Positions 1 through 64,000 of a DNA stretch of 64,000 nt are shown here, one piece after another. The translations under genes were made by a program, and so were the position numbers. Under the pieces are notes generated by a model that had not been told where the DNA came from, did no database searches, and saw only the letters and a list, made by a program, of their open reading frames with translations. How positions within the stretch are numbered: position 1 is the stretch's first letter; the number at the start of each line of letters is the position of its first letter. Source of the stretch: an uncultured Syntrophorhabdus sp. (GTDB taxonomy: Bacteria; Desulfobacterota; BSN033; UBA1163); NCBI GenBank assembly GCA_964477935.1, contig CAYZFX010000005.1, positions 31,384 to 95,383 of the forward strand. Direction: 5' to 3'.

Positions 1-201
1 ATTGAGAAGGAGGACATCTTCCTGCCTCACCTGAGCCGGCCAGTCGCTCCGGAAGCCGAATCGCTGGAGGAGATGGAGAAGGTCCACATTCAGAAAGTTC
101 TGGAGCGGACCGGTTGGAATATAACGAAGTCTGCCGAGATCCTTAAAATCGATCGCGTGACCCTTTACAACAAGATCAAAAAGTATAACTTGCAGAAGTA
201 G
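1..201 (+). CDS. C-terminal end (5'-truncated by the window edge) of a sigma-54-dependent (NtrC/Fis-family) transcriptional regulator
   Basis: Frame 1 from position 1 translates ...LEEMEKVHIQKVLERTGWNITKSAEILKIDRVTLYNKIKKYNLQK* with a TAG stop at 199-201. This is the canonical Fis-type HTH tail of enhancer-binding proteins. Confidence 0.6.
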   Translation: MEKEDIFLPHLSRPVAPEAESLEEMEKVHIQKVLERTGWNITKSAEILKIDRVTLYNKIKKYNLQK

Positions 202-212
202 TCGATCCGTTC

Positions 213-758
213 ATGCCCTACATAGACATTGTTCCCGTCGGCGAGGTCGAAGATTCCCTCCTCATCTTTCTCAAAGAAGACCTTTTCGAAACTTTCCGAA
301 TCGAGACCCGAATCCGTCGGAAACCCTTTGAACTCTCCTCCGTCTATGATCCCTCTCGCAACCAGTACAATTCCAGCGGGCTTCTCCTCCAACTTATCCA
401 GGATCCACCCCCCGAGACCATGAAGATTCTGGGAGTGACCGAACTGGACCTCTTCATCCCCATCTTCACCTTCCTCTTCGGCGAGGCTCAACTCAACGGG
501 ATCGGATCGATCGTCTCCGCCCATCGCCTTCACAATCCCTTCTATGGCCTTCCGGAGGATGTGGTCCTGTTGGAGAGCCGTCTCTTAAAAGAGAGCATCC
601 ACGAGCTGGGGCATACCTTCGGTCTCATCCACTGCTTCAATCTGAGGTGTGTGATGAACACCTCGACCTACGTCGAAGACATCGACCAGAAATCGGATCG
701 ATTCTGTCGGGCCTGCGAAAAAAAAATCCATGAATGGCAGGAGGGAAGAACCATTTGA
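213..758 (+). CDS. amzA: Archaemetzincin-family zinc metalloprotease
   Basis: 181-aa ORF carrying the HELGHTFGLIHC zinc-binding motif (HExxHxxGxxH) and a C-terminal Cys cluster (CFNLRC...CRAC) typical of archaemetzincins. Confidence 0.7.
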   Translation: MPYIDIVPVGEVEDSLLIFLKEDLFETFRIETRIRRKPFELSSVYDPSRNQYNSSGLLLQLIQDPPPETMKILGVTELDLFIPIFTFLFGEAQLNGIGSIVSAHRLHNPFYGLPEDVVLLESRLLKESIHELGHTFGLIHCFNLRCVMNTSTYVEDIDQKSDRFCRACEKKIHEWQEGRTI

Positions 759-846
759 AAAGGTTCTTCTTCTCCCCTCTCCTCCACTCCGGAACTTAAG
801 CGATTCCTGGGAAAGGGTTTAGGCCGAATAGGCATCTGATTTTCCG

Positions 847-863
847 AGCCATAGGCTTTTTTT
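847..863 (+). terminator. Weak intrinsic-terminator-like hairpin (AGCC-ATA-GGCT) followed by a T7 run, about 90 nt downstream of amzA
   Basis: Read directly from sequence. The stem is only 4 bp, so this is weak support. Confidence 0.25.
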
Positions 864-1072
864 AATTAATCACGAAAATGATTTTCAGATTAAATGGTTC
901 TCGATACAGGTTAGAACCTATCACTTTTAACATGGCTATTTAATTAAAAATTACATAGCCATAGAAATCTCAAGGGCATATGATTTAAACCGATGTGGTT
1001 TCGATTGAATCTACTGGGGAGGCTGGAATCCCCTTTGGCTGGTCGAATGATGAAGATGTTTCACGTGAAACA

Positions 1073-2488
1073 TCATTTGCCGATGCAGAATTGGTCGAAG
1101 ATCCTATTCAAAACATCTTCGGGGGTCGTCTCTCCAACCATCTCTCCGAGGCTGTTGAGTGCAGAACGGATCTCGAGGGCGATGAACTCGTAAGAGATTC
1201 CTTCTTCTAACCCTTTTACCGTTCGCAGAAGGCTCTCTTTTACATCCGTAAAAATATTTTTATGCCTCAGATTTGCCACGACCAAATGGTCGGGGGAGAC
1301 CCTGACTTTTTGCTGGATAATGAGATCGAAGATAGTCTTTTTTAATTCCTCTATATTTATTTTTTTCAAGGCAGAGATCGAAACAACGGGATCATCGGGA
1401 AGCCAATCCCTTACCTCTTCTATCGAAATTCTCTGAGGGAGATCGTTCTTGTTGAGGACAACCACCTTCTTCTTTTTTCTAATCTCTCCTGCAATTTCGA
1501 TATCATCCTCATCGAGCATCCTGCTCCCATCAAGGACGAGAAGGAGAAGGTCGGCGCTTTCGGCCCTTTCTTTTGCCCGGAGAACCCCCTCTTTTTCGAT
1601 TGAATTCCCGGTCTTTCTCAACCCTGCAGTATCCATAAACCTGACAGGAATACCATGGATATTCAAGACTTCTTCAATCACGTCACGGGTGGTTCCTGGA
1701 ATTGGGGTAACGATCGCCCGTTCCTGTTTTGTTAATATATTGAGAAGGCTCGATTTTCCCACGTTAGTCTTTCCGATGATAGCGCAAGAAATCCCTTCTT
1801 TGAAGATCTTCCCCTCTTCATAAGTGGATATCCATTCCTCAATTTTCTTAATCGTTTCGAGGAGGTCTTGCCTCATCTCCCCTATCCGTAATTCATCAAC
1901 CACTTCATCGGGAAAATCGATGTGCGCCTCTATCAGGGCCAGATAGTTCAATAACTTCTCCTTTAGTGCGCTCACCTCCCTGAAGAGCATGCCCTTCAAC
2001 TGTTGAGTTGCAATCTCGATCCCTTCTTTCGTTTTCGCCTTGATGAGATCGATGACCGCCTCCGCCTGGGTGAGGTCGATCCGACCATTGAGAAATGCCC
2101 TTTTCGTGAACTCTCCTGGCTGCGCCAGCCTTGCCCCATGAGCGATCACCAGCTCCAATACTTTCTGCAGAATGAGATATCCTCCATGGCAATGTATCTC
2201 CGCGATATCTTCCCTTGTGTAAGTCTTAGGTGCCTTCATCAGAACGGCCAAGACCTCATCGACTGTGTGACCGGTCCCGGGATCAACAATATGGCCGTAA
2301 TAAAAACGATGGGAAACAAAATAGTGAATTTTTTTTAGGGGATTGAAAAGTTTTTTGAGGATTGGCTCGGCGAGCTGGCCACTGATACGAACAATCCCTA
2401 TACCGCTCTCACCTAAGGGGGTCGAAATGGCTGCAATCGTCTCATCGGCAAGAGGGGAGATGTTTACAGAAGATTCAATCGGACACAA
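1073..2488 (-). CDS. mnmE: tRNA modification GTPase MnmE (TrmE)
   Basis: 471 aa with G-domain motifs (GKTNVGKSSLLN, DTAGLR) and the family-typical C-terminal CIGK. It sits in the conserved rpmH-rnpA-yidD-yidC-jag-mnmE order. Confidence 0.9.
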   Translation of the reverse strand: MCPIESSVNISPLADETIAAISTPLGESGIGIVRISGQLAEPILKKLFNPLKKIHYFVSHRFYYGHIVDPGTGHTVDEVLAVLMKAPKTYTREDIAEIHCHGGYLILQKVLELVIAHGARLAQPGEFTKRAFLNGRIDLTQAEAVIDLIKAKTKEGIEIATQQLKGMLFREVSALKEKLLNYLALIEAHIDFPDEVVDELRIGEMRQDLLETIKKIEEWISTYEEGKIFKEGISCAIIGKTNVGKSSLLNILTKQERAIVTPIPGTTRDVIEEVLNIHGIPVRFMDTAGLRKTGNSIEKEGVLRAKERAESADLLLLVLDGSRMLDEDDIEIAGEIRKKKKVVVLNKNDLPQRISIEEVRDWLPDDPVVSISALKKINIEELKKTIFDLIIQQKVRVSPDHLVVANLRHKNIFTDVKESLLRTVKGLEEGISYEFIALEIRSALNSLGEMVGETTPEDVLNRIFDQFCIGK

Positions 2489-2966
2489 CGGTTTTACTCT
2501 TCGGGAGAATCCTGATCCTCTTCATCTCTCCATCCCCCAAACTCAACGTTTCGAGGACTGGATCATCCTTTAAGGCGAGATGGACAATTCTTCGATCATG
2601 GGGGTTGTATGGCCCGATATCTATCGATTTCCCACTCCTTTTTACCCTCTCACCAAGACGGAGGGCCATCTTCGTGAGTGAATCGATCCTCCTCGCTTTG
2701 TACCCATTCACATCGATGTAAACTCTCATCTTCTCATCGATTTTTTTGTTAACCATCCTATTGAAAAGGAATTGAAGGGAATCGAGCGTCCGGCCGTGTT
2801 TTCCGATCAGGAGGGACTCCCTACCCCCTTTAAGGTTTAAGAAGAGCCCTTCCTCACCATGGGAGGCCTCCACATCCGCCTCCACACCCATGAAGCCCAG
2901 GAGGTCTTTAATCATCTTTTTGGTTGCATCGATCGATTCTTCTTTCAAAACCTGGCCTCTTACCAT
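2475..2966 (-). CDS. jag: Jag/KhpB (EloR) RNA-binding protein with KH and R3H domains
   Basis: 163 aa, with a KH-like GKHGRTLDSLQFL segment and an R3H-like C-terminus. It lies immediately downstream of yidC, as in most bacteria. Confidence 0.8.
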   Translation of the reverse strand: MVRGQVLKEESIDATKKMIKDLLGFMGVEADVEASHGEEGLFLNLKGGRESLLIGKHGRTLDSLQFLFNRMVNKKIDEKMRVYIDVNGYKARRIDSLTKMALRLGERVKRSGKSIDIGPYNPHDRRIVHLALKDDPVLETLSLGDGEMKRIRILPKSKTVVSD

Positions 2967-4678
2967 CTCTTATTCATATAATACTGGTGTGCAATCGATA
3001 AAACATTGGTAACCATCCAGTAGAGGACAAGCCCTGAGGGAAAGTTGAGGAAGAGGAAAGTGAACATAATCGGCATCAGCATAAATAATCTCGCCTGCGC
3101 CGGATCTGCAGAGGTGGGGGTCATCTTCTGCTGGATGACCATGGTGGCACCCATCAGAATCGGTGTGATATAGATGGGATCCTTGGCAGAGAGATCTTTG
3201 ATCCAGAGGATAAAAGGGGCATGCCTCAGCTCGATCGAATTGTGTAAAGCGTTGTAAAGTGCAATAAAGACAGGTATTTGAATCAGCATCGGGAGGCAGC
3301 CACTCATAGGATTTATCCTTCTCCTCTTGTAGAGGAGCATGATCTCCTGCTGGAGCCTCGCCTTGTCATTCTTAAATTGTTCCCTCAACCGGTTCATTTC
3401 CGGCTGGACCTTCTGCATCTCCTTCATCGACTTCATACTGATCTGTGTTAAAGGAAGGAAGATGATCTTGATCAGAATGCTCAGGATGATGATGTCGATT
3501 CCGAAATTCTTAGTGACGTTATGAGTCAACTTTAAGACCCAGAGAAGGGGTTTTGCCACGATCGTAAAGAAGCCGTAATCGATCAGGCCCTCTGCACCCA
3601 CGCCAAGTTCTGTTAGAGGGTCTGTCAATTTAGGCCCGAGGTAGATTCGGTAACTCTTTGCAATCGCCCCTCTAGGTGGAACTGAAACAGGGGGTGAGGC
3701 CAATTGAGCTGTTAAGAGGTTATTTTCATTTCCCTTTATTTTCAACTGGATGTTCTTTTCTAATGTAGATGGGACCAGAACAGCGGCGAAGTATTCGCCA
3801 GCAAAGGCGTACCAACGGATGTTACCCTGTTCTGCCATCTCGAAGGGTTCCAGTCGTCTCTTCGGTGCTCCGCAGCCTGGTGTGCACCCTGCTGCACCCG
3901 TTCCTCCAAGATCCTTCCTTTCGATCTTCTGATCTTTCATATAGACGTATTTTAGGCCAAAATCTTTATTATCATAATCGGCAAACTTCTCCAACTCAAC
4001 CTTCCCGACCCATTCGAGGCCGAACTGGGTCACCATCTCATTCTGAGTCGGGTTCTGAATCTCGATGTGGATTTCGATGTGATCTCTCTCCGAATAAAAA
4101 TTGTACTTCTTTAATAATTTCAATCCATTACCTAATTCTTTAGAAAAGGTAACCTCCCCTTTCTCGCCCTGTTTCAGGATCTGGAGCCTCTCCTTGTCCA
4201 CCTCCCATAAGGTTGATTCTGTAGAGGGCTGAACGATGAGGCCGAGGGGAAGCCCTTCCTCTTCGGTCGTATTGACGAGATCGAGGGGTCTTGGTTTTTG
4301 AGGCTCTTTACCCTTTCCCCCGAACAGTTCACTAAAAAAATTGGTGAGCGTCAGGGTGATTGAGGATTCTTCGACTCTATCTTTATACCTTTTCAGTTTA
4401 AAATGTTTCAGCCTCGCATCCTCATTCGTAAAGGTGGCGGTATAATTCATCGTTTCAACGACGACATCTTTTTTGGCCACGACCCTGGGTTTGGTAGTAG
4501 CTTGTTTCGGGACGTTGGGGGTTAATATCTCCTTTTTCTCCTGGGGGACGGCCTCTTCCTTTTTGACCTCTTTATGAGGAGGTGGGGCTGGTGGAAAGAA
4601 CTTCGACTGAATAATACCCCATCCGAATATGACTAAAAATGTCAAGATGATAGCCAATAAAGCCCTTTTATCCATCAT
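2960..4678 (-). CDS. yidC: Membrane protein insertase YidC
   Basis: 572 aa with an N-terminal TM segment, a large periplasmic domain and a C-terminal 5-TM core (…LYWMVTNVLSIAHQYYMNKRW). Confidence 0.9.
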   Translation of the reverse strand: MMDKRALLAIILTFLVIFGWGIIQSKFFPPAPPPHKEVKKEEAVPQEKKEILTPNVPKQATTKPRVVAKKDVVVETMNYTATFTNEDARLKHFKLKRYKDRVEESSITLTLTNFFSELFGGKGKEPQKPRPLDLVNTTEEEGLPLGLIVQPSTESTLWEVDKERLQILKQGEKGEVTFSKELGNGLKLLKKYNFYSERDHIEIHIEIQNPTQNEMVTQFGLEWVGKVELEKFADYDNKDFGLKYVYMKDQKIERKDLGGTGAAGCTPGCGAPKRRLEPFEMAEQGNIRWYAFAGEYFAAVLVPSTLEKNIQLKIKGNENNLLTAQLASPPVSVPPRGAIAKSYRIYLGPKLTDPLTELGVGAEGLIDYGFFTIVAKPLLWVLKLTHNVTKNFGIDIIILSILIKIIFLPLTQISMKSMKEMQKVQPEMNRLREQFKNDKARLQQEIMLLYKRRRINPMSGCLPMLIQIPVFIALYNALHNSIELRHAPFILWIKDLSAKDPIYITPILMGATMVIQQKMTPTSADPAQARLFMLMPIMFTFLFLNFPSGLVLYWMVTNVLSIAHQYYMNKRW

Positions 4679-4702
4679 CGATCTCTCTTTTCTTCCTTCT
4701 TC

Positions 4703-4939
4703 TCAATTGCTCTCGGATTCAACAGGGTCATAGCCTCCGGGATTAAAGGGATGACACCTAATCAGCCTCTTCAGAGTGAGCCATCCCCCATGGATTACCC
4801 CATGGCGTTCGATCGCCTCGATGGCATAGCAGGAACAAGACGGATAAAACCGACAGCTGGGACCGAAGGCCATAGAGAGGGTCTTCTGGTAGGTCTGAAG
4901 CAGTAAGATGAGCATCTCTCTTAGTGCTTTTCCCAACAT
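4703..4939 (-). CDS. yidD: Membrane protein insertion efficiency factor YidD
   Basis: 78 aa with the conserved [19 protein letters not shown] motif. Confidence 0.85.
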
Positions 4940-5277
4940 GATTGAATCAAGACCTCCTTCAGTTCCTCTTCAACCTCTTGGTAGGAGGCGGGCAGACTCC
5001 CCTTTTTCACCAGAATAACCAGATCGAGTGACCCAATGATCAGATGTTTGTTCAGGCGAAAGAATTCCCGGAGGTATCGCTTCATCCGGTTGCGGATGCT
5101 GGCCGGTCCAACCTCTCTCTTTACGACAACGCCCAGCCGATGATAGTCTCTTCGGTTTTCGTGGAGAAAGAGGAGATAGTGTTTGGTTGAAAGCCTCCTG
5201 CCAGATCTCATCACCCTTCGGAAATCCTCGGGAAGGGCAATCCTCTCCTTTCGAGTGAACCTAAACGATCCTTTCAC
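4921..5277 (-). CDS. rnpA: RNase P protein component RnpA (GTG start overlapping the rpmH stop)
   Basis: 118 aa, basic, RnpA-like (FRFTRKERI...[10 protein letters not shown]), positioned between rpmH and yidD. Confidence 0.85.
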
Positions 5278-5412
5278 TAAACGGTTAGCCTCTTCCTGCC
5301 TTTGGCTCTCCTCCGCTTAAGGACTTTTCGGCCACTGCGGGTGGACATCCTCTCCAGGAAGCCGTGAGTCCTTTTCCGTCTGATCGTGCTCGGTTGGTAG
5401 GTTCTCTTCATC
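5277..5412 (-). CDS. rpmH: 50S ribosomal protein L34
   Basis: This gene is below the 60-aa cutoff of the ORF track. Manual reverse-complement translation gives [44 protein letters not shown], a textbook L34 sequence. Confidence 0.85.
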
Positions 5413-5458
5413 TCAATCCTCTTTCGAGACGTGGCTTGTTTTTTGAAATAATTAAACT

Positions 5459-5487
5459 TTTTGAGTAAACCATATTTCTACTCAAAA
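5459..5487. promoter_or_regulatory. Perfect 9-bp inverted repeat TTTTGAGTA-N11-TACTCAAAA in the divergent rpmH/gyrA promoter region
   Basis: Read directly from sequence. A TTGACA (5511-5516) plus an AT-rich -10-like element lies about 25 nt downstream, facing gyrA. Confidence 0.3.
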
Positions 5488-5571
5488 GTCAAGATCAGGG
5501 CGGGTTTCTGTTGACAGGGGGCCTGATTTATATTAAGTTTTTCAACAAAATGGATCCCTTCTGAGGCACCG

Positions 5572-7998
5572 ATGAACGAGTATCAGACTGCCATTCCCAT
5601 CAACATCGAAGACGAGATGAGACGCTCCTACATGGACTATGCCATGAGCGTCATCATCGGCCGGGCCCTTCCTGATGTCCGGGATGGGCTCAAACCGGTT
5701 CATCGCCGGATCCTCTACGCGATGAACGAACTGAACAATGACTGGGATAAACCCTATAAGAAGTCAGCCAGGATCGTCGGCGACGTCATCGGTAAATACC
5801 ATCCCCATGGAGATATGGCTGTCTATGATGCCATCGTCAGGATGGCCCAAGACTTCTCGCTCCGATACCCCCTGATCGACGGCCAGGGGAATTTCGGGTC
5901 GGTTGACGGCGACCCGCCAGCTGCGATGCGATATACCGAAATACGAATGGCGAAATTGGCTTCCGAACTCCTCGCTGACATCGATAAAGAGACGGTCGAT
6001 TTCGTTCCAAATTACGACGAATCGTTGTTGGAACCTTCGGTCCTCCCCTCTAAATTTCCAAACCTCGTTGTGAACGGTTCCTCAGGGATCGCGGTAGGTA
6101 TGGCCACCAACATCCCCCCTCACAATCTCAATGAGGTCATCGAGGGCCTGATCGCCCTCATTGAGAACCCGGAAATTACCCCTGAGGAGTTGATGTCGCA
6201 CATCCCTGGTCCCGACTTCCCAACGGGCGGATTCATCTATGGCCGGGAGGGAATCCGGTCCGCCTACGAAACCGGAAAGGGGGTCATCCAGCTTCGAGCC
6301 AAGGCTTTCATCGAGAGGGACAAGAAAGGAGAGCGGGAGAGCATCATCGTCACCGAACTCCCTTACCAGACCAATAAGGCTAAGCTGATCGAAAGGATCG
6401 CTGAACTCATTCAGGAGAAGGTGATCGAGGGGATTTCTGCCGTTCGGGATGAATCGGACCGGGAGGGGATGCGGGTGGTCATCGAGCTGAAGCGGAATGA
6501 GGTCCCCGAAGTCATCCTGAACCAGCTCTACAAGAATACCCAGATGCAGACCTCCTTCGGGATCATCCTCCTGGCGATCCATCAGAATCAACCCAAGCTC
6601 CTCTCCCTCAAGGAGATGCTCCACCTCTTCCTTCAGCACCGAAAGGAGGTGGTGACCCGGAGGTCTCTCTTTGAGCTGCGAAGGGCAGAGTCCCGGGCCC
6701 ACATCCTCGAAGGCCTCAAGAAAGCCATCGATCAGATCGACGCGGTCATCGCCACGATCAAGGCCTCCAAGACCCCCAAGGAGGCCAAAGAGCGGTTGAT
6801 GGACCGCTTTGAGCTTTCCGAAGAACAGGCCCAGGCCATTCTCGACATGAGGCTTCAGCGGCTCACCAACTTAGAACAACGGAAGATCGTCGAAGAATAT
6901 GAGGAGACGATCAAGTTGATCAATCGCCTTAAGGATATCCTGGCCAGTGAGCGCCTGATGCTCAATGTGATCAAAGAAGAGCTCCTTTCAATTAAAGCCT
7001 CTTACGGGGACCCGAGGCATACGGAGATTGTGGACGTTGCTCCGGAGATCCGGATCGAAGACCTGATCGCTGAAGAGGACATGGTGGTAACAATCACCCA
7101 TTCGGGTTACATCAAGCGAAATCCCATCAGTCTCTATCGGAGTCAGCACCGCGGCGGAAAGGGGAAAGTGGGGATCAACGTCAAGGAGGAGGATTTTGTC
7201 GAAGATCTCTTCATCGCCTCCACCCATGACTACCTCCTCTTCTTCACCGATGCGGGAAAGATCTACTGGAAGAAGGTCCATGAAATTCCTCAGGCGGGCC
7301 GTCTGACCCGCGGGAAGGCCATCGTCAATCTTCTCAATCTCGGCCCGGAGGAGAAGGTGACGACGATCCTCTCCCTCAAGGATTTCTCTCCCGGAAAGTT
7401 TATCACCTTCGTCACGAAAAATGGAAAGATCAAGAAGACCGCCCTCGAGGCTTACAGCAATCCCCGGTCGGGTGGGATCATCGCCCTTGGCCTCGACGAG
7501 GGGGACGAACTCATCTCCACCAAGCTGACCGATGGCGACCGTCACCTCTTCATCGGAACGAAACTTGGAAAGGCCATCCACTTCCCGGAGAATCAGGTGC
7601 GGGAGATGGGCCGGACCGCAAAGGGCATCCGTGGCATTCGCCTGACCCGGGGAGATGAGGTCGTCGCCATGGAGGTCGTCCTTCCCCACACCTCCCTATT
7701 GACGGTCACAGAAAACGGTTATGGGAAACGATCGTTGGCCTCGGAATACCGAATTCAAAACAGGGGAGGCAGTGGTATCTATACAGTGAAGAGGACGAAA
7801 AAGACGGGAGATGTCGTGGGCATCAAGGCCATCATCGATGAGGATGATCTGATGATCATCTCCAACAAAGGGAGGATCATCCGGTTAAGGGCTGCAGATA
7901 TTCCTGTCCAGGGAAGAAACACCCAAGGCGTTCGCCTCATCACCCTCGAAGAATCGGAACGGGTGGTGGCGGTCGCCAGGCTGGCCGAGAAGGATTAA
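5572..7998 (+). CDS. gyrA: DNA gyrase subunit A
   Basis: 808 aa. The N-terminus matches GyrA (…[31 protein letters not shown]…), a GyrA box ([10 protein letters not shown]) is present, and a C-terminal beta-pinwheel follows. Confidence 0.9.
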
Positions 7999-8054
7999 AA
8001 AAGACTTGAATTTTTTTTTAAATAGGGTTAAGTGTATAGAGGTCCGAAAAAAAA

Positions 8055-8120
8055 CATCATCCACATACCAATTCCCCTCTGAGACTTAAAAATCTTTTTT
8101 CCACATTTGTGGAAACATTG
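8055..8120. promoter_or_regulatory. Candidate oriC/dnaA-promoter DnaA-box cluster in the AT-rich gyrA-dnaA spacer
   Basis: TCATCCACA (8057-8065) and TTTTCCACA (8097-8105) each match TTATCCACA at 8 of 9 positions. TGTGGAAAC (8108-8116) is the reverse complement of GTTTCCACA, a 7 of 9 match. Flanking A/T tracts run through 8010-8160. Confidence 0.4.
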
Positions 8121-8204
8121 TGAAAAAAGCTTTATAACCTATTTAAATGTATAGATTTTTTCTTTTTGGGTCTTTCCTGCCCATTTCATAAAGTTCTTCT
8201 CCAT

Positions 8205-9575
8205 ATGCCTGAAACCCTCGCTGTCGAGCTACAAGAAAATCTCTGGACGAAGGTCTCTGCCATTCTCAAAGAGAGAATCGGTTCTCAGAATTTTGACATC
8301 TGGATCAAGCCCCTTCAAATCCGATCGATGGATGGGGAAAGGGTCGAAGTGGAGGTCCCCAATCGCTTCTTCAGGGAATGGATTCAAGAGCACTATTCGG
8401 TTCATATTAAAGAGGCCTTTTCCATCTTGACTCAGAGGTCCTTCTCTCTTCTTTTTCGAATTAAGAATGAATCGGCTTCTTCGGAGAGGGGAAACAGGTT
8501 CCTCGCCCCTTCTGAAAATAGCCTCCCCTCTATCTTCCACCCGCTCAAATCTCCTTTCAATCCGAAATATACCTTTGAAAATTTTGTAGTAGGGGCAAGC
8601 AACCAATTTGCCAATGCGGCCTGCCTCGCTGTGGCCAATTTACCGGCTAAAAACTATAATCCTCTCTTCATCTATGGTGGGGTAGGGCTCGGAAAGACCC
8701 ACCTCCTCCACGCCATCGGAAACCACATTCTTCAGCACCGCATTGTCCCCGATCCGAAGAAGATCTGCTATACCTCAGCAGAGGAGTTCACTAATGAGAT
8801 GATTAATTCCATCCGCTTCGAAAAGATGGAGGAGTTTAGGAATAAGTATCGACGGATGGATATCCTGATGATCGATGATATCCAATTTATTGCCGGGAAA
8901 GAGAGGACCCAGGCTGAATTCTTCCATACCTTTAATTCCCTCTATGAGGCCAGAAAGCAGATCGTTGTCACGAGCGATAAGTTTCCGAAAGACATCCCAA
9001 ACTTTGAGGAACGCCTCCGATCCCGTTTTGAATGGGGACTGATTGCGGATATCCAGCCCCCGGATATCGAAACGAAGGTGGCGATCCTTCGGAAGAAGGC
9101 AGAGATCGAGAGGATCCATCTCCCCAATGATGTGGCCTTCTTTTTGGCCTCTCAGATCGACTCCAATATCCGAATGCTGGAGGGATGCCTCATTCGAATC
9201 GGGGCCTTTGCTTCCCTTTCCAGAACGGAGATCGACCTCCAAATGGCTAAGGAGGTGTTGAAGAATATCATCAAACCCAAAGAGGAGTCGGTCTCCATCG
9301 AGGTCATCCAAAAGGTGGTGGCCCACCATTTCAACTTGAAGATATCCGATTTCAAAGCCAAACGAAAAAATAAGGGGTATGTCTTACCCCGTCAGATAGC
9401 GATCTATCTCACTCGCAAATTGACCAACCTTTCCCTGATCGAAATTGGGGAGAAATTTGGAGGAAAGGACCATTCGACCGTCCTCCATTCTATTAAAAAG
9501 GTGGAGGAGCGGATGGGGAAAGATCCCTCTTTCAAAGAGAAGATCGACCATCTCATAAGTCGAATTCAGTCCTAA
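8205..9575 (+). CDS. dnaA: Chromosomal replication initiator DnaA
   Basis: AAA+ Walker A (GGVGLGKTHLLHA), sensor motifs and a C-terminal DNA-binding domain (…VLPRQIAIYLTRKLTNLSLIEIGEKFGGKDHSTVLHS…). The start was chosen at MPETLAV; the ORF itself extends back to 8166. Confidence 0.9.
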   Translation: MPETLAVELQENLWTKVSAILKERIGSQNFDIWIKPLQIRSMDGERVEVEVPNRFFREWIQEHYSVHIKEAFSILTQRSFSLLFRIKNESASSERGNRFLAPSENSLPSIFHPLKSPFNPKYTFENFVVGASNQFANAACLAVANLPAKNYNPLFIYGGVGLGKTHLLHAIGNHILQHRIVPDPKKICYTSAEEFTNEMINSIRFEKMEEFRNKYRRMDILMIDDIQFIAGKERTQAEFFHTFNSLYEARKQIVVTSDKFPKDIPNFEERLRSRFEWGLIADIQPPDIETKVAILRKKAEIERIHLPNDVAFFLASQIDSNIRMLEGCLIRIGAFASLSRTEIDLQMAKEVLKNIIKPKEESVSIEVIQKVVAHHFNLKISDFKAKRKNKGYVLPRQIAIYLTRKLTNLSLIEIGEKFGGKDHSTVLHSIKKVEERMGKDPSFKEKIDHLISRIQS

Positions 9576-9781
9576 AGATTGTTGAGATCCTGTTGAATAA
9601 AGGAAGGTCGAAATAACAGGGGTTGAACGATCCACTCTTTCATCCTTTTTTTAAAAAGGAGAGGTTGACAAAATCCTTAACAAGATTCACTCATTCTCTA
9701 TCCTTTCTTCATTTCCACAGGAAGAGACGATGAGGATGAAAGAAGAGATTTTTGAAGACGGAGAAGTCAGAGGAGGAAGAT

Positions 9782-13382
<3,601 letters not shown>

Positions 13383-13405
13383 AATCGGAAGGCAACAGGA
13401 ATGGC

Positions 13406-14029
13406 ATGCTCATCGTCGGAGTGACCGGCGGAGCCGGAAGCGGAAAGACGACGGTCAGCAGGATCTTCGAAGAGGAGGGGGCTTACGTCATTGATGCGGA
13501 TCGGATCGCCCGGGAGCTCGTTAAACCCCGGCGTCCCGCTTGGAAGGAGGTCATCCAGGCCTTCGGGAGAGGGGTTCTCGAAAAGGGTGGTACGATCAAT
13601 CGAAGGCGCTTAGCCGAGATCGCCTTTTCCGATCCCAAGAAGAGGGAGGTCTTGAACAGGATCCTCCATCCACGGATCCAGAGAACCCTTGAACAGAGGG
13701 TCAAGGAGATCGCTCGGAAAGATTCGGAGGCCATCGTCGTCTTTGACGCGCCATTACTGATCGAAACCGGATTGTACCGCGAGATGGATTACGTCGTGGT
13801 CGTCACGACGAGGAAGAGGCAACAGATCGAAAGGCTGCAGAGGAGGGCCTCGTTGACCGAGCAAGAGGCCCGTCGGATTCTCGATGCCCAGATGGGGATC
13901 CGTGAGAAGATGAAGGTAGCCGACTACGTCATTCGGAACGAGGGGGATCTGGAGACGACGCGGAACCGGGCCAGGAGGGTCTTTCGATCCTTAAAGAAGA
14001 TCGCCCTGCAAAGGGGGAACTCTGATTGA
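13406..14029 (+). CDS. coaE: Dephospho-CoA kinase
   Basis: 207 aa with an N-terminal P-loop IVGVTGGAGSGKTTV and a CoaE-like fold. Confidence 0.85.
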   Translation: MLIVGVTGGAGSGKTTVSRIFEEEGAYVIDADRIARELVKPRRPAWKEVIQAFGRGVLEKGGTINRRRLAEIAFSDPKKREVLNRILHPRIQRTLEQRVKEIARKDSEAIVVFDAPLLIETGLYREMDYVVVVTTRKRQQIERLQRRASLTEQEARRILDAQMGIREKMKVADYVIRNEGDLETTRNRARRVFRSLKKIALQRGNSD

Positions 14030-14119
14030 GCCTATTGGCTCAACCCTGAGGGCTTTGATCCTCAAAGATCCCCGAAGGTACATCAAACGAATTAAAGGAG
14101 GAGGAAAAGAGGAGAGGTT

Positions 14120-15373
14120 ATGGATATCAAAGAACTGAAGAAGAAGAAGATCAGTGAATTGACCAAGATCGCCAGGGAGCTCAATGTCGAGGGGGCCAGC
14201 GGCATGAGGAAGCAGGATCTCATCTTTGCTATCCTTCAGGCCCAGACAGAGAAGAACGGCCTGATCTTCGGAGAAGGGGTGCTCGAAATCCTCCCCGATG
14301 GGTTCGGGTTCTTGAGAGCGCCCGATTATAACTATCTCCCCGGGCCAGATGACATCTACATCTCGCCCTCTCAGATCCGGCGATTCAATCTCAGAACGGG
14401 CGACACGGTTTCGGGTCAGATCCGACCTCCCAAGGATACGGAGCGATACTTTGCCATGTTGAAGGTGGAGATGGTGAACTACGAGGATCCGGAGGTGGCT
14501 AGGGATAAGATCCTCTTTGACAATCTGACCCCCCTCTATCCCATGGAGAAGATCCGCCTCGAGGTGGAGGATGATCCAACGAACTACTCGGCCCGAGTGA
14601 TGGACCTGCTCACCCCCATCGGGAAAGGGCAGAGAGGTCTCATCGTCGCGGCTCCGAGGACGGGCAAGACCATGCTCCTCCAGACGATTGCCCACAGCAT
14701 CACAAAGAATCATAAAGAGATCACCCTGATCGTTCTCCTGATCGACGAACGGCCCGAAGAGGTGACGGATATGGAGCGCTCTGTCGATGCCGAGGTCATC
14801 AGTTCCACCTTCGACGAACCTCCCCAGCGCCATGTTCAGGTGGCGGAGATGGTGATCGAGAAGGCCAAGCGTCTTGTGGAGCATAAGAGGGATGTGGTCA
14901 TCCTTCTCGACAGCATCACCCGTCTGGCCAGGGCCTATAATACCGTCATACCGCCCAGCGGGAAGATCCTCTCCGGGGGCATTGATGCCAACGCCCTTCA
15001 GAAGCCAAAACGATTTTTCGGTGCGGCGAGGAATGTGGAAGAGGGGGGGAGCCTCACCATCATCGGCACCGCCCTGATCGACACCGGAAGCCGGATGGAT
15101 GAGGTGATCTTCGAGGAGTTCAAAGGGACAGGAAACATGGAGGTCAACCTCGACCGGAGGCTGGTGGACCGAAGGGTCTTCCCCTCTATTGACATCCAGC
15201 GTTCCGGGACGCGGAAGGAGGAACTCCTCTTGGACCCCTCTGACCTGAACCGGATCTGGCTTCTTCGAAAGGTCCTTCAACCGATGAACCCCGTTGACAG
15301 TATGGAGTTTCTCCTGGAAAAAATGCGGGCGACGAAGAATAACCGGGAGTTCCTCGATTCGATGAATCAGTGA
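14120..15373 (+). CDS. rho: Transcription termination factor Rho
   Basis: 417 aa with an N-terminal OB/RNA-binding domain, RecA-like ATPase motifs ([16 protein letters not shown]) and the Q/R loops. Confidence 0.95.
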
Positions 15374-15441
15374 AGGGGACCCCTCCTCGCCATTGATAAT
15401 CTTCAGGAAATCGGTTAAATAAGGTTCCGGAGGCTTTTGGA

Positions 15442-15657
15442 ATGAAGAAGGATATCCACCCCAAGAGTTACGATACCGTGATCAAATGCGCCTGTGGCGC
15501 CACTTTCGAGACCCAGAGCACGAAGAAGGAGATCCACGTCGAGATCTGTTCGAATTGCCATCCCTTCTTCACGGGTAAGCAGAAGTACGTGGACTCCGCT
15601 GGAAGGATCGAACGGTTTAAGAAGAAGTACGGAGAGGCGATTGAGAAGCGATCCTAA
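15442..15657 (+). CDS. rpmE: 50S ribosomal protein L31
   Basis: 71 aa, [19 protein letters not shown]…[10 protein letters not shown], with the CxxC…CxxC zinc ribbon. Confidence 0.9.
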
Positions 15658-15910
15658 ACGGTCCTCCCTTCTCCTTCGACCAGAGCAGGAAGGGTTGATC
15701 TTCGAGAGAGCGCCTACCCATCCAAAGCCGATTTCCGTCTACCCCCGCCTCGAACCCGCCTTTCAACATTAGTGTACCGGAGGAGAGCCATGCCTTGTGG
15801 GTCGGGAAACCCCGAGGGATGACCTCTCCCGTGGAGCCGAGTTTCGCCGAGCGATCCGAGGCGGCATTCCGCGGGATCCCATCTTAGGGATGGGGGTTGA
15901 GGAAGAGAGG

Positions 15911-16972
15911 ATGTTCGAAAAACTGGAAGAGGTGGAACGCCGGTACGAGACGCTCACCCACCTATTGAGCCAGCCTGAGGTGATCAGCAATCAGGCAGAG
16001 CTCCAGAGGTTGGCCAAGGAGTTTTCCGAAATCGGAAAGGTGGTCGACCTCTACCGGAGATGGAAGAGGCTCGAGGAGGAGATCCGGGAGAACCGGCAGC
16101 TCCTTAACGGGAACGAGGATGAGGAGATGAAGGGCTTGATCAAGGAGGATCTCCTGCAGCTCGGCGAGGCCAAGGAGAAGCTTGAGAAGGAGTTAAGGCA
16201 GGCCCTGATCCCGAAAGATCCCAATGATGAGAAGAACATCCTCCTTGAGATCCGGGCAGGAACCGGGGGAGAGGAGGCGGCCCTCTTTGCTGCCGACCTT
16301 TTCAGGATGTATGCTAAATATGCGGAAAAGAACCGCTGGCGCCTGGAGATCATGAGCCAGAATCTCACCGGCGTGGGCGGGTTCAAAGAGGTCATCGCCC
16401 TGATCGAAGGAAAGGGCGTCTACAGCCGGATGAAGTATGAAAGCGGCGTCCACCGGGTTCAGAGGGTCCCAATCACAGAGGCCCAGGGCCGAATTCACAC
16501 CTCCACGGTGACCGTGGCCATTCTTCCGGAAGCCGAGGAGGTGGAGGTGGAGATCGATCCCAACGATCTGCGGATCGACATCTTTCGATCATCCGGTCCC
16601 GGTGGTCAGAGCGTTAACACGACGGATTCTGCAGTCCGGATCACCCACCTTCCGACGAACATCGTCGTCACCTGCCAGGACGAAAAATCCCAGCATAAGA
16701 ACAAGGCGAAGGCCTTGAAGATCCTGAGGGCCAGGTTGCTCGACCAGGCGAGACAACAGAAGGAGAAGGAGATCTCCGAGCAGAGGAAGAGTCAGGTGGG
16801 CACCGGAGAGCGGAGCGAACGAATCCGGACCTACAACTTCCCCCAGGGTCGGGTGACCGACCATCGGATTGGCCTAACCCTCTATCGGTTAAACGAGGTC
16901 CTGGATGGCGAGATCGACGAGCTCATCGATGCCTTGATCACTCACTATCAGGCCGAGGCCCTCAAAGGGTGA
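15911..16972 (+). CDS. prfA: Peptide chain release factor 1
   Basis: GGQ motif ([11 protein letters not shown]) and a PxT-type RF1 recognition region. The start was chosen at MFEKLEE after a GAGGAAGAGAGG Shine-Dalgarno; the ORF extends to 15797. Confidence 0.9.
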
Positions 16973-16996
16973 ATCGGGCCACAGAGATCAGAAGGG

Positions 16997-17857
16997 ATGA
17001 CCATCCAAGAAGCGCTCCAGGGAGCGATCGAAGCGTTGGGACGGGAGGGCATCGAAAACCCGAGGCTGGAGGCCGAATGTTTATTGGCCCACTGTTTGGG
17101 TCTCACGAAGGAAGGGCTCTACATCTCTCTCCGAGATCCCATCCCAGAAGAGGGGAGGGAGAGGCTCCGGGACCTGATCCGAAGAAGGGTCTCCCGAGAA
17201 CCCCTTCAATATATCCTGGGACATCAGGAATTCTGGTCGATCGATCTGAAGGTGGATCGCCGGGTCTTCATTCCCAGGCCTGAGACCGAACAACTGGTGG
17301 AGGAGGCCCTTGCGGTCCTCGATCGTATAACTTCAAAAAAAGTTCCGTCTGTATTAGAATTGGGAACGGGGAGCGGGGCCATCGCCATCTCTATTGCCAG
17401 AGAGGTGAAGGAGGTCTTTCTTGTAGCCACGGACATCTCGGAGAGTGCCCTGAGGGTGGCTCAGGAGAACGCGGTGAGGGCTTTGGTTGCTCACCGAATT
17501 TCGTTTCTGAGGGCCGACCTTTTACAGCCTATTCGACCGGGGGGGGACTTCGACCTGATCGTCTCCAACCCTCCCTACATCCCGGATTCCGCCATGGAGG
17601 GCCTGCCCCGGGAGATCAAGGATCATGAACCGAGGATCGCCCTGAAGGGAGGGAGGGATGGTCTCGACTTTTATCGGCGGCTCATCCCCCTGATCCCCTC
17701 CTATCTGAGACCGAAAGGGTGGCTCCTCCTCGAAGTGGGAAGCGATCAGTGGAGGGCTGTTTCCGAGATGATCGAAGCCGATGGCCACTTCCAAAGCGTG
17801 GAACGAAAAAAAGACCTCTCGGGGATCGAGAGGGTGGTGAAGGCACAACGAAAGTAA
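16997..17857 (+). CDS. prmC: Release-factor glutamine N5-methyltransferase PrmC (HemK)
   Basis: 286 aa with a SAM-binding LELGTGSGAI motif and the catalytic NPPY motif (VSNPPYIP). It lies immediately downstream of prfA. Confidence 0.85.
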   Translation: MTIQEALQGAIEALGREGIENPRLEAECLLAHCLGLTKEGLYISLRDPIPEEGRERLRDLIRRRVSREPLQYILGHQEFWSIDLKVDRRVFIPRPETEQLVEEALAVLDRITSKKVPSVLELGTGSGAIAISIAREVKEVFLVATDISESALRVAQENAVRALVAHRISFLRADLLQPIRPGGDFDLIVSNPPYIPDSAMEGLPREIKDHEPRIALKGGRDGLDFYRRLIPLIPSYLRPKGWLLLEVGSDQWRAVSEMIEADGHFQSVERKKDLSGIERVVKAQRK

Positions 17858-17940
17858 GATGGCCAATGATTCCGAGACTCCGAGATTCGATGCCGTGTTT
17901 GGAAGGCTAAAGGCAATTGGACATTGAGACGGAGCCATGG

Positions 17941-19200
17941 ATGGATAAGATCGTCATTGAGGGCGGAGAGCGGTTGATCGGTGAGGTGGAGGTGAGCGGT
18001 TCAAAGAATGCCTCCCTTCCGATCTTTGCTGCTGCGCTTCTGACCGAGGGGGAGAACCGCTTTTACAATGTTCCTAAATTGCAGGATATCGTCACCATCG
18101 GGAAGGTATTGCAGAATCTTGGCGTGAAGGTCCAAGAGGAGAATGGGGTCTATCGGGTCGATGCCACAGGGATCTCGAAGGAAGAGGCCCCCTACGACCT
18201 GGTCAAGACGATGCGGGCATCGATCCTCGTCCTTGGACCCCTGATCGCCCGGAGGAGAAGGGCGAGGGTTTCCCTTCCAGGTGGGTGTGCCATCGGTGCA
18301 AGGCCCATCAACCTCCATCTGATGGGCCTCGAGGCCATGGGCGCCAAGATCGACCTTCGCCAAGGGTATGTCGAGGCCAGGGCGGATCGATTGAGAGGAG
18401 CCGCGATCTCTTTCGATACGGTTACGGTCACCGGGACCGAGAATCTCATGATGGCCGCCACTCTGGCCGAGGGGAAGACGATTTTGCAGAATGCGGCCAT
18501 GGAGCCGGAGGTGGTCGATTTAGCCAATTTTTTGAAGAAGATGGGCGCAAGGATCGAGGGAGCGGGCACAGGGACCATCGAGATCGAGGGCGTGGAGGCC
18601 CTTCACCCTGCGGAGCATACGGTCATCTCCGACCGGATCGAGGCGGGGACCCTGATGGTTGCTGCCGGATTGACGCGGGGCAACATTAAACTCCTCCGGT
18701 GTCCCTTAAACCACATGGAGACCGTGGTCCACAAACTGCGGGAGGCGGGGATGGAGATCGAACCCGAGGGAGAAGGGGTGAGGGTGGTGGGAAACCGAAG
18801 GATCCGGGGCGTCGACGTGAAAACCCAGCCCTATCCTGGTTTTCCCACGGATATGCAGGCCCAATTCATGAGTTTGATGTCCCTTGCAAGAGGGCTGAGC
18901 GTCATTACGGAGACGATCTTCGAAAATCGTTTTATCCATGTGAACGAACTCCAACGCATGGGAGCGGATATTCGGATCCAAGGAAATACGGCGATCATTC
19001 AGGGTGTGGAGAGCCTGAGCGGCGCCCAGGTCATGGCGACCGATCTGAGGGCGAGTGCCTCCCTCGTGCTGGCGGGACTTGCTGCCGACGGGGTGACCGA
19101 GATTTCGAGGGTCTACCATCTGGATCGGGGCTATGAAGGGCTCGACCGCAAGTTGGCCAGACTCGGGGCCAACATCAAGAGGGTCAGTGAAAACCCGTGA
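17941..19200 (+). CDS. murA: UDP-N-acetylglucosamine 1-carboxyvinyltransferase
   Basis: About 419 aa, [28 protein letters not shown]…, with the EPSP-synthase fold and the active-site region LPGGCAIG. The ORF extends to 17917. Confidence 0.9.
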
Positions 19201-19233
19201 GGGTTTGGGAGTTATAGGGATGGGGAGGAGAGG

Positions 19234-20538
19234 ATGAGCTTTCCTGTAAAGATCATCCGTTCCGGAGAGAAGGAATTTGAATCCTATCTCCGGAAAGTGG
19301 AGGCGAGGATGGCCGAAGACCCGGCTCCCCTCGAGAGGAAGGTTCGATCCATCCTGAAGGATGTGAGGAAGAGGGGAGATCTCGCCCTCCTCGATTACAC
19401 GGCCCGTTTTGATCGGGTTCGACTCCAAGCGACTCAGATCGAGGTGACGGAGGAGGAGATCAAGGAGGCCCGTAAGGCGATCTCCATCGATTTTCTCCGG
19501 ACCCTGAAGAGGGCGGCCCACCGGATCCGGACGTTTCACACCCTTTCGAAGAACCGGGAGACGATCCGGTGGACCGAGAAAGGGATCAAGATTGAACAGG
19601 TGACGAGACCCCTGGAGAGGATCGGGATCTATGTGCCAGGCGGAAAGGCCTCCTATCCTTCCACCGTGCTCATGGCTGCTATCCCTGCAAAGGTGGCCGG
19701 TGTAAAGGAGGTGGTGATGACCACCCCGCCTCACTTAGAGGGAGTCAGCCCGGCCGTGCTGGTGGCCGCCAACCTGGCAGGTGTGGACCGGATCTTTCGG
19801 GTGGGGGGGATTCAGGCGATCGGGGCCCCGGCCTACGGAACGGAGACGATCCCCAAGGTGGATAAGATCGTGGGCCCTGGAAATCGCTACGTGGCGATCG
19901 CCAAGCGACTCGTCTATGGCGTGGTCGATCTCGATATGGTGGCTGGGCCGAGCGAGATCGTCATCGTCTCGGATGGAAAGGTTCCTCCTTCAATTATAGC
20001 CGCCGATCTCCTCTCGCAGGCCGAACATGACGAGAGCGCCCTTGCCATCTTGATTACACTCAACGAATCTTTTGCAGAGAGGGTGAGAGAGGTGCTCGAA
20101 CCGCAGCTCTCTCTTCTCAGGAAGGCGGAGATTGCTCGAAAAAGCCTCTCGGAGAGGGGGGCGATCCTTATTGTTCGAAATCTCGAAGAGGCCCTCGAAC
20201 TGGTCAACCGGATCGCACCTGAACACCTCGAGCTCTGCGTGGAGCATCCCCGTCGGCTGATCCCATCCGTGAAACATGCCGGAGCGGTCTTTCTCGGCCC
20301 CCATACCCCTGAGGCCATTGGAGATTACCTGGCCGGTCCGAACCATATCCTTCCGACCGGGGGGGCGGCCCGGTATGCCTCGGCCCTGAGTGTGGCCGAT
20401 TTCCAAAAGCGAATGAACCTGATGGAGTTCAGCAGGCAGGCCTTGGGCCGCTTTGACCAAGACCTGAGGCAGTTTACCGAGTGGGAGGGGTTAGAAGGCC
20501 ATTACCGTTCGCTGGAAGCGAGGAAGGACCGTCCCTGA
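19234..20538 (+). CDS. hisD: Histidinol dehydrogenase
   Basis: 434 aa carrying HisD signature motifs (…DMVAGPSEIVIV…, …SQAEHDE…). Confidence 0.9.
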   Translation: MSFPVKIIRSGEKEFESYLRKVEARMAEDPAPLERKVRSILKDVRKRGDLALLDYTARFDRVRLQATQIEVTEEEIKEARKAISIDFLRTLKRAAHRIRTFHTLSKNRETIRWTEKGIKIEQVTRPLERIGIYVPGGKASYPSTVLMAAIPAKVAGVKEVVMTTPPHLEGVSPAVLVAANLAGVDRIFRVGGIQAIGAPAYGTETIPKVDKIVGPGNRYVAIAKRLVYGVVDLDMVAGPSEIVIVSDGKVPPSIIAADLLSQAEHDESALAILITLNESFAERVREVLEPQLSLLRKAEIARKSLSERGAILIVRNLEEALELVNRIAPEHLELCVEHPRRLIPSVKHAGAVFLGPHTPEAIGDYLAGPNHILPTGGAARYASALSVADFQKRMNLMEFSRQALGRFDQDLRQFTEWEGLEGHYRSLEARKDRP

Positions 20539-20559
20539 AAGAGAGGAGGCTGTGGAAAA

Positions 20560-21153
20560 ATGAGGGGGCACCGGAGGGCAGAGGTGAAGCGGAAGACGAA
20601 AGAGACCGAGATTCATCTGAAGATCGATCTCGATGGCTCCGGTAAATATTTGATCGAGACTGGCCTCCCTTTTTTCGATCATATGCTCAGCCTGATGGCC
20701 TACCATGGCCGAATCGACCTCTCCATCCAAGCCAAAGGAGACCTCCCTGTGGATGGGCATCACACAGTTGAGGATGTCGGGATCTGCCTCGGAGAGGCCA
20801 TCCGGAAGGCGCTGGGCGAGGCGAAGGGGATCTGGCGTTATGGTTCGGGGATGGTTCCCATGGACGAGACCCTGGTCACGGTTGCCCTTGATCTCTCGAT
20901 GAGACCCTTGCTCGTCTATCATGTGAAACTCAAGCGATCGAGGATCGGTAGCTTCGATCTCGAGCTGGTCGAGGAATTTTTGAGGGCCTTGAGCAATCAT
21001 GCGAGGATGACCCTCCATATCAACCTCCTCTATGGCCGAAACAGCCATCACATGGTTGAATCGATCTTCAAAGGATTGGGGAGGGCGCTCAGGGAGGCCG
21101 TCGCGATGGATCGACGAGCCAAAGGGATTCCATCAACCAAAGGGGTTTTATAA
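20560..21153 (+). CDS. hisB: Imidazoleglycerol-phosphate dehydratase
   Basis: 197 aa with IGPD motifs (…LIETGLPFFDHMLS…, DGHHTVEDVGI…). Confidence 0.9.
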   Translation: MRGHRRAEVKRKTKETEIHLKIDLDGSGKYLIETGLPFFDHMLSLMAYHGRIDLSIQAKGDLPVDGHHTVEDVGICLGEAIRKALGEAKGIWRYGSGMVPMDETLVTVALDLSMRPLLVYHVKLKRSRIGSFDLELVEEFLRALSNHARMTLHINLLYGRNSHHMVESIFKGLGRALREAVAMDRRAKGIPSTKGVL

Positions 21154-21186
21154 AACACTTTGAACCTCAAAGGATTTTCGAGAGGC

Positions 21187-21804
21187 ATGAACACCAGGAT
21201 CGCCATTGTGGACTACGGCATGGGGAATCTGCGCAGCGTACAGAAAGCCTTCGAGCGGATCGGATTCGAGGCCAAACTGACTTGCCAACCCGAGGAGATC
21301 GCAGACGCCTTGGCGATCGTCCTGCCCGGGGTGGGTGCTTTCAGGGACGCCATGGAACACCTCGGAAGGCTTGGCTTGATCGAACCCATCCTTCAATCCC
21401 TCAAGAAGGGCAGACCCTATCTTGGGATCTGCCTTGGCTTACAACTCCTCTTTTCGGAGAGCGAGGAGTTCGGGCCCTGCAGGGGGCTTGATCTCATCAA
21501 AGGAAAGGTGGTAAGGTTTCGGCCCGATCCTGAGCATAAGGTCCCTCATATGGGCTGGAACTCGATCGAAAAGAGGAAAGAGGTGCCTTTCCTTCGGGGA
21601 TTGAAGAGCGGGGACTATCTCTATTTTGTCCATTCCTACTATGTGGTCCCCGAAGAAGAGGAATGGGTGTCGACCGTAACCCACTACGGGATTCCCTTCG
21701 TTTCGAGCATCGTCAAGGAGAATATCTTTGCCACCCAGTTCCATCCGGAGAAGAGTCAGAGGATCGGGCTGAAAATCCTGGAGAATTTTGCCACGTCCAT
21801 CTGA
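21187..21804 (+). CDS. hisH: Imidazole glycerol phosphate synthase glutaminase subunit HisH
   Basis: N-terminus MNTRIAIVDYGMGNLRSV, the class-I glutamine amidotransferase catalytic Cys in GICLGLQ, and HS/FHPEKS near the C-terminus. Confidence 0.85.
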   Translation: MNTRIAIVDYGMGNLRSVQKAFERIGFEAKLTCQPEEIADALAIVLPGVGAFRDAMEHLGRLGLIEPILQSLKKGRPYLGICLGLQLLFSESEEFGPCRGLDLIKGKVVRFRPDPEHKVPHMGWNSIEKRKEVPFLRGLKSGDYLYFVHSYYVVPEEEEWVSTVTHYGIPFVSSIVKENIFATQFHPEKSQRIGLKILENFATSI

Positions 21805-21898
21805 TCCTCCCTCCTTTACCTCCGATCCCTTCGAGACCGGGTTAGAAGGAGGGGCGAACGAGGGAGAAGGGTCGAAGGCAAACCAAATGGGGGGTTAT

Positions 21899-22732
21899 AT
21901 GAATGAAGTGAGAGTCGGGGAGATTCGAATCGGAAAAGGGAACCCCCTTGTCCTCGTTGCAGGGCCCTGCGTGATCGAAGACGAATCGGTCGTCATGGAG
22001 GTGGCAGAGACCTTAAAGGGGCTCTGCCAGAGGCTGAAGATCCCTCTCATCTTCAAGGCCTCCTATGAGAAGGACAACCGGAGTTCGGAGAAGAACTACA
22101 GGGGACCGGGGCTGAAGGAGGGATTGAGAATCTTATCGAAGGTTAAAGAGCGATTCGGCCTACCGGTCCTCTCCGATGTGCATCGGATGGAGGATGTGGA
22201 CCAGGTCCAGGAGGTCTTGGATGTGATCCAGATCCCTGCCTTCCTCTGTCAGCAGACCAGCCTCCTTCTGAAGGCCGGGGCCTCCGGCCGGGTGATCAAC
22301 ATCAAGAAGGGACAATTCATCGCCCCGGAGAATATGGCCAGCGCGGTCAAAAAGGTTTTCAGTACAGGAAACTCTCAGGTCCTTCTCACGGAGCGGGGAA
22401 CCTGCTTCGGGTATAACCGGTTGATCTCGGACCTCTGCTCCATTCCCATCATGCAGGACATCGGCTGTCCGGTCCTCTTCGATGCGACCCATATCGTGAG
22501 GAATTATGGCATCCCGAGCGAGGATCCAGAAGGCGGCCGTCCCCAGTATGTTCCCCATCTCGTCCGGGCGGCCGTGGCCGTGGGCTGCAACGGCCTCTTT
22601 CTCGAAACTCATCCGAGACCGGCAGAAGCGCTTTGCGATGCTTCGAGCATGATTCCCCTTCGGGAGATGGAAGGGATCCTCCTTCAGAGCAAGGCCCTCC
22701 ACGACCTGGTGAAGGGATGGGGGATCGTTTAA
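21899..22732 (+). CDS. kdsA: 3-deoxy-8-phosphooctulonate (KDO8P) synthase
   Basis: About 277 aa, MNEVRVGEIRIGKGNPLVLVAGPCVIEDES…, with the DAHP/KDO8P synthase TIM-barrel family N-terminus and the length typical of KdsA. The ORF extends to 21788. Confidence 0.8.
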   Translation: MNEVRVGEIRIGKGNPLVLVAGPCVIEDESVVMEVAETLKGLCQRLKIPLIFKASYEKDNRSSEKNYRGPGLKEGLRILSKVKERFGLPVLSDVHRMEDVDQVQEVLDVIQIPAFLCQQTSLLLKAGASGRVINIKKGQFIAPENMASAVKKVFSTGNSQVLLTERGTCFGYNRLISDLCSIPIMQDIGCPVLFDATHIVRNYGIPSEDPEGGRPQYVPHLVRAAVAVGCNGLFLETHPRPAEALCDASSMIPLREMEGILLQSKALHDLVKGWGIV

Positions 22733-22810
22733 GGAGAGGAAAAAGTGGGAACGGGTACTCATGTTCAACATAAATGATTCAGGAGAGAGGAGGGCTCAAG
22801 GTGAAGATCT

Positions 22811-23454
22811 TTCTCGACACGGCCAATCTCGACGAAATCAGGAAGGCCAATGCCCTCGGATTGGTCGATGGCGTCACGACCAACCCGACCCTTCTCGCCA
22901 AAGAAGGGGAGGCGGCAGAGCCACTGATCCGGAAGATCTCGAAAGAGGTTAACGGCCCTGTGAATGTGGAGGTCACGGGCACAACCTGCGAGGAGATCGT
23001 GAGGGAGGCCAGGATTCTCGCTACCTGGGGCGATGAGATTGTGATCAAGATCCCTGTCACCCTGGAAGGGTTGAAGGCGGTGAGGAGTTTGTCTGCGGAG
23101 GGGATTCAGACGAATGTCACGCTCATCTTTTCCGCGGGTCAGGCCCTGCTGGCCGCAAAGGCTGGAGCCACCTATGTCTGCCCCTTCCTCGGAAGGCTTG
23201 ACGACATCAGCTTCAACGGCCTCGAACTGGTTCAACAGATCAGGGAGATTTACGAGAACTATGACGAGATCGAAACCCGAATCATCGTGGCCAGCGTGCG
23301 AAACCCCATCCACGTGATCGAAGCCGCACGGATGGGGGCTGAGATCGTGACCCTTCCGCCTGCGGTTCTGGACCAGATGGTCAAACATCCTCTCACCGAC
23401 AAGGGGATTGCCCAGTTCCTGGAAGACGCCAAGAAGATCGGTCTAAAGCAGTAG
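22811..23454 (+). CDS. tal: Transaldolase (short TalC/Fsa-type)
   Basis: About 214 aa from a GTG start, (M)KIFLDTANLDEIRKANALGLVDGVTTNP…, the canonical short transaldolase N-terminus. Confidence 0.8.
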
Positions 23455-23496
23455 CCTCGACCTGAAAAGCTGGATCGGTGTGAAGAAGAGGGCTCC

Positions 23497-24150
23497 ATGA
23501 AAAGGATCTTCTATACATACGGCTTCCAATACGGCCTCATCGGCATCCTGCTGGGCATCATGGTCATCCTTCAAAGTCCGGTATCCTTTGCCGAGGAGAA
23601 GCCCCGTTTAGCGGTTCTGCCCTTCTTCGTCGGGAAGGAGGCATCCTGTCCGGTATGCAGTACGGTCTTCAAGAGAGGCGAGGTCCTCTCTCACGGTGCC
23701 CACCTGATGACGAGACTCCTCCATCAAAAGATCGGGGCCATAGAAACGTTCACCCTTCTTCCCCTTGAAAAGGGGGAGGAGGCCCTTTCCCTCCTGGAAG
23801 GGAGGGAATCTCTCTCTTCTCTCATCGAATTGGGCAGGGAGATGAGGGCCGATTTTATCTTCGTCGGATTCCTCTTTCGGTTTGAGGAAAGGGTGGGGTC
23901 CTCAATGGGCGTGGAACGGCCTGCCTCCTTGGCCTTCGACCTTCATCTCTTTCGAACAAAGGACAGCAAGGAGGTCTGGAGAGGTCGAATGGATGAAACC
24001 CAGAGGCCGCTGAGCGAGAATCTCTTTCAGATAGGCTCTTTCCTCAGGAGAAAGGCCAGATGGCTCACCGCAGAGGAACTGGCCAGCGTGGGATTGGACG
24101 AGGTCCTCGGCCATTTGCCTAAACGAAAAGACCTGGAGGAGAAGCGGTGA
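23497..24150 (+). CDS. Hypothetical secreted protein with a signal peptide, embedded in the his cluster
   Basis: 217 aa with an N-terminal hydrophobic signal (GLIGILLGIMVILQSPVSFA). No recognisable catalytic motif; its stop overlaps the hisA start. Confidence 0.45.
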   Translation: MKRIFYTYGFQYGLIGILLGIMVILQSPVSFAEEKPRLAVLPFFVGKEASCPVCSTVFKRGEVLSHGAHLMTRLLHQKIGAIETFTLLPLEKGEEALSLLEGRESLSSLIELGREMRADFIFVGFLFRFEERVGSSMGVERPASLAFDLHLFRTKDSKEVWRGRMDETQRPLSENLFQIGSFLRRKARWLTAEELASVGLDEVLGHLPKRKDLEEKR

Positions 24151-24920
24151 TCGTCATCCCTGCGATCGATCTGAAGGAGGGACGATGCGTGAGGCTCCTC
24201 CAGGGGAGGATGGATCAGGAGACTATCTATTCCGAAGATCCACTTCAGATGGCAAGGCACTGGGAGGCGAAAGGAGCGGAGAGGCTCCACCTCGTCGATC
24301 TCAACGGGGCGATCTTGGGCAGGCCCATTCATCGATCGCTGATCGCAGAGATCATTCGCTCCGTTTCAATCCCTGTTGAGATCGGTGGAGGGATTCGAGA
24401 GATGGCCGCGATCGAGGACTACCTCCGATGCGGCGCCCGATGGGTCATACTCGGAACAGCGGGGCTGAGGAATCGTCCCTTACTCGAGGAGGCCTGTCGG
24501 AACTTTCCCGATCGGATCATCCTCGCCATCGATGCCAGAAGAGGAAGGGTAGCGCTCGAGGGCTGGAGAGAGGAGAGCTCGGTCTCCGTCATCGAGCTGG
24601 TGGCCGAGGTGGAGGGGATCGGTCTTTCCGCGATCATCTTTACGGATATCGAGAGGGATGGTATGGCCTCAGGTCTCAACATCGAATCCACGAGGGAACT
24701 CTCCCAAGCGACCTCCATTCCGGTGATCGCGTCAGGAGGGATTTCGAGACTTGAAGAGATCAGAGCGCTCATGGCCCTCGAACCGGATGGCGTGATCGGG
24801 GTCATCATCGGCCGGGCCCTCTATACGGGCGGGATCGACCTGGAGGAGGCCCTCCGGATCACCCAACGTCGCTCAAACGGCCAGGGCTGGAGAAACACAG
24901 GGAGTGACTCAGGGTGTTAG
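24147..24920 (+). CDS. hisA: ProFAR isomerase HisA
   Basis: 257 aa, [17 protein letters not shown]…, a (beta/alpha)8 barrel of the HisA family. Confidence 0.9.
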
Positions 24921-25669
24921 CCAAACGCATCATCCCCTGTCTGGATGTGAAAGAAGGAAGGGTCGTGAAAGGGATCCAGTTCGTCGATCTGAGGGATGCG
25001 GGCGATCCGGTTGAGAGCGCAAGGGCCTATGAGGAACAGGGAGCGGACGAGATCGCCTTTTTAGACATCACCGCCTCCCATGAGAAGAGGGAGATCCTCA
25101 TCGACTTGGTCAGGAGGACCGCTGAAGAGGTCTTTATCCCCCTTGTCGTTGGAGGTGGAGTGAGAGACCTCGAGGATATTCGAAAGCTCCTGAAGGCCGG
25201 AGCGGATAAGGTGGCGATCAACACCGCTGCCGTGGAAGATCCTTCTCTGGTGGAAAAGGCCTCGAAGCGTTTCGGAAGCCAATGCCTCGTGATTGCCATC
25301 GATGCCAAGCGAAGGGGTCCGGGGTGGGAGGTCTATACCCATGGGGGGAGGAGACCAACAGGGATCGATGCGATCGAGTGGGCCAGGAGGGTGGAATCCC
25401 TGGGGGCGGGCGAGCTTCTGCTAACCAGCATGGACCGGGATGGAACCAAAGAGGGTTACGACCTCGAACTGACCCGGACCATTGCCGAAAGCGTCGATGT
25501 CCCGGTCATCGCCTCGGGAGGGGTCGGTACGCTCGAACATCTTTACGAGGGGCTCGTCCTTGGAAAGGCGAGCGCGGTGCTCGCGGCCTCGATCTTCCAT
25601 TACCGGGAATATACCGTTGCTCAGGTCAAATCCTACCTGAAAGAAAAGGGCGTTGTCGTCAGGTTATAA
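24914..25669 (+). CDS. hisF: Imidazole glycerol phosphate synthase cyclase subunit HisF
   Basis: 251 aa, [20 protein letters not shown]…, of the HisF family. Confidence 0.9.
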
Positions 25670-25725
25670 AAGCAGGTTATAGAAGAAGGACGGGAGATGG
25701 GGAACGGTCATTCTCCAACCGAAGA

Positions 25726-26172
25726 ATGGATAGATTCATCGTCACATTAGCCACCGGCATCGGCATCGGATACTTTCCCATCTTCCCGGGAACGATGGGG
25801 ACGGTCCTCGCCATCCCCATCGATTACTTCCTTTCGGAGGTTCCCTTTCCCTTTTATGCAATCACGCTTGGCGGTTTTTTCTTTCTCGCGGTCTGGGTTT
25901 CTGAGAAGACAGGGGCCATTTTCGGGAGGAAGGACGATCCGAGAATCGTCATCGATGAGATCGCTGGTTTCTTCTTGACTATGCTCGGGATCCCGAGGAA
26001 GCCCCTCTTTATCGCTGTCGGATTTATCCTCTTTAGATTTTTCGACATTGTGAAACCCCCCCCCATTCGCTTCTTGGAAAGAGCACCAGGGGGTTATGGA
26101 GTTGTTCTCGATGATGTAATGGCAGGCACTTATGCCAATATCCTACTGCGTCTGATATATGCGATCCTTTAA
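25726..26172 (+). CDS. pgpA: Phosphatidylglycerophosphatase A
   Basis: 148 aa starting MDRFIVTLATGIGIGYFPIFPGTMGT…, a PgpA-family membrane protein. The 5' part of the listed ORF (25282-25725) overlaps hisF and is judged non-coding. Confidence 0.8.
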   Translation: MDRFIVTLATGIGIGYFPIFPGTMGTVLAIPIDYFLSEVPFPFYAITLGGFFFLAVWVSEKTGAIFGRKDDPRIVIDEIAGFFLTMLGIPRKPLFIAVGFILFRFFDIVKPPPIRFLERAPGGYGVVLDDVMAGTYANILLRLIYAIL

Positions 26173-26206
26173 CGCCCTTCATCCTCTATTATCATCTAAC
26201 CTAAGA

Positions 26207-26294
26207 GGGTTTGCCGCCGGAGGCGGATCGCCTCTGGCGATTGGCGGGAGGCCTCTCGGTCTCCCTTGTGAGATAGGATGAATCGCTCAATTTT
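26207..26294 (+). repeat. GC-rich ~90-nt repeat element, copy R1, ending 68 nt upstream of pncC in sense orientation
   Basis: About 90% identical to the reverse complement of 29826-29918, and related to 30026-30114. It contains hairpin-forming CCGCC-GGA-GGCGG and GGGAG…CTCCC segments. Confidence 0.6.
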
Positions 26295-26361
26295 GGTCTC
26301 ATTTTATCATTCCGGGGTCGATCCGGCCCCTCTCCCTTTAGAAGGATTTTAGGATAAAGCC

Positions 26362-26868
26362 ATGAGATTAGAGAAAGCCCTTGGAGATCTCCTCAGGCAG
26401 AACGGCTGGACCCTCTCCATCGCCGAATCCTGCACAGGAGGGCTGATCTGCGACCGCCTCACCGATGTTTCCGGGAGTTCGGACTATTTTATGGGAGGGA
26501 TGGTCAATTACAGCAATGAATCGAAGGAAAGACATTTAGGCGTCCCGAGGGCAGATATCAGAAGGTATGGGGCGGTCAGCCCTCAGGTCGCTAAAAAGAT
26601 GGCCCGAGGAGTCCGGAAAGCCTTCGGAACCACCTTTGGATTATCCACCACCGGCATCGCAGGACCCACCGGCGGGACGAGGGAAAAACCGATCGGACTT
26701 GTCTTCATCGGATTGTCCGGGGGGAAAAAGACAATGGTGATGAGGTTAAATCTTAAAGGGGGTCGAAGGAGGATAAAAGAGAAATCGACCAAGAAGGCCC
26801 TGGAATTTCTTTATCAAACCCTTCGTGGGACATCGGCGATAGAGGAAGCGTTCCCTAAACGTTCGTAA
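26362..26868 (+). CDS. pncC: CinA C-terminal-domain protein / NMN amidohydrolase PncC-like
   Basis: 168 aa, …WTLSIAESCTGGLICDRLTDVSGSSDYFMGG…, of the CinA_C family. Confidence 0.75.
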   Translation: MRLEKALGDLLRQNGWTLSIAESCTGGLICDRLTDVSGSSDYFMGGMVNYSNESKERHLGVPRADIRRYGAVSPQVAKKMARGVRKAFGTTFGLSTTGIAGPTGGTREKPIGLVFIGLSGGKKTMVMRLNLKGGRRRIKEKSTKKALEFLYQTLRGTSAIEEAFPKRS

Positions 26869-26940
26869 GGGTTACCTGATGAACTATGGTTGGTTCTCGA
26901 AACCGCTTTCTGAACGAGGACCTGATGTCGCAATCTTCGA

Positions 26941-27447
26941 TTGGAGAGGGACATGATGGAAGGAAGGCCGTTATCCCCCCAGAGGATCCGTGATTTAAAG
27001 AAGGACTATTCACGGGGATTTATCGGAGACGTGGGCTATAAGGCGATCCATTTCGAGAGGGGTTATCTCGAGTCGCGTTTGAAGATTTCTGATCGCCATC
27101 GTCAGCAGGACCATTACATCCATGCCGGAGTCATCGCCACGATGGCCGACCATACCGCGGGATATGCGGCCTTCACCCTCGTTCCGGAGGATCACAGGAT
27201 CCTGACGATCGAGTTCAAGATCAACTTCCTCTGGCCAGCCTATGGAAAGGGCCTCGTCTGTAAATCGAGAATCGTGAGAGAAGGGGGCCAGATTCTGGTG
27301 GGAGAGAGCGAGGTCTTCGACCAGAGGGAGGGGGGAGAGGAGCTGGTCGCCAAGGCCATGGTCACCCTGAGATCGATCCATCAGAGCAGGATCAAACCGA
27401 TCAAAAAGGGCAGGCCCGGGAGGCGCTCTGCCCTCTTCTCCGATTGA
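26941..27447 (+). CDS. PaaI-family hotdog-fold thioesterase
   Basis: 168 aa with a TIGR00369-like motif …HAGVIATMADHTAGYAA…. Confidence 0.7.
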   Translation: MERDMMEGRPLSPQRIRDLKKDYSRGFIGDVGYKAIHFERGYLESRLKISDRHRQQDHYIHAGVIATMADHTAGYAAFTLVPEDHRILTIEFKINFLWPAYGKGLVCKSRIVREGGQILVGESEVFDQREGGEELVAKAMVTLRSIHQSRIKPIKKGRPGRRSALFSD

Positions 27448-27479
27448 ACGAGACAGCTCAATGGGGCGATCCGTCGACC

Positions 27480-28892
27480 CTACAGATTCGTTAAATATTC
27501 GTGAATGGAATTGGCCGCCTTTCTTCCGGCGCCCATGGCAAGGATCACGGTTGCTGATCCCGTGACAATATCCCCGCCTGCCCAGACCCCCTTTTTGGAC
27601 GTCTTTCCAGTCTCCGGGTCCGTCACGATGTAACCCCTCTTGTTCAGCTCGAGGCCAGGTGTGGTGGTGGTGAGAAGGGGGTTCGCGCCGGTGCCGATGG
27701 CGACGACCGCCAGGTCACACTCGAGCTGAAATTCAGAACCCTTGAGGGGAACGGGTCTTCGCCTTCCCGACTCATCCGGTTCGCCAAGTTCCATCCGGAG
27801 ACATTCGACGCCCGTCACCCAGCCGTTGTCATCTCCCAGGAATCGGACAGGGGCGGTCAGCAGATAGAACTGGACGCCCTCTTCCTCGGCATGGTGAATC
27901 TCCTCGATCCGGGCGGGCATCTCGTCCCGCGATCGCCGGTAGATGATCCGGACCGTTTCGGCCCCCAGCCGCACCGCGGTTCTTGCGGCATCCATGGCCA
28001 CGTTGCCCGCGCCGAAGACCACCACATTCTTTCCACGGGCGATGGGTGTGTCGTATTGGGGAAAGAGGTAGGCCTTCATCAGATTGGAACGGGTCAGGTA
28101 CTCGTTGGCCGAGTAGATACCGCAGAAGTTCTCCCCGGGGATGTTCAAAAATGTGGGGAGGCCCGCCCCAAGACCTAAAAAGACCGCGTCGTATTCCTCG
28201 AGGAGTTCATCGACGGTCTCGATCCTTCCAATGACGCAGTTGCATTCGACTTTTACGCCCAGCTGTTCGAGGTAGTTGACCTCTGCCTGAACGATATCCT
28301 TTGGAAGGCGAAATTCGGGGATGCCATAGATGAGGACGCCTCCAGGTTTATGAAGGGCCTCAAAGATCGTCACCTCATGCCCCTTCAGGATGAGGTCTCC
28401 TGCAACGGTCAGGCCTGCGGGACCGGAGCCCACCACGGCGACCTTCTTGCCTGTAGCCGGTGCCTTCTCCGGGATGAAGATCTCTCCCTTCTCCCTCTCC
28501 CAGTCGGCTGCGAATCGCTCGAGACGGCCGATGGCGACGGGCTCATCCTTCTTTCCAACGATGCAGACCTTCTCGCACTGGTCTTCCTGGGGACAGACCC
28601 TGCCGCAGATGGCCGGGAGGCTGTTCCGCTCTTTCAGCTTTCGCGCTGCGCCAACAAAATCGCCCTCCAGGATCAACTTGATGAAGGCAGGGATGTCGAT
28701 CTCGACAGGACATCCTTCGATGCACTTCGGCTTTTTGCACTGGATGCAGCGGCTCGCCTCCAGCTGGGCCAGCTCGGGCGTATAGCCGAAGGGGACCTCG
28801 TTAAAATTTTTCGCCCTCACCTTGGGGTCCTGTTCGGGCATCTTCTGCCTCGGAATCTTTACCCTCTCCTTTTTCTCTTTTTCTTCTGGCAT
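27480..28892 (-). CDS. nfnB: NADH-dependent reduced-ferredoxin:NADP+ oxidoreductase large subunit (GltD-like; also called SudA or glutamate synthase small chain)
   Basis: 470 aa with N-terminal 2x[4Fe-4S] Cys clusters (CIQCKKPKCIEGCP…CGRVCPQEDQCEKVC) and two Rossmann GxGxxG motifs (VVGSGPAGL, VFGAGNVAMD). It is paired with a PyrK-like subunit upstream. Confidence 0.8.
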   Translation of the reverse strand: MPEEKEKKERVKIPRQKMPEQDPKVRAKNFNEVPFGYTPELAQLEASRCIQCKKPKCIEGCPVEIDIPAFIKLILEGDFVGAARKLKERNSLPAICGRVCPQEDQCEKVCIVGKKDEPVAIGRLERFAADWEREKGEIFIPEKAPATGKKVAVVGSGPAGLTVAGDLILKGHEVTIFEALHKPGGVLIYGIPEFRLPKDIVQAEVNYLEQLGVKVECNCVIGRIETVDELLEEYDAVFLGLGAGLPTFLNIPGENFCGIYSANEYLTRSNLMKAYLFPQYDTPIARGKNVVVFGAGNVAMDAARTAVRLGAETVRIIYRRSRDEMPARIEEIHHAEEEGVQFYLLTAPVRFLGDDNGWVTGVECLRMELGEPDESGRRRPVPLKGSEFQLECDLAVVAIGTGANPLLTTTTPGLELNKRGYIVTDPETGKTSKKGVWAGGDIVTGSATVILAMGAGRKAANSIHEYLTNL

Positions 28893-28903
28893 CTCCCTTT
28901 CCC

Positions 28904-29737
28904 CTACCGTCCTAACTCTCTGAACCGATCCATGGAGATCTTCTCTTCGGTCAGATAGGCCCTCTGCCGCTTAATGAGTTCGTCGTAATCGACCAGATGG
29001 CCATCGAATTCAGGGCCATCGACACAGCAGAACATCGTCTTTCCTCCCACGGTGACCCGGCAGGCCCCGCACATTCCTGTGGCATCGACCATGATGGGGT
29101 TGAGGCTGACCATCGTCTTCACGCCGTACACCTGGGTCATCTTGCAGAGGAACTTCATCATGGGCACCGGTCCGATCCCTACCACCAGTTTCACGTCCTT
29201 TCGCTCGTCGAGGATCTGTTTGAGGACGTCGGTGACGAAACCGTGGTGGCCATAACTTCCGTCATCGGTCGTCACCCTCAAATCGTGGCTGGCAGCCCTC
29301 ATCTCGTCCTCGAGGATGAGGAGGTCCTTGGTCCGGGCGCCGATGATGGCGATGACATGGTTTCCTGCCTCTTTAAAGGCTTTGGTGATCGGATAGACGA
29401 CGGCCACGCCCGTACCGCCACCCACACAGACCACGGTCCCGAGATTTTCGATGTGGGTCGGCCTTCCAAGGGGTCCGATAATGTCCTGAATCGTGTCGCC
29501 GACGTTGAAGGTTCTTAAAAGAGCGGTGCTCTTGCCCACGACCTGGAAGATGAGATCGATCGTCCCATGGGCAGGATCGGTCCCCCCCATGGTGAGAGGG
29601 ATTCGCTCCCCGGTCTCGTTGGCCCTCAGGACGACAAACTGGCCAGGTTTTGCCTTCTTGGCGATCCGCGGAGCTTCCACTTTGAAGTGACAGACAGTAT
29701 TCTCGGCCATCTCCCTTTTGAATACGATCTTAAACAA
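28904..29737 (-). CDS. nfnA: NfnA/SudB small subunit (PyrK-like FAD/[2Fe-2S] ferredoxin-NADP+ reductase)
   Basis: 277 aa with an FNR-like fold and a C-terminal Cys cluster (CGACRVTVGGKTMFCCVDGPEF). Confidence 0.75.
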   Translation of the reverse strand: MFKIVFKREMAENTVCHFKVEAPRIAKKAKPGQFVVLRANETGERIPLTMGGTDPAHGTIDLIFQVVGKSTALLRTFNVGDTIQDIIGPLGRPTHIENLGTVVCVGGGTGVAVVYPITKAFKEAGNHVIAIIGARTKDLLILEDEMRAASHDLRVTTDDGSYGHHGFVTDVLKQILDERKDVKLVVGIGPVPMMKFLCKMTQVYGVKTMVSLNPIMVDATGMCGACRVTVGGKTMFCCVDGPEFDGHLVDYDELIKRQRAYLTEEKISMDRFRELGR

Positions 29738-29825
29738 GGCACCTTCCCCTTTCTGAAAAATATTTCACAAAGTCCGCTATTATATAAACCAACCTTTATC
29801 CAATGTCAAATATGGCAATGTCCCT

Positions 29826-29918
29826 AAATTGAGCGATTCATCCTAATCTTATCTCACAAGGGAGAACGAGATGCCTCCCGCCAACCGCCAGGGGCGATCC
29901 GCCTCCGGCGGCACACCC
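29826..29918 (-). repeat. GC-rich ~90-nt repeat element, copy R2 (inverted relative to R1), ending 89 nt upstream of nfnA in sense orientation
   Basis: Reverse complement is about 90% identical to 26207-26294. Confidence 0.6.
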
Positions 29919-30025
29919 TTTTAGAAGGCGAGACGTTGAACATTGGGGTAATGGATCTCGAATTTTCACCCAATCGGTGGTGAGGAAGCCGACCTCAGGG
30001 TTGATTCAACCCCTCATCCGCAGAA

Positions 30026-30114
30026 GCGGATCCCCCTCTGGCGGAAAGGTGGATCGCTCTAAAAGGCTTTTTGGTCCCCCTTATGAGGGATGAAAAAAAT
30101 CGCTCAATTTTAGA
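30026..30114 (+). repeat. Diverged third copy (R3/R4) of the ~90-nt repeat, upstream of the RRM-gene promoter
   Basis: GCGGATCCCCCTCTGGCGG…GGTCCCCCTTATGAGGGATGAAAAAAATCGCTCAATTTT aligns with the R1 segments GCGGATCGCCTCTGGCG…GGTCTCCCTTGTGAGATAGGATGAATCGCTCAATTTT. Confidence 0.5.
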
Positions 30115-30194
30115 AAGTAATTTTTTGGTGAGGGTGGGGTGGTCCCATCGAGGGGCCTCCGGCTTTCTTTGAATCACCGGAGTGAGCGGCCTCC

Positions 30195-30223
30195 TTGACA
30201 CCTTTTGAAATTTCGATTATAAA
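30195..30223 (+). promoter_or_regulatory. Sigma70-like promoter TTGACA-N17-TATAAA for the RRM/rpsU operon
   Basis: Read directly from sequence. -35 TTGACA is at 30195-30200, followed by a 17-nt spacer and -10 TATAAA at 30218-30223. Confidence 0.45.
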
Positions 30224-30277
30224 AAGATAGATCTCACATCATTGAGACACAACTCCCGAACTTAATAAAAAGTTTTT

Positions 30278-30318
30278 GGGAACCCCCAGAGACTCTTTAG
30301 GAAGTCCTGGGGGTTTCC
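30278..30318 (+). promoter_or_regulatory. Stable 5'-UTR stem-loop (GGGAACCCCCAGAGACT-loop-AGTCCTGGGGGTTTCC) immediately upstream of the Shine-Dalgarno of the RRM gene
   Basis: About 15 bp of near-perfect complementarity with no following U-run, so it is not a terminator. Confidence 0.45.
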
Positions 30319-30339
30319 AATTATCGGAGGAGATCGAGG

Positions 30340-30627
30340 ATGAGCCAAAAACTTTACATAGGAAATCTCCCGTTTTCAGCCTCGGAAGAGGAGGTGAGAA
30401 CCCTCTTCTCGGAAGCGGGCACGGTCGAATCTGTCAGGATTATCACCGATGCCTATACAGGGCGCTCCAGGGGATTCGGTTTTGTGGAGATGGCCTCCAG
30501 AGAGGAAGGGGCTAAGGCGATTTCCCTTTTTAACGGTAAGGTCTTTATGGAACGGTCCCTCGTAGTGAATGAGGCAAAACCTCAGAAACGAAGAGAGGGG
30601 GCCTTTAAGGGGAGGCGGAAGAGTTAG
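30340..30627 (+). CDS. RRM-type glycine-tailed RNA-binding protein
   Basis: 95 aa with RNP-2 (LYIGNL) and RNP-1 (RGFGFVEM) motifs. Confidence 0.85.
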   Translation: MSQKLYIGNLPFSASEEEVRTLFSEAGTVESVRIITDAYTGRSRGFGFVEMASREEGAKAISLFNGKVFMERSLVVNEAKPQKRREGAFKGRRKS

Positions 30628-30639
30628 TCCGAAAGACGG

Positions 30640-30852
30640 GTGAGAAGGGAGAGCCCTTTGGAAGTAAAAGTTCAGAACGATCAGATCGAACATGCGATTA
30701 AGTCCTTGAAGCGTCAGCTCGCCAGGGATGGCATCCTCAAAGAGTTGAAGAAGAGAAGGGCCTATGAAAAGCCCTCGGTGAAGAAGAAGAGGAAACAACA
30801 AGAGGCGAGAAGGAGAAGGCAGAAGGCAGCCCGCCGCCGGTTTTCCCGATAG
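30640..30852 (+). CDS. rpsU: 30S ribosomal protein S21
   Basis: 70-aa highly basic protein, …IEHAIKSLKRQLARDGILKELKKRRAYEKPSVKKKRK…. An alternative TTG start at 30658 lies after an AAGGGAGAG Shine-Dalgarno. Confidence 0.75.
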   Translation: MRRESPLEVKVQNDQIEHAIKSLKRQLARDGILKELKKRRAYEKPSVKKKRKQQEARRRRQKAARRRFSR

Positions 30853-30864
30853 GAAGTCACGACC

Positions 30865-31689
30865 TTAGGATGGGTCCACCTCCTCCGTAAGACCATAAAA
30901 GTTTTTCTTATAAGAATCCCTCAGGAGCGTCAGTGACTCTTTGATCTCGTTGAAGGACTGCTTTAACGCCTCATACCTCTGTTCCAATTCCGTCTTTTGG
31001 GCAAGAACCTCCTCGAGACGGATGTGGAGTTCCCGGTTCTCCTCTCTGAAATAGGAGAGCTCCCGTTCGTTCATCCTTCCTTTGATCTTCACCAGCTCAT
31101 TCTGCTCGAGCCGACCTTCCAGCTCACGAATTTGGGCCAAGGCCTCTTCCTTTTCGAGGAGGGCTCTGGAAAGGTTCTCTTTCGTGGCCCTCAACTCCTG
31201 TTGAACCTCACGGATTTTCCGGAGGGCCTCTTCGTTCTCCTCTCTTAGATAGGTCGTCTCGGCGTGGATTGCTTTGAATTTCTGAAGTTCCCCCCTCTCC
31301 TCCTCCAATGCGCGCCTCAAGGCCTGATTCTCCTGGCTGAGCTGACGGACGGTCTTCTGCTGGGCCCTCAGGTCCAGCTCCAGAGCCTTCTGGGTCCGGG
31401 TCGAAACGAGAAGCTGGGTGTGGAGGTCCTCGATCAAACGGAGCACATCCAGCTCCCCCCCGGAGAGAGGGTCGGAGGCCGGTGACGGTTCAGCGGAAGC
31501 CTCCTTCTCAAAGAGGGGCTTGGGCGAATCCATCTCTCGGCGTTCCTCGGACGAGACCTCCTCAAGGGAAAGGAAGCCTTTGGAATCTTCCTGAGTAGGC
31601 GATTCCTCCATCTTCTTCATCCTCGGCATCTTCTCTGCGACGCTGCGATCAAACCCATCGGCCGTCATGACCTGCGTCTTGATCCTCAT
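30865..31689 (-). CDS. Coiled-coil protein; last gene of the RHH-HEAT-ParA operon
   Basis: 274 aa with an acidic/Ser-Pro-rich N-terminal region followed by about 180 aa of heptad-rich, Glu/Leu/Arg/Lys-rich sequence (ELQKFKAIHAETTYLREENEEALRKIREVQQELRATKENL…). Confidence 0.55.
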   Translation of the reverse strand: MRIKTQVMTADGFDRSVAEKMPRMKKMEESPTQEDSKGFLSLEEVSSEERREMDSPKPLFEKEASAEPSPASDPLSGGELDVLRLIEDLHTQLLVSTRTQKALELDLRAQQKTVRQLSQENQALRRALEEERGELQKFKAIHAETTYLREENEEALRKIREVQQELRATKENLSRALLEKEEALAQIRELEGRLEQNELVKIKGRMNERELSYFREENRELHIRLEEVLAQKTELEQRYEALKQSFNEIKESLTLLRDSYKKNFYGLTEEVDPS

Positions 31690-31745
31690 CTCCTGGTTCC
31701 TCCTCTATCTTCTACCAAAGATGGGGATTGGGTCTTCCTCTCCCC

Positions 31746-32084
31746 TCACTTGAGCCTCTCCCTCATATACTCTTCCATGGTCTTTAACATCTCGATGATC
31801 TTCTCCACTTCTGCCTTGACCTTGAGGATCTCCTCGAGGACACGGTTGGCCCTTTTCAGGTCGTACTCCAGAGCCGAGCGCACGGTCAGGGAGGAGCGGA
31901 GCTCTGAATAGAGCGTATGGATGCGATCGGCGATCTCTTCCTTCCGGGAGTCTTCGGCCAATCGCTTGATCGGGGAGATCCCCTTGGGGTCTGAGACATC
32001 CCAGGGTTTTTCGACCGGGTCTTTATTCAGCGTGTTGGGGAATTTTTGAGCAACGTTGTTGGTGAACTCATCGGTCATGTCCAT
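31746..32084 (-). CDS. Small coiled-coil protein
   Basis: 112 aa with a predicted C-terminal helical region (…LEYDLKRANRVLEEILKVKAEVEKIIEMLKTMEEYMRERLK). Its start overlaps the ParA-like stop by 17 nt. Confidence 0.5.
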   Translation of the reverse strand: MDMTDEFTNNVAQKFPNTLNKDPVEKPWDVSDPKGISPIKRLAEDSRKEEIADRIHTLYSELRSSLTVRSALEYDLKRANRVLEEILKVKAEVEKIIEMLKTMEEYMRERLK

Positions 32085-33099
32085 TTCCTTTCGCCCAGAA
32101 AATTTCTTCGATCAAATTTTCGATATCCTCAGCCCCTTTGGAGGTCTGATCGAAGAGGAAGATGGGCTTCCCTTGGCTGGTAGCCTCTGCGATCTTCGTA
32201 TCCTGTCGCACGACCGTGTTGAGAAGATACTTCTTATAATGGGTCTCCAAGGCCTTTTTTGAGCGCCTACAGATTCGATGGGAGTCATTGTAACGGTTCA
32301 AAAAGATGAAGATGTTCTCGAAGACGAAGGAGAAGTCTTCTTCGATGGTGGAAAGGGTTTCAAAGAGGATCTTCAGACCGTGATACGAGAGAAAATCGGC
32401 CAGGACCGGGATGAGGAGGTCATTGGAGGCGAGGATGGCATTGAGGTTCAGTAGACCGATACTCGGAGAGGCATCCATTACGATCACATCGTAACTCTTT
32501 TCCAGTGGGCTGAGAAGCCGCTTCAGCCGGAACTCCCTGGAGTTCATCGAGAAGAGCGAAAGCTCCACGGGCGAGAGGTTCAGGTTCGAAGGGAGGATGT
32601 CGAGCGTGGAGAGATCGGTTTTCACGATAATCTTTTCGATCTCTTCCCTTTCGACCAAAGCGTGGTATAGGGTCTTGGGATAGTGTTCGTTGTTCAGACC
32701 CAGACACTGGGTGAGGTGTCCCTGGGGATCGAGATCGATCAGGAGGACCCTGAATCCCATCTGGGCCAGACGGAACCCGTAGGAAGCCGACAGAGAACTC
32801 TTTCCGGTTCCCCCTTTGAAGTTGAGAAAGAGCTGTTTCCGGATGGAGGAGATGGGAAGGGGAAGGGAGAGGTATTGACGGTAGGTGATCACATCGTCCG
32901 GTTTATAATAACGCTCTTTTCGTTCATTTCTCTTCGGAGGAGGTAGGAGACCCTGAGATTCTTTTTCGAGAAGCTCCGCCTTGGAGATTCCGAGGAGTTT
33001 TGCAAACACTTGGGCCGAATAGACCATATCGCCCAGGATCTGGGCCTTGGGTTGGGCGGGTGTGACGGGTGGAAGGGACATCAATTTTTCAGATTGCAT
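32068..33099 (-). CDS. ParA/MinD-family P-loop ATPase with an N-terminal ~95-aa extension containing a putative MerR/excisionase-like HTH
   Basis: Deviant Walker A FLNFKGGTGKSSLS and Walker A' LLIDLDPQGHLT. The N-terminal segment is …MVYSAQVFAKLLGISKAELLEKE…. Confidence 0.8.
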   Translation of the reverse strand: MQSEKLMSLPPVTPAQPKAQILGDMVYSAQVFAKLLGISKAELLEKESQGLLPPPKRNERKERYYKPDDVITYRQYLSLPLPISSIRKQLFLNFKGGTGKSSLSASYGFRLAQMGFRVLLIDLDPQGHLTQCLGLNNEHYPKTLYHALVEREEIEKIIVKTDLSTLDILPSNLNLSPVELSLFSMNSREFRLKRLLSPLEKSYDVIVMDASPSIGLLNLNAILASNDLLIPVLADFLSYHGLKILFETLSTIEEDFSFVFENIFIFLNRYNDSHRICRRSKKALETHYKKYLLNTVVRQDTKIAEATSQGKPIFLFDQTSKGAEDIENLIEEIFWAKGNGHDR

Positions 33100-33100
33100 C

Positions 33101-33850
33101 TTATCCCTTAGGGCAAAGGGAGGTCTTCGTTAGGGGTCTCTCGAGCATTCGATCCAATTCTTCCCTCGCCCAATGGCGGACCTCCGGATCGGAATCGGTC
33201 ATTGCCCCGAGCAACCGTTCCTCACCTTCCTCGGGGTAGAGAGTCAGGAGAGAGGAGAGAGCTGCTTTTCTCACTCTTGGATCTTTATCCTTCGACATCT
33301 CGATGAGGATCGGAAAGGCGCCCTCGAGCGGATTCCATCCCAGAAGGATTGCCAATTTCCTCCTCAACCACGGGGATTCATCGTTCAAGAACTGCATGAG
33401 AAGATGGATGTCCATCTTTTCTTTAAACCTAAACATCCCTTTCAAGGCCACCATTCTAACCGTCGGGTCAGGGTCCTTCAGGTGTTTTTTGAGAAAAGGG
33501 GTGACGGTGGAATTGTCGAACATGATCAGCGTGGAGAGGGCTTCTGCCCTCACCCCTCCGTCTGGATCGGAGAGAATTTCTTGAAGGAGAGGGAGGGTGA
33601 TCGACAGGTGGGATTTTTCGAGATAGTACCTAACCGCAAGGACCCTCACTTTTGGATCAGGGTGTTTGAGATCAGCTTTTGCCTGTTTCAACCTCTCCCG
33701 GACCGATCGAGACTCCTTTGCCGGTTGATTCGCAGAGGAAGAAGAGCACTCTTGAGACTTCGAAAGATCTGTAGAGGGAGACCGGGAAACCCAGTGGCCA
33801 TCCAGAGGTTCGTTCGATTTCAGATAGATCAGTCGGAAACGGTCAGTCAA
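33101..33850 (-). CDS. HEAT-repeat (PBS-lyase-type) protein
   Basis: 249 aa with about six repeats of DPDxxVRxxAxxxL (DPKVRVLAV, DPDGGVRAEAL, DPDPTVRMVAL, DESPWLRRKLA, DKDPRVRKAAL, DSDPEVRHWA). Confidence 0.7.
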   Translation of the reverse strand: MTDRFRLIYLKSNEPLDGHWVSRSPSTDLSKSQECSSSSANQPAKESRSVRERLKQAKADLKHPDPKVRVLAVRYYLEKSHLSITLPLLQEILSDPDGGVRAEALSTLIMFDNSTVTPFLKKHLKDPDPTVRMVALKGMFRFKEKMDIHLLMQFLNDESPWLRRKLAILLGWNPLEGAFPILIEMSKDKDPRVRKAALSSLLTLYPEEGEERLLGAMTDSDPEVRHWAREELDRMLERPLTKTSLCPKG

Positions 33851-34057
33851 ATGGATTTCTCCTCGGTTCCGGTTTCTGATGGGTGCGTATCCTCTTTGAA
33901 GTTTAATCCGCCTTTGAAATCGAACTTTAGCTGTTCCGAATACTTATCAAGAAGCATATCAAGGGCCTCCCTCACATAGACCGCCTGGGGTACCTTTGTT
34001 TTGTCGGATAGTCTCTTAAGGGCCTCCACCTGATCGCTGTTGATGAAGATCGTTCTT
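33847..34057 (-). CDS. Ribbon-helix-helix (CopG/ParG-like) DNA-binding protein; first gene of the operon
   Basis: About 70 aa from a TTG start 5 nt after an AAGGAGG Shine-Dalgarno, (M)SPRKVARTIFINSDQVEALKRLSDKTKVPQAVYVREALDMLLDKY…. The upstream part of the listed ORF lies in AT-rich DNA and is unlikely to be coding. Confidence 0.5.
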
Positions 34058-34393
34058 GCAACCTTTCTCGGAGACAACGAAACCTCCTTGAATAGTTTTA
34101 AATACAATATAATATATATAATAGATATATTGTCAAGCACCAATTTGAATCAATCCCAAACCCCCGCAGAAGTCATAAAGCCAAAACGGGTAGGGCCAAT
34201 TTCACTATCCTTTCGAGAAACGAACAGAGAAGAATGACGGCGATGAAACATGGCGATCTGGCATCTCATCTGCTCCGTTTATTTCCTTAAAGAAGGAGTG
34301 AGCCCTCGACGGGATTATGATCGTTACGGTCATAACATGATCTTTCAGAACGATACTCCTTTGGTAAAGATTTCTTTGAGGACCTTTAGTCAT

Positions 34394-34579
34394 CCCTCAG
34401 TCAAGGGAACAAAAAAGGTTGGGAGGTTCTGAGGAGAAACCTTTACTCATTTAACGACGGATGCTCGCTTCAAAAGAAGACCATTCAAAAGGCAGGAAGA
34501 CCCATGGGGGTCACTTCAATGTCCGCCAATCAGGGTTTTGGAGGGGGAATCTTCCAACCCTTTTGAACCCATGTGACCT
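34394..34579 (+). repeat. Conserved ~190-nt structured leader element, copy A, about 110 nt upstream of ino1, with an embedded 15-codon uORF (34519-34566)
   Basis: About 85% identical to 38835-39023. The 5' GGTTGGGAGGTTC is complementary to the 3' GAATCTTCCAACC over 13 bp including 2 G-U pairs. The uORF encodes MSANQGFGGGIFQPF*. Confidence 0.6.
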
Positions 34580-34691
34580 CTGTAACGGAGGGGTTACGAC
34601 CTTTATCCAATTTCCTTGACAATCAAAAGGAAATGAGATAGTTAGTTTATTTGTAAAAAAGAGGGATGTTCTTCAGAAAGGTTGATCATCT

Positions 34692-35804
34692 ATGAAAAAG
34701 AATTCGATCCGGATAGCCATCGTAGGCGTTGGAAACTGTGCCAGTGCTCTTATTCAAGGGATTGAATTCTACAGGGATCTTTCTCGAAAGAATCCAAAAT
34801 TTGAGCCGCTGGGTTTGATGCACTTAGACCTCGGAGGATATAAACCCTGGGATATTGAAGTCGGTGCGGCCTTCGATGTTGATCGAAGGAAAGTGGGGAA
34901 ACCCCTGAGAGAGGCCATCTTCGCCAAGCCCAATTGCACGCGTATCTTCTTCTCTCAGTTCAACGATTCCGGCGTCACGGTCTCCATGGGCGAACCGCTC
35001 GATGGCATTTCAGAACATATGAAGGACTATCCCGAAGACCGAACATTCCTGCTGGCGAACGAGAAGCCCTGTAATGTGGAGAAGGTCCTGAAGGAGTCAG
35101 GGGTGGAGATCCTCCTCAATTACCTTCCGGTCGGTTCGGATCAGGCTACTCAGTTCTATGCGGAGGCCTGTCTCAATACAGGGGTGAGTTTCATCAACTG
35201 CATGCCCAGTTTCATCGTCTCGGATCCCAATTGGGCGAAACGGTTCGAGGAGAAGGGGATCCCGGCCGTGGGTGACGATGTGAAATCCCAGATGGGGGCG
35301 ACCATCATCCATCGGGCCCTGGCCAAACTCTTCGAGGACCGGGGGGTGAAACTCGACCGGACCTACCAGATCAATACCGGTGGAAATACCGATTTTCTCA
35401 ACATGCTCAACCGGAGCCGGCTGAAGAACAAGCGGATTTCTAAAACCGAAGCCATCCAGTCCCAGCTCGGATATCCTCTCGAACCTGAGAACATCCACAT
35501 CGGCCCTTCTGACTACGTCCCCTGGCAGAACGACAACAAGGTCTGCTTTCTCCGGATGGAAGGAAGAGGGTTCGGAGAGGTTCCCTTGAATCTCGAATTG
35601 AGGCTCTCTGTCGAAGACTCCCCGAACAGCGGTGGGATCACCATCGACGCCATCCGGTGCTGTAAGATCGCACGCAACCGAGGGATCGGCGGCCCTTTGA
35701 TCTCCATCTCTGCCTATGCGATGAAACACCCTCCCCTCCAGTTTCCCGACCATGAGGCCAAGGTCATGGTCGAGGAGTTCATTGCTGGCCAGAGGGAGAG
35801 GTAA
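34692..35804 (+). CDS. ino1: myo-Inositol-1-phosphate synthase (archaeal/bacterial short type)
   Basis: 370 aa with an N-terminal Rossmann segment IRIAIVGVGNCASALIQG and MIPS motifs including …YQINTGGNTDFLNMLN…. Confidence 0.85.
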   Translation: MKKNSIRIAIVGVGNCASALIQGIEFYRDLSRKNPKFEPLGLMHLDLGGYKPWDIEVGAAFDVDRRKVGKPLREAIFAKPNCTRIFFSQFNDSGVTVSMGEPLDGISEHMKDYPEDRTFLLANEKPCNVEKVLKESGVEILLNYLPVGSDQATQFYAEACLNTGVSFINCMPSFIVSDPNWAKRFEEKGIPAVGDDVKSQMGATIIHRALAKLFEDRGVKLDRTYQINTGGNTDFLNMLNRSRLKNKRISKTEAIQSQLGYPLEPENIHIGPSDYVPWQNDNKVCFLRMEGRGFGEVPLNLELRLSVEDSPNSGGITIDAIRCCKIARNRGIGGPLISISAYAMKHPPLQFPDHEAKVMVEEFIAGQRER

Positions 35805-36806
35805 TCCTTTGATCTTTTTGAAATGTTCCACAAACTTTCTTAAATCCTTTCCCAATCGCTCGTAGAGCTCTTCGAAGTGGTGGAGGTGGCCGAGGTATCG
35901 TCGGTGGGCAAGTATCACCGCGTTGTTAAGCACCTTCTTTTCAAACCCCTTATAACATTCCGTTCTGAACTCCCCCTGCATTTTGAGGAACTCTTCTCGG
36001 AGCGACTCGAAGAGTCTCTCACGGCCTTTCAGTTTCTCCTCCCTCGACAAGGGCTGAGCATAGAATTCAGATAGCTGCCGATACGCCCCCTCGATCCAAT
36101 TGGCAAAGCGCAGGTCATCTTCCTGCAAATGGATGGCCAGGCTGACCTCCTTCGAATTCGGACCATATTTCTCACGCAGAAATTCAATGGCCCCCTTGTT
36201 GCCGATGAAGGTGGCCAACTGTTCATTCAGTTCGGTCTCTCCTTTGAAATGGATCGTGGCATGGACCATCTCGTGGAGGATGATGTTGACCAGGGCGGGC
36301 TCCTCCCAGAGGAGCATCGTCGAGAAGATAGGATCCGTCAGCCATCCGAGGGTGCTATAGGCGGCCGCCATCTGAAGGTAGGTGTCGAACCCCTGTCGCT
36401 CCATCTTTCTCTTCTCTTTTAGAGCGGCCTTCAGGGTGAAGAGGCTTTTGTAAGTCACCCTTCCAATGACGGGAAATTTCCACGAATAGGCCTGGAGACG
36501 GTCTTTTTCGCTGGCCGTCAGGAGGTATAGGGTGAGGCCTTTTGCCTCGAAAAATTTGGTATAGTTCTTCGTCTCCTTTAAGCCCAACCTCTTTTCCCCG
36601 TAGTCCTTCACCTCTAAGATGAGCCGGATCTTCTTCGCGGCCTCCTCCCCAAGCACTTCTTCGAGCAGGACCTCTTCGACCGGAACGCTCCGAAAGGTGA
36701 CGAAGGACTGATGCCATCCTAAGTGGGAAAGGTAGAGAAGGTTTCCACAACCCGTGAGGAGGGAGAGGAAAGAGAAAAGGAATAAGAGCCTCAGCCTAAG
36801 AATCAT
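35097..36806 (-). CDS. Putative zinc aminopeptidase lipoprotein (HExxH; COG4324-like). The 3' end is doubtful because the ORF lacks a stop until 35097.
   Basis: N-terminal lipoprotein signal …LLTGCGN, then an HEMVH zinc motif followed by a conserved E (…NEQLAT…). Recognisable protein-like sequence ends near 35820 (…FVEHFKKIKG). The remaining ~230 codons run antisense through ino1 and look like a translated-antisense artefact. Confidence 0.5.
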   Translation of the reverse strand: MILRLRLLFLFSFLSLLTGCGNLLYLSHLGWHQSFVTFRSVPVEEVLLEEVLGEEAAKKIRLILEVKDYGEKRLGLKETKNYTKFFEAKGLTLYLLTASEKDRLQAYSWKFPVIGRVTYKSLFTLKAALKEKRKMERQGFDTYLQMAAAYSTLGWLTDPIFSTMLLWEEPALVNIILHEMVHATIHFKGETELNEQLATFIGNKGAIEFLREKYGPNSKEVSLAIHLQEDDLRFANWIEGAYRQLSEFYAQPLSREEKLKGRERLFESLREEFLKMQGEFRTECYKGFEKKVLNNAVILAHRRYLGHLHHFEELYERLGKDLRKFVEHFKKIKGLPLPLASNELLDHDLGLMVGKLEGRVFHRIGRDGDQRAADPSVACDLTAPDGVDGDPTAVRGVFDREPQFEIQGNLSEPSSFHPEKADLVVVLPGDVVRRADVDVLRFERISELGLDGFGFRNPLVLQPAPVEHVEKIGISTGIDLVGPVEFHPPVLEEFGQGPMDDGRPHLGFHIVTHGRDPLLLEPFRPIGIRDDETGHAVDETHPCIETGLRIELSSLIRTDRKVIEEDLHP

Positions 36807-38755
36807 TCCCTTCTTAATTTCTGAGAGACAAGAGCGATCACCATCAACCCCAGCCCGATAAAATCGTACTGGGCCACAGGGTAGAAGAGGAGGAGACCTC
36901 CGATGATCAATAAAATCCGCTCATAGATCAAGGCCTTCTTGAAGAACCAGTTTTCCACTCCCCCGGCGAGGGCAGCCACCCCCAGGAAGGCGGTCACTGT
37001 GGTCCAGATCACATCGGTGAAGGCCCCCCGGAGAAGGATCCCCACCCCTTTGAGGTCGAGGGTGAACATGAAGGGAACGATGAAGGCTGGAAGGGTATAT
37101 TTCCAGGCGTACATCGTGGTCTTGTAAGGATTCCCTTTGGTTAAGGCGGCCGCGGCGAAACAGGAGAGGGCCGTGGGGGGGGAGACCTCTGAGAGGATGG
37201 CATAGTAGAAGACGAACATGTGGGCGGCAAAGTCTGGCACCCCCAGTTGAATCAGTGCCGGTGCGGCAATCACTGCAGCGATGATATAGGAGGCCGTGAC
37301 CGGGACGGCCAAGCCGATCACCCAGACGATGAGGGCGGTATAGATGGCTGTCAGGAGCAGACTGCCCCCTGCATATTCGATGATGATCGAGCTGAACTTG
37401 AGACCCAGTCCCGTCAGGGTGACCACGCCCACGATGATGCCTGCAGCCGCGCAGGTGGAGGCGACGCTCAAGACGCCGAGGGCTCCTCCACGCAGGGCCC
37501 TCACCAGTTTGGCGGGAGTCAGGGCAGTGTCTTTGCGAAGGAAGCTGACGACGAAGGCCACAACCGTGGCCCAGAAGACCGCCAGGATCGGGGTGAAGCC
37601 GAGAACCATGATCACCACAATGGCAATCAGAGAGACGAAGTGAAACCCGTAGAGATAGGTGAGCTGCCAGAGACTATAGGTCTTATCCACGGAGATCTCT
37701 TTGACCCCGAATTTCTTGGCGTCGATCTCCACCATCAGGAAGATCGACCAGTAGTAGAGGCAGGTCGGGATGCAGGCCATGATGATCACATCGAGGTAGG
37801 AGATCTTCAGGAACTCAGCGATGAGAAAGGCTGCGGCCCCGAGCACCGGCGGGGAGAGGATGGCGCCGATGCCTCCAGCAGAGAGCAGGCCTCCTGCTGC
37901 CTCCTTGCTGTATCCTGCCTTGGCCAGCATCGGATAGGCGACCGAGCCCAAAGTGACGGTGGTCGCCACCCCGCTCCCCGAAGGCCCTCCGAGAAGAAAG
38001 GAGGCCAGGGTGACGGTCCGTCCCGCGCCGGTCGGCTTCCCTCCCATGGCAGCAAAGGAGAAGTCGATGAAGAACTTTCCCGCCCCAGAGACCTCGAGGA
38101 AAGCGCCATAGATGGTAAAGAGGATGATGAAGGTCGAGGAGACATCGATCGGAACGCCGAAGATCCCTTCGAGGGTCATATACATATGGCCAACCAGCCG
38201 GCCGAGGTCATACCCCCGATGGGTCCAGGGTTTGGGAAGCTCCGGCCCGACGAAGGCATAGACGATGAAGGCGATCACGATCACAGGCATGATCCAGCCT
38301 GTGGTCCGCCGGGTGGCCTCGAGCACCAGAAGGATCAAGAGGGTTCCAAAAACGATATCCCAGAAGTTGGGCACAACTGAGCGGTAGATAAATTCGTCGA
38401 AATCGATAAACATGTAGGCGATGACGGCGACGCCCAGAAGGGCGAGGAGATAATCATACCAGAGGATCCGGTTCTTGAACCGCTTGAACGAGGGAAAGAC
38501 CAGAAAGGAGAGGAAGAGGACAAACATGACGTGAATGCCCCTGAGGACCTGGGTCATGATCACGCCGATAGCGGCATAGAGGTGAACGAGCGACATCACT
38601 ACCGCCACGACGGTGATAAAGAGATCGATCTTTCCCGAGAGCCTCCGGGAGGGTCCCTCTTCCTCCTCGATATACTTTTCGGCCTCCTTGAGGGCCTCTT
38701 CGGTAATGACGGCTTCTTCCATCTTTTTTCGATCATCAGTTTTCATATCGTTCAC
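36803..38755 (-). CDS. TRAP transporter fused DctQ/DctM-type permease (4TM+12TM)
   Basis: 650 aa, highly hydrophobic, matching the TIGR02123-like fused permease that pairs with TAXI receptors. Confidence 0.85.
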   Translation of the reverse strand: MNDMKTDDRKKMEEAVITEEALKEAEKYIEEEEGPSRRLSGKIDLFITVVAVVMSLVHLYAAIGVIMTQVLRGIHVMFVLFLSFLVFPSFKRFKNRILWYDYLLALLGVAVIAYMFIDFDEFIYRSVVPNFWDIVFGTLLILLVLEATRRTTGWIMPVIVIAFIVYAFVGPELPKPWTHRGYDLGRLVGHMYMTLEGIFGVPIDVSSTFIILFTIYGAFLEVSGAGKFFIDFSFAAMGGKPTGAGRTVTLASFLLGGPSGSGVATTVTLGSVAYPMLAKAGYSKEAAGGLLSAGGIGAILSPPVLGAAAFLIAEFLKISYLDVIIMACIPTCLYYWSIFLMVEIDAKKFGVKEISVDKTYSLWQLTYLYGFHFVSLIAIVVIMVLGFTPILAVFWATVVAFVVSFLRKDTALTPAKLVRALRGGALGVLSVASTCAAAGIIVGVVTLTGLGLKFSSIIIEYAGGSLLLTAIYTALIVWVIGLAVPVTASYIIAAVIAAPALIQLGVPDFAAHMFVFYYAILSEVSPPTALSCFAAAALTKGNPYKTTMYAWKYTLPAFIVPFMFTLDLKGVGILLRGAFTDVIWTTVTAFLGVAALAGGVENWFFKKALIYERILLIIGGLLLFYPVAQYDFIGLGLMVIALVSQKLRRE

Positions 38756-38834
38756 CTCTCCCGTTCAAAAACACTTCATTCATAATAAAAATGGCTTTTT
38801 ATTGTCAAGAAAAAAGGGACCAAGAGGGTAATTC

Positions 38835-39023
38835 CCTCAGTCAAGGGAAGAAAAAGGGTTGGGAGGTTCTTCCGGAAAAACCTTGATTCATTGAAAGATG
38901 GAGGCTCGCCTCAAAAGAACCCCATTCAAAAGGCAGGAAGACCCATTGGGGTCACTTCAATGTCCGCCCTTCAACAAGGTTTTGGAGGGGGAATCTTCCA
39001 ACCCTTTTGAACCCATGTGACCC
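38835..39023 (+). repeat. Conserved ~190-nt structured leader element, copy B, about 50 nt upstream of the DUF362/LarA-like gene, with a 16-codon uORF (38960-39010)
   Basis: Paralogous to 34394-34579. The uORF encodes MSALQQGFGGGIFQPF*, carrying one extra in-frame codon relative to copy A. Confidence 0.6.
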
Positions 39024-39071
39024 CGTAATTGAAAGATTACCCAAGAGGATCCGGTTGACACCTTTCGGCCC

Positions 39072-40379
39072 ATGGAGAATAATAGGTCCATGAACCTTCC
39101 TCGGATGTACCGTATCGCCCAAGCCTTCAACCGGACCTCCGTGGAGGATATCGAAGAAACGATCCGGGAGGAACTGGTCAAATTAAAATTAAGGGAAAAA
39201 CTCAGACCCGGCCATCGGGTGGCTATTACGGCGGGAAGCCGCGGGATCTCTCAGATCCCCCTTATTCTCAAAACCCTTGTCAATCATCTCCGTCATCTCG
39301 GCGGCCGCCCCTTCCTCTTTCCGGCCATGGGCTCTCACGGAGGGGCGACGGCCGAAGGCCAGGTGGCCCTTCTCCGGCATTATGGGATCACCGAAGAGAT
39401 AATCGGTGCCCCCATCTTCTCTTCCATGGAGGTCATCGAATTGGGGAAGACGGAATCGGGGATCCCGGTCTATATGGATAGGCATGCCTTTGAAGCCGAC
39501 CATATCGTCGTGGTCAACCGCATCAAACCCCATACCAAGTTCAAGGGGCCCGTCGAGAGTGGGTTGATGAAGATGATGGCCATCGGGATGGGAAACCAGA
39601 AGGGAGCGGAAGTAACCCACCGGGCTGCCATCGATTACGGTTTCCCTAAGATCATCGAAGAGGTTGCCACCGTGGTGATGCGCCGAACCTCCATCCTCTT
39701 CGGGCTGGGAATCATCGAAAATGGATATGATGAGACAGCCCGATTGGTCGCTCTCCTGCCCGAAGAGATCAGGAGCCGGGAGCCCGACCTCTTATCTCAA
39801 GCCAAAGCATGGATGCCAAAACTCCCGTTTCATCAGATCGATCTTCTGATTGTGGACGAGATGGGAAAGGACGTGAGCGGCGTCGGTATGGACCCCAACG
39901 TCACCGGTCGGAATCGGGATATCCTCGGAACCTTTCCCCATCCCACCATGGTGAAGCGACTCTTCGTCAGGGATCTGACTCCCGCCTCCCATGGCAATGC
40001 CATCGGCATCGGACTGGCGGATCTCACCACGAAAAGGCTGGTGGAAAAGATCGATCCTCGCGCCACCTACACGAACTGCATCACCGCCATCAGCCTCGAA
40101 AAGGCCTCCATCCCGATGACCTTTGAAACCGACCAGGAAGCCATCGCGATCGCCTTAGGTTCGATCGGTCTCATCCCGGCACACCGAGCCCGGATCGTGC
40201 GCATCAAGAACACTCTCCAGCTGGATGAAGTGGAGGTATCGGAGGTTTACAGGGATGAATTTCTCGAGAGGTCCGATCTGAAGATCATAGAGGGTCCTTA
40301 TCCGATGAGGTTCGATCCTCAGGGAAACCTTCTTCCCTTACAGATTCCGGAGAGGAGAAAAAAGGACCTCGTCGATTGA
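39072..40379 (+). CDS. LarA-like / DUF362-like domain protein (function unknown)
   Basis: 435 aa with the segment …HIVVVNRIKPHTKFKGPVESGLMKMMAIGMGNQKGA…, which resembles the KxH…G…K motif region of the DUF362 and lactate-racemase-like folds. The family assignment is tentative. Confidence 0.45.
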   Translation: MENNRSMNLPRMYRIAQAFNRTSVEDIEETIREELVKLKLREKLRPGHRVAITAGSRGISQIPLILKTLVNHLRHLGGRPFLFPAMGSHGGATAEGQVALLRHYGITEEIIGAPIFSSMEVIELGKTESGIPVYMDRHAFEADHIVVVNRIKPHTKFKGPVESGLMKMMAIGMGNQKGAEVTHRAAIDYGFPKIIEEVATVVMRRTSILFGLGIIENGYDETARLVALLPEEIRSREPDLLSQAKAWMPKLPFHQIDLLIVDEMGKDVSGVGMDPNVTGRNRDILGTFPHPTMVKRLFVRDLTPASHGNAIGIGLADLTTKRLVEKIDPRATYTNCITAISLEKASIPMTFETDQEAIAIALGSIGLIPAHRARIVRIKNTLQLDEVEVSEVYRDEFLERSDLKIIEGPYPMRFDPQGNLLPLQIPERRKKDLVD

Positions 40380-40844
40380 TTTCAAGAGATAAGAGCCCAA
40401 CGACATCGTGGTGATCCTCAACCGAATGCGATCGCCTATCTCTCCCAGATCGCCGAAATCGATCCGTCTCCCCTTGACGATGAAGGCCTGGCCCCCTCCG
40501 AACGTCCTTTTCAGGTCGATCACATCCAATCTCCTCTGGAGGGGATGGAATTCTTCCGTTGCCTCAAATCCATAATACTCCATCACGCCAGGGCTTTTGG
40601 TCTCCACCCCTTCAAGGAGGAAGGACCCTTCTCCGATCCGGAAGGCCTCGCTCACAGGCGCGCTATAGAGGGAATGGAGATAACGGAGGGTCAAGAGGTC
40701 GCCGGGTTGGACCCTGATGCTCAGCGTTTTTGATTGGTCCAGATTTTCCAGGTGAAGAACGGTAACTTCTTTTAAAATCAAAACCCCTCCCGCCAAGGAT
40801 AAAAACCCGATCAAGGTCAGGAGGGGCCAACGTTTGGACTTCAA
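40338..40844 (-). CDS. DUF1850 domain protein (TAXI-TRAP associated)
   Basis: 168 aa with an N-terminal TM segment, located immediately downstream of the TAXI receptor gene as is typical for DUF1850. Confidence 0.65.
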   Translation of the reverse strand: MKSKRWPLLTLIGFLSLAGGVLILKEVTVLHLENLDQSKTLSIRVQPGDLLTLRYLHSLYSAPVSEAFRIGEGSFLLEGVETKSPGVMEYYGFEATEEFHPLQRRLDVIDLKRTFGGGQAFIVKGRRIDFGDLGEIGDRIRLRITTMSLGSYLLKSIDEVLFSPLRNL

Positions 40845-41807
40845 TTACCTGATCTTCAGCCCTTTCTCCGTATAGAACCGAATGGCGCCGGGATGGAAGG
40901 GAATCGGAGAACCACCTGCACCCTGAGGTTCGAGGGCAAGCCAAGCCGCATCCTTGTGTACGGCCACCAGCTCCGATTTGCGGTCAAACATCGTCCTCAC
41001 GATGTCGTAGGCCACGTCGCCTTTCATATTCTCATGGCAGACGACGAGGTTCCAGACGACAGTGATGGGGACGTCGACGTCCTGGCCTGGATAAGATTTG
41101 GCCGGAATGGTTCCCTTGACGTAAAGAGGCCCGTACTTCTCTCTCATCTTGGGCAGGGCCTCATCGTGGCCGATCAGTTTGATCTTGAGACCGGGTGTTG
41201 CTGCGACATCTGTCACAGAGGCGGTCGGGACCCCCCCTACCCAGAAGTAGGCGTCGATCTTGCGGTCCTTTAATGCCCCCGCGGACTCCGAAGCGCCTAA
41301 TTTATCTCTCTTCAGATCCTTATCCGGATCGATCCCAAAGGCCTCGAGCACTCGCAGGGCCATCACCTCGGTTCCGCTCCCAGGCGCACCGGTGGATACC
41401 CTTTTCCCTTTCAGGTCGGTCACCTTTTCAATTCCCCTTCCCTCCACGGTGACGATATGCATGTTATTGGGATAGAAGGCGAAGAGGGTGCGGAGGGGAA
41501 CCTTCTCCTTGAAGACCCCCTTCCCTTGAAAGGCATCCCATGCGGTATCGGCCATCGTGAAAGCCAGATCGGCCTTTCCTGCCCCGATCAATCGACAGTT
41601 ATCCACCGAGGCCGTGGTCACCTCTGCGGTGGCCTCCGCATAGGGGATATATTTGGAGATGACGCTGGCCATACCCCCTCCCAAAGGATAATAGACTCCT
41701 CCGGTCCCTCCTGTAGCGATGGAGAGGCGAACCGCCTTCTGAGCCCATACGGTGGAGACCGCGAAGACGATCAGGAAAAGCATTCCGAATAAGACGAACC
41801 GTTTCAT
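40845..41807 (-). CDS. TRAP transporter solute receptor, TAXI family
   Basis: 320 aa with a signal peptide and the TAXI motif …RLSIATGGTGGVYYPLGGGMA…. Confidence 0.85.
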   Translation of the reverse strand: MKRFVLFGMLFLIVFAVSTVWAQKAVRLSIATGGTGGVYYPLGGGMASVISKYIPYAEATAEVTTASVDNCRLIGAGKADLAFTMADTAWDAFQGKGVFKEKVPLRTLFAFYPNNMHIVTVEGRGIEKVTDLKGKRVSTGAPGSGTEVMALRVLEAFGIDPDKDLKRDKLGASESAGALKDRKIDAYFWVGGVPTASVTDVAATPGLKIKLIGHDEALPKMREKYGPLYVKGTIPAKSYPGQDVDVPITVVWNLVVCHENMKGDVAYDIVRTMFDRKSELVAVHKDAAWLALEPQGAGGSPIPFHPGAIRFYTEKGLKIR

Positions 41808-41860
41808 ATGCCTCCTCCTTTTGGAGTTTTTCCTTCAATATATCAGGTCTGTCTGAAATG

Positions 41861-43033
41861 TCAAGGAGATTGGTTCGTTCTGGTCAGGACCCCTCGAGCA
41901 AAGCACTGGAAAAGGTCAGGTCCTAAGAAGTCACCAAGGATTTTTGCCCGGTAGCGACATCCGCCCCGGCAGTCTTCGAGCACGTTACAGCGGCACTTCA
42001 ATCGTTCGAGGGGAATGCGAACCATTCGCTCCCAGCAGACCCGAAGCCCTTCGTCGATTGTCCCCACAGGTTCCTCGCTAAAGAGACCGCACTTGGCCAC
42101 TCTCCCATCGGGGAATATGGCACAGAGATGAGCACCGCAGGTCTCCTGATGGACTGCGCTGTGGAGCCCACCCCCAAAGGCATATCTTAAAAGAGGTCCT
42201 CCCTCCTCCGGGGAGACCCAGAGGTCTCGATTCTCCTCCAATCTTCCCGCGAGGCAAGGGACATCCACATTCCATTCCTCGATCTGCTTCGATCGGAGAA
42301 AGGAGGCCAGTTCATCAAGCTCCCCTAAATTATCTCGATGGATCATCGTCGCGATCGAAACTCGAAGATGAGCCTCCTGGAGATAGTCAATGGCTCGAAT
42401 GACCCTCTCGAACGTTCCCTCCCCCCGGAGGGATTCGTGACCCTTCTTCATCCCATCGAGACTGAGTTGAACTTCATGGACCCGAAGCTTCGAGGCATTG
42501 TCGGGATGGATCAGGGTCCCGTTGGATAGCAAGACGGAACGAAAAGGGTAATCCTTTAACACCTCGTTGATCCTCCAGAAATCGGGATGGAGCAGGGGTT
42601 CCCCTCCAGAGAGGAGGAGCCTCAACCCCTGGATCTCCTCAAATTCCTCAAGGACTTTCACGATCCTCCCGAGAGAAAGGTCCTGACAGAGGCCCTCCCC
42701 GAGATAGCAGTGGCGACAGCCGAGGTTGCATCGATCGGTGATCAGGAGCTCGAGGTATCGTAGAGAAGGGATGGGAGAGGGGTTCAACCGGAACGCTCTC
42801 GAGAACGGAGTGTCTGAAAGGGAGACGAGATTTTCAGAAAGACAATATTGGAGAAACGCCTCCTCTTCATTCACGGCCAGGGGTTCCCCTCGCAGTGATT
42901 TCAGAAGGAACTGAAACGCCTCTTCTCCCAACTCGTACAGTTGGTCGTTTTCGATGTCATAGAGATAGGGCTGTTCAAGCCTCTTGAGCGAGCAGTGGGG
43001 AGAGAGGACCAAAAATTTATTTTCGAAGGACAT
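41861..43033 (-). CDS. Radical SAM / SPASM-domain peptide-modifying enzyme
   Basis: 390 aa with a CNLGCRHC (Cx3Cx2C) motif and a C-terminal SPASM Cys cluster (C…CGLF…C…CRC…CRGGCRYR). Confidence 0.8.
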   Translation of the reverse strand: MSFENKFLVLSPHCSLKRLEQPYLYDIENDQLYELGEEAFQFLLKSLRGEPLAVNEEEAFLQYCLSENLVSLSDTPFSRAFRLNPSPIPSLRYLELLITDRCNLGCRHCYLGEGLCQDLSLGRIVKVLEEFEEIQGLRLLLSGGEPLLHPDFWRINEVLKDYPFRSVLLSNGTLIHPDNASKLRVHEVQLSLDGMKKGHESLRGEGTFERVIRAIDYLQEAHLRVSIATMIHRDNLGELDELASFLRSKQIEEWNVDVPCLAGRLEENRDLWVSPEEGGPLLRYAFGGGLHSAVHQETCGAHLCAIFPDGRVAKCGLFSEEPVGTIDEGLRVCWERMVRIPLERLKCRCNVLEDCRGGCRYRAKILGDFLGPDLFQCFARGVLTRTNQSP

Positions 43034-43229
43034 CTTCGACCACTTCCGGGGTGAGGACCCCTTTCTCGAGAAGCGCTTTTAAAATCTTAAAGGCGCCACA
43101 CTCAAGATCTTTCTCCGATTCCTTGTAGAAATCACAATGGGAGCAGATGAGCCGGATGAGCGCTTCTTTCTCCATCTCCTTCGCCTCTCTTTTCAGGAAG
43201 GTCCCTTTTTCCTTCTGCTCCAAACTCAT
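43017..43229 (-). CDS. Small 70-aa Cys-containing protein, translationally coupled between the DUF3365 gene and the rSAM/SPASM gene; candidate substrate or partner
   Basis: MSLEQKEKGTFLKREAKEMEKEALIRLICSHCDFYKESEKDLECGAFKILKALLEKGVLTPEVVEDVLRK. Three Cys are flanked by Asp/Glu after a ~28-aa charged N-terminal segment. An ATGA overlap joins it to the upstream gene, and it overlaps the rSAM start by 17 nt. Confidence 0.4.
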   Translation of the reverse strand: MSLEQKEKGTFLKREAKEMEKEALIRLICSHCDFYKESEKDLECGAFKILKALLEKGVLTPEVVEDVLRK

Positions 43230-43987
43230 CTTTTCTGTTTGGAGAGATCGATTTTCACGCTGATGGCCCCCCGAAGATCCCCGACGAGGAACCCTGTCGC
43301 CCGATCCTCCGGATACTTCTCTTTTAAGATCGCCAGGACCTCGGATGGGATATTCTCCTTGGGACCATGGCAGGTGAGGCAGAGCGGAGCCAGCGTGAGG
43401 GGCTTGAGATATCGAAAGTATTTGACCCCGCCCTCTTCCACGACTTCGAAGATCTCTTCGGGCAACCTCTTCTCACGATTCAGTCGGTCCAGTTCCTGAA
43501 GCCTCCGGGTTTCATAAGCGTCGGGAATGTTTTTGGGATTCCGATATCGCAAGCTGACCCGGCGGACCGTATGACCGGTCTGGGTTGAAAACCGGTTCGT
43601 CATCTCCTGCGCCCATTCGGAACAGACCCGAACCGCACCCGTAAAACCACCCTTTTGGATCTCCTGCATCAGGAGTCCCCGAACCGTATCCATCAACTCA
43701 TTTGAGATCCTTCTGGCCTCGGGGAGTTCTTTCTCGGAGGGAGTTTTCGGGTTGGATGGATTTACGGCTTGGGCATCCCGAACCGCCTCCCGGGCCACCG
43801 AGATGGGTTCTTTCGGACCGTGATCCTCATGCCGGACATAATAAATTCGTTCTCCAACAATCTGAACCAGGGGTTGATAGCCTGGGGTGGGGGTTCGCAT
43901 CCTGATGGATTCATTCTCCTGGATGGGAAAAGGTAACCAGGGAAAAAGAAGCGAAAGGACCATCGTCGCTCGAAACCAACCTTTCAT
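43226..43987 (-). CDS. DUF3365 (Tll0287-like) secreted c-type heme protein
   Basis: 253 aa with an N-terminal signal peptide and a CLTCHG (CxxCH) heme-binding motif near the C-terminus. Confidence 0.6.
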   Translation of the reverse strand: MKGWFRATMVLSLLFPWLPFPIQENESIRMRTPTPGYQPLVQIVGERIYYVRHEDHGPKEPISVAREAVRDAQAVNPSNPKTPSEKELPEARRISNELMDTVRGLLMQEIQKGGFTGAVRVCSEWAQEMTNRFSTQTGHTVRRVSLRYRNPKNIPDAYETRRLQELDRLNREKRLPEEIFEVVEEGGVKYFRYLKPLTLAPLCLTCHGPKENIPSEVLAILKEKYPEDRATGFLVGDLRGAISVKIDLSKQKR

Positions 43988-44045
43988 TAAGGATCCCCCT
44001 TCTTTTATAGGTATAGGCCAGGGTATCTCCCCTGGGTGGCCCGGT

Positions 44046-44789
44046 TCAAGAAAAGAGGTTGTCGAAGACCGTCATCACCACAAACCCCGAAAGCACACCA
44101 AAGGTTGCTTCCAGAGGATGGCCGCTCCGGTGAGTCTCTGGGATGATCTCGTTGCTGATGACGAAAAGCATGGCCCCCCCTGCAAAGGCAAGCCCCCAAG
44201 GGAGAAGGGACTGGGCCAGGGTAACGACGGTGACACCGATGAGGCCTCCGATGGGTTCGACCAATCCAGTCAGGGTGGCATATCCGAGGGCTCGAAGAGG
44301 GGTGTATTTCTCCCGGACAAGGGCAAACGCCACAGCCATCCCTTCCGGGATGTTCTGAAAGCCGATGCCCATAGCCAGACTTAACCCTTCCCCAAAATCT
44401 CCCCTTCCGAAACCCACGCCTACCGAAATTCCTTCCGGAAAATTGTGAATCGTAATGGCTAATACAAAGAGCCAGACCCTCGAGAGGCTGAGGGAAGGAT
44501 TTACGGGAGCAGAAAAGGTGTGAAGATGTGGGATGAGGCGATTGGCAAGGCCTAAAAAGGCCCCACCCAGGATGATTCCAAGAGAGGCAACCCCCACCCC
44601 TCCCAATTGAATGGAAGGAAGGACCAGACTGAAGGAGGTGGCCCCTAACATGATCCCGGCTGAAAAACCGAGAAGGGTATCGAGCCATTTTGGGGAGGCC
44701 TTCCTCGTCAACAGGACCGCAATGCCACCCAAACCCGTTGCCAATCCCGCACCGAGGCTGGCAAGGCCCCCCATCCCGATCGTCTCCAT
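44046..44789 (-). CDS. zupT: ZIP-family metal transporter (ZupT-like)
   Basis: 247 aa with 8 TM segments and the HNFPEG ZIP signature. Confidence 0.85.
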   Translation of the reverse strand: METIGMGGLASLGAGLATGLGGIAVLLTRKASPKWLDTLLGFSAGIMLGATSFSLVLPSIQLGGVGVASLGIILGGAFLGLANRLIPHLHTFSAPVNPSLSLSRVWLFVLAITIHNFPEGISVGVGFGRGDFGEGLSLAMGIGFQNIPEGMAVAFALVREKYTPLRALGYATLTGLVEPIGGLIGVTVVTLAQSLLPWGLAFAGGAMLFVISNEIIPETHRSGHPLEATFGVLSGFVVMTVFDNLFS

Positions 44790-44991
44790 TCTGCCTCCTC
44801 TGCCAACCGGTGTTGCCGAGGTGAAGAAGGTTTTAAGGGTGAACGGGGCGATATGTTAATTTCGTAACATAACTTCTCTTCTTTCTCCAATGCCAGTACG
44901 GTTCTTTTTTATTTCGATCACCCTTCGTTTGCTCCTAAGACAGAGGTCGTTTATAATTTTTATATCTTAAGGAGGGCGCTCCGGAGGAGAA

Positions 44992-46713
44992 ATGGGAGGA
45001 GAATCGCATCGGAGGATGAACGAAGAGGTCACAGTCGTTCTCTGCGGGGAGGCGGGACAGGGCGTTCAGACGGTCGAGCACCTTCTCACGCAGACGTTGA
45101 AGCTTTCAGGTTATCATGTCTTCTCTTCGCAGGAATATATGTCCCGCATACGTGGAGGAGCCAATTCCACCTGGATCCGCGTCTCTTCCCGCAGGGTGGC
45201 GGCGCCTGTCGAGCGGATCGATCTCTTGATCCCTTTCAGCCCCGGAGCGGTCGATCATCTTCGGAAAAAGATCTCCCCTCAGACCATCCTCCTCGGAGAG
45301 AAAACCCTATATGAAAAGGAATGCCGGACCTGCCGGGCCACCGAGGTACCTTTTTCGGACATCGCTCAAGAGCTGGGAGGCCGTATCTATATCAACACGC
45401 TCGCCGTGGGCGTCCTGGCAGGGCTGTTCCAAGTAGAAAAGGCCTTGCTCCGTCAGTCCCTCCAGCACCACTTTACAGGAAAAACCGGAGAGACCATCCA
45501 GAAGAATCTTCAGGCGATGGCAAAGGGGTATGAAGTCGGTGAAAGGCTCATCCTGTCCGGTCAAGTCCAAATTCATCTGACGAAAGACGAAGGGGTTAAA
45601 AATGAACTCCTGATGGATGGGGTGGAAGCGCTGGCCATGGGGGTGATCGCAGGAGGATGCAACTTCCTCGCCTTCTATCCCATGTCTCCTTCGACCGCCC
45701 TCGCCGTGCATCTCGCGGAACGCTCAAAAGAGTTCGGCCTCATCGTCGAACAGGCCGAGGATGAAATCAGCGCCATGAACATGGGGATCGGAGCATGGTA
45801 TGCAGGCGCCAGAGGTCTTGCCTCCACATCAGGGGGAGGGTTTGCTCTCATGGTGGAAGGCCTCAGCCTTGCGGGCATGATCGAGTCGCCCATGGTCATT
45901 CATATCGGACAACGTCCTGGCCCCGCTACGGGTCTTCCCACCCGGACCGAACAGGGAGAACTCCTCTTCGCCCTCTTTGCAGGTCACGGGGAGTTTCCGA
46001 GGGCCATCCTGACACCCGGAACGATCGAAGACTGTTTCTATCTTGGCCAGAAGGCCTTTGACCTGGCCGATCGGTACCAAATACCGGTCTTTATCCTGAC
46101 CGACCAATACCTCCTCGAATCCCATTACAACATCCCCTCGCTCGATGTAGAACGAAATCTTCTGACCAAACACTTTGTCGAAACGAGGCAGGGATATAAG
46201 CGTTATCTACTCACCGAGAATGGGCTCTCTCCCCGTGGCCTCCCCGGTTATGGACAGGGTCTTGTGGTTCTGGACAGCGATGAACACGACGAGGAGGGCC
46301 ATATCACAGAGGACCTCGAATTGAGGACGAAGATGGTCAAAAAACGGCTCAAAAAATTGGACCTCCTGGAGGAGGACATCCAATCTCCGGAGCTTTTCGG
46401 CCCTGAGGATTACAAGACCTTGGTCATTGGATGGGGATCCACCTATCATGCCATCAAAGAGGCCACTGAAAGGCTGGCCCGGGATGACGTTTCGTTCCTC
46501 CATTTTAAACAGGTTTATCCCCTCCATCCGAACAGTGCGAATTTTCTTCAAAGGGCTAAAAGAAGGGTCATCGTCGAGAACAATGCCACGGCTCAGTTCG
46601 GTCAACTCCTCCGCATGCAAACCGGGATAAAGATGGACCATCAGATCCTTCAATTTAACGGTCTCCCGTTTGCGGTGGATGATCTCGAAAAGCGATTGAA
46701 ATCCCTTTGTTAG
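44992..46713 (+). CDS. korA: 2-oxoacid:ferredoxin oxidoreductase alpha subunit
   Basis: 573 aa with N-terminal …VLCGEAGQGVQT… and OFOR pyrimidine-binding domains. An alternative start lies at 45016 (MNEEV). A TTGCTC-N17-TATAAT promoter-like element lies upstream at about 44926-44954. Confidence 0.8.
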   Translation: MGGESHRRMNEEVTVVLCGEAGQGVQTVEHLLTQTLKLSGYHVFSSQEYMSRIRGGANSTWIRVSSRRVAAPVERIDLLIPFSPGAVDHLRKKISPQTILLGEKTLYEKECRTCRATEVPFSDIAQELGGRIYINTLAVGVLAGLFQVEKALLRQSLQHHFTGKTGETIQKNLQAMAKGYEVGERLILSGQVQIHLTKDEGVKNELLMDGVEALAMGVIAGGCNFLAFYPMSPSTALAVHLAERSKEFGLIVEQAEDEISAMNMGIGAWYAGARGLASTSGGGFALMVEGLSLAGMIESPMVIHIGQRPGPATGLPTRTEQGELLFALFAGHGEFPRAILTPGTIEDCFYLGQKAFDLADRYQIPVFILTDQYLLESHYNIPSLDVERNLLTKHFVETRQGYKRYLLTENGLSPRGLPGYGQGLVVLDSDEHDEEGHITEDLELRTKMVKKRLKKLDLLEEDIQSPELFGPEDYKTLVIGWGSTYHAIKEATERLARDDVSFLHFKQVYPLHPNSANFLQRAKRRVIVENNATAQFGQLLRMQTGIKMDHQILQFNGLPFAVDDLEKRLKSLC

Positions 46714-46857
46714 ACTCATTAAAGAGGTCACCCCCTGAAAAGAGGGGCGTCCAAGAACCTTTTCACGAAAGGAAACCGCTCGATTTTAGGTTCCTCTGGG
46801 TTGACAGAACCAGGTCCCGAGGGACTTTTTAGGTTTTGGGTCAGGAGAAAGGATGTT

Positions 46858-47721
46858 ATGGATATGAACCGATTTGATATAGAAGGTCTCGATATCGCCT
46901 GGTGCCCGGGGTGCGGCAATTATGCCATCCTCAGAGCCCTAAAAGAGGCGCTCTCAGAACTTCAGATCGAACCCGAGAGGCTGGTGGTCGTTTCCGGGAT
47001 CGGCCAGGCGGCCAAGGCGCCCCATTACTATCGCTGTAACCTCTTCAATGGACTTCATGGACGCTCCTTACCGGTGGCAACGGCTATCAAAGCGGTCAAT
47101 CCCGAACTGGTTGTCATCGACGAGAGCGGAGACGGGTGTATGTATGGTGAGGGAGGGAATCATTTCATCCACGCCATTCGCAGAAATCCTGACATCACCA
47201 ACCTCGTCCACAATAACATGGTCTACGGGTTGACCAAAGGACAGGCCTCCCCCACGAGCCTTCAAGGATTTAAAACCCTTGTCCAGAGGGAGGGGGTGTT
47301 TCATGAAGCCTTTAACCCCCTTGCGATTGCAATCACATTGGGAGCTTCATTGGTGGCAAGAGCCTTTGCAGGCGATATCGCCCAAACGAAGGAGATCATC
47401 AAAAAGGCGATTGCTCATAAAGGGTATGCTCTCGTGGATATCCTCCAGCCCTGCGTCACCTATAACAAACTGAATACCTATTCTTGGTTCAAATCAAAGA
47501 TCTATTATCTTGACGATTCTCACAATCCTCATGACCGAATCGAGGCTCTCAAAAAGGCATGGGAAACGGAAAAACTCCCCCTTGGCATCTTTTACCTCAA
47601 TCCAAAGCCTACCTTCGAAGAGAGATTGGCCGTCTATCAGGAGAGTAAAGCCCCGTTGTATAAGAGAGGTCCTGACTTGAGCCAACTCTCCCAATGGATT
47701 GATTCAAAAAGAGGTATTTAA
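46858..47721 (+). CDS. korB: 2-oxoacid:ferredoxin oxidoreductase beta subunit (TPP-binding)
   Basis: Starts [25 protein letters not shown]… after a GGAGAAAGGA Shine-Dalgarno, and carries the TPP motif [12 protein letters not shown]. The ORF extends to 46801. Confidence 0.85.
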
Positions 47722-47748
47722 CCTTTTTTTCTCATTCCGGAGGAAGTC

Positions 47749-48444
47749 ATGGCTGAGCCTGTGATTCGAATCATCGATTTATGGAAGAATTATGGTGAGG
47801 ATGGGTCAGGGTCCCCTGCCCTTTGTGGTACAAATCTTGATATTCACAAAGGGGAAATCATTGCTCTCTTCGGAAAAAGCGGCTCTGGAAAAAGTACCCT
47901 GTTCAATCTGATTGCAGGACTTGACCGTCCCACTAAAGGCCGAATCGAAGTAGAGGGTCGTGATTTAGAAGACCTTGGAGAAAAAGGAAGGACCTTATTG
48001 AGAAGAAGGAAGCTCGGCTTCATCTTTCAATTCTTTAATCTCTTGCCCACCCTCACTGCCTTCGAAAATGTCTTTCTCTCCCTCGAATTGGCAGATCGAT
48101 CTAAACCCGAATTGGCTCTCAAAGCATTGAGAGACGTAGGCTTAGAAGGAAAAGAGCAAAGGTTTCCCAATGAGCTTTCTGGAGGAGAGCAACAGCGTGT
48201 GGCCATTGCCCGAGCGATTGTTAAAAATCCTTCCATCATTCTGGCCGATGAACCAACCGGGAATCTCGATACAAGCACAGGGAAACAGATCCTTCAATTA
48301 TTGACCAGAAGCTGTCGTGAATCGGGAACCACTCTGATGATGGCAACCCATTCCCCCCTGACCTGTCAATACGCCACCCGTATTCTGAGGATGGTGGATG
48401 GCGTGGTCACCGAAGAAACCTCCTGTGAGGAAATCGCCCATTGA
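47749..48444 (+). CDS. ABC transporter ATP-binding protein (AttE/YbbA/LolD-like)
   Basis: 231 aa with Walker [10 protein letters not shown], the signature [12 protein letters not shown], and Walker [12 protein letters not shown]. Confidence 0.85.
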
Positions 48445-48878
48445 AGATCGTCACTAAATCCTTTCTTCGGTATCTTCCACGCCGACTCAATCTCAGCCTG
48501 CTTCAACTGATGGGAGTGGCCTGCGGGGTCGCTGCAGTGGTGGGCATGACCCTTTCCGCCCAGACCGCTCTCAAAAGTTTCGGTCAGGCGATCGAATTTT
48601 TAAGAGGCAAAGCAACCCATTCCATTCAGAGACCGGTGGGTCCCATGGACGAAAGCCTCTTGATCCGACTCAGTCACGACCCTGCGGTGGAATGGTTTTC
48701 ACCGGTGATAGACCGGCAACTCAGCCTTGTTAGGGGGGGGCAGGTCCGCCTTCTGGGGATCGATCCGTTATTAGACAGGGCACTTCGACCGGAGATTGCA
48801 AAAGTCGAATGGCTGGACACAAAAGCTAATGTGACGGAGAATCTTCTCCATTTTTTACCGATGAGAGGTCGGTCTTGA
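48441..48878 (+). CDS. N-terminal fragment (TM1 plus start of the periplasmic domain) of a YbbP/AttFG-like double-FtsX ABC permease, interrupted by a -1 frameshift
   Basis: 145 aa, …LSLLQLMGVACGVAAVVGMTLSA…. Its stop TGA (48876-48878) overlaps the TTG (48875) that opens the continuing frame. Confidence 0.6.
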   Translation: MKIVTKSFLRYLPRRLNLSLLQLMGVACGVAAVVGMTLSAQTALKSFGQAIEFLRGKATHSIQRPVGPMDESLLIRLSHDPAVEWFSPVIDRQLSLVRGGQVRLLGIDPLLDRALRPEIAKVEWLDTKANVTENLLHFLPMRGRS

Positions 48879-50929
48879 TCGATCATGGTCTGAAAGAGGA
48901 AATCGGGATTACCTCTGAAAAGATGCTCGAGACCTCAAAAGGGTCTCTTCTGGTCAAAGGGAGTTTTCCCAATCCCTCGGCCGAACCCCTGGTGATCATG
49001 GACATCGGACATGCTCAAAAACTTTTTGGATTACAAGGGCTCGTAGACCGGGTGGATCTGATTTTGTCCGATGAATCCGGCTTCCGTTCTCGCTGGGGAA
49101 AAGGATTTTTCATCCTGTCGTCTCGCCAGAGAAGCGAGACCTTCTCCGGGATGCTCCGGGCGTTTCGCCTCAATCTCGAAGCCCTCTCTCTCTTAGCTCT
49201 CTTTGTGGGTGTCTTTCTCATCTACAACACTGCCATGTTCACGGTCATCAGCCGGAGGAGAGATGCTGGAATCTTGAGAAGTCTTGGGGCGAAACGTCTC
49301 GAAATCGTTCTTGCCTTTCTTTCGGAACTTCTCATCCTCGGGGGGATAGGTGGTGCTCTGGGAGGTTTGATCGGGTATTTTTTAACAAAGTTCCTCACAG
49401 GCCTGATCGGCAGCACCATCAGTAACCTCTACTTCTTTCTGAGGCCGGAACCTGTGGCCTGGTCCATCTGGATTCCGATCATCGGGATTCTTCTTGGATG
49501 CGGGGCAAGTCTGCTGGGAGGAATCATCCCTCTGGTCGAACTCATACGGGTCAATCCCGTGCAGGCTCTCAGTGGCCGAACTCCCAGCCGAAGGAGCACT
49601 CCTCGGGCGAAAAAAGTGGCTCTGATTGGTTCTGTTGTCCTTTTATTGAGCCTCATCCTCTTTCTTTTGCCGGGAAGCCATGTCTATGTTGGTTTTGCGG
49701 GTGTTTTCGGATTTGTCCTGTCTGCAAGCCTTTTCACCGGAATCATACTCATCGCTCTCCACCCCTTTCTTAAAAAAGCCCTCAAATGGCTTGGAGGACT
49801 TCCCGGAAAAGTGGCGGCAGGAACGATCCGGCAGAACCTCGGAAGAACAGGGGTGGCCATTGCGGCTTTTATGATTTCTCTTTCCATGTCCATTGGCCTC
49901 GGGACCATGATTGGAAGCTTCCGGCAATCTCTGATCTGGTGGATGGACACCCAAATCCGGGGAGACCTCTACATCGGTAAAATTCTTGAAGCAGAAGTTC
50001 CAGAAGACTTCTTTGAAGAACTTCGAGAGATTGAGGGATTGGGCGGGGTCCATCCCTATCGAAATGTCCAGACCCTCTATCGAGACACTTCCATCAATGT
50101 CAGCGCGGTCGATGCAGAGGTACTGAAAAAGTATGCCAGATTCGGCTGGTTAAAAGGGGGAAAGGAGAACTGGGAACCTGTCAAACAGGGCGGAGTGATC
50201 ATCTCCGAAAGCTTTTCGCGGCGTTTCGGGGTGAATTCGGGCGACACCATCACCCTGGAGGGGCAGCAGGGGCCTACGGAGTTTAAAGTCGGAGCCATCT
50301 TCTACGACTACACCACGGAGCACGGCTTGGTGATGATGGATCGCTCGACTTACCTCAAGACCTTCGGTGATAGAACGCTCAACAACATAGGAATCTTTAT
50401 TGATTCGGATCACCCCCGCAAACCCGAGCTCCTTCATGAGGTGAGAAAGAGGGCAGAAGCAAGAGGGCTTCCGGTGCTGACCGGCGCCCAGCTCCATCAA
50501 GAGGTTCTTGAGGTCTTTGACACGACCTTCGCAATTACCCGCTCGATGAGGATGATTGCGATCATCGTTGCCTTCTTTGGGATTGCCGGAGCTCTGCTGA
50601 CGCTCTTCATCGAGCGAAGCCGGGAATTCGGAATCTACCGTGCCCTTGGTTTTTCAACCCCACAGGTGGCTAAGATGACTCTCATGGAGGGTCTTGGAAT
50701 GGGAATGGTCAGTTTTGTTTTAAGCATCGGTGTGGGAACAGCGCTTGCAATTCTTCTCATTAAGGTGATCAATATCAGGAGTTTCAACTGGACCATCTTC
50801 TACTACCCATCGTTGGGACCTTATCTCTTAACCGGTGCCATCGCTATCCTGGCAAGCCTTGGAGCAGCCCTCTATCCCATCTGGAGGGTCTATCGGACCT
50901 ATCCTCAGATTCAAATTCGAGAGGAGTAG
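48875..50929 (+). CDS. Remainder of the YbbP/AttFG-like double-FtsX ABC permease (frameshifted continuation)
   Basis: 684 aa containing two FtsX 3-TM modules separated by an extracytoplasmic domain. Joined with 48441-48878 it gives an ~829-aa protein typical of COG3127 permeases. Confidence 0.65.
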   Translation: MIDHGLKEEIGITSEKMLETSKGSLLVKGSFPNPSAEPLVIMDIGHAQKLFGLQGLVDRVDLILSDESGFRSRWGKGFFILSSRQRSETFSGMLRAFRLNLEALSLLALFVGVFLIYNTAMFTVISRRRDAGILRSLGAKRLEIVLAFLSELLILGGIGGALGGLIGYFLTKFLTGLIGSTISNLYFFLRPEPVAWSIWIPIIGILLGCGASLLGGIIPLVELIRVNPVQALSGRTPSRRSTPRAKKVALIGSVVLLLSLILFLLPGSHVYVGFAGVFGFVLSASLFTGIILIALHPFLKKALKWLGGLPGKVAAGTIRQNLGRTGVAIAAFMISLSMSIGLGTMIGSFRQSLIWWMDTQIRGDLYIGKILEAEVPEDFFEELREIEGLGGVHPYRNVQTLYRDTSINVSAVDAEVLKKYARFGWLKGGKENWEPVKQGGVIISESFSRRFGVNSGDTITLEGQQGPTEFKVGAIFYDYTTEHGLVMMDRSTYLKTFGDRTLNNIGIFIDSDHPRKPELLHEVRKRAEARGLPVLTGAQLHQEVLEVFDTTFAITRSMRMIAIIVAFFGIAGALLTLFIERSREFGIYRALGFSTPQVAKMTLMEGLGMGMVSFVLSIGVGTALAILLIKVINIRSFNWTIFYYPSLGPYLLTGAIAILASLGAALYPIWRVYRTYPQIQIREE

Positions 50930-52072
50930 ATGGAAGGGGAGCGAAGCATGATGAAGCACCTTAAAAGGCTCTTACTCCTGACAGGATGCTTATTGAGCCT
51001 CCTTCTCTCTCATGAAAATCTTAGGACTGCTTATGCCAGTGAATGGAAGCAAGCCATCGGCCCCTGGAAATGGGTCTTTCCAAGAGACCACGGATCGCAT
51101 CCTGAATTCAGAACCGAGTGGTGGTACTTCACCGGAAATTTAAAAGATCCCTCTGAAAAACGTTTTGGCTATCAGCTCACGTTTTTTCGACAGGGAGTGT
51201 TTCTGAAAACCAAAAATTCGACTTCATGGTCAATCCGCGACCTCTACCTTGCCCATTTTGCGCTGACCGATGTCTCTTCCAATCAATTCTGGTATGCCGA
51301 ACGTCTCTCCCGACCGGGACCTGGACTTGCAGGAGCGGCTTTAGACGGAATGAATGTCTGGCTTCTCAACTGGGTCGCACAAATGGGGGGCCATCGAATT
51401 AAAATAGGAGCGCGCCATCAGGGTATGGAACTTTCGCTTAATCTGGTTCCTCGAAAACCCCTCGTCTTTCATGGAAAGAACGGTCTCAGTCAAAAAGGTC
51501 CAAAGGAGGGACAGGCCTCCTACTATTTTTCCTATACGAATTTGGCAACCGAGGGAGTCATTCAAACGCCCCTTTCGCCCTCAAGCATTCCTGTCAAAGG
51601 AACGAGCTGGTTTGATCATGAATTCGGTTCGAATCAACTTTCACCCGATCAGGTGGGCTGGGACTGGTTCAGCCTCCACCTCTCCGACGGACAGGAGTTG
51701 ATGGTCTATTTCCTTCGTAGAAAAGATGGCACGACCGAACCCTCTTCCTCTGGCACTCTGGTGACTCCTTCGGGAAATGCCATTCATCTCAAGCGATCTG
51801 ATATCAACCTCGAAGTTCTCGACCATTGGAAGAGCCCCAAAAGCGGTGGAAGATATCCAAACCGCTGGAGGATGAAGGTTCCATCCGCTAAAATAGAGCT
51901 GGAGCTGAGTACACTTGTCTCCTTCCAGGAACTCCTGACCGAAGGTTCCACAGGGGTCATTTATTGGGAAGGTGCGGTCTCTGGCCGAGGGACAGCCGGT
52001 GGAAAACCCATCACCTGTGAGGGATACGTCGAAATGACGGGGTATGCCGGTAGCCTGGGTGGGATCTTTTGA
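50930..52072 (+). CDS. AttH-like / CrtC-domain (hydroxyneurosporene-synthase-like) lipoprotein partner of the ABC transporter
   Basis: 380 aa with a signal/lipobox-like N-terminus (LLLTGCLLS), W-rich motifs (EWWYFTGNL, SWFDHEFGS) and a CrtC/AttH-like fold. An alternative start lies at 50948. Confidence 0.65.
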   Translation: MEGERSMMKHLKRLLLLTGCLLSLLLSHENLRTAYASEWKQAIGPWKWVFPRDHGSHPEFRTEWWYFTGNLKDPSEKRFGYQLTFFRQGVFLKTKNSTSWSIRDLYLAHFALTDVSSNQFWYAERLSRPGPGLAGAALDGMNVWLLNWVAQMGGHRIKIGARHQGMELSLNLVPRKPLVFHGKNGLSQKGPKEGQASYYFSYTNLATEGVIQTPLSPSSIPVKGTSWFDHEFGSNQLSPDQVGWDWFSLHLSDGQELMVYFLRRKDGTTEPSSSGTLVTPSGNAIHLKRSDINLEVLDHWKSPKSGGRYPNRWRMKVPSAKIELELSTLVSFQELLTEGSTGVIYWEGAVSGRGTAGGKPITCEGYVEMTGYAGSLGGIF

Positions 52073-52293
52073 CCGTTGTGACGTAACTTTTTGGACAATC
52101 GAGTCTCCTGTGGGTTAAACTTAAATGCGATGAATAAGCCGAGTCCTCGATCCTCCTTTTCAAATCTCAGCAGTCCCATGCCGTGGCCGAAGAAGATATG
52201 GCGCTTTCTCAGAAATAATTGGATTAAAATCAGTCGCTTCCAATCCTGCTGTGGCCATCCTGGTGAGCCAGGTTGCTGACAGGCCAAAGAGGA

Positions 52294-52313
52294 AAAGCCT
52301 CGGAGAGGCTTTT
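52294..52313 (+). promoter_or_regulatory. Terminator/attenuator-like hairpin AAAGCCTC-GGA-GAGGCTTT plus TT, 13 nt upstream of the DUF523 gene start
   Basis: 8-bp perfect stem read from sequence. The U-run is only 4 nt. Confidence 0.3.
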
Positions 52314-52325
52314 GAGAGGGGAAGG

Positions 52326-53276
52326 ATGGAGAGGAAAATCAAGCTGGGAATCAGCACGTGCCTGCTCGGGCAGAATGTCCGCTACGATGGAGGGCATAAA
52401 CTGGACCGCTTCCTTCGAGATACCCTCGGTCGATATGTGGAGTATCTCCCCATCTGTCCGGAGGTTGAGTGTGGTCTTCCGATTCCGCGGGAGGCGATGC
52501 ATCTGGTGGGTCCTCCCGATTCCCCCAGGTTGGTGACGATTCAAACGAAAAGGGATCTGACGGACCAGATGGTCCGATGGGCGCGAAAACGGGTAGTTGA
52601 ACTGGAGAAGGAAGATCTCTGCGGTTTCATCTTCAAGAGCGACTCCCCGAGCAGCGGGATGGAGCGGGTCAGGGTCTACAACGAAAAAGGAATACCCGTC
52701 AAAAAGGGCGTCGGCCTATTCGCAAGGATCTTTATGGAACACTTTCCCCTGTTGCCCGTGGAGGAGGAAGGCAGGCTCCACGATCCGAAGCTCAGGGAGA
52801 ACTTCATCGAACGGATCTTCACGTTGAAACGCTGGAGGGAGACCCTCGCCCGGGGGGAGAACCGAGGAAATCTGGTCGAATTTCATACCCGCCATAAACT
52901 TCTCATTCTTTCCCACAGCCCGAAGCATTACCAGATCCTTGGAACGTTGGTCGCTAAGGCAAAGGAGTTTTCTGTCAAAGACCTCTACCGTAAATATCAG
53001 ACCCTTCTCATGGAGGCCCTTCAGCAGAAAACCACCCCGAAGAAGAACGCCAACGTCCTGATGCACATGATGGGCTATTTCAAGGATCAACTCTCTTCCG
53101 GAGAGAAACAGGAGTTGCTCGAAGTGATCGCCCTTTATCGTCAGGAGTATCTCCCTTTAATCGTTCCCGTAACCCTTATGCAACACTATGTCCGGAAATT
53201 CGATCAGCCCTACCTGAAAGAACAGGTCTATCTATACCCCCACCCAGTGGAACTTCAACTGCGAAACCACGTCTGA
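52326..53276 (+). CDS. DUF523 (TudS-like 2-thiouracil desulfidase family) fused to DUF1722 (YbgA-like)
   Basis: About 316 aa, MERKIKLGISTCLLGQNVRYDGGHK…CPEVECGLPIPRE…. The ORF extends upstream to 52251. Confidence 0.65.
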   Translation: MERKIKLGISTCLLGQNVRYDGGHKLDRFLRDTLGRYVEYLPICPEVECGLPIPREAMHLVGPPDSPRLVTIQTKRDLTDQMVRWARKRVVELEKEDLCGFIFKSDSPSSGMERVRVYNEKGIPVKKGVGLFARIFMEHFPLLPVEEEGRLHDPKLRENFIERIFTLKRWRETLARGENRGNLVEFHTRHKLLILSHSPKHYQILGTLVAKAKEFSVKDLYRKYQTLLMEALQQKTTPKKNANVLMHMMGYFKDQLSSGEKQELLEVIALYRQEYLPLIVPVTLMQHYVRKFDQPYLKEQVYLYPHPVELQLRNHV

Positions 53277-53296
53277 ACCTCTGGCCTGGCCCTTTT

Positions 53297-53670
53297 GTGT
53301 GTCCACTCCTATTGGGTCGCACTCATGATGTTCGGCCTGGGTCAGAACCGGCCATTAAAGAAATCGCCAAACGACTCCAGGAGAAGACAGGATGGAAACA
53401 CTTCGGGGTGGACCATAGGGCCATGGGGGTAGTAAAGATTACAACAGGAAACATGCAAAGGCAAGGGCTGATGGGGTGGTAAAAGAGCTTATGACTAAAT
53501 ACAAGATCTCTCTCAACAGACTTAAGGCCTACGGTGTGGGTTCCCTGGCTCCGGTAGCCCCCATAAAACAGAGGACGGCCGTGCCAAGAGCAGGCGTGTG
53601 GAGCTGGGGGAGCAAAAACCTCCCTGCCCTAAGCGCCTTATCCCAGATATCCCCTCTCTCGGACCGGTGA
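53297..53670 (+). pseudogene. Decayed, multiply frameshifted remnant of an OmpA/MotB-like C-terminal peptidoglycan-binding domain
   Basis: Three frames carry consecutive OmpA_C-like pieces: …PAIKEIAKRLQEKTGWKHFGVDHRAMG…, …ISLNRLKAYGVGSLAPVAPIKQRT…, …GRAKSRRVELGE…. Compare the consensus LS..RA.aV..yL…G.GE..P…GRA.NRRVE. There is no intact ORF and no N-terminal domain. Confidence 0.35.
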
Positions 53671-53724
53671 AGGGCCGGGAGGGAATCTCCCTCCGGCTAA
53701 GCAGAATGGTCTCACGGAGGATTG

Positions 53725-54891
53725 CTAAGTCCATATTCCCACGATCGGATACCCGCAGAACCGGCACCTTCCATTTCTGACCTCATTGGCAGAAACAGAA
53801 AAGTGGGTTCGATGGATGATCTTTTTCTTACACCTCGGGCAGAAGGTGGAGTTCATCTCATGGCCCGGGACGTTTCCGATATAGACATATTCCAATCCCT
53901 CCTCCTTGGCAATCCTGTAAGCCCGTTCCAGAGTCTCCAAAGGGGTGGGCGGAAGATGGGTCAGTTTATAATTCGGGAAAAACCGATTAAAGTGGAGGGG
54001 GACGTCCTTACCGAGGCTGTTTCTTATCCAGTGGCACATTCTCTTGAGATCCGAAGGGTCGTCATTCAATGTGGGAATGACGAGGTTGACGATTTCGAGG
54101 TGTCTGCCGGAGGATCGGACCGTTTTGAGGGTATGAAGCACGGGTTCAAGCTCTGAGGAGGAGATATCCCCGTAAAACTTTTCGTTAAAGGCTTTCAGGT
54201 CTATTGTGACGGCATCCATATGTTTGAGGAGATCGAGTAGGGGTTCTGAACGGATGGAGCCATTGGTATGGTAAAGGGTTTTTAGCCCCCTCCCCTTGGC
54301 TATTTTGACAATATCAAACATAAACTCATAAAAGACCGTGGGTTCCGAATAGGTAAAAGAGACCGTGGCGCAGCGATATTCAATGGCTTTTCGAACGATC
54401 TCCTCGGGTGTCATCATTAAAAAAGGGATCTCCTCCATACTTTTCTGAGAGAGATGCCAGTTATGACAGAATTTGCAGCGGAAATTACAGCTGGCCGTGG
54501 CCGTGCACAAGATCTGGGTGCCCGGGATCATGTGGAAAGAGGGCTCTTTCTCAATGGGATCGATCTGGAGGGCCGCCGCTTTTCCATAGACGATGCTGTA
54601 TAGGGTGCCGTTCATGTTCTCCCGGTTTCTACAGAATCCCCTTTTCCCCTGGGGGATTTCACACCCCCTGAAGCAGAGGTGGCATTGCACCCTTCCCTGG
54701 GAGAGCTTCTTGTAATACCGGGCCTCCTGGAGAATCTCTGCCCTTTTTTGACCATAGACACGAGGGGATAAAAACAGAAGAGGGAGGAAACCCCCGACCA
54801 GACACCTCCTCCCGATCTCCTTAAGGAATTGCCGACGGTTGACTCCCACCATCCTGGATTTAAGTTTAGAGGGAGACATCCCCTTTGTCAA
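53725..54891 (-). CDS. AmmeMemoRadiSam-system-type radical SAM enzyme (PflA-like) with an N-terminal twin-arginine (Tat) signal peptide
   Basis: CNFRCKFC (Cx3Cx2C) motif preceded by …VQCHLCFRGCEI…GFC…, characteristic of the family. The N-terminus reads …NRRQFLKEIGRRCLVGGFLPLLFLSPRVYG (RRxFLK Tat consensus, hydrophobic core, then a VYG-Q site). Possible starts are TTG at 54891 or ATG at 54879 or 54852. Confidence 0.75.
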   Translation of the reverse strand: MTKGMSPSKLKSRMVGVNRRQFLKEIGRRCLVGGFLPLLFLSPRVYGQKRAEILQEARYYKKLSQGRVQCHLCFRGCEIPQGKRGFCRNRENMNGTLYSIVYGKAAALQIDPIEKEPSFHMIPGTQILCTATASCNFRCKFCHNWHLSQKSMEEIPFLMMTPEEIVRKAIEYRCATVSFTYSEPTVFYEFMFDIVKIAKGRGLKTLYHTNGSIRSEPLLDLLKHMDAVTIDLKAFNEKFYGDISSSELEPVLHTLKTVRSSGRHLEIVNLVIPTLNDDPSDLKRMCHWIRNSLGKDVPLHFNRFFPNYKLTHLPPTPLETLERAYRIAKEEGLEYVYIGNVPGHEMNSTFCPRCKKKIIHRTHFSVSANEVRNGRCRFCGYPIVGIWT

Positions 54892-54908
54892 TCTTTATCC
54901 TCGTTCCG

Positions 54909-54982
54909 GTTAGGCATCGGCCTTAGGGTAAGGGTCAGTAGGGTCGTTAGGTTTGTTCAGAAGGGGCCTTACTTTAAGGCCC
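54909..54982. promoter_or_regulatory. Candidate operator cluster in the rSAM/lemA divergent region: tandem TAGGGT-like direct repeats (54925-54953) and a 19-bp palindrome GGGCCTTA-CTT-TAAGGCCC (54964-54982)
   Basis: Read directly from sequence. Confidence 0.35.
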
Positions 54983-55080
54983 TGCCCTCAACTTACCGAT
55001 CAAGAAAGGGGCCACGAATGGCTTGAAAAAATTCTTGAAGTTCTGTAACCTGAAGTATCATCTCACCCTGGGAGGCCCAC

Positions 55081-55638
55081 ATGACCCTTATCCTCATTCT
55101 CCTCCTTCTCGCAGGTTGTGCCGTTGTGGGGGTAGCGATTTATAATAAACTCGTCCGGCTCAGAAATACCGTGAAGTCTTCGTGGTCCGACATCGATGTC
55201 CAGTGTAAAAAGCGATTCGACCTCGTTCCCCATCTCGTGGAGACGGTGAGAGGCTATGCCTCCCATGAAAAGGCCGTCTTTGAGAAGGTTACGCAGGCGA
55301 GGACGATGGCCATGCAGGCAAACGCACCAGCAGAGATGGCCAAAGCAGAAAATATGATCCGGGATACACTCAAAAGCCTGTTTGCCGTTGCAGAGGCTTA
55401 CCCCGAACTTAAGGCCAATGCCAATTTCCTGCAGCTCCAGAGCCAGTTGCAAGAACTGGAGAACAATATCGAATACGCCCGGCGGTATTACAATGCGGTC
55501 GTTCGAGACTTCAACATCCTGATCGAATCGTTCCCTTCAAACCTCATTGCCTCCGCCTTCCATTTTAAACAGGCCGAGCTCTTCCAGCTTGAGACGCCTG
55601 AAGCCGAAAGGAGACCGGTGAAGGTGAGCTTCTCCTAA
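55081..55638 (+). CDS. lemA: LemA-family protein
   Basis: 185 aa with an N-terminal TM segment and a LemA helical domain (…YNKLVRLRNTVKSSWSDIDVQCKKRFDLVP…). Confidence 0.85.
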   Translation: MTLILILLLLAGCAVVGVAIYNKLVRLRNTVKSSWSDIDVQCKKRFDLVPHLVETVRGYASHEKAVFEKVTQARTMAMQANAPAEMAKAENMIRDTLKSLFAVAEAYPELKANANFLQLQSQLQELENNIEYARRYYNAVVRDFNILIESFPSNLIASAFHFKQAELFQLETPEAERRPVKVSFS

Positions 55639-55694
55639 GTTCAGATTGGGAAGTTCAGATTGGGAAGACCGATGGTCGAGGGGAGGGAGAAAAA

Positions 55695-57428
55695 ATGAAA
55701 AATTTAACCATTCTTTCTGTCTTTCTCTGCCTCCTCCTATTCTCTTCTCCTGCTTTCCCTCAACATTTCACCATCACGAAATTTCATGCCGACCTCGTGA
55801 TTCAGAAAGATTCTTCCGTTACCGTCCAGGAGACGATCGTGGTGAGGTTTCATCGGCCCAGGCATGGAATTTACCGGGAAATTCCTTTTAAATACAGGGA
55901 CGAATTTGGCAGGACGATCACGACACCGACGACCATCCTCTCTGTGAAAGATGAATCCGGGAATCCTTGGAAATATCAGGTCAAGAGGGCTGGATCTTTG
56001 CTCAATATCCGAATCGGAGATCCGAAAAGGTTCCTCTCTGGAAACCAGACCTATGTGATCACCTACGAGGTGGAGAATGCCCTCCTCTTTCTCGAAGACC
56101 ATGATGAGCTTTACTGGAATGTCACCGGCCATTCCTGGAAGGCCGATATCAGCCATTCCTCAGCCGAGGTCTCCCTGGCGACCAAGGAGAAGAGCAAGAA
56201 CCTCTGGGCTGCTGGATTCACAGGACCTTTTGGTTCTAAGATTTCGGAGTGCGACTATGAAGCGAACGACAACAGGGGAAGATTCATTGCCCGGAAGGGG
56301 CTGGGTCCTGGCGAAGGTTTGACCATTGCCTTTGGATGGGATAAGGGGCTTGTCTCGCCACCCCCCTCCTGGAAGAGATTCTTATGGAGGATCGACCTTA
56401 AGGAGAATGGGGTCTTTCTCCTCCCCATGGTCTCCCTCTGCTTCATGGTGACCCTCTGGTTCCGCAGAGGACGGGATCCGAGGGTAAGGGAGGCCCTCAC
56501 AGTAGTTTATGAACCTCCTAAACTGGGGAACCGTTTCCTCACTCCGGCAGAGGCAGGGACCCTGCTCGATGAAAAACTGGATCCCAGGGATATCACCTCG
56601 ACGATCGTTGGACTTGCCGTCAAGGGATATATCCAGATCGAGGAGGTGAAGCAGGAGGGATTGATTTTTGACCGATCGGATTTCTATCTCAACCAGATGA
56701 AGGAACCGGACAGCACCTTGAGTACTTTCGAGGCGGAATTGATGAGACGCCTCTTTACCTCCGGTCGATCCCGTCTTCGGGTCTCGGATCTGAAGAATCA
56801 ATTTTACAAGGAGTTACCCGCCTTGAAAAAAATGCTCTATGGCGAGCTCGTTAGGAACCATTTTTTTCTTGTCAACCCGGAGAAGGTGCGGAACCTCTAC
56901 TTCTTGGCGGCGTTTCTCATCATCGTCTTTGGAGGTTTCGTCCTGACGTTCCTCTCTCCCCATGCGTTAGGGAAAGGATTGATCGCCAGCGGATTGACAG
57001 GACTTCCCGTCCTCCTTTTTGGGCCGCACATGCCGGCCAAGACCAAAGCAGGCACCCTCGCTTATATGTCGCTCTTAGGATTTCAGGAGTTTATGAACCG
57101 GGCCGAAAAGGACCGGCTCGAACGGATGGGAGATAAAACCCTCTTTTCAAGATTCTTGCCTTATGCCATGGCCCTCGATGTGGTGGATAACTGGGCCAAG
57201 GCATTCGAGGGGATTTATCAAGAACCCCCGAGCTGGTATGTCTCCCCCGGAGGGTACAGAGCTTTCCGTCCCGCAGGGTTTACTCGCTCAATTAACACCA
57301 TCACCTCAAGCCTTGGCTCGGCCCTGTTCTCCGCCCCCAGAGGAAGCCGGGGTGGAAGCGGCGGAGGATTGGGGGGAGGAGGATTCTCCGGAGGGGGCTT
57401 CGGCGGTGGTGGTGGAGGGAGTTGGTAA
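55695..57428 (+). CDS. DUF2207 domain membrane protein (the usual LemA partner) with a Gly-rich C-terminal tail
   Basis: 577 aa with a signal peptide, an extracytoplasmic domain, several TM segments and a C-terminal …RGSRGGSGGGLGGGGFSGGGFGGGGGGSW. Confidence 0.75.
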   Translation: MKNLTILSVFLCLLLFSSPAFPQHFTITKFHADLVIQKDSSVTVQETIVVRFHRPRHGIYREIPFKYRDEFGRTITTPTTILSVKDESGNPWKYQVKRAGSLLNIRIGDPKRFLSGNQTYVITYEVENALLFLEDHDELYWNVTGHSWKADISHSSAEVSLATKEKSKNLWAAGFTGPFGSKISECDYEANDNRGRFIARKGLGPGEGLTIAFGWDKGLVSPPPSWKRFLWRIDLKENGVFLLPMVSLCFMVTLWFRRGRDPRVREALTVVYEPPKLGNRFLTPAEAGTLLDEKLDPRDITSTIVGLAVKGYIQIEEVKQEGLIFDRSDFYLNQMKEPDSTLSTFEAELMRRLFTSGRSRLRVSDLKNQFYKELPALKKMLYGELVRNHFFLVNPEKVRNLYFLAAFLIIVFGGFVLTFLSPHALGKGLIASGLTGLPVLLFGPHMPAKTKAGTLAYMSLLGFQEFMNRAEKDRLERMGDKTLFSRFLPYAMALDVVDNWAKAFEGIYQEPPSWYVSPGGYRAFRPAGFTRSINTITSSLGSALFSAPRGSRGGSGGGLGGGGFSGGGFGGGGGGSW

Positions 57429-57637
57429 TAAACGGGTTAACCTGTTTTGAGACCCTGCAGGCTCATCGATCGACCCGAGATTGCACGGGAGTTAACTTCC
57501 CAGTGGGGAGTTTACTTCACTCACGGAGGTGCAGCGTCCCTCTACCCGGAGCTGTCAGGAGATAAGGACCGATTCGCGAAAGAATACGGGGCCATAGCCG
57601 ACCCGGTTTAGGCAGATATATCCAGCAGGAATCTCGG

Positions 57638-58603
57638 ATGCGAGGTTATCTCGGGATTGACGTTGGTTCTGTGAGTACGAAACTGGCTGTTCTGGATCAA
57701 GAAGGCAAGGTCGTTGCCCAACGTTACCTTCTCACCCATGGACAGCCCATCCAAGCCGTGCAGAAGGGATTGAAAGAACTCTCTTCTTCCCTTCCAAAAA
57801 CACTCGAGATCCGAGGGGTAGGAACGACTGGAAGCGCCCGTCGGTTAACGGGCCTTCTGGTGGGGGCTGACGTGGTCAGGAATGAAATCACCGCCCATGC
57901 CCTGGCCGCTGTCCATTTCTTTCCGGATGTGAGAACCGTGATCGAGATCGGTGGGCAGGATTCGAAGATCATCATCATCAGGGATGGACTTGTCGTCGAC
58001 TTCGGGATGAATACGGTCTGCGCGGCGGGGACGGGTTCTTTTCTCGATCAACAGGCACTACGGTTGGGCATTCCCATTGAGACGTTTGGGGAGCATGCGC
58101 TCCGGTCCGAATCTCCGGTCCGTGTGGCGGGAAGGTGCACGGTTTTTGCGGAATCGGATATGGTGCACAAGCAGCAATTAGGATGCTCGATCCCGGATAT
58201 CGTCGCCGGCCTTTGCGAGGCCCTGGTCCGAAACTATCTCAATAATGTAGCTAAAGGGAAGGAGATCCAGAGACCGATCCTGTTCCAGGGAGGGGTGGCT
58301 GCCAACTCGGGGATCAAGCGGGCCCTTGAAAGGGAGCTGAAGGCGGAGATCGAGGTTCCCCCTTTCTATTCTGTCATGGGAGCGATCGGGTCGGCCCTTT
58401 TGGCCAGAGAGAAGATGGACGGTTCAACGCCTTCTCGTTTTAAAGGCTTCGGAATTGTGGAAGTCCCTTGTCGCACCCGGAACTTCATTTGCAAGGATTG
58501 TGAGAATGCCTGCGAGGTGGTGGAATTTATGGTCGAAGAAAAAACCGTTTCCTACTGGAGTGACCGGTGCGGGAAATGGGAATCACAGGCCAAGAAACTT
58601 TAG
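57638..58603 (+). CDS. BadF/BadG/BcrA/BcrD-type ATPase (2-hydroxyacyl-CoA dehydratase activator, HgdC-like) with a C-terminal Cys-rich extension
   Basis: 321 aa with an actin-fold N-terminus (LGIDVGSVSTKLAV), CAAGTGSF, and a tail …CRTRNFICKDCENACEV…. Confidence 0.8.
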   Translation: MRGYLGIDVGSVSTKLAVLDQEGKVVAQRYLLTHGQPIQAVQKGLKELSSSLPKTLEIRGVGTTGSARRLTGLLVGADVVRNEITAHALAAVHFFPDVRTVIEIGGQDSKIIIIRDGLVVDFGMNTVCAAGTGSFLDQQALRLGIPIETFGEHALRSESPVRVAGRCTVFAESDMVHKQQLGCSIPDIVAGLCEALVRNYLNNVAKGKEIQRPILFQGGVAANSGIKRALERELKAEIEVPPFYSVMGAIGSALLAREKMDGSTPSRFKGFGIVEVPCRTRNFICKDCENACEVVEFMVEEKTVSYWSDRCGKWESQAKKL

Positions 58604-58693
58604 ATGAATCTGCCAACCGCAGGGAGGAAGCCCGGAATGGAGGTTTTAGATTGGGTCGAAAGGAGAAGCGCATTGGGAGGCTTTTTTTGACCG

Positions 58694-58960
58694 ATGAAGC
58701 TTACCATTCCTCATCTTGGCCCTTTCAATATCTTTCTACGCCCCATGTCGAGAAAGGTCGGCCCGGCATTTATCTTTCTCCCGATGAACAGCCCTAAGAT
58801 TTTCCTTTTAGAAGCGCCATACACTCCTGAAGCGACTTGCCTTCCGTTCAAGGTTATCCTTCGAAATTTTATCGAAGGCCGGCGGGACAGAGTCGATACG
58901 TTTGCCATAACTATGGGTCATGGTCCCTGCCGGTTAGGGAGGTCCGATGTGGTCAGCTAA
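58694..58960 (+). pseudogene. Truncated, decayed paralog fragment of the N-terminal part of the DUF2229 genes
   Basis: …TIPHLGPFNIFL…PEATCLPFKVILRNFIEG…TMGHGPCRLGRSDV aligns with the 60051 gene (…TTPYLGTLHMAY…PEFACFPFKVTLGSMIEA…IGGWGPCRFGYYDV) but lacks the intervening segment and the rest of the protein. Confidence 0.4.
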
Positions 58961-59079
58961 CCGATCTTCAGGGATCTCGGATTTCGGTTCGACCGGATTG
59001 CCATGGAGGAGACGCGGATTAGGCAAGACGATGTCCTCCGTTTTAAACGGAAGGGATAGAAAGCAAATCGGAGGAGGTC

Positions 59080-60054
59080 GTGACCAAGATTGGAATTCCC
59101 CGAGGGCTTCTCTTCTACCGGTATTTTCCTCTCTGGGAGACATTTTTTGAAGCCTTGGGAATGGAGGTGGTCGTCTCCCAGCCTACGACCGAGGCCACCA
59201 TCCGGGAGGGAGCCCGATGGGTGCCGGCCGATCTCTGTCTCCCCGTTAAGATCTTTTTTGGCCATATCAGCTCACTCCGGAAGCGTGTTGATTTTCTCTT
59301 TATTCCTCGCTTTATCAGCGTTGAACCCGATGCCTATATGTGCCCGAAACTCATCGGCCTGCCGGATATGGTCCTCTGCACGATGGGACCTCTTCCCCCT
59401 TTGATCGACTTTCCTATACACTGCAAGGCCAGAGGGGGGGAGGCAGAAAAGGCTTTCTTCCTCCAGGCAGGAGGGATCTTTACTCGAGACAGGGAGAGGA
59501 TAGAAAAAAGTTATGCCTCGGGGTCCGAAAGGCAATCCCGTTTCCGGATGCTCCTCCATAAGGGCCTCTCCTTCGAAGAAGCCCTTCATCGGAGTAAGCT
59601 GCCCATTCTTCCGGAGGTGCGGGAAGAGGATGAACAAGAGAAGATCGGAATCATTGGAAGGCCTTATTATGTTCACGATCCTCTTCTCAGACAATCGGTA
59701 GCTGAACAGGTGGAAACACGAGGATATCGTCTTCTGACCTCTGAGGGGGTGACCGACCAGAATATAGAGAAAGGCCTTGAGAAGCTTCGGAAACGAATCT
59801 ACTGGTCTTACGGAAAGGAGATGGTGGGAGCAGCGATCCATTTTGCCCAGAGCGGATCGGTCCAGGGAATCCTCAGCATCGCTTCCTTTGGGTGTGGCCA
59901 GGATTCCTTTAATTTCGAGTTAATTCGACACTATGTCAAAAATAAGATCCCTATCCTCTCGCTTGTCTTCGATGAACACCTCTCCCACGTTGGCTTCTCG
60001 ACAAGGGTTGAGGCCTTTCTCGAGATGGTTCTGCGAAGGAATAATCGAACATGA
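59080..60054 (+). CDS. DUF2229-like (acyl-CoA dehydratase activase-related) protein, subunit 1
   Basis: 324 aa. The N-terminus (…RGLLFYRYFPLWETFFEALGMEVVVS…ADLCLPVKIFFGHI…) is paralogous to the next gene. Confidence 0.6.
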   Translation: MTKIGIPRGLLFYRYFPLWETFFEALGMEVVVSQPTTEATIREGARWVPADLCLPVKIFFGHISSLRKRVDFLFIPRFISVEPDAYMCPKLIGLPDMVLCTMGPLPPLIDFPIHCKARGGEAEKAFFLQAGGIFTRDRERIEKSYASGSERQSRFRMLLHKGLSFEEALHRSKLPILPEVREEDEQEKIGIIGRPYYVHDPLLRQSVAEQVETRGYRLLTSEGVTDQNIEKGLEKLRKRIYWSYGKEMVGAAIHFAQSGSVQGILSIASFGCGQDSFNFELIRHYVKNKIPILSLVFDEHLSHVGFSTRVEAFLEMVLRRNNRT

Positions 60055-61133
60055 AAATGACGACCCCTTATCTGGGAACGCTTCACATGGCCTATGGCCC
60101 TGTGCTGAAAAGGGCGGGGGTCGAGATCATCTATCCGCCTAAACCGTCGAAGAAGACGCTCGATCTGGGGACAAAGTATGCCCCAGAATTTGCCTGCTTC
60201 CCATTTAAGGTCACCCTCGGAAGCATGATCGAGGCCCTGGAATTGGGAGCGGACACGATCTTTATGATCGGAGGATGGGGACCCTGCCGGTTCGGCTATT
60301 ATGATGTCATTCAGGAACAGATTTTGAGGGAGCTGGGATATTCCTTTAAGATGGGAAGCGCCAATAATCCAGATGCCCTCAGGGACATGATCGATCTGAT
60401 GCAGAGAATCTCTGGCTCACGGTCGAGATTACGTCTCTACCACATCTTCTTCTCCATTCTGATCCGGTTATCCCTTTTGGATTGGGTGCTGAAGACCTAT
60501 TTCCACACCAAACCATTTGAACTGGTCTCAGGGGAGGCAGATCGGATATTAGAGAAGGGCCTCACCTTGATGGAAAATAGCCCTTCCCTGCCCCAACTCT
60601 TCAAATCGGTCTCCCTCATCTCTTACTGGTTCCGGAGGATGAAGAAGAAAAAAGGGATCCACCCTCTCCGGGTGGCGATCGTCGGGGAGCTCTTCACGGT
60701 TCTGGACTCTTCGGCCAACATGGAGATCGATCGATGGTTGGCCCGGAGAGGAATTGAAGTGATCAAATCTGTCTGGTTGAGCGACTATGCGAATGACCGT
60801 TTCCGGTTTAAACCCTTCCGGAGAAACCAGTTTAAATTTTCATCCAAATATGCTCGACCCTATCTTCGGTTTCACGCGGGGGGAGAGAGTATCGAATCGG
60901 TAGGGAAGACGGTTTACTATGCGAAGACCGGTATCGATGGAGTGATCCATCTCTTCCCCTTCACCTGCATGCCCGAGTTGGTGGCCCAGACCATTTTAAC
61001 CAAGGTTCAGAGGGACCTTGATCTTCCCATCCTGACTTTGGTCATCGATGAGCATACGGCATTCGGAGGCATGGAGACCCGTCTGGAGGCTTTCGTTGAT
61101 CTTCTTGAGAGAAGGAGGAGGAAGCGTCTGTGA
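60051..61133 (+). CDS. DUF2229-like (acyl-CoA dehydratase activase-related) protein, subunit 2
   Basis: 360 aa, paralogous to the previous gene, with an ATGA start/stop overlap. C-terminal region: …IHLFPFTCMPELVAQ…. Confidence 0.6.
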   Translation: MKMTTPYLGTLHMAYGPVLKRAGVEIIYPPKPSKKTLDLGTKYAPEFACFPFKVTLGSMIEALELGADTIFMIGGWGPCRFGYYDVIQEQILRELGYSFKMGSANNPDALRDMIDLMQRISGSRSRLRLYHIFFSILIRLSLLDWVLKTYFHTKPFELVSGEADRILEKGLTLMENSPSLPQLFKSVSLISYWFRRMKKKKGIHPLRVAIVGELFTVLDSSANMEIDRWLARRGIEVIKSVWLSDYANDRFRFKPFRRNQFKFSSKYARPYLRFHAGGESIESVGKTVYYAKTGIDGVIHLFPFTCMPELVAQTILTKVQRDLDLPILTLVIDEHTAFGGMETRLEAFVDLLERRRRKRL

Positions 61134-61228
61134 CCGGTTTTACAAGGCTTTTTAAGGTCCCCCGGTCCCTTCAGATCTTTGGTCCCATGAACTTCGGATT
61201 CCGGAAAGCCTAAAAAAATAGGCGAGGA

Positions 61229-63232
61229 TCATCTGCCACGTTGGAGAGGCCTTCTCATTCTTTTTAACACAAAGGAGACCACCCATCCTAAAACGAGGAG
61301 GGTGAGGAAGAGGACACCGATAGCGATCCAGGTGACCGTTGTCCCCCGTGAGAGGAGGCGAACCGGGTTCCAGCTCGGTTCTTTGACGATCCTTCCGAGC
61401 CTCGCTTTGTACTTCTCAGGAATCTCTGGAATTCCATCCCCATCCCGGTCCGGAAAACTCCTCACATAGTCCATCAGGGCGATCCATTGCTTCAGCTCCT
61501 GGATGCCTGGCTTTTCTTTATCCGCGTCCACCCTCAAGGGCAGGAGGAGATCGAAAGGGTTGCCTCCGGGTTTGCCGGAGACGATCGGATGGCCATTTCG
61601 ATCTTTAGGGACGATCTCGAGGAGACGGTAGGTAAATCGGCCCACGAAATTGAGAAAGGTCGCATTGTAGAGGTTGGCAGCCACCCGGTAAAGGGTCTTG
61701 TTCGATTCTGAATAATCGAGAGGGAGATATCCTTCTTCCTCGCTTCCGATAGCCACCTCGGTGACCCGATCAAAGAGCATCCGGTTGGGGTTGTATTTGA
61801 ATTTTACCCCTGACACCTGAAGAAAGAACTTATTTCCTTTAATCGGACGGATGCTGGTCACCACCTCGAGGATCTTCTTGATCTCGTGTCCGTAGAGATA
61901 ACAGGTGATCAAGGGATATCCCATGCTCTCATCGCCTCTGCTGAAGCCCAGGGGAACGGTCCGAAAGAGGTCGCAAACAGCAACGTCTCCGGTCTTTCCT
62001 TTCAGAAGATCATCCCGGATGACGCCGTTGGATTCAAGGGCAACGACCACTTTAGTCGAGGGATCCTTTCGATCGTAATCGACCCGGTTGATGGCCCATC
62101 GGATCGAGTCGGCAATCAGATTGCCCAGATTCGATTCTTCCGGCAGGAGTTTCAGATCGAAATCTGTTTTCGCAATCCTTTGATAAAAAGAGAGCCCAAG
62201 GTTTTTGAGGATTGTCCGATCGATGATCCTGATATACGATTCGATCTTCTTCTGAAGGGTTTCATCCCCGGGGATCCGATCGTCCACATCGATTAGGGCA
62301 TAGTCCTTCAACTTGACCTGTCCGTTCTCATAGGTCAGATCGAGGATTCCCACATTTCTCCCGTGGGCATAGGCCTGGACGATGATGGTATGGTTGACCA
62401 CGAGAGGCTTCACCAATTTGGTGTGGGTATGTCCGCTCACAATGACATCGATCCCGGATACCTCCTTGGCCAGCAGTTCATCCTCTGACCGCGACTTTTT
62501 CTCGTTGAGTCCGCTGTGAGAGAGACAGATGACCAGATTCGCCCTCTCATTTTCTCTCAAATGTTTCACCATCTCCCGGGCGGTTTCGATCGGGTTTTTG
62601 GATTTGAGGGGCCGGGCAAAGGGCGAGACCTCGGCCGCATCTTTGCCCAGGATGCCGAAGAGGCCGATCCGGATTCCCTGAACCTCCTTCACCAGGAAAG
62701 GTTTGATCCATCCTTTTTTGAAAAGGTCTTCGAAGGCATCGTCCTCAGGGCTATCCGGATGGAAGATGGCGTTCGAGAAGACGATTTCCGGCAGTCCCCC
62801 TCTTTGTTGGGCAGTGGTAATGATTCTGGCCAGTCCGGAGGGCATGAGGTCGAATTCATGATTTCCCAGGGTGATCACGTCATAGCCCATCTCCTTCATG
62901 AGGCGAAGCTCCACGGCCTCCTCCCTTGAGATCAGGTGAAAGAGGGAGCCCATGAGAAAATCTCCCGCATCGAGCACCAGGGAAGGATTGGAACGCTTGG
63001 CTTTCTCCGATTGGATAAGGGAGGCAATCCTTGCCCATCCTCCCACGGTGGGATCGTCCCCCGTCTTTAAGGGTGAATATTCGAGATTGGACGGAAGGCC
63101 CAGAAGATGGGAATGCATATCGTTGGTGTGGATGAGGGTCAGGGTAAAGGATTTCTCTTGGCCATAGAGGAGAGGGGGGAATAGACACAGAGAGGTCAAC
63201 AGGATCGTAAGCGTCCGTTTAATCGACTTCAT
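61229..63232 (-). CDS. Bifunctional metallophosphatase / 5'-nucleotidase (UshA-like) with a signal peptide and a C-terminal TM anchor
   Basis: Start chosen at MKSIKRTLTILLTSLCLFPPLLYG. Calcineurin-like motifs (IHTNDMHSH, GNHEFD, SGHTH), a 5'-nucleotidase C-terminal domain, and a C-terminal hydrophobic helix (…WIAIGVLFLTLLVLGWVVSF…). The ORF extends to 63343. Confidence 0.8.
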   Translation of the reverse strand: MKSIKRTLTILLTSLCLFPPLLYGQEKSFTLTLIHTNDMHSHLLGLPSNLEYSPLKTGDDPTVGGWARIASLIQSEKAKRSNPSLVLDAGDFLMGSLFHLISREEAVELRLMKEMGYDVITLGNHEFDLMPSGLARIITTAQQRGGLPEIVFSNAIFHPDSPEDDAFEDLFKKGWIKPFLVKEVQGIRIGLFGILGKDAAEVSPFARPLKSKNPIETAREMVKHLRENERANLVICLSHSGLNEKKSRSEDELLAKEVSGIDVIVSGHTHTKLVKPLVVNHTIIVQAYAHGRNVGILDLTYENGQVKLKDYALIDVDDRIPGDETLQKKIESYIRIIDRTILKNLGLSFYQRIAKTDFDLKLLPEESNLGNLIADSIRWAINRVDYDRKDPSTKVVVALESNGVIRDDLLKGKTGDVAVCDLFRTVPLGFSRGDESMGYPLITCYLYGHEIKKILEVVTSIRPIKGNKFFLQVSGVKFKYNPNRMLFDRVTEVAIGSEEEGYLPLDYSESNKTLYRVAANLYNATFLNFVGRFTYRLLEIVPKDRNGHPIVSGKPGGNPFDLLLPLRVDADKEKPGIQELKQWIALMDYVRSFPDRDGDGIPEIPEKYKARLGRIVKEPSWNPVRLLSRGTTVTWIAIGVLFLTLLVLGWVVSFVLKRMRRPLQRGR

Positions 63233-63245
63233 CTTTGTTTCCCTT

Positions 63246-64000
63246 CTAATTAGATGGGCTATAAGATGGGGTGAGGACCTCGATGGTCCGGTCCCCGATC
63301 GTACATTCCAACGGGAGCCATCCCGCAGGTTCTCCATCGGCAAAGACTTCCCTCGCCTCCTTGGAAGTGATTCGGATGTTCCTACCGGTGGTGGTGAGGA
63401 TCTTTGGATGGTGGATGTGAGTCCCTTTGAAGACCTTTAAGAACTGCCTGAGCAACTCCAGCTTGGAGATCTCTTTGACGATGCAGAGGTCGAGCCTTCC
63501 GTCGTCCATGACCGCCTGGGGCACAATTTTCATCCCTCCACCGTAGAAGGGGGCATTGGCGACAGAGATCATCATCACCCGTTCTCTCCAGGTTTGACCA
63601 TCGATGGTGATTTCGACCTCGAACGGCTGGAAGCGACTCAACGCCCTCAGGAGGCAGAGGGTGTAACCCAAGGCGCCACTGAAATATCCCTGATGCTCAT
63701 TCGCTAACCGGTTGACCTCGCAATCAAAGCCGACGTAGGCAATCGCCACAAAGGGAGTGGTCTGATTGAGGCTCGGTAAATCGACCCGACGAATAGGAGG
63801 GATCGAAGGAAAACAACAGTTGCGCTTGAGGTCGGGAGGAAGGCCCATATTCCTTGCAAAGTCATTTCCCCGACCGCAGGGGAGGTAACCGAAAGGAAGT
63901 CCTGTTTTCACGATCGCGGGAAGGGCTTGGTGAACGGTCCCATCGCCCCCGGAGAGGAGTATCGCCTCGATCCCGTCCTCAGAGGCCTTTAGAATTCTGT
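63246..64000 (-). CDS. YegS/DAGK_cat-family lipid kinase; 5' end lies beyond the window
   Basis: Reverse translation of the window end gives …ILKASEDGIEAILLSGGDGTVHQALPAIVKTGLPFGYLPCGRGNDFARNMGLP…, including the GGDGT ATP-binding motif and the catalytic region. It ends …PSYSPSN*. Confidence 0.75.
   Translation of the reverse strand, partial: RILKASEDGIEAILLSGGDGTVHQALPAIVKTGLPFGYLPCGRGNDFARNMGLPPDLKRNCCFPSIPPIRRVDLPSLNQTTPFVAIAYVGFDCEVNRLANEHQGYFSGALGYTLCLLRALSRFQPFEVEITIDGQTWRERVMMISVANAPFYGGGMKIVPQAVMDDGRLDLCIVKEISKLELLRQFLKVFKGTHIHHPKILTTTGRNIRITSKEAREVFADGEPAGWLPLECTIGDRTIEVLTPSYSPSN

Follow-up and report, generated by a model that had tools for sequence, protein, structure and literature searches.

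The GC-rich repeats found upstream of pncC, nfnA and the RRM gene in the window (the whole 64-kb stretch of DNA that was analysed) are almost certainly one decayed MITE copy with both of its arms, together with an arm that broke off another copy, and hence ordinary selfish DNA rather than a common regulator of NAD(P)-related genes.

The window was analysed with inverted-repeat, 18-mer and profile searches, which recovered three repeats (R1, R2 and R3) at the positions reported by the first-pass annotation. R1 and R2 pair as an inverted repeat whose arms span 26201-26279 and 29846-29924 (79 nt, 91% complementary; an identity of about 90% had been claimed), and the window contains exactly two occurrences of the 18-mer GGATGAATCGCTCAATTT versus 0.10 expected. 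A profile built from the three repeats matched the 64 kb only at 26201-26298 (+), 29821-29924 (-) and 30018-30115 (+), and the best further match had an E value of 0.18. R3 is a diverged copy which has AATCGCTCAATTT, CCCTTRTGAG and the GCGGATC..CTGGCGG block in common with the other repeats. The spacings to the genes were as described: 67 nt from R1 to pncC, about 86-88 nt from R2 to the TTG start of nfnA (29737) and 80 nt from R3 to the -35 element of the RRM promoter. The count of three copies holds for the number of sites but not for their equivalence: R2 and R3 belong to a single element as its left and right arms, and what remains at R1 is one truncated arm. Similarly, the repeats do lie in sense orientation upstream of each gene, but this arrangement follows from a TIR element sitting in a divergent intergenic region together with a solo arm inside a co-directional operon. 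The features are listed below.

29823..30114, no strand assigned: full-length MITE copy of 292 nt (R2, R3 and a centre of ~100 nt) in the divergent nfnA / RRM-rpsU spacer.
29823..29918, minus strand: MITE A arm (R2) with the outer terminus CCTAAATTGAGCGATTCATCC, from inverted-repeat search, multiple alignment and family profile.
29877..29911, minus strand: GC-rich hairpin block of 35 nt inserted into the A arm (CCCGCCAACCGCCAGGGGCGATCCGCCTCCGGCGG), with no counterpart in the family profile.
30016..30044, plus strand: GC-rich block of 29 nt inserted into the B arm (ATCCGCAGAAGCGGATCCCCCTCTGGCGG), with no counterpart in the family profile.
30045..30114, plus strand: MITE B arm (3' part of R3) with the poly-A-containing terminus GATGAAAAAAATCGCTCAATTTTAGA, from multiple alignment and family profile.
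26202..26296, plus strand: truncated solo A arm (R1) in the pgpA-pncC spacer, with the outer terminus CAATTTTGG towards pncC, from the family profile.
26214..26248, plus strand: GC-rich hairpin block of 35 nt within R1 (CCGCCGGAGGCGGATCGCCTCTGGCGATTGGCGGG), from sequence and family profile.
29779..29809, minus strand: nfnA promoter-like TTGACA-N17-TATATAAT, separated by 13 nt from the end of the MITE, from sequence and alignment (context only).
30195..30223, plus strand: RRM/rpsU promoter-like TTGACA-N17-TATAAA, 80 nt beyond the right end of the MITE, from sequence (context only).

A pattern scan of genomes, with one genome per species, revealed 57 loci, 44 of them from a single MAG (CAZREE01, "uncultured Syntrophorhabdus sp.") and the remaining ones from related Deltaproteobacteria/Thermodesulfobacteriota MAGs. 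In the typical pattern a minus-strand match was followed by a plus-strand match about 190 nt further on, and many loci were located at contig ends. Metagenomes contributed another 78 loci. The family has a canonical length of ~227 nt with variants of 83-361 nt, carries the termini CCTAAATTGAGCGATT… / …AATCGCTCAATTTAGG and possesses arms that are homologous over ~70 nt. The genomes contained 29 full-length copies, mostly of exactly 227 nt, and 24 of these were flanked by perfect 5-bp duplications; the same was observed for 47 of the 59 full-length copies from metagenomes, giving 71 of 88 altogether, whereas a perfect match of the flanking pentamers is expected by chance once in 1024 per copy. 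The duplicated sequence varies between sites. According to crude ORF calls, 27 of the 29 full-length genome copies are intergenic, in tandem, divergent as well as convergent gene contexts. The genes next to the other copies are unrelated (GAPDH, cmk, hemB, pyrF, infC, dapA, argJ, asd and glycosyltransferases). Short elements (about 50-500 bp) that are too small for a transposase gene, TIRs, site-specific duplications and dispersed, mostly intergenic copies are among the features by which MITEs are recognised, and these were found. The first-pass annotation had itself proposed a search for further copies as a refuting check, and dozens turned up, scattered in related MAGs and metagenomes. Its fallback reading, a "REP/MITE-like intergenic repeat" and "DNA-level element", was correct.

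Comparison with a profile of 27 family copies assigned both window elements to this family. The nfnA-proximal copy aligned end-to-end (positions 4-230 of 237, 149 bits, E=1.8e-45); the stretch spanning the whole profile is 29821-30111, in agreement with the multiple alignment. As RNA it is predicted to fold into one long hairpin paired from end to end (-121.3 kcal/mol, z=-5.5). Its right terminus is mutated (CAATTTTAGA versus CAATTTAGG in the family), and the flanking pentamers ATGTC and AAGTA agree at just three of five positions, which indicates an old copy. Between its insertion point and the nfnA -35 element downstream there are 13 nt. R1 aligned to a single arm of the profile (positions 5-65 solidly, with a weak extension to 26161; E=5.4e-15), and its B arm and centre are missing. 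Truncated copies resembling R1 were found elsewhere (loci L022 and L049), and R1-type arms are also present in further copies that the same metagenomes carry on different contigs (L073, L075, L095 and L115). Short metagenome contigs identical to the window end inside R1 (26210) and inside the MITE (29929), as is expected of a multi-copy repeat. The two copies of the window have probably become fossils that can no longer move: in one the terminus is mutated and the duplication has decayed, and the other has lost an arm.

The GC-rich block is a variable part of the element, carried by some copies of a subfamily and absent from the canonical 227-nt copies. The position of the A-arm block holds variants of 30, 35 and 59 nt in four loci (L146, L095, L037 and L115), and in L115 a B-arm block comparable to that of the window is present as well. 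The B-arm block of the window is homologous to its A-arm block and lies at another position of its arm; this homology explains why R3 is like R1 and R2 in their 5' part. Two populations whose flanks are ~98.6% identical have two orthologous MITE insertions, and at each of these the copies of the two populations are distinguished by exactly one and the same 30-nt block. It is conceivable, though improbable, that the block is itself a dynamic unit which is precisely gained or lost within MITE copies. In that case it would represent a tiny nested mobile or self-excising palindrome, or reflect rapid gene conversion among MITE copies, or, as a less likely option, constitute a module kept for its function by selection in certain hosts. 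The 30-nt difference could also be an assembly artefact, that is, a choice of path inside the repeat in a De Bruijn graph.

The two insertion sites were compared with those of relatives. No MITE was found upstream of the nfnA orthologues of four relatives with 88-91% protein identity. The predicted nfnA promoter and leader are common to the window and the MITE-less loci (L061, L062, L064 and L065) up to the MITE boundary. As R2 ends 13 nt upstream of this conserved predicted -35 element, it lies outside the predicted nfnAB transcript. The two -10 elements (TATATA for nfnA, TATAAA for RRM/rpsU) do not have the T at position 6 that the consensus scanner requires, and both promoters were omitted by it. 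At the conserved pgpA-pncC junction of relatives no MITE was found either; the synteny is kept without the element, and in locus L070 pgpA and pncC overlap by 4 nt. The relatives without the element are 72-91% identical at the protein level and differ in the synteny flanking nfnA, and their sites are empty but are not strict allelic empty sites.

In addition to their MITE origin, there is a small chance that the insertions have been exapted, R1 as an intercistronic RNA acting on pgpA-pncC polarity or stability and R2-R3 as DNA altering the transcription of nfnAB and/or RRM-rpsU. MITEs elsewhere provide promoters, IHF sites and RNA structures (PMC10969869), R1 is probably transcribed since the genes on either side of it run in the same direction and, in relatives, overlap or abut, and the R2 end is just 13 nt away from the nfnA -35 element. 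However, no conservation of the insertions was observed beyond identical contigs, a consensus scan of the arms detected neither an outward promoter nor a terminator, and both copies are decaying. Judged from the sequence, the elements may affect their neighbours, for instance by introducing a structured RNA between pgpA and pncC or by altering the DNA upstream of the nfnA promoter.

Much less probable is the reading put forward in the first-pass annotation, in which the repeats are a shared cis-regulatory element (an operator, a riboswitch-like leader or an sRNA) coordinating pncC-paaI and nfnAB. Two copies do lie in sense orientation upstream of NAD(P)-related genes, stable hairpins are possible in the repeats (the pgpA-pncC spacer RNA folds with -75.7 kcal/mol, z=-3.2), and one of the differences between R1 and R2 preserves a pair as G-U in the sense strand. 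Against this, the Rfam scan suggested in that annotation found no family at the gathering score nor at E values up to 10. The element is missing upstream of nfnA in the four relatives and at the pgpA-pncC junction in relatives, R2 stops short of an nfnA promoter that is conserved in the four nfnA relatives, and more than 80 other copies are located beside unrelated genes in all orientations and with target-site duplications. A riboswitch or RNA leader in particular was rejected, because R2 lies upstream of the predicted nfnA promoter and R3 80 nt upstream of the predicted RRM -35 element, and because a match to a curated RNA family is lacking and the element is missing at orthologous positions. 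The regulatory reading is largely refuted: what tempted as an "NAD(P) regulon motif" is transposon debris, and to annotate it as a riboswitch, sRNA or operator would be a mistake. The truly conserved cis element at nfnAB is a promoter-proximal motif, TTTGTGAAA(A/T)ATTT(A/T)TCAGAAA, which resembles a degenerate Rex box and is a better candidate for redox control than the MITE.

REP/BIME elements are short (20-40 nt) imperfect palindromes linked to RAYT transposases and are not known to make target duplications. The least credible reading makes the repeats such palindromes, which would owe their spread to recombination or to a RAYT transposase of the IS200/IS605-like tyrosine type and would not be a TIR MITE: they are GC-rich, palindromic and intergenic, and truncated copies such as R1 look REP-like, as truncated MITEs can (PMC10969869), but the full copies of 227 nt have defined termini and inverted arms homologous over ~70 nt, the great majority of them (71 of 88) show perfect 5-bp target duplications, and in 1.03 Mb of loci the GC-rich block was found 32 times inside MITEs versus six weak partial matches outside.

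The 227-nt consensus, the termini and the 5-bp duplication together define a MITE family of which uncultured Thermodesulfobacteriota (Syntrophorhabdus-like MAGs) carry abundant copies. Metagenome assemblies are visibly broken up by this family, which could be masked or serve as a strain marker.

The elements are non-coding, non-autonomous DNA transposons. In the proposed mechanism, their inverted termini would be recognised by a transposase encoded elsewhere. This enzyme would cut the target with a 5-bp stagger, giving rise to the 5-bp direct duplications. The element at 29823-30114 is a complete but decayed copy inserted in the divergent nfnA / RRM-rpsU spacer, and the insertion at 26202-26296, in the spacer of pgpA and pncC, is one arm in truncated form. 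The elements would be mobilised in trans by a DDE transposase, probably of the IS1380 family, as suggested by the terminal 8 nt together with the duplication length of 5 bp. An autonomous partner, i.e., a transposase gene between the same termini with ends 0.7-4 kb apart, was not found in 1.03 Mb of loci, and tblastn detected no IS1380-like transposase beside any copy or elsewhere in these loci, so that mobilisation in trans is inferred. ISEcp1, a member of the IS1380 family, generates 5-bp target duplications (PMC2887853), as does the MITE. The ends of ISEcp1 in pC15-1a are CCTAGATTCTACGT (IRL) and …ACGTGGAATTTAGG (IRR). The MITE ends (CCTAAATTGAGCGA… / …TCGCTCAATTTAGG) have their terminal 8 nt (CCTAAATT / AATTTAGG) in common with the ISEcp1 IRR and agree at 10 of 14 positions overall, the likeness beyond the terminal 8 nt being weak. 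Tn3-family elements make 5-bp duplications too, and their 38-bp ends start with GGGG, which was not seen in the MITE.

Prokaryotic MITEs are short and intergenic, with decaying target duplications, stem-loop transcripts and full, deleted, truncated and nested copies (PMC10969869). Like Correia, ERIC, RUP, Nezha, QMITE and MITEAba12, the new family is shorter than 500 bp, non-coding and multi-copy and has TIRs. It further resembles prokaryotic MITEs in its intergenic location, in target-site duplications that decay in older copies, in the stable stem-loop predicted for the transcript and in full-length, internally deleted and truncated copies occurring side by side, with nesting being possible. 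Its sequence is unrelated to the named MITE families that were checked, its arms, homologous over ~70 nt, are long for a MITE, where TIRs usually measure 4-30 bp, and one subfamily carries GC-rich hairpin blocks whereas MITEs are usually AT-rich. Chunjie from Geobacter uraniireducens Rf4 is an element of 178-235 bp with 21-bp TIRs and 9-bp direct repeats (PMC3184786), which inserts in operons and intergenic regions without operon disruption and has many partial copies (PMC10969869; PMC3184786). The new family is similar to Chunjie in host group (the former Deltaproteobacteria), size, insertion in operons and intergenic regions and partial copies; identity with Chunjie was rejected because the 5-bp duplications and the termini of the new family differ from the 9-bp direct repeats and 21-bp TIRs of that element. 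BrickBuilt from Porphyromonas gingivalis is a MITE with a variable internal minisatellite (PMC4596501). Copies of both families vary by an internal repeat block, which is a tandem minisatellite in BrickBuilt and here a GC-rich palindromic hairpin of 30-59 nt whose position within one or both arms is fixed.

The three GC-rich repeats of about 90 nt that the first-pass annotation had placed near pncC (R1), nfnA (R2) and the RRM/rpsU genes (R3) were borne out. R1 and R2 pair as an inverted repeat whose 79-nt arms, 26201-26279 and 29846-29924, are 91% complementary; R3 is a diverged relative. The 18-mer GGATGAATCGCTCAATTT has two exact occurrences in the window versus 0.10 expected. A profile of the three copies, searched against the 64 kb, matched solely 26201-26298 (plus), 29821-29924 (minus) and 30018-30115 (plus), the next-ranked match having E=0.18, and searches with the arm profile and the full-element profile revealed no additional window copies past these three arms. 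Another repeat in the window, unrelated to these and about 190 nt long, has internal inverted repeats and was observed as two direct copies at 34393-34578 and 38833-39022 (87-98% identical), both intergenic and flanking two minus-strand ORFs (35097-38755).

One genome per prokaryotic species was scanned with the exact pattern CCTTRTGAG-N4-18-AATCGCTCAATTT. The scan yielded 57 loci, 44 of them from one MAG, CAZREE01 ('uncultured Syntrophorhabdus sp.'), and the remaining ones from the related Deltaproteobacteria/Thermodesulfobacteriota MAGs VGSS01, VGRY01, JAGXTA01 and DAIPKW01; one match in an Acidobacteriota genome is probably a chance match. Many matches lay at contig ends. Usually a minus match was followed about 190 nt on by a plus match, an arrangement identical to that of R2 and R3. 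The extracted pairs defined a discrete element with a canonical length of 227 nt, the termini CCTAAATTGAGCGATT… and …AATCGCTCAATTTAGG (in short form, CCTAAATTGAGCG… / …CGCTCAATTTAGG), arms mutually homologous over about 70 nt and about 85 nt of conserved centre. Direct duplications of 5 bp, perfect and of a different sequence at each site (for example TATAT, TAGTA, TCTGC, GTTCA and TGGAA), flanked 24 of the 29 full-length copies, the chance expectation being 1 in 1024 per copy. The identical scan of metagenome contigs yielded 78 loci, some of them sequences that the MAG contigs also contain; perfect 5-bp duplications flanked 47 of the 59 full-length copies among these loci. The length variants were:
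83-87 and 159-193 nt, internal deletions
249-257, 285 and 317 nt, GC-rich insertions
361 nt, a second MITE-like family nested inside

MITEs are short, non-coding, multi-copy elements with terminal inverted repeats, target-site duplications and deleted or truncated relatives (PMC10969869). Elements of this kind are well known; the repeat family carries their signature and had not been named before. The fallback reading of the annotation, a MITE-like repeat, was right in view of the terminal inverted repeats, the 5-bp duplications and the dispersal. The second MITE-like family (termini GAGACTGTGTCGTAATT…AATTACGACACAGTCTC), nested in or hit by copies of the first, had no copy in the window and was observed at the following loci:
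L014, 6930-7230
L020, 4905-5150
L045, 522-882
L048, 4952-5314
L002, 220-289

A profile of 27 canonical copies aligned window positions 29821-30111 across positions 4-230 of 237 (149 bits, E=1.8e-45). Because the family profile aligns throughout, R2 (the A arm, minus), a middle of about 100 nt and R3 (including the B arm, plus) constitute a single element, which differs from the canonical form as follows:
29823-30114, the 292-nt MITE copy, with a 6-nt insertion near the A terminus
29877-29911, a 35-nt GC-rich block in the A arm
30016-30044, a homologous 29-nt block at another position in the B arm

A mutated right terminus (CAATTTTAGA) and flanking pentamers, ATGTC and AAGTA, that agree at only 3 of 5 positions mark this as an old copy. 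Folded as RNA, it pairs along its whole length (-121.3 kcal/mol, z=-5.5). R1 aligned with the A arm solidly over 26202-26296 and weakly past there, and includes the same GC-rich block (26214-26248); it lacks the rest of the element, both centre and B arm, and is therefore a truncated solo arm, and similar truncated copies were found at two further loci (L022, L049). Exact-protein look-ups led only to short metagenome contigs identical to the window (L001, L059 and L060). Short contigs of this kind begin within R1 (26210) and within the MITE (29929), the behaviour expected of an assembler that meets a multi-copy repeat. Other contigs of the same metagenomes (FMJZ01, FMSI01) carry more copies that have R1-type arms and duplications of their own, for example:
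L075, AAGAA/AAGAA
L095, TTTCC/TTTCC

The stretch highlighted in the annotation, GCCGCCGGAGGCGGATCGCC-CTGGCG-TTGGCGGGAGGC, is mostly the GC-rich block, which is missing in most family members and occurs at an identical position in variants of 30, 35 and 59 nt. The block was found 32 times within MITE copies versus 6 weak partial matches outside. This near confinement, together with the unit length and the duplications, rules out REP elements. Two orthologous pairs of MITE insertions with the same flanks and 5-bp duplications were observed in two populations with about 98.6% identical flanks (L076 8784-9010 and 10521-10747; L146 9141-9397 and 10909-11165). In both pairs the copies differ by a precise 30-nt GC-rich hairpin block (CCCGCCAAAGGCGAGGCTCGCCTCCGGCGG). 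Deletion of the hairpin, gene conversion between copies or a mobile palindrome nested in the element could explain this difference, and an assembler's choice of path within the repeat could equally account for it.

The main proposal of the annotation, a cis-regulatory element shared by NAD(P)-related operons, is unsupported, as the MITE is absent at orthologous positions and other copies lie beside unrelated genes. By crude ORF calls, 27 of 29 other copies were intergenic, with 14 tandem, 4 divergent and 1 convergent contexts. Their neighbours (GAPDH, cytidylate kinase, ALA dehydratase, OMP decarboxylase, IF-3, DHDPS, GDPD and ArgJ) are unrelated. Copies from the metagenomes of the window itself lie next to asd, glycosyltransferases, greA, an ABC ATPase and ornithine carbamoyltransferase, among others, and no NAD(P) theme emerges. 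At NfnA orthologues of 88-91% identity (contigs L061, L062, L064 and L065) no trace of the MITE was detected; nfnAB synteny is not conserved among them, which limits the comparison to the promoter-proximal region. A promoter-like TTGACA-N17-TATATAAT and the leader ACTTTGTGAAA(A/T)ATTT(A/T)TCAGAAAGGAGG are common to the window, L061, L062 and L064; in L065 the promoter is conserved and the leader diverged. The promoter and leader lie at:
window 29745-29810, minus strand
L061, 5916-6000
L062, 5916-6000
L064, 2744-2828

The window's homology to these relatives reaches only slightly upstream of the -35, which the MITE end (29823) precedes by 13 nt. As the conserved predicted promoter lies between R2 and nfnA (start TTG at 29737, product N-terminus MFKIVFKRE…), R2 would be outside the nfnAB transcript and does not fit as its leader. 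No relevant Rfam match spoke for a riboswitch or other RNA family, neither across the whole window at the gathering score nor within 25800-30600 at E up to 10; the matches obtained, to His_leader and PrrB, were at chance level and lay elsewhere. The 'sense orientation' of the copies was seen as described; it is the arrangement that an inverted-repeat element yields in a divergent spacer. A Rex box, TTGTGAANNNNTTCACAA, was matched with 3 mismatches at 29753-29770. Judged by sequence, a control of nfnAB by redox state or NAD(H) would more plausibly act through the conserved nfnA motif than through the repeat.

At the other locus, the order DAHP synthase, transaldolase-like gene, hisA, hisF, pgpA, pncC is kept in the relatives L067-L071, and the MITE is absent between pgpA and pncC there. 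The regions compared in the window were:
25726-26172, the ORF upstream of R1, pgpA (phosphatidylglycerophosphatase A)
26362-26868, noted with pgpA in the pgpA-pncC comparison with L067-L071

The listed 296-aa pgpA ORF is over-extended, its PgpA-like portion beginning near MDRFIVTLATG. In L070, pgpA and pncC overlap by 4 nt, and L067 has an unrelated 121-nt spacer (4880-5000). The paaI-type thioesterase downstream of pncC and the convergent nfnBA are not conserved in the relatives. In the window, pgpA and pncC probably form an operon, into which R1 has inserted. The spacer of L067, a Lake Tanganyika (K_DeepCast) relative, holds other hairpin-rich sequence (…CATTCCGGGCTTGACCCGGAATCCAG…CCCGCTTTTGCGGGAATGAC…) that looks like another small palindromic repeat, and a similar short hairpin, TTCCGGGGTCGATCCGG, was observed at window 26321-26337.

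R1 is probably transcribed within pgpA-pncC, and would then add stable hairpins to the spacer. The R2-R3 copy alters the DNA that directly precedes the nfnA -35 and, on its other side, the DNA 80 nt ahead of the RRM/rpsU -35, where it may have an effect. The scanner detected no consensus outward promoter or terminator in the arms, and TTGTGA-N17-AATTTA, considered as an outward promoter, was rejected as a poor match whose spacing is shifted by the 6-nt insertion of R2. R1 and R2 are not composite-transposon ends around pncC-paaI-nfnBA, as both arms have their transposon termini on the side of the genes and not on the outside.

A DDE transposase would mobilise the MITE in trans. The search for an autonomous partner, over about 1 Mb of collected loci, was negative: solo ends distant from contig ends proved to be truncated or nested copies, pairs of ends with matching flanks at a spacing of 0.7-4 kb yielded just two adjacent MITEs, and tblastn of the ISEcp1 transposase against all collected loci gave nothing. 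The Chunjie MITE of Geobacter resembles the present element in size and host group, but its 9-bp duplications and 21-bp TIRs (PMC3184786) rule it out as the same family. ISEcp1, of the IS1380 family, generates 5-bp duplications (PMC2887853). In plasmid pC15-1a it is bounded by CCTAGATTCTACGT and …ACGTGGAATTTAGG; at the right end the outermost 8 nt match the MITE termini exactly (CCTAAATT / AATTTAGG). This likeness, a resemblance rather than a test of membership, suggests the IS1380 family as a lead to the parent of the MITE.

Follow-up and report, generated by a model that had tools for sequence, protein, structure and literature searches.

A five-gene ParA operon from an uncultured Syntrophales-like bacterium, a probable divergent relative of PomXYZ

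Introduction

The PomXYZ system of Myxococcus moves over the chromosome and marks the division site (PMC13170346, PMC7993993, PMC10307791). The window analysed here, a 64,000-nucleotide (64-kb) stretch of DNA from an uncultured Syntrophales-like member of the Thermodesulfobacteriota, contains five genes on the minus strand (30865-34077) behind one strong sigma-70-type promoter. These encode a ribbon-helix-helix (RHH) protein, a HEAT-repeat protein, a ParA/MinD ATPase and two coiled-coil proteins, cc112 and cc274. The locus raises the question of whether the five genes form a single ParA-driven machine and what such a machine would position. An earlier note had proposed a non-canonical ParA positioning module and named PomXYZ first; this was supported by the PomZ-clade ATPase, a PomX-type peptide and a HEAT protein at the pomY position.

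Results

Organization of the operon

All five reading frames noted earlier were present, and the following features were assigned.

34078..34150, minus strand: promoter and putative operator, from a sigma-70 scan and upstream conservation in related loci
34136-34131, minus strand: promoter -35 element TTGACA, with a T-rich tract upstream and a 16-nt spacer to the -10 element
34114-34109, minus strand: promoter -10 element TATTAT
about 34096-34125, minus strand: AT-rich TATT(G/A)TAT repeats spanning the -10 element and start region
34089-34083, minus strand: ribosome binding site AAGGAGG of the RHH gene
33847..34077, minus strand: RHH protein, 76 aa, TTG start (Pfam RHH_3, E 5e-14)
33101..33850, minus strand: HEAT-repeat protein, 249 aa, TTG start (Pfam HEAT_2, E 5e-27)
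32068..33099, minus strand: PomZ-like ParA/MinD ATPase, 343 aa (Pfam AAA_31/ParA, E 1e-46)
32872-33021, minus strand: MerR-like winged helix of the ATPase, residues 27-76 (AF2 model)
32797-32817, minus strand: deviant Walker A motif KGGTGKS of the ATPase, residues 95-101
31746..32084, minus strand: cc112, 110-112 aa
30865..31689, minus strand: cc274, 274 aa, putative PomX-like scaffold and ATPase-activating protein
31612-31665, minus strand: N-terminal peptide of cc274, residues 9-26
30883-31461, minus strand: single long helix of cc274, 193 residues, residues 77-269 (AF2 model)

The only sigma-70-like site within 30500-34400 (3.9 kb) matched 11 of 12 consensus positions and lay directly upstream of the RHH gene. 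The start of this gene, previously placed at 34057 (~70 aa), was corrected to the TTG at 34077, which has the AAGGAGG 5 nt ahead of it and is kept in most related loci. A 98-aa reading frame was rejected as the RHH gene, as it crosses the promoter. The RHH and HEAT genes overlap by 4 nt, the HEAT and ATPase genes are separated by 1 nt, and the ATPase and cc112 genes overlap by 11-17 nt. The packing with 1-17-nt overlaps or very short gaps described earlier therefore holds for the first three junctions, but cc112 and cc274 are 56 nt apart. The cc112 product probably starts at ATG 32078 and contains 110 rather than 112 residues.

Occurrence in related genomes

The complete order RHH-HEAT-ParA-cc112-cc274 recurred in 37 of 43 related loci from uncultured Syntrophales-like genomes, so the five genes do co-occur in relatives, the check that had been suggested. 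The last four genes recurred in 41 of the 43, and a three-gene core of HEAT, ParA and coiled-coil genes in about 20 Desulfomonilia-type genomes. All carriers were uncultured. The flanks consisted of housekeeping genes, with the upstream side varying between related loci; no cargo gene was found there, as had been observed before for this locus, nor in the flanks of the related loci.

The operon lies about 22-26 kb from dnaA, and a perfect parS site was located near dnaA within the window (1057-1072). This site makes a separate canonical ParABS, with a ParB elsewhere, very likely, and the ATPase of the window would therefore be an extra ParA, as PomZ is in Myxococcus. A ParB elsewhere had been raised as an argument against a positioning module, but it instead favours an additional, non-segregation role for the ATPase.

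The ATPase

The ATPase belongs to the PomZ clade of ParA proteins, carries a winged helix at its N-terminus and is not an ordinary Soj. Comparison with PomZ using blastp gave 47% identity over residues 27-334 (302 bits, E 4e-105), and identity was 47-49% over the full length, winged helix included. Ordinary ParAs were 30-32% identical, the best plasmid ParA gave 34.5% (172 bits), the best solved ParA matched with 140 bits over the ATPase domain only, and McdA scored 48 bits. The best NCBIfam match was plasmid RepA, far under the cut-off. In a neighbour-joining tree (237 columns, 200 bootstraps) the window family grouped with PomZ, the Desulfomonilia family and a few others in one clade at 100% bootstrap, and the grouping with ordinary Soj/ParA considered earlier was not found; the tree is built from distances within a single domain and does not resolve branching within the clade. 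The PomZ references were authentic pomY-pomZ-pomX loci pulled from metagenomes via the published PomX peptide, and two of these metagenomic PomZ sequences agreed at all 25 residues published for M. xanthus, with the same numbering.

A MerR-type helix-turn-helix (HTH) was detected at residues 27-70 (domain search, E 1e-4) and the AlphaFold2 model confirmed a winged helix at residues 27-76 with a pLDDT of 92. The HTH extension reported earlier is thus present, with a length of about 86-90 aa instead of ~95. The catalytic residues are retained; individual residues located were D124 and K302, which corresponds to the DNA-binding lysine K268 of PomZ. Most residues of the two partner pockets modelled for PomZ are also kept. 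In the PomY-alpha5 pocket five of eight residues are identical and three conservative, while in the PomX-peptide pocket six of 13 are identical, three conservative and four charge-changed (E248K, E256K, Q271E, E275Q). Ordinary ParAs differ from PomZ at most of these positions.

Foldseek aligned the ATPase core with Soj/ParA (TMt 0.93) and the full-length model with type Ia ParAs (TMq 0.73-0.75). Like P1 ParA, F SopA and Vibrio cholerae ParA2, the protein is a large ParA with a winged helix packed on the core. It is however only 17-18% identical to the type Ia structures and its core is closer to chromosomal Soj; the operon contains neither a ParB/HTH centromere-binding partner gene nor centromere repeats, and the conserved locus is chromosomal rather than plasmid-borne.

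The coiled-coil proteins

In its predicted structure cc274 has the three-part design of PomX, with a short conserved basic peptide followed by a disordered linker and then a long coiled coil. The acidic N-terminal stretch pointed out earlier corresponds to the linker (residues 23-73, net charge -6), which is Glu/Ser/Pro-rich whereas that of PomX is Ala/Pro-rich. Domain searches gave no matching family for cc274 and none of its 369 homologues had a Pfam-based function; alignment by hhalign revealed homology to the Desulfomonilia coiled-coil protein (E 1.8e-17). The adaptor of L086, a low-GC relative, has a hydrophobic segment resembling a membrane anchor at its end, suggesting that cargo or location can vary in the family at large.

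The N-terminal peptide of cc274 is hyper-conserved and positively charged, and its sequence ADGFDRSVAEKMPRMKK can be aligned with the one published for PomX, KKAFEQNVSRAKPRLRL. The motif F-[DE]-x-x-V-[SA]-x-x-x-P-[RK]-[LM] is common to PomX, cc274, the Desulfomonilia coiled-coil protein, a Riflebacteria neighbour and locus L085. In 1.83 million six-frame residues it occurred 75 times, always N-terminally in a coiled-coil gene adjoining a PomZ-like ATPase, with zero off-target matches. The PomX peptide activates the ATPase, and K13 of PomX is essential in M. xanthus (PMC13170346, PMC7993993, PMC10307791). In cc274 K13 is not conserved and a basic residue lies one position earlier instead, while the basic residue equivalent to PomX R15 is kept. 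Beyond the peptide neither cc274 nor cc112 resembled PomX significantly (blastp E above 0.8; hhalign P 0.02-0.04), and similarity between the coiled coils was undetectable.

The smaller protein, cc112, starts with an invariant peptide (M[ST]DEFTNNVAQKFPNT..PWDV) and has a conserved helix at its C-terminus, with a variable linker between the two. No family match was obtained in Pfam, NCBIfam or PHROGs, and its 456 homologues (69-100% identity among the 120 listed) were nearly all unnamed or 'hypothetical', with a few called FlaC by JGI. Conservation is highest in the N-terminal peptide, which also matches the published ATPase-activating peptide of PomX. With hhalign, cc112 aligned to the cc274 family (E 4.5e-5) and, over the N-terminus, to the single coiled-coil protein of Desulfomonilia (E 9e-5), suggesting a short PomX-like paralogue that is additional to the PomXYZ set and is encoded between the ATPase and scaffold genes. 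As the docking motif is kept, cc112 may serve as a second adaptor, probably non-activating or modulating because its N-terminus is acidic (net charge -4) and has no basic residue at the PomX R15 position.

The HEAT-repeat protein

At its N-terminus the HEAT protein carries a conserved peptide MTDRFRLIYLKS; a variable linker (residues 13-50) leads to the HEAT repeats (about residues 51-235). Extremely conserved N-terminal peptides are thus carried by three partner proteins, HEAT, cc112 and cc274. The repeats matched the HEAT region of PomY with 32% identity over 140 aa (blastp, E 3e-10) and a probability of 96% (hhalign, E 1.6e-9), although generic HEAT families score much the same and the similarity to PomY is no better. 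The domain searches recommended earlier confirmed the RHH, HEAT and ParA assignments.

The HEAT gene is directly upstream of the ATPase gene in the Syntrophales-like, Desulfomonilia-type, L085 and myxobacterial loci, and the gene order in the window is the same as in pomY-pomZ-pomX. With 249 residues against the 682 of PomY, the HEAT protein consists of HEAT repeats only; PomY has in addition a coiled coil, a disordered region that includes alpha5, and a globular winged-helix domain at its C-terminus. An alpha5-like motif was found in none of the four partner proteins.

The RHH protein and its promoter

The RHH protein matched an Arc-like repressor in PHROGs (E 5e-5) and is an Arc/CopG-like protein and a putative autorepressor of its own operon. 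Its gene was found in 37 Syntrophales-like loci and was missing from the Desulfomonilia-type, myxobacterial, Riflebacteria, L085 and other PomZ-like loci. Both this gene and the promoter repeats are additions relative to PomXYZ. Of 35 distinct regions upstream of the gene in related loci, 32 retained a block TTTTTTCTTGACA-N8-11-TATTGTATTATATTGTATTT, which was better conserved than the sequence around it, and neither the motif nor any repeat array occurred elsewhere in the window. The block is a candidate RHH operator, consistent with the autoregulatory role envisaged earlier, and binding of the protein to the TATTGTAT repeats overlapping the promoter would set the dose of the operon.

Discussion

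It is probable that the five genes, which form one operon, encode a nucleoid-riding ParA-driven machine that is divergently related to PomXYZ. Homology to the PomXYZ system (in M. xanthus, MXAN_0636, MXAN_0634 and MXAN_0635 for PomX, PomY and PomZ) is well supported; the function is inferred. ATP-bound ParA dimers would coat the nucleoid non-specifically, while cc274 would self-assemble through its coiled coil into a scaffold, itself the cargo, which the HEAT protein would join. Docking of the cc274 N-terminal peptide on DNA-bound ParA dimers would stimulate ATP hydrolysis, and the tethered scaffold would be moved to mid-nucleoid by a flux or diffusion-ratchet mechanism. There it would most likely mark a site, the leading candidate being the division site/FtsZ by analogy with PomXYZ.

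The same machinery could instead serve a cargo other than the divisome, with the HEAT protein as cargo adaptor. Candidates would include a storage granule, a cluster of proteins in the cytoplasm, an apparatus for conjugation or secretion, and a domain of the chromosome. The PomY coiled coil, needed for condensates and implicated in stimulating Z-ring formation (PMC13170346, PMC7993993, PMC10307791), is missing here; similarly designed ParA/MinD systems position many cargos (PMC13170346, PMC7993993, PMC10307791), and the adaptor end in L086 points the same way. This reading is nonetheless rather unlikely, as division-site positioning is the role of the closest characterised relative, the neighbours here and in related loci are housekeeping genes, and a scaffold that is its own cargo, as in PomXYZ, needs no separate cargo gene.

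In type Ib partition systems (ParF-ParG of TP228, delta-omega of pSM19035) the RHH protein is an essential partner that binds the centromere, activates the ATPase and has a long flexible N-terminal tail; in the omega and ParG systems the operator doubles as centromere. The operon shares with these the pairing of an RHH protein with a ParA-family ATPase and RHH-binding-type short promoter repeats, and the proximity of dnaA and the sub-threshold RepA match would also suit an RHH protein binding a centromere for the origin-proximal region, with the HEAT and coiled-coil proteins accessory. Such a system is improbable, since the wider family can do without the RHH gene whereas the ATPase and coiled-coil pair stays, the RHH tail has only about 7 residues, and the conserved N-terminal peptides are instead on the coiled-coil and HEAT proteins. 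Moreover the repeats form one cluster only, the ATPase is large, HTH-bearing and of the PomZ clade rather than a small type Ib ParA, no plasmid ParA is closer than 34.5%, and the perfect parS indicates that an ordinary ParABS serves the origin. That the winged helix and RHH protein are chiefly transcription factors beside independent coiled-coil and HEAT proteins is very improbable: N-terminal HTH domains of type Ia ParAs (P1 ParA, SopA) do repress their own operons and the ATPase model aligns with type Ia ParAs over its full length, but strict gene order with overlapping or abutting frames across 37-41 loci and two classes, the three conserved peptides and the conserved partner-binding pockets argue against it.

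The McdAB (carboxysome) and PpfA/TlpT (chemoreceptor cluster) systems, also invoked earlier, are analogies only. They share the logic of a DNA-bound ParA-type ATPase that moves an assembly over the nucleoid through an adaptor that combines a short activating region at its N-terminus with a disordered part and a coiled coil, but have no specific sequence relationship to the operon, and no carboxysome or chemotaxis genes are nearby. The preferred reading, a PomXYZ relative, makes the system less new in kind than the earlier description of it as uncharacterised; the complex to which it is related is characterised, while the proteins and the lineage themselves are not. To our knowledge, a PomXYZ-like system is undescribed in uncultured syntrophic 'deltaproteobacteria'. 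The operon appears to be a stripped-down, rearranged relative of PomXYZ outside the myxobacteria, coexisting as PomXYZ does with a canonical ParABS, to which chromosome segregation would be left, while the Pom-like system possibly marks the division site.

Organization and promoter of the operon

The ORF listing of the window contains five open reading frames in succession on the minus strand between 30865 and 34143. Family searches matched one product to RHH_3 (ribbon-helix-helix, RHH; E 5e-14), one to HEAT_2 (HEAT repeats; E 5e-27) and one to AAA_31 (E 1e-46); the last is a ParA/MinD ATPase that has the deviant Walker A motif KGGTGKS and, at its N-terminus, a MerR-type HTH (E 1e-4). The domains named in the earlier note were borne out by these searches, and the two remaining proteins are without a family. 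These are a short coiled-coil protein of 110–112 aa (cc112) and a larger one of 274 aa (cc274), for which Pfam, NCBIfam and PHROGs yielded no family; weak matches to SMC and Rad50 were dismissed as coiled-coil noise. Inspection of the upstream DNA revealed AAGGAGG 5′ of a TTG codon at 34077, which was therefore taken as the start of the RHH gene, giving a protein of 76 aa. The longer, mechanically listed RHH reading frame traverses the promoter and was rejected.

Junctions between adjacent genes of the operon
RHH/HEAT: overlap of 4 nt
HEAT/ParA: 1 nt between the genes
ParA/cc112: overlap of 11–17 nt
cc112/cc274: gap of 56 nt

Because the frames overlap or abut, the five genes were read as one operon of 30865–34077 with a promoter, an assignment that is well supported. 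The promoter reads TTGACA-16 nt-TATTAT, which agrees with the consensus at 11 of 12 positions, and no second sigma-70-like site was found within 30500–34400. When upstream regions were anchored on the −35 box, a block consisting of a T-tract, TTGACA, 8–11 nt and then TATTGTATT(A/G)TATTGTATTT was kept in 32 of 35 distinct regions, far above the neighbouring DNA, and conservation of the promoter is likewise well supported. The TTG start of the RHH gene was kept in most of the 35 regions.

The RHH protein resembles Arc/CopG repressors in Pfam and PHROGs and gave nothing significant against solved structures. In partition systems of type Ib (ParF-ParG, delta-omega) the centromere consists of arrays of repeats bound by an RHH protein whose long N-terminal tail is activating. 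This type was rejected for the operon: the RHH tail has about 7 residues, the repeats form a single cluster at the promoter, overlapping the −10 and start region, and the RHH gene is missing from all other branches of the family, the sister lineages included. The promoter repeat, considered as a possible centromere array, has no copy elsewhere in the 64 kb, and a general repeat search of the intergenic region returned only short pairs at chance level. We infer a role in autorepression for the RHH protein rather than at a centromere.

Relationship of the ATPase to PomZ

The ATPase was compared with PomZ, the ParA ATPase of the PomXYZ division-site positioning system of Myxococcus xanthus. A degenerate DNA pattern was made by back-translating part of the PomX activating peptide, MKKAFEQNVSRAKPRLRLGALT (PMC7993993), and a search with it yielded 15 metagenomic loci of high GC content. 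Every retrieved locus that reaches far enough upstream has a Walker-A (pomZ) gene immediately before pomX, and before pomZ lies a long HEAT gene with the PomY C-terminal signature at its end. PMC13170346 quotes 25 residue identities for M. xanthus; two of the retrieved PomZ sequences agree with every one of them in the numbering of that paper and were therefore accepted as authentic PomZ.

Alignment of the window ATPase with PomZ over residues 27–334 gave 47% identity (E 4e-105, 302 bits) and included the N-terminal region, where PTYSAKQVAEMLGVSAKEL of the window ATPase aligns with VYSAQVFAKLLGISKAEL of PomZ; full-length identity was 47–49%. The window ATPase conserves KGGTGKS, D124 and K302, the last corresponding to the DNA-binding lysine K268 of PomZ. 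Ordinary ParAs reached 30–32% identity over the ATPase domain alone. The best solved ParA scored 140 bits, and the best plasmid ParA scored 172 bits (34.5% identity). Among 1.84 billion representative proteins there was a step in score between approximately 30 clusters at 170–309 bits, many of which also match the N-terminal region, and ordinary ParAs at about 140–165 bits.

For the ATPase domain a neighbour-joining tree was computed from 237 columns with 200 bootstraps and own distance code. One clade, with 100% bootstrap support, held PomZ, the window family, the family of the Desulfomonilia-type loci, one protein from Riflebacteria and a small number of unplaced clusters. The window and Desulfomonilia families are sisters (93%); the remaining order inside the clade is not settled by this tree. 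The window family forms a sister lineage outside the myxobacterial PomZ nest. Membership of the window ATPase in the PomZ clade is well supported, and the clustering with ordinary Soj that the earlier note had named as a refutation was not recovered. A canonical ParABS (Soj/Spo0J) system pairs a small Soj-type ParA with a ParB that binds parS. It was rejected as an identity for the operon, which has no ParB gene and whose ATPase carries an N-terminal domain and falls outside the Soj group.

The AlphaFold2 model of the ATPase (pLDDT 92, pTM 0.89) has a winged helix at residues 27–76 packed against the ParA core. The best Foldseek match of the core was chromosomal Soj/ParA (TMt up to 0.93), and full-length alignment was obtained solely with type Ia ParAs (P1 ParA and V. 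cholerae ParA2; TMq 0.73–0.75, 17–18% identity). Type Ia systems consist of a large ParA with an N-terminal HTH and a ParB-family partner, on a plasmid or secondary replicon. The fold arrangement of the ATPase is similar, but the operon is chromosomal, near the origin and in housekeeping synteny, and has no ParB, and type Ia was rejected.

The partner-contact residues of PomZ have been modelled in a 2026 mBio paper (PMC13170346). Of the eight residues lining the cleft for helix α5 of PomY, five are identical in the window ATPase (L173, L180, L216, L219, D255) and three conservative. The cleft for the PomX peptide retains 6 of 13 residues as identical and 3 as conservative, with the charge changed at four residues (E248K, E256K, Q271E, E275Q). 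Ordinary ParAs deviate at most positions of both clefts. When residues 282, 290, 305 and 309 of the window ParA were compared with the partner peptides, the acidic PomZ pocket residues E248 and E256 were lysines in the Syntrophales-like family, to which the window belongs, and the partner peptide of this family has D in place of the basic K3 of PomX and E in place of the basic R11. Pocket and peptide may have co-varied by charge swap, a pattern that the Desulfomonilia family does not show cleanly.

The coiled-coil partners and their N-terminal peptide

The N-termini are the best-conserved parts of both cc112 and cc274, and a related peptide begins the single coiled-coil protein of the Desulfomonilia-type loci.

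N-terminal peptides of the coiled-coil proteins
cc274 family: ..ADGFD[RT][SN]VAEKMPK[MI][RK]K
cc112 family: M[ST]DEFTNNVAQKFPNTLNKExIE[KR]PWDV
Desulfomonilia single coiled-coil protein: MKDGFD[RK]SVAE[RK]MPKMQKRRPNRPWNVDP

The Desulfomonilia peptide combines both the cc112-type and the cc274-type halves, which points to a single ancestral adaptor from which cc112 and cc274 descend as paralogues. The hhalign profiles lend this partial support, with E 4.5e-5 between cc112 and cc274 and E 1.8e-17 between cc274 and the Desulfomonilia protein. In the alignment with PomX, KKAFEQNVSRAKPRLRL, the shared positions are F, [DE], V, [SA], P, [RK] and [LM], giving the common motif F-[DE]-x-x-V-[SA]-x-x-x-P-[RK]-[LM]. 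The PomX peptide is positively charged and activates PomZ, K13 and R15 being essential (PMC7993993). The counterpart of R15 is R23 in cc274 (lysine in most homologues) and N17 in cc112. K13 is not conserved; its counterpart in cc274 is M21, with the basic K20 one position earlier. The net charge of the peptide is +4 in cc274 and −4 in cc112.

When all loci collected were translated in six frames (1.83 million residues), a loose regular expression of the motif matched 75 times, in every case at the N-terminus of a coiled-coil gene adjoining a PomZ-like ATPase. The motif was also present in loci retrieved through the ATPase alone, namely L084 from Riflebacteria (MNNRFDRTLPKKIPKL) and L085 (MKSAFNKNVSKRKPRT). 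That the partners of the ATPase carry a common motif, a putative docking peptide, is well supported by these comparisons.

The AlphaFold2 model of cc274 contains a short helix in the peptide, disorder at residues 23–73 and a single helix at 77–269; in PomX a disordered region (27–182) precedes a coiled coil (222–401), which polymerises and is the scaffold for the complex (PMC7993993). The predicted architecture of cc274, with peptide, disordered region and coiled coil in this order, is well supported as PomX-like. Outside the peptide neither cc274 nor cc112 gave significant similarity to PomX with blastp or hhalign, and outside the N-terminus neither family significantly matched PomY profiles, so homology of the coiled-coil scaffold to PomX is not claimed.

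Possible variants of the partnership were observed elsewhere. In L084 (Candidatus Riflebacteria, GCA_015233155.1, 4074–6086) a PomZ-clade ATPase, 44–49% identical, lies 3′ of a 289-aa coiled-coil protein that starts with the motif. The pair is PomX-like but inverted in order, belongs to a different phylum and has no HEAT gene next to it; a convergent 527-aa repeat-rich coiled-coil gene lies downstream. L086 (GCA_964585305.1, GC 30%, 5001–6699) encodes an HTH-ParA that is 43% identical and outside the PomZ clade in the tree. The 219-aa protein encoded after it has a cc112-like N-terminus, SKEFSGFQKSAPANLP...AWDIDLSP, and a hydrophobic C-terminus with the look of a membrane anchor, which suggests that membrane-tethered adaptor variants exist. 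In three proteins of the PomZ clade (P0126, P0127 and P0131) a long lysine-rich disordered region and a coiled coil, directly fused to the ATPase, replace the winged helix, and these may be adaptor-ATPase fusions.

The HEAT protein compared with PomY

The HEAT protein aligned with the HEAT region of PomY at 32% identity over 140 aa (blastp, E 3e-10; hhalign, E 1.6e-9). Generic HEAT families score about as well, so the argument for a PomY counterpart rests on gene position. The HEAT gene lies immediately 5′ of the ATPase gene in the Syntrophales-like, Desulfomonilia-type, L085 and myxobacterial loci. The order pomY-pomZ-pomX of metagenomic myxobacterial loci (L071, L073, L077, L078) corresponds to HEAT-ParA-(cc112)-cc274 in the operon, a match that is well supported, and to HEAT-ParA-coiled coil in the Desulfomonilia-type loci and L085.

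PomY comprises an N-terminal coiled coil needed to form condensates, six to seven HEAT repeats, a disordered region whose helix α5 activates PomZ, and a C-terminal winged-helix domain (PMC13170346). This full composition is absent from the operon, where the HEAT protein (249 aa) is the HEAT module alone and lacks the coiled coil, the disordered region with α5 and the winged-helix domain. A search of the four partner proteins for a motif resembling α5 found none; the α5 cleft on the ATPase is nonetheless conserved. The HEAT protein has a conserved N-terminal peptide of its own, MTDRFRLIYLKS, followed by a variable linker. Speculatively, the α5 cleft might be filled either by this HEAT-protein peptide or by the PWDV half of cc112.

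Conservation of the cluster

The window ATPase matched more than 100 database clusters at 77–89% identity, all from uncultured Thermodesulfobacteriota, 'Deltaproteobacteria' or Syntrophaceae. Related loci were reduced to one genome per species, giving 68 loci, and searched with the window proteins by tblastn. The five genes were found in unchanged order in 37 loci, confirming the co-occurrence that the earlier note had asked of related genomes, and HEAT-ParA-cc112-cc274 was present in 41.

Identity of homologues to the window proteins
RHH: 56–80%
HEAT: 47–71%
ParA: 75–88%
cc112: 64–79%
cc274: 43–62%

A three-gene version, HEAT-ParA-coiled coil, was found in approximately 20 Desulfomonilia-type MAGs, some labelled Bacteriovoracaceae; their ParA is 56–61% identical to the window ParA, and the loci lack the RHH and cc112 genes. 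In one Syntrophales-like locus, L008 (6001–7926), the cc274 homologue starts about 55 nt past the ATPase match with no cc112 gene between, so cc112 is not universal even inside the clade.

Downstream synteny is kept (rpsU, an RRM protein and NfnAB-like genes), and the upstream side varies. Many relatives have a 2-kb segment between cc274 and rpsU that is absent from the window. The segment holds a gene, seen for example in L021 (8334–10022), for a B12-binding radical-SAM protein of 562 aa whose C-terminus is STAS-like; the gene occupies the same position in most Syntrophales-like loci. It was considered as a possible sixth gene and placed outside the system.

Genomic setting

The operon is flanked by housekeeping genes and lies approximately 22–26 kb from the replication-origin region, oriented against replication.

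Features of the replication-origin region
1057–1072: parS, a perfect 16-bp canonical palindrome, TGTTTCACGTGAAACA, abutting the mnmE stop codon
1073–13382: mnmE, jag (KH/R3H), yidC, gyrA, dnaA (8166–9575), dnaN, gyrB

The cumulative GC skew reaches its minimum at 8–10 kb of the window, and two DnaA-box-like sites (8057 and 8097) lie just 5′ of dnaA. The position of gyrA between yidC and dnaA is an unusual order. No parAB genes were found within the window, of which the PomZ-like protein is the sole deviant-Walker-A ATPase. The perfect parS indicates that a separate, ordinary ParB/ParABS system is almost certainly encoded in the genome, and the PomZ-like protein would be an additional ParA, like PomZ in M. 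xanthus. Plasmid origin of the locus was rejected because the best plasmid ParA is only 34.5% identical and the flanks are housekeeping genes. The 64-kb window contains no ftsZ or other division genes, and tRNA and Rfam scans of it found nothing.

Convergent with the operon, an RRM-type RNA-binding protein and ribosomal protein S21 are encoded at 30340–30852 (+), a pairing that is kept in relatives. The stop codons of S21 and cc274 are 12 nt apart, and no clear intrinsic terminator was found between the two units. On the other side, a putative aminopeptidase ORF (35097–36806, minus strand; PF10023, residues 25–336) runs for approximately 230 extra stop-free codons antisense to the myo-inositol-1-phosphate synthase gene (34692–35804, plus strand). 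The extension could reflect the loss of a stop codon, an error (frameshift or assembly), or an antisense frame that lacks stops by chance.

Proposed mechanism and significance

The operon contains an ATPase of the PomZ lineage with deviant Walker A, DNA-binding lysine and N-terminal extension, and, judged from its sequence, it is a clear relative of PomXYZ in a different phylum-level lineage. By analogy with PomXYZ, the ATPase would bind the nucleoid in an ATP-dependent manner, and cc274 would self-assemble into a scaffold that is itself the cargo. The cc274 peptide would stimulate ATP hydrolysis, leading to movement of the scaffold to mid-nucleoid. The HEAT protein would be a factor bound to the scaffold, cc112 a second adaptor that binds without activating, and the RHH protein a dose controller of the operon. 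The weakest step of this model is the target, which may be the division site and FtsZ, with another cargo about equally probable.

PomXYZ is a rare positive regulator of FtsZ-ring placement, in which a ParA ATPase that has two activators works with a condensate and with a scaffold that organises itself. It forms one cluster on the nucleoid, which travels to midcell and brings in FtsZ. The system has been described as conserved in myxobacteria (PMC7993993 among other sources). PomZ outside the myxobacteria is not reported in the PomZ literature examined. The operon offers a natural test of which parts of the machine are essential, its PomY counterpart being cut down to the HEAT repeats and its PomX-like peptide being duplicated, with the key basic residue lacking in one copy. 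The short peptide motif, together with the clade definition, makes such systems findable in any genome, and approximately 370–460 database proteins labelled 'hypothetical', 'chromosome segregation ATPase', 'SbcCD' or 'FlaC' are shown to be members of one system. The operon is also a concrete candidate for a system that places the division site in uncultured, syntrophic Thermodesulfobacteriota, a group about whose cell biology almost nothing is known.

A broader reading, which we regard as rather doubtful, is that Pom-like systems did not originate in the myxobacteria but are an old and widespread family, with a minimal core to which the Syntrophales-like lineage would have added a new regulatory layer. 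The family would span the former Deltaproteobacteria and beyond (Syntrophales-like, Desulfomonilia, Riflebacteria and unplaced lineages), with a core of winged-helix ParA and a coiled-coil adaptor bearing the F-D-x-x-V...P-K-M peptide, often with HEAT. The layer would consist of the activating scaffold cc274 and an 'activation-dead' decoy, cc112, competing for one ATPase, plus the RHH dose controller. If this were true, the smallest module that still functions would be set by the small PomY made of HEAT repeats alone, and a self-organising scaffold that places the division site at mid-nucleoid would be a general strategy of slow-growing anaerobes.

Follow-up and report, generated by a model that had tools for sequence, protein, structure and literature searches.

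Three overlapping minus-strand genes in the 64-kb stretch of DNA analysed here (the window, with positions counted from its first letter) raise the question of which of them form a conserved unit, and on what the radical SAM (rSAM)/SPASM enzyme encoded by the last one acts. A sequence-only reading had described an operon for a Tll0287-like heme protein, a 70-aa protein and a 390-aa rSAM enzyme, and the gene boundaries and the overlaps of 4 and 17 nt were reproduced here. The operon and its flanks are laid out as follows.

41837–41864, minus strand: promoter-like site TTGACA-16-TATATT with TG, at the rSAM stop (consensus match only)
41861–43033, minus strand: rSAM/SPASM enzyme gene, 390 aa
43017–43033, minus strand: 17-nt overlap of the small-gene stop and the rSAM ATG, ATGTCCTTCGAAAATAA
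43017–43229, minus strand: small Cys-triad protein gene, 70-aa ORF
43226–43229, minus strand: 4-nt ATGA overlap of the heme-protein gene and the small gene
43226–43987, minus strand: Tll0287-like heme protein gene, 253 aa, ATGA-coupled to and co-oriented with the small gene
44046–44789, minus strand: ZIP/ZupT-like metal transporter gene, 58 nt upstream of the heme-protein gene on the same strand

The transcription unit possibly begins with the ZIP/ZupT-like gene, whose order relative to the other genes is also found in the syntenic closest relative, L001. The candidate promoter at the rSAM stop may show where the unit ends and where transcription of a TAXI receptor gene starts separately.

The small ORF reads as previously described, including the loop CSHCDFYKESEKDLEC. 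The earlier reading had reckoned with an ORF that might be absent or unconserved in orthologous loci; instead, 129 homologs were found (53–97% identity, mostly 54 aa), and conservation ruled out a chance ORF. Among 39 orthologs, pairs differed on average by 0.19, 0.12 and 0.55 at codon positions 1, 2 and 3, indicating a coding gene under purifying selection. The conserved protein of ~52–54 aa corresponds to residues ~19–70 of the window ORF. Most homologs start ~10 residues before the first Cys, and conservation does not extend to the charged first 18 residues of the window ORF; thus, the '~28-aa charged leader' noted earlier belongs to this ORF and is no trait of the family. The start of that ORF is ambiguous, at either M1 (ATGA-coupled) or M19. 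Two segments stand out within it.

43020–43175, minus strand: conserved 52-aa core of the small protein, MEKEALIRLICSHCDFYKESEKDLECGAFKILKALLEKGVLTPEVVEDVLRK
43098–43145, minus strand: Cys loop of the small protein, CSHCDFYKESEKDLEC, the proposed modification site

C29, C32, C44, F34, K36, S38, K40, D41, L42, E43, G45 and A46 are invariant in the family, and the motif can be written C-x2-C-[DE]-F-Y-K-acidic run-L-E-C-G-A-[FY]. Trp is absent from both the 70-aa protein and the family consensus. Neither a signal peptide nor a cleavage motif, of the GG type or otherwise, is present in the small protein. AF2 models it as helical, with confidence in two C-terminal helices (residues 45–55 and 61–69) and low confidence in an unstructured Cys loop; the models of the small protein and the enzyme are both only moderately confident overall (pLDDT 63 and 64). 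Pfam, NCBIfam and PDB sequence searches with the small protein and its relatives gave no family match, and neither did Foldseek with the low-confidence AF2 model. The ORF is indeed unannotatable by motif, being without a Pfam or NCBIfam model, and it is as easily missed as expected: gene callers can overlook a gene this short (54 aa) that overlaps its neighbour by 17 nt, and one of them left it uncalled in L129. Every source that gives the protein a name calls it hypothetical.

The 390-aa protein matched Pfam Radical_SAM at 9.3e-23. In such enzymes, CxxxCxxC holds the SAM-binding [4Fe-4S] cluster and the seven-Cys SPASM motif holds two auxiliary clusters. Its parts are listed below.

41903–42139, minus strand: SPASM region with seven invariant Cys
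42707–42730, minus strand: rSAM [4Fe-4S] motif CNLGCRHC (C102-x3-C106-x2-C109, CxxxCxxC)
42794–43033, minus strand: N-terminal domain of ~80 residues, winged-helix/RRE-like, for putative peptide docking

The full set of SPASM Cys claimed earlier is present (C299-x10-G310-x4-C315, C347-x-C349-x5-C355-x3-C359, C377), with an x1 spacing at C347-x-C349 as compared with x2 in the SPASM motif Cx9-15Gx4C ... CxxCx5Cx3C ... C. Both the rSAM and SPASM Cys motifs are invariant across family members that are only 39–48% identical. Pfam SPASM did not match the window enzyme and reached 21.9 bits (cut-off 21.5) in the distant member L127, while homologs carry a SPASM label from JGI. The NCBIfam matches were all below 100 bits, through the rSAM core (best 98, 94, 87 and 86 bits versus cut-offs of 400–650), and no equivalog cut-off was reached (best 98 bits versus 515); the scores also fell below the curated cut-offs of the named rSAM–peptide systems ScmE, WgkB, GeoRSP, ACGX, CefB, mycofactocin and SCIFF. 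The best solved relatives were SkfB, SuiB, TigE, PqqE and CteB; in Foldseek, SkfB, SuiB and TigE aligned over nearly the full length. The SPASM part of the AF2 model had a pLDDT below 50.

A PqqD-like RRE is a winged helix of three strands and three helices. The N-domain of the enzyme was modelled as four strands, two helices and one strand (pLDDT 59–85), a predicted topology that fits an RRE, as do the Foldseek alignments to SkfB and SuiB. PqqD itself matched weakly, in one of 14 members at E 0.076 and in one of 14 at 0.22, and act_def_assoc_B matched weakly in five of 14; wHTH families matched the N-domain of distant members at E 0.04–8e-5. An hhalign comparison with one approximate PqqD-like sequence was not significant. 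By its best solved relatives, the enzyme is closer to RiPP maturases than to anSME. The latter lacks an RRE, and its substrates are large sulfatases with a C/S-x-P-x-R motif. The additional N-terminal domain and the rank of anSME below SkfB and SuiB ruled out this identity, no anSME family was among the best 25 NCBIfam families, and no sulfatase gene was seen in the compared loci; a grouping with anSME-like enzymes, a concern raised in the sequence-only reading, was not observed, the RiPP maturases being nearer.

Comparison across genomes showed that the conserved unit consists of two genes, the small gene followed by the rSAM gene, and that the heme protein is merely a local neighbour. An rSAM ortholog lies directly after the small gene in 38 of 38 non-redundant loci (40 of 40 retrieved), and reverse look-up from rSAM orthologs found the small gene upstream in four of four places. 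At least 33 of the 38 loci, Nitrospirota included, share this 17-nt overlap, again with an ATG. The pair spans Thermodesulfobacteriota, Nitrospirota, one high-GC bacterium and archaea; in the archaeal-context pair, the two genes overlap by 11 nt and lie among housekeeping genes on an archaeal-looking contig. The small gene is tandemly duplicated in L041, while neither a second copy nor a two-domain relative was found in the window. No peptidase or exporter gene is consistently present across the loci. NifU/NifS genes occur in 12 loci, and rubrerythrin-like proteins and 2-oxoacid:ferredoxin oxidoreductase (OFOR) are also among the neighbours.

A divergent ATP-grasp gene, matching only general ATP-grasp models, lies downstream of the rSAM gene in 25 of the 38 related loci, at a gap of ~150–250 nt. 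It is missing from the closest relative, the Nitrospirota loci and the window, where no homolog was found anywhere in the 64 kb; the Cys loop is still invariant in all of these. Literature searches on SPASM enzymes with ATP-grasp, OFOR, Desulfobacterota or archaea found no work specific to the small protein/rSAM system.

The co-occurrence test proposed for all three genes thus came out positive for the small gene and the rSAM gene only. The 253-aa protein is Tll0287-like (DUF3365), as had been proposed (PF11845 at 3.7e-28, 99.2 bits versus a cut-off of 24.1), with a single heme-c motif, CLTCH, at residues 203–207 (43367–43381, minus strand). Its hydrophobic N-terminus reads as a putative signal peptide, called by inspection rather than by a predictor, and the protein is predicted to be periplasmic, whereas the pair is cytoplasmic. 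Among 39 loci, the pair has a Tll0287-like protein beside it in just two, the window and L001; it is missing from 37 of the 38 others and from all sister-subfamily loci. It is a local, lineage-specific addition to the transcription unit, and the ZIP transporter is probably another. The Cache_heme (DUF3365/Tll0287) family has been described, with redox roles proposed for its stand-alone members (bioRxiv 10.64898/2026.02.01.703092).

A metagenome scan for relatives was run with a 6-sequence alignment. The wider superfamily of the small protein comprises 109 cluster representatives at 50% identity, including two-domain and multi-domain forms. Over 121 domain instances, the loop conservation was C 0.88, C 0.93, F 0.88, Y/F/W 0.87, an acidic run, L 0.72 and C 0.93. 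Each domain carries three or four Cys, and the length of the Cys loop differs between subfamilies. Among apparent fusions of the small protein to an rSAM enzyme, P0310, P0328 and P0342 were repeat-protein false positives on inspection, and P0332 was set aside as another, judged from a fragmentary match alone; P0352 and P0355 were unrelated cluster members, and P0280 was a chimeric ORF arising from tandem duplication.

In the sister two-domain subfamily, a homologous rSAM enzyme (45–47% identical, with the same N-domain) is present in 32 of 36 loci, and a Helarchaeota two-domain variant directly follows an rSAM gene. Two-domain relatives head operons for a two-subunit OFOR, which is directly downstream in at least 16 of 21 loci; there, the small gene is co-oriented with the OFOR at short gaps, and not with the rSAM gene. 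An OFOR of the same type lies ~1 kb from the operon in the window.

44992–46713, plus strand: 2-oxoacid:acceptor oxidoreductase alpha subunit gene, divergent (TIGR03710, 632 bits, above cut-off)
46801–47721, plus strand: 2-oxoacid:ferredoxin oxidoreductase beta subunit gene (NF008821, 471 bits, above cut-off)

This OFOR is a candidate functional associate of the pair. Within the single-domain subfamily, an OFOR neighbour was seen only in the window, L001 and L009. The ATP-grasp partner, the two-domain relatives and the OFOR link had all been overlooked in the earlier reading.

We favour, with somewhat better than even confidence, the explanation that the pair is a new family of rSAM/SPASM maturase and substrate, making an intracellular cross-linked mini-protein. 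The unit would be a ~52–54-aa cytoplasmic protein whose gene shares a fixed 17-nt overlap with that of its dedicated enzyme. The winged-helix (RRE-like) N-domain would dock the small protein, probably through the conserved ESLIxLI segment just before the first Cys, and 5'-deoxyadenosyl radical chemistry would then install one to three intramolecular cross-links in C-x2-C-[DE]-F-Y-K-E-S-E-K-D-L-E-C. Most likely, each would be a thioether linking one of the three invariant Cys to a carbon of an invariant aromatic or acidic residue. With neither cleavage nor export, the modified protein would remain intracellular as a rigidified helical mini-protein, and the neighbourhoods (OFOR, rubrerythrin-like proteins, NifU/NifS) point to low-potential redox metabolism.

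This explanation is favoured by the adjacency (38/38), the 17-nt overlap (at least 33/38), the reverse look-ups (4/4) and the sister subfamily (32/36), and also by the archaeal-context pair and the Helarchaeota variant. The superfamily motif keeps non-Cys residues (two aromatics, Lys and the acidic run), the small gene is under purifying selection, and the modelled N-domain topology fits an RRE. The L041 duplication and the multi-domain forms recall multi-core precursors, and no peptidase or exporter gene recurs consistently across the loci. Against it, the small protein is conserved (65–85%) to a degree usual in a folded partner or metal-binding protein rather than in a RiPP precursor, and with three or four Cys, each domain could simply be the site of a metal or an Fe-S cluster. 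The weak PqqD matches, the non-significant hhalign result and the moderate AF2 confidence also count against it, and the OFOR link, strong only in the two-domain subfamily, counts against its redox context.

Some of these observations could instead mean that the small protein is an obligate partner of the enzyme (a metal or Fe-S mini-protein, a chaperone or an electron donor) and not its substrate, with the enzyme acting elsewhere, for example on the OFOR or a metabolite. We regard this as possible but doubtful. Conservation, very high throughout the sequence, peaks at the Cys, which number three or four in each domain, Fe-S-related neighbours (NifU/NifS in 12 loci, OFOR, rubrerythrin-like proteins) are common, and the two-domain genes run with the OFOR rather than with the rSAM gene. 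There is also a published precedent: where SPASM enzyme genes are invariably and directly preceded by that of a small protein, this protein has been read as a PqqD-like auxiliary (PMC8939145). Yet the enzyme appears, from its model, to have its own N-terminal RRE-like domain, and no other candidate substrate gene is conserved beside the pair. The F, Y, K and acidic run of the loop are as conserved as the Cys, and the loop, predicted by AF2 to be unstructured, varies in length between subfamilies, which is a poor fit to a fixed metal-site geometry.

A conventional secreted antimicrobial RiPP (sactipeptide or ranthipeptide), matured by leader cleavage and export, would share the architecture of an rSAM/SPASM enzyme and a short Cys peptide, and MacB-type ABC genes are indeed found no more than a few kb away in 17 loci, as well as in the window. 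These vary in position and strand, however, there is no conserved peptidase or cleavage motif, and only ~10 residues precede the first Cys. Unlike that of bacteriocins, the sequence hardly varies between phyla, and the pair sits among housekeeping genes in the archaeal-looking contig; we consider such a product very unlikely. Less plausible still is a miniature QhpC/QhpD-like system, in which the cross-linked small protein would be a subunit acting with the periplasmic heme-c (Tll0287-like) protein. The ATGA coupling of the two genes, kept in the same order in L001, and the Cys- and Asp/Glu-rich loop had suggested it, but the distribution of the heme protein, confined to the window and L001, largely refutes this three-component arrangement. 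The heme protein is predicted to be periplasmic and the pair is cytoplasmic; the small protein lacks a signal peptide, and it also lacks Trp, making a Cys-Trp quinone (CTQ) impossible. No QhpD-class match was among the best 25 NCBIfam families, and no diheme cytochrome, QhpB/E/F/G-like gene or amine dehydrogenase subunit was seen in the loci.

If the maturase–substrate explanation is correct, the pair represents an unmodelled rSAM/SPASM substrate family, without a Pfam or NCBIfam entry, and the small protein is an intracellular, housekeeping-type modified protein like SCIFF or mycofactocin, not an antibiotic. With a 52-aa substrate and one enzyme, it would be a compact target for new radical cross-linking chemistry. 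The recurring OFOR adjacency suggests a link to low-potential electron transfer in strict anaerobes, Asgard archaea included. A bolder proposal, which we consider unlikely, is that the cross-linked small protein serves two-subunit OFORs as a redox module, either a ferredoxin substitute or a dedicated electron acceptor/donor, and that its conservation extends from Thermodesulfobacteriota and Nitrospirota as far as Asgard archaea; the two-domain OFOR operons and the divergent OFOR of the window would then be two layouts of one system.

Among known systems, QhpD is a SPASM enzyme that cross-links Cys to Asp/Glu carbons in the small protein QhpC, which stays a protein. The likeness is in concept only, the loop here being likewise rich in Cys, Asp and Glu; here there is no Trp or CTQ and no conserved heme subunit or Qhp accessory gene, and the pair is cytoplasmic as opposed to periplasmic. 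SkfB/SkfA, SuiB and TigE are structural relatives of the enzyme at only 14–22% identity, with unrelated substrates, and the auxiliary domain of SkfB is of the twitch type, with a [2Fe-2S] cluster, whereas the window enzyme has a full seven-Cys SPASM. The 253-aa protein is like the stand-alone Cache_heme heme-c proteins (Pfam threshold, CXXCH), as a neighbour gene only and not as part of the module. Graspetide-plus-SPASM hybrid clusters (Makarova et al. 2022, PMC8939145) similarly have an ATP-grasp gene near the rSAM gene, as in 25 of 38 loci here. The small-protein loop, with its invariant Lys/Ser and Asp/Glu, is like graspetide cores, but the ATP-grasp ligase of graspetide clusters is lacking in the window.

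SCIFF/ranthipeptide systems of the CteB type likewise place a short conserved Cys peptide beside a dedicated rSAM/SPASM enzyme with an N-terminal RRE (here RRE-like and putative). They share a housekeeping-like spread in anaerobes and the lack of obvious export machinery, and CteB is among the sequence and structure matches of the window enzyme. No sequence relationship was found, with no SCIFF family for the small protein or among the best 25 for the enzyme. SCIFF has six Cys (six-Cys-in-forty-five), whereas the small protein has three and a helical C-terminal half, and its family differs in its two-domain variants and its OFOR and ATP-grasp neighbourhoods. PqqE/PqqD/PqqA and MftC/MftB/MftA are intracellular rSAM/SPASM systems that turn a small conserved peptide into a redox-active product for specific oxidoreductases. 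PqqD and MftB are separate proteins, whereas the RRE-like domain is fused to the window enzyme, and no further tailoring enzymes are found here. PqqE is a sequence match of the enzyme, which scored 81 bits against a cut-off of 265 for the mycofactocin rSAM family and stayed below the Pqq and Mft family thresholds. It is this analogy with PqqE and mycofactocin that motivates the OFOR-linked reading.

Three minus-strand ORFs had been proposed, from sequence only, as a QhpC/QhpD-like operon of heme protein, small protein and SPASM maturase. Their coordinates, lengths and overlaps all match that description:

43226-43987, minus strand: Tll0287-like protein, 253 aa (Pfam, 3.7e-28)
43017-43229, minus strand: small Cys protein, 70 aa (ORF reading and homologs)
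41861-43033, minus strand: radical SAM enzyme (rSAM), 390 aa (Pfam and motifs)

In the window sequence, the first two genes overlap in ATGA, and the small gene and the rSAM gene share 17 nt (ATGTCCTTCGAAAATAA). The Tll0287-like protein contains CLTCH at residues 203-207 and has a hydrophobic N-terminus, which suggests that it is exported. A recent preprint describes the Tll0287/DUF3365 family as heme-c Cache domains and proposes redox roles for its stand-alone members (bioRxiv 10.64898/2026.02.01.703092).

The 70-aa ORF matched no Pfam or NCBIfam model. A search of 5.8 billion proteins identified 129 homologs (53-97% identity), nearly all of 54 aa. C29, C32, C44, F34, K36, S38, K40, D41, L42, E43, G45 and A46 were invariant in the alignment. 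Among 39 orthologs of the small gene, codon positions 1, 2 and 3 differ pairwise by 0.19, 0.12 and 0.55 on average, a pattern that marks purifying selection on the protein. The ORF, whose conservation had been the point in question, is a real gene, with a conserved part shorter than the sequence-only reading had it: residues 1-18 are unconserved even in comparison with the closest relative, L001, where the rSAM is 77% identical, and the supposed leader of ~28 aa is lost with them. By sequence reading, the window gene has two candidate starts: M1, with ATGA coupling and no Shine-Dalgarno sequence, and M19, which is preceded by GAGAGG...AAGGAG and agrees with the usual start of the family. The C-terminal half was confidently helical in the AF2 model.

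We scanned 185,579 species genomes and detected 36 loci, all of them in MAGs, from Thermodesulfobacteriota/Syntrophaceae and three Nitrospirota; exact look-ups added four loci, which brought the set to 40 (38 non-redundant). An rSAM ortholog (45-80% identity to the window enzyme) directly followed the small gene in all 40. The 17-nt overlap with its ATG was kept in at least 33 of the 38 loci, Nitrospirota among them, with two clear exceptions, L013 (inserted genes) and L025 (a 216-nt gap). In L013 (2785-6048), TspO-like and photolyase genes lie between the two, and a short duplicated rSAM 5' fragment remains. The reverse look-up, from rSAM orthologs on long contigs, placed the small gene upstream in four of four cases. 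In one of these, L129 (2853-3017), the gene finder of the source had overlooked the small gene (LALDKESLIVLICKHCEFYKESDKELECGAFKIL...), a non-ATG start being the probable cause. The same arrangement was called in L130. The high-GC contig L041 (3020-3753) carries a tandem duplication. A small gene of 78 aa comes first, next a 120-aa chimeric ORF in which the ~50 N-terminal rSAM residues run into a second small-protein copy, and last the rSAM gene.

The Tll0287-like gene, by comparison, occurred beyond the window in L001 alone among the 38 loci, and is most plausibly a gene added to the transcription unit in this lineage rather than the system component it was taken for. The gene order of L001 is that of the window throughout (OFOR, i.e., 2-oxoacid:ferredoxin oxidoreductase, ZIP, Tll0287, small gene, rSAM, TAXI). 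Other upstream genes vary: divergent NifU/NifS in 12 loci, signal peptidase with a 169-aa protein in five, and DUF523-DUF1722 in nine. The conserved unit is the pair of small gene and rSAM, not three genes. After the rSAM gene, 25 of the 38 single-domain loci contain a divergent gene for a ~305-aa ATP-grasp protein, usually 150-250 nt away (within L005-L037; examples L008:9538-10458 and L003:7468-8394), which matched PF02655 at 3.5e-9 and RimK/MptN-like models weakly. It is absent from the entire 64-kb window, L001, L009, L026, L032 and the Nitrospirota loci. Where the gene occurs, its product might contribute a ligation or a graspetide-like step.

The rSAM contains a CNLGCRHC motif and a seven-Cys SPASM pattern that is invariant even in relatives of just 39-48% identity; one distant family member met the Pfam SPASM threshold. 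It reached no curated NCBIfam family (best 86-98 bits against cut-offs of 400-650), the matches all passing through the rSAM core, and its solved relatives by sequence were only SkfB (7.8e-11), PqqE, CteB and TigE. The AF2 model (pLDDT 64, SPASM part poorly predicted) places four strands, two helices and one strand ahead of the rSAM barrel. Sequence evidence for a PqqD-type RiPP recognition element (RRE) in this N-terminal domain was marginal, and distant family members weakly matched winged-helix families; the domain is a putative RRE. Its two Cys are unconserved in the wider family, indicating that it is no cluster site. The enzyme resembles peptide maturases and is not anSME-like.

Searching 1.84 billion cluster representatives with a profile extended the family to 109 proteins (E<=1e-3, mostly 48-145 aa), none with a Pfam or NCBIfam family. 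Four long matches were rejected as repeat-protein false positives, three by inspection and cluster representative P0332 by its fragmentary match alone. The 121 domain instances follow C(0.88)-x2-C(0.93)-x-F(0.88)-[YFW](0.87)-K(0.63)-acidic run-L-E-C(0.93)-[GAS]-[AG]-[FY](0.91), after which comes an amphipathic helix. Two-domain members combine Cx3CxYYKP...LxCxG with CxxCxFx4CDF...PCGGF, and a metagenome scan with them returned 80 loci. A homolog of the window rSAM (45-47% identical, with the same N-terminal domain) lies immediately upstream and divergent in 32 of the 36 loci with enough upstream sequence, and alpha and beta genes for a two-subunit OFOR lie downstream on the strand of the two-domain gene in at least 16 of the 21 with enough downstream sequence. 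A rubrerythrin-like gene often intervenes, with gaps mostly of 3-65 nt; the two-domain gene heads such operons across L044-L123 (e.g., L073, L047 and L077). L047, L049, L057 and L068 each contain two rSAM-cluster ORFs. In L059, L061, L079 (394-1821) and L096 the two-domain Cys module shares a continuous ORF with a receiver domain, a PAS domain and a truncated HisKA_3 (positions 1-40 of the 68 in the profile), which is either a real sensor fusion or a rearrangement remnant. The pair also occurs, with an 11-nt overlap, in an archaeal-looking neighbourhood (L124-L126: RIO1 kinase, Ham1, ribosomal S15 with S13_N, DHH/Cdc45-like). In a Candidatus Helarchaeota MAG (MHA1377951.1; L127), a two-domain gene directly follows the rSAM gene, adjoined by thiolase, BKACE and aminotransferase genes.

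The window OFOR is of the same type as at two-domain loci and lies ~1 kb from the operon, with the ZIP gene alone intervening. The single-domain subfamily shows this link in the window, L001 and L009 only, making it a lead, not a rule. The surrounding features are:

44992-47721, divergent: OFOR subunit genes (TIGR03710, 632 bits; NF008821, 471 bits)
44005-44688, minus strand: 227-aa Pro/Arg/Ser/Gly-rich ORF, in another frame, almost wholly within the ZIP gene (44046-44789)
41837-41864, minus strand: sigma-70-type promoter-like consensus match, TTGACA-16-TATATT with TG extension, 11/12
36803-41807: TAXI-TRAP transporter set (receptor 40845-41807; DUF1850 40338-40844; fused DctM-type permease 36803-38755)
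39072-40379, opposite strand: LarA-N-like gene between the TAXI-TRAP genes
47749-50929: MacB-type ABC ATPase and FtsX permease
52251-53276: DUF523-DUF1722 (2-thiouracil desulfurase-like) gene

The 227-aa ORF appears to be spurious, a shadow ORF within GC-rich coding sequence. The promoter-like match lies at the rSAM stop codon, which it overlaps, and shortly before the TAXI receptor gene, suggesting that the latter is transcribed separately; the TAXI-TRAP block is syntenic with L001. Many related loci also have the MacB/FtsX and DUF523-DUF1722 genes near the pair, with no constant distance or orientation; this probably reflects lineage synteny, not function.

The most economical reading is that small protein and rSAM would form a dedicated substrate-maturase pair. 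Small gene and rSAM stay together whether they overlap in tandem, stand in tandem with the rSAM first or diverge, and they do so in different phyla and domains of life; in structure the enzyme belongs among RiPP maturases, and a putative docking domain is part of it; and no other candidate substrate is conserved near the pair. SPASM enzymes acting on Cys peptides are expected by default to form thioethers, as in sactipeptide, ranthipeptide and QhpD chemistry, and by this analogy the rSAM would form them from the three Cys of the small protein. The main rival takes the small protein for a metal- or cluster-binding partner, not a substrate. It is kept alive by Fe-S-rich neighbourhoods and by precedent, small genes upstream of SPASM enzymes having been interpreted as partners, PqqD-like auxiliaries (PMC8939145). 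However, the non-Cys loop residues are as conserved as the Cys and loop length differs between subfamilies, which is easier to reconcile with recognition and cross-linking by the enzyme than with a metal site of fixed geometry. For a maturase substrate, the lack of any peptidase, exporter or cleavage motif with the pair, together with the very high conservation and the helical C-terminal half, suggests an intact product that remains cytoplasmic.

The small-protein family has no Pfam or NCBIfam model, and every naming source calls it hypothetical. No description of it was found in the searchable literature, although one may exist. The breadth of the family, its fixed overlap, its two-domain forms and its association with OFOR recommend it as a lead. 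The analogy with QhpC fails: the heme protein is no conserved partner, the leader is unconserved, the small protein contains no Trp, so that CTQ is impossible, and the accessory genes of the Qhp type are absent here. The general idea, that a SPASM enzyme may act on the small and readily overlooked Cys/acidic protein encoded next to it, holds up, and a radical SAM/SPASM enzyme with a cognate small Cys peptide is a system of a known kind.

Follow-up and report, generated by a model that had tools for sequence, protein, structure and literature searches.

The radical SAM gene and its flanks

The window, which is the whole 64 kb stretch of DNA analyzed here, carries on its reverse strand an uninterrupted open reading frame at 53725-54891, made up of 388 codons and a TAG stop codon, for a radical SAM enzyme. 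The probable coding sequence is shorter (53725..54852, reverse strand; stop TAG at 53725-53727): its start is likely the ATG at 54852, giving a 375-aa product that begins MVGVNRRQFLK, and the maximal open reading frame extends up to a TTG at 54891. Ahead of the ATG we identified a putative sigma-70-like promoter, TTGACA-17 nt-TAAACT (54863..54891, reverse strand), with 10 of 12 matches in a consensus scan. The layout TTGACA-N17-TAAACT/TACATT-N10/11-ATGG also occurs in the relative loci L001, L003 and L004 (a four-genome comparison); in L001, a 1-nt indel shifts the TTGACA-N17 stretch out of the frame of the gene, and the DNA 5' of the ATG is non-coding there. Because this element is conserved and out of frame in L001, we prefer ATG 54852 and reject TTG 54891 as the start, despite a GAGGA located 6 nt upstream of it; on this comparison, the annotated TTG is the -35 box of the conserved candidate promoter. 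The latter ends 10 nt before the ATG, which implies that the mRNA would be leaderless or nearly so. The 388-aa product had no match in an exact-sequence look-up, and the database copy (P0001) is 384 aa long with another start codon. A 144-aa open reading frame on the forward strand inside the gene (53722-54156) was taken as a shadow ORF; similar antisense frames recur at other loci (cluster C4).

Downstream of the gene, 448 nt (53277-53724) contain no intact gene. The first-pass annotation of this DNA had placed an OmpA-domain pseudogene in this flank. The non-coding gap does hold a frameshifted OmpA-C-like remnant in three reading frames (53333..53624, forward strand), which is not part of the system described below, but support for calling it a pseudogene is weak, because joining the pieces gives a peptide with 17.4 bits on Pfam OmpA (PF00691), below the cut-off of 27.2. 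We also considered the gap as a conserved element or RNA and rejected this, as it gave no alignment with L001 or L004 and no Rfam match at E<=1. On the other side lies lemA (55081-55638; PF04011, 196.7 bits), in agreement with the earlier reading, and the flanking genes comprise lemA, DUF2207, a 2-thiouracil desulfurase/DUF1722 gene and a CrtC-like lipocalin. LemA and DUF2207 were discarded as functional partners: their adjacency is seen only in L001 and L004 and is absent in L002, L003, L005 and L009, which indicates local synteny.

Family membership, motifs and fold

The protein matches NCBIfam TIGR04337 (AmmeMemoRadiSam radical SAM enzyme) with 354.1 bits (E 6.6e-106; cut-off 220), which bears out the family identity proposed in the first-pass annotation. 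Residues are numbered here along the maximal open reading frame (388 codons from TTG 54891) unless the 375-aa product is named. The match covers residues 57-387, corresponding to profile positions 1-333 of 349, leaving the first ~56 residues uncovered by the family model; a Pfam Radical_SAM match falls at residues 132-279.

The N-terminal cysteine motif CX2CX3C...C (C70, C73, C77 and C87; VQCHLCFRGCEI...GFC; 54631..54684, reverse strand) is invariant in 40 sequences, is also found in signal-less family members and probably forms an auxiliary metal or cluster site. The radical SAM cluster motif CNFRCKFC (C135, C139 and C142; 54466..54489, reverse strand), equally invariant in these sequences, aligns to the CX3CX2C motif of PFL-AE and is followed by the clade signature HNWHLSQ. 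Both the Cys-rich N-domain and the Cx3Cx2C motif reported previously are thus present. YSE183P, H208-TNG and D231-LK (54193..54345, reverse strand) align residue by residue to the GGE, DTNG and DLK motifs of PFL-AE (3c8f), which we take to be SAM-binding; E183-P184, H208/N210/G211 and D231-L-K233 are invariant or nearly so across the 40 sequences. At the C-terminus, CPRC...CRFC (CX2C-X21-CX2C; C351, C354, C376 and C379; 53755..53841, reverse strand) has cysteines that are invariant in the same set, and the motif resembles a zinc ribbon or rubredoxin.

The AlphaFold2 model has a mean pLDDT of 85, with a confident core at residues 55-388 (1-15 and 37-50 are of low confidence). The closest fold is that of PFL-AE (PDB 3c8f/3cb8; Foldseek TM 0.79-0.80 on target), which is also the best solved relative by sequence (E 2e-9) and shares the CX3CX2C, GGE-like, TNG and DLK motifs. 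The two proteins differ in that identity is 21%, the window protein has extra N- and C-terminal Cys domains and an export signal, and its score on the PFL-AE model TIGR02493 (71.4 bits) is below the cut-off of 231.75; unlike the situation for glycyl-radical enzyme activases, no glycyl-radical enzyme gene occurs near the gene. The window gene is a TIGR04337-type radical SAM enzyme with intact catalytic motifs.

The N-terminal export signal

The N-terminus reads ...VGVNRRQFLKEIGRRCLVGGFLPLLFLSPRVYG, with QKR following the predicted cleavage point. A signal peptide is predicted at M14-G47 (MVGVNRRQFLKEIGRRCLVGGFLPLLFLSPRVYG; 54751..54852, reverse strand), with cleavage before Q48. It comprises a twin-arginine motif, N18-R-R-Q-F-L-K24 (54820..54840, reverse strand; residues 5-11 of the 375-aa product), an h-region at C30-P43 (CLVGGFLPLLFLSP; 54763..54804, reverse strand) with 14 uncharged residues and a mean Kyte-Doolittle value of 1.89, and a c-region that follows as P-R-V-Y-G, then Q, and contains a basic residue. 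R19 is conserved in at least 90% of the 40-sequence homologue alignment. Within the 24-member subclade of the window protein, small residues occupy -3/-1 in 24 of 24 members, K or R appears in nearly every c-region (read off the sequences), and a Cys and a Trp (CLRWG...) are kept within the h-region. Among homologues of many phyla, at 52-85% identity, the RR motif and the hydrophobic stretch are kept, and conservation on this scale is, in our judgment, not chance.

A twin-arginine-type signal had been claimed for this protein; it is present, lies in the translated region and is conserved in homologues. Its description as a canonical, textbook Tat signal holds for the RRQFLK motif, the h-region and the -3/-1 residues but is overstated, because the scores on TIGR01409 (12.3 bits over residues 17-37; cut-off 16.7) and PF10518 (12.4 bits; cut-off 22.7) are below the curated thresholds, and a charged stretch, EIGRR, intervenes between the RR motif and the h-region. 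Clade relatives do exceed the TIGR01409 cut-off (P0026, 16.9 bits; P0035, 22.2 bits; P0056, 18.9 bits). Neither a tatA nor a tatC gene came to light in the 64 kb window, which was covered by a simple motif scan for TatA.

The signal might be an annotation artefact: if translation began 3' of the RR motif, the product would be a conventional AmmeMemoRadiSam enzyme of the cytoplasm, with its partners encoded at another site in the genome. In favor of this, the maximal-ORF start at TTG 54891 is indeed wrong, and canonical members start ~15 residues before the first Cys motif. However, all plausible start codons, ATG 54852 included, lie 5' of the RR motif, and reading the sequence reveals no ATG, GTG or TTG between that motif and the conserved core. 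The conserved promoter sets the transcript start just 5' of ATG 54852, and the RR region is conserved at the protein level across phyla, against a non-coding 5' stretch in L001. These comparisons leave the artefact very improbable and, in our view, effectively refuted.

A membrane anchor had also been raised as an alternative to a cleavable signal. The cleavable signal fits better, because only 14 uncharged residues are available, a conserved basic residue comes next and the -3/-1 positions are small throughout the subclade.

A signal-bearing clade across bacterial phyla

The extension is shared by homologues, as the alignment proposed in the first-pass annotation makes clear. Most of the best 120 protein matches carry [ST]RRxF[LF]K followed by a hydrophobic stretch, and RRxFL signals occur in 54 of 78 genomic relatives from many phyla. 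A lipobox (GLASC, GLVSC or LGGC) with a Pro/Thr-rich tether of 30-60 aa is found in 16 of these 54 loci, mostly in Anaerolineae and other Chloroflexota. A further 17 of the 78 relatives, about a fifth of the clade, have a Sec-like, strongly hydrophobic N-terminus; in 16 of them the N-terminal side carries the higher net positive charge, which predicts a catalytic domain on the outside.

In a neighbour-joining tree, the clade containing the window protein has 155 leaves, 142 of them with a signal; among the other 102 leaves, 80 have none. The clade is marked by the signatures C[HQ]NWH[LI]SQ and SFTY[SN]EP[TI], represented in the window protein by CHNWHLSQ and SFTYSEPT, whereas the commonest forms after the cluster motif in signal-less members are CQNWDISK and CQNWEISQ. 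The proposed signal-bearing system is found in at least 571 species-level genomes, from Thermodesulfobacteriota, Chloroflexota, Omnitrophota, WOR-3, Cloacimonadota, Spirochaetota, Nitrospirota and other phyla. The predicted signal is therefore not peculiar to the window gene and marks a large clade in many phyla. Inside this clade we also found fusions of a signal and a beta-propeller, or of a signal and CBM_11, to the radical SAM domain; elsewhere in the TIGR04337 family, one protein combines a single TM segment, FMN_bind and the radical SAM domain, with no further TM segment.

Partner genes in relatives and in the window

The canonical AmmeMemoRadiSam partners are an AMMECR1-like protein A and a Memo-like protein B. 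As the first-pass annotation had noted, homologues of these are absent from the neighborhood: with the L013 Memo and AMMECR1 domains as queries, phmmer found none in the six-frame translation of the 64 kb window, nor did a Pfam scan of ten unassigned window ORFs. The +-10 kb around the genes of L001 and L002, both close relatives, likewise contain none, but a few relatives in the clade do adjoin Memo/AMMECR1 genes.

The usual neighbor in the clade is instead a membrane protein of ~770 aa (about 750-860 aa), in which a TM bundle, a spermidine-synthase-like Spermine_synth domain (PF01564) and a second TM bundle follow one another; hydropathy scans count 5-7 TM segments ahead of the soluble domain, a range that would allow this domain on either side of the membrane. 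Of the 53 informative loci, defined by a downstream stretch of 2.5 kb or more, 42 encode the protein, 37 of them immediately next to the radical SAM gene, and independent gene calls agree. The gene neighborhoods thus indicate that the usual partner of the clade is this protein, not AMMECR1 or Memo. An HMM built from 46 of its sequences (cluster C1) found no copy in the six-frame window, and it is absent near the closest relatives, L001-L005 and L009. Nothing in the window points to a substrate, because the usual partner genes of the clade are absent there.

Additional partners found in some relatives look exported. The Memo-AMMECR1 fusions of L013 and L070 carry their own lipoprotein and Sec-type signals, L066 encodes a Memo-radical SAM fusion with a Sec signal, and nitroreductase-like neighbors in some operons bear Tat, Sec or lipoprotein signals. 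CcdA/DsbD_2-like membrane proteins occur at 5 loci. A fuller operon, as in L021 and L058, comprises a nitroreductase-like gene, the radical SAM gene, the membrane SpeE-like gene and a second radical SAM gene. The lipoboxes with their tethers, the signal-bearing partners, the CcdA-like proteins and the fusions to beta-propeller, CBM_11 or FMN_bind domains may be read as independent signs of an extracytoplasmic location.

These observations bear on the proposal that the N-terminus serves as a membrane tether or has a regulatory role, with a degenerate or repurposed RR motif and a catalytic domain that stays in the cytoplasm without being translocated. The sub-threshold Tat HMM scores agree with it, as does the conserved Cys/Trp pair in the subclade h-region, which suggests constraints beyond targeting; a cytoplasmic site would accord with all known radical SAM biochemistry, and NapH-like fusions in which an odd number of TM segments follows FMN_bind (P0133) may have a cytoplasmic radical SAM domain. 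Against it, 14 uncharged residues are too few to anchor a protein stably in the membrane, an N-in, C-out orientation is predicted from the basic N-terminal region and the -3/-1 cleavage pattern is conserved; lipoboxes with Pro/Thr tethers make sense only outside the membrane, and the partners and fused domains of relatives (CBM_11, beta-propeller, FMN_bind) are of exported types. We regard a tethered cytoplasmic enzyme as rather unlikely.

Proposed mechanism

The reading we favor, with a confidence somewhat above even, is that the window gene encodes a Tat-exported enzyme whose signal is cleavable and which stands alone within a clade of exported radical SAM enzymes. Transcription would start at the gene's own sigma-70-like promoter, and translation at ATG 54852. 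The protein would fold in the cytoplasm, where a [4Fe-4S] cluster would be inserted at C135/C139/C142 and other metal sites would probably be filled as well, and the NRRQFLK motif, the weakly hydrophobic 14-residue h-region and the basic c-region ending in V-Y-G would direct it to the Tat translocase. The folded protein would then cross the membrane, signal peptidase I would cleave before Q48, and the enzyme would act in the periplasm or on the outer face of the membrane.

Transport by Tat, cleavage and catalysis outside the cytoplasm are the predicted parts of this scheme. Radical SAM chemistry relies on an oxygen-labile [4Fe-4S] cluster, on SAM and on a donor of low-potential electrons; as far as is known, SAM and the usual reductants (flavodoxin and ferredoxin) are cytoplasmic. 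Electrons could come from periplasmic low-potential carriers here and from CcdA-like, FMN-binding or nitroreductase-like modules in relatives; SAM could be bound before export or reach the enzyme by another supply route. We know of no radical SAM enzyme shown to work outside the cytoplasm, and our literature search found no paper on periplasmic, exported or secreted radical SAM enzymes or on Tat signals on such enzymes, and nothing relevant on AmmeMemoRadiSam.

Some observations count against export. One is the window signal itself, with its scores below the TIGR01409 and PF10518 cut-offs and EIGRR between RR and the h-region; another is the occurrence of Sec-like, non-RR signals in about a fifth of the clade. 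The latter are puzzling because Sec translocates unfolded proteins and we know of no Fe-S assembly machinery beyond the cytoplasm; either these members stay unexported or something else is at work. The cytoplasmic location of SAM and its usual reductants, the failure to see tatA or tatC in the window and the absence there of the usual partner genes also weigh against export.

A different solution to the supply of SAM and electrons would be that the signal works but the radical chemistry is completed in the cytoplasm before export: the enzyme would be loaded inside and would modify itself or a bound partner. Variants include a signal-less Tat 'hitchhiker' partner or a single last turnover outside with pre-bound SAM. 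This would remove the need for SAM and reductant outside the cell; Tat moves folded, cofactor-loaded proteins and complexes, and the closest solved relative, PFL-AE, is a protein-modifying activase. However, the Memo-AMMECR1 and nitroreductase-like partners of relatives have their own Sec or lipoprotein signals and so are not hitchhikers, the CcdA-like and FMN_bind modules suggest a continuing outward electron supply, and no signal-less partner candidate is encoded next to the window gene. We consider chemistry confined to the stage before export quite improbable.

Returning to an enzyme active outside the cytoplasm, we further propose, tentatively and with a confidence somewhat short of even, that a widespread system performs SAM-dependent radical chemistry there and that the window gene is its stand-alone offshoot. 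Such a system would include a radical SAM enzyme that leaves the cytoplasm through Tat, or in some phyla along a Sec-like route, and that is in certain cases anchored to lipid; alongside it would work a 12-14-TM membrane protein whose embedded spermidine-synthase-like domain would bind SAM or decarboxylated SAM. Some lineages would add exported Memo/AMMECR1, flavoproteins resembling nitroreductases and electron conduits of the CcdA-like or FMN-binding type.

Significance and comparison with known systems

To our knowledge, radical SAM enzymes are treated as strictly cytoplasmic. Because hundreds of relatives in many bacterial phyla bear export signals, our findings suggest that chemistry normally confined to the cytoplasm may also proceed beyond it. 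Should the export prove real, radical SAM chemistry would occur in the cell envelope of anaerobes, and SAM or a SAM-loaded enzyme, together with low-potential electrons, must get to the periplasm. Through the spermidine-synthase-like membrane partner, the nitroreductase-like flavoprotein and the modules of CcdA-like and FMN-binding type, the analysis also offers new handles on the AMMECR1/Memo/radical SAM trio. With regard to the window, it provides a corrected start codon, a candidate promoter and a view of the gene as a stand-alone member.

For the putatively exported clade, we found no description in the literature. The window enzyme shares the three Cys motifs and the core length of the canonical AmmeMemoRadiSam enzyme, which is without the 34-56 residue export signal of the window protein (~105 of the 150 best family representatives start directly at the core). 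The canonical system is further distinguished by its association with AMMECR1/Memo, neither of which was found in the 64 kb window.

Tat-exported Fe-S proteins, such as Rieske proteins, hydrogenase small subunits and NrfC/HybA-type ferredoxins, resemble the window protein as Fe-S passengers folded before transport and in having an RRxFLK-type motif, a weakly hydrophobic h-region and a basic c-region. These proteins are electron carriers and need no diffusible cytoplasmic co-substrate such as SAM. We know of no radical SAM enzyme that is an established Tat substrate.

Flavinylated electron-transfer modules offer another comparison. Meheust et al. 2021 (PMC8238504) describe FMN_bind as an extracytosolic domain and treat FMN_bind, NapH-like (PF12801) and DsbD-like modules as paths by which electrons get to redox enzymes beyond the cytosol; that paper makes no mention of radical SAM, AMMECR1 or S-adenosylmethionine. 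None of these modules lies near the window gene, whereas other family members are fused or adjacent to FMN_bind, Fer4_5/NapH-like or DsbD_2 domains. The fusions with NapH-like and DsbD_2 domains fall mostly outside the clade of the window protein and are ambiguous as to the side of the membrane on which the radical SAM domain lies, and we treat them as supporting hints only.

Radical SAM gene and family assignment

The first-pass annotation had described an orphan AmmeMemoRadiSam-type radical SAM (rSAM) enzyme, and the gene it observed is real: an uninterrupted maximal reading frame of 388 codons on the minus strand (53725-54891, TAG stop), whose product scores 354.1 bits against NCBIfam TIGR04337 (“AmmeMemoRadiSam system radical SAM enzyme”; cut-off 220). 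By homology, the window protein is a TIGR04337 member. Residues 57-387 cover positions 1-333 of the 349 in the family model, so about 56 N-terminal residues lie outside it, and Pfam Radical_SAM corresponds to residues 132-279. The Cys motifs named in the annotation are all present; C70/C73/C77/C87, C135/C139/C142 and C351/C354/C376/C379 are invariant in a 40-sequence alignment.

An AlphaFold2 model (mean pLDDT 85) is confident in the core and falls below 50 at residues 1-15 and 37-50. Its best solved fold match is pyruvate formate-lyase activating enzyme (PFL-AE; TM 0.79-0.80 on the target, 21% identity), and no closer solved structure was found by sequence. YSEP, HTNG and DLK of the window protein align residue for residue with GGE, DTNG and DLK of PFL-AE, which we take to be SAM contacts. 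Identity as a glycyl-radical activase was rejected (71 bits against a cut-off of 232). Linkage to AMMECR1 and Memo is the defining context of the canonical TIGR04337 system; in contrast, and in agreement with the annotation, no Memo or AMMECR1 homologue was found anywhere in the 64-kb window.

Start codon and promoter

The annotated TTG start at 54891 coincides with the first base of a TTGACA -35 box. Within 54850-54891 (minus strand), a 17-nt spacer separates this box from TAAACT (54868-54863), ATG 54852 comes another 10 nt on, and the promoter site has 10/12 matches in a consensus scan. The TTGACA-N17-TAAACT/TACATT-N10/11-ATGG arrangement is kept in three of the nearest relatives (L001, L003 and L004) despite diverged flanking DNA. 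In L001, a 1-nt indel breaks the frame between the stretch and the gene, and an in-frame stop is present, which argues that TTGACA to TAAACT is promoter and not coding sequence. The product most likely starts at ATG 54852 (MVGVNRRQFLK, 375 aa), with which homologue starts agree (MVKVNRREF, MGVSRREF, MNGTNRRDF); the ATG lies only 10 nt past the -10 box, implying a leaderless or nearly leaderless mRNA. A mis-called start, with the true one downstream of the RR motif, is effectively excluded because every candidate start codon lies 5' of that motif.

The N-terminal signal

The signal runs N18-R-R-Q-F-L-K24, EIGRR, CLVGGFLPLLFLSP, R-V-Y-G and then Q48. Its h-region, CLVGGFLPLLFLSP, comprises 14 uncharged residues (Kyte-Doolittle mean 1.89), and the c-region has a basic residue, with V and G at -3/-1. 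The small-residue rule at these positions holds in 24/24 sequences of the protein's own subclade (SHA, SRG, ACG, SCG, VYG, ASG), read just before the conserved mature N-terminus with a one-residue register shift allowed in some rows; nearly all 24, read by eye, have K or R a few residues upstream. The annotation called this a textbook twin-arginine signal. The RR motif, h-region and V-Y-G/Q48 junction stand, but the N-terminus stays below the cut-off of both TIGR01409 (12.3 against 16.7 bits) and PF10518 (12.4 against 22.7 bits), and the signal is therefore better termed Tat-like. Several relatives pass the TIGR01409 cut-off; the sub-threshold scores of the window's own signal are a remaining problem for export.

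Part of the evidence fits a tether role, in which the N-terminus would hold the enzyme at the membrane on its cytoplasmic face; at 14 residues, the h-region falls short of the length of a stable membrane anchor. The alternative we prefer is that the window gene would encode a Tat-targeted, probably cleaved, stand-alone member of a signal-bearing clade, and we give actual Tat export of this protein slightly better than even chances. Overall, the rSAM family, the RR signal and the absence of AMMECR1 and Memo survive from the first-pass reading, while the “textbook” label and the TTG start do not.

Export signals across relatives

Most of the best 120 protein matches (55-85% identity) carry [ST]RRxF[LF]K followed by a hydrophobic stretch. 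In a scan that took one genome per species, relatives with C[HQ]NWH[LI]SQ or SFTY[SN]EP[TI] appeared at no fewer than 571 loci. The best 80 of these at least 571 loci, all from MAGs, come from Thermodesulfobacteriota, Anaerolineae/Chloroflexota, Omnitrophota, WOR-3, Cloacimonadota, Spirochaetota, Nitrospirota, Clostridia, Elusimicrobia, Bacteroidales and others. An RRxFL motif with a moderately hydrophobic stretch occurs in 54 of the 78 scorable loci; in 16 of these 54, mostly from Anaerolineae and other Chloroflexota, a lipobox (GLASC, GLVSC or LGGC) and a Pro/Thr-rich linker of 30-60 aa are present as well. Another 17 of the 78 have a very hydrophobic N-terminus without RR; their mean net charge is +3.6 on its N-terminal side versus +0.2 on its C-terminal side, the former being more positive in 16/17, and the catalytic domain is therefore predicted to lie outside.

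Of the best 150 representatives of clusters at 50% identity, about 105 are canonical (330-350 aa) and start directly at the core, and about 45 have RR or hydrophobic N-termini. A neighbour-joining tree of 257 core domains places the window protein within a 23-leaf RR subclade nested in a 155-leaf clade. The annotation had allowed for homologues without the extension; it is common to this clade, with signals on 142 of the 155 leaves and several of the 13 exceptions clearly truncated, whereas 80 of the 102 leaves outside have none.

Between signal and core, a motif [ST]x[AG][TS]P[KG] (TGATPK, TQATPK, SSATPS) recurs in members with non-RR hydrophobic signals (N-termini of L022, L034, L052, L057, L063, L065, L067, L069 and L070; also proteins P0046, P0055, P0085, P0088, P0095 and P0105). 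In L070, the Memo-AMMECR1 partner repeats this motif (TQATPKK) behind a signal of its own. It could be a processing or sorting motif. Separately, a distantly related, different rSAM protein of 356 aa (L050:12807-13877), encoded downstream of a spermidine-synthase-like gene, has its own RR signal and a lipobox-like NTGC, so radical SAM proteins outside TIGR04337 may bear export signals too.

Partner genes and fusions

When all neighbours were clustered, the dominant neighbour of signal-bearing rSAM genes was a membrane protein of ~750-860 aa (typically ~770), in which central Spermine_synth (PF01564) lies between N- and C-terminal TM bundles, and which also matches NCBIfam PRK03612 and “fused MFS/spermidine synthase”. 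Of the 53 loci with 2.5 kb or more downstream, 42 have it (e.g., L021:6263-8569 and L085:9144-11456, within L006-L086). In 37 it is directly adjacent, and in many cases it overlaps the rSAM gene on the same strand; independent database gene calls confirm the pattern. An HMM search found no such partner in the window, nor was one found beside the nearest relatives. Two or three paralogous rSAM genes per operon are frequent, each with its own RR signal.

Memo-AMMECR1 fusions adjoin the rSAM gene at L013:1306-3270 (lipoprotein signal) and L070:2674-4218 (Sec-type signal); L066:7160-9112 is a Memo-radical SAM fusion with a Sec signal, and P0136 joins a Sec or lipoprotein signal to Memo, AMMECR1 and rSAM. 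Since such a signal precedes each, these AmmeMemoRadiSam variants look exported. Six of the retrieved loci have nitroreductase-like genes close by, immediately 5' of rSAM in L021 and L025, with Tat-like or Sec-like signals on the proteins of L021, L025, L059, L068 and L069; in the Poribacteria contigs L083 and L084, a nitroreductase-like protein with a lipoprotein-type signal is directly downstream. CcdA/DsbD_2-like membrane proteins occur in five loci.

Fusions in the window's clade combine a signal and rSAM with a beta-propeller or CBM_11, and those elsewhere in the family include FMN_bind + NapH-like Fer4_5 + rSAM and DsbD_2 + rSAM (together P0143, P0133, P0141, P0147, P0126, P0127, P0123 and P0128). 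In P0143, a single N-terminal TM segment precedes FMN_bind and rSAM, with no further TM. The recognised routes by which extracytosolic enzymes receive electrons are FMN_bind, NapH-like and DsbD modules (PMC8238504); radical SAM enzymes are nowhere mentioned in that paper.

Site of the chemistry

The most economical reading places the activity of the signal-bearing clade on the outer face of the cytoplasmic membrane. To our knowledge, no route is known that would bring SAM or the usual reductants into the periplasm. Non-RR members pose a further problem, as they would need to cross unfolded through Sec and acquire their Fe-S cluster outside, for which we know of no machinery. Part of the evidence would also fit if the chemistry came before export, limited to a single turnover or carried out with a partner that hitchhikes. 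From the AMMECR1-dioxygenase-radical SAM neighbourhood, an early analysis inferred RNA base modification as a possible activity of AMMECR1 (PMC2034487); the exported-looking forms seen here do not easily fit an RNA substrate.

Our literature search turned up no description of a radical SAM enzyme that is exported or periplasmic, and the few papers that name AmmeMemoRadiSam do so once each, in passing. Taken by itself, the window instance is a modest gene that stands alone. The clade to which it points, however, is widespread and apparently undescribed, and it calls into question an assumption about where radical SAM chemistry takes place.

Genomic neighbourhood

Upstream and divergent from the rSAM gene are lemA (PF04011, 196.7 bits), as annotated, and a DUF2207 gene; a 2-thiouracil-desulfurase/DUF1722 gene and a CrtC-like lipocalin gene lie on the other side. 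Only L001 and L004 (80% identical orthologues) share this arrangement, and L002, L003, L005 and L009 do not, which indicates recent synteny and not a functional cluster. Downstream, a 448-nt gap without an intact gene (53277-53724) shows no conservation in relatives, and nothing in Rfam matches it. The OmpA-domain pseudogene reported there is visible as an OmpA-C-like remnant in three frames with at least two frameshifts (53333-53624, plus strand), but the joined peptide reaches 17.4 bits on PF00691, below the cut-off of 27.2; the equivalent gap of L001 or L004 has no such remnant.

We take a 144-aa ORF antisense inside the rSAM gene (53722-54156, plus strand), with similar antisense ORFs in five other loci (neighbour-gene cluster C4), to be no gene of its own but a shadow ORF that reflects the conserved coding strand. 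A second, unrelated radical SAM protein (41861-43033, minus strand; 390 aa, PF04055 81.6 bits) is adjoined by a Tll0287-like gene (43226-43987). The region 1073-13382 looks like a replication origin by gene order and N-terminal sequences, with mnmE, jag, yidC and rnpA on the minus strand and gyrA-like, dnaA-like (8166-9575), dnaN-like and gyrB-like genes on the plus strand, named from reading translations only. Finally, a gene trio at 57638-61133 (plus strand), unrelated to the rSAM finding, is syntenic with L004:4274-7353, and the N-terminus of its first ORF resembles, by eye only, BcrAD/BadFG-type ATPases.
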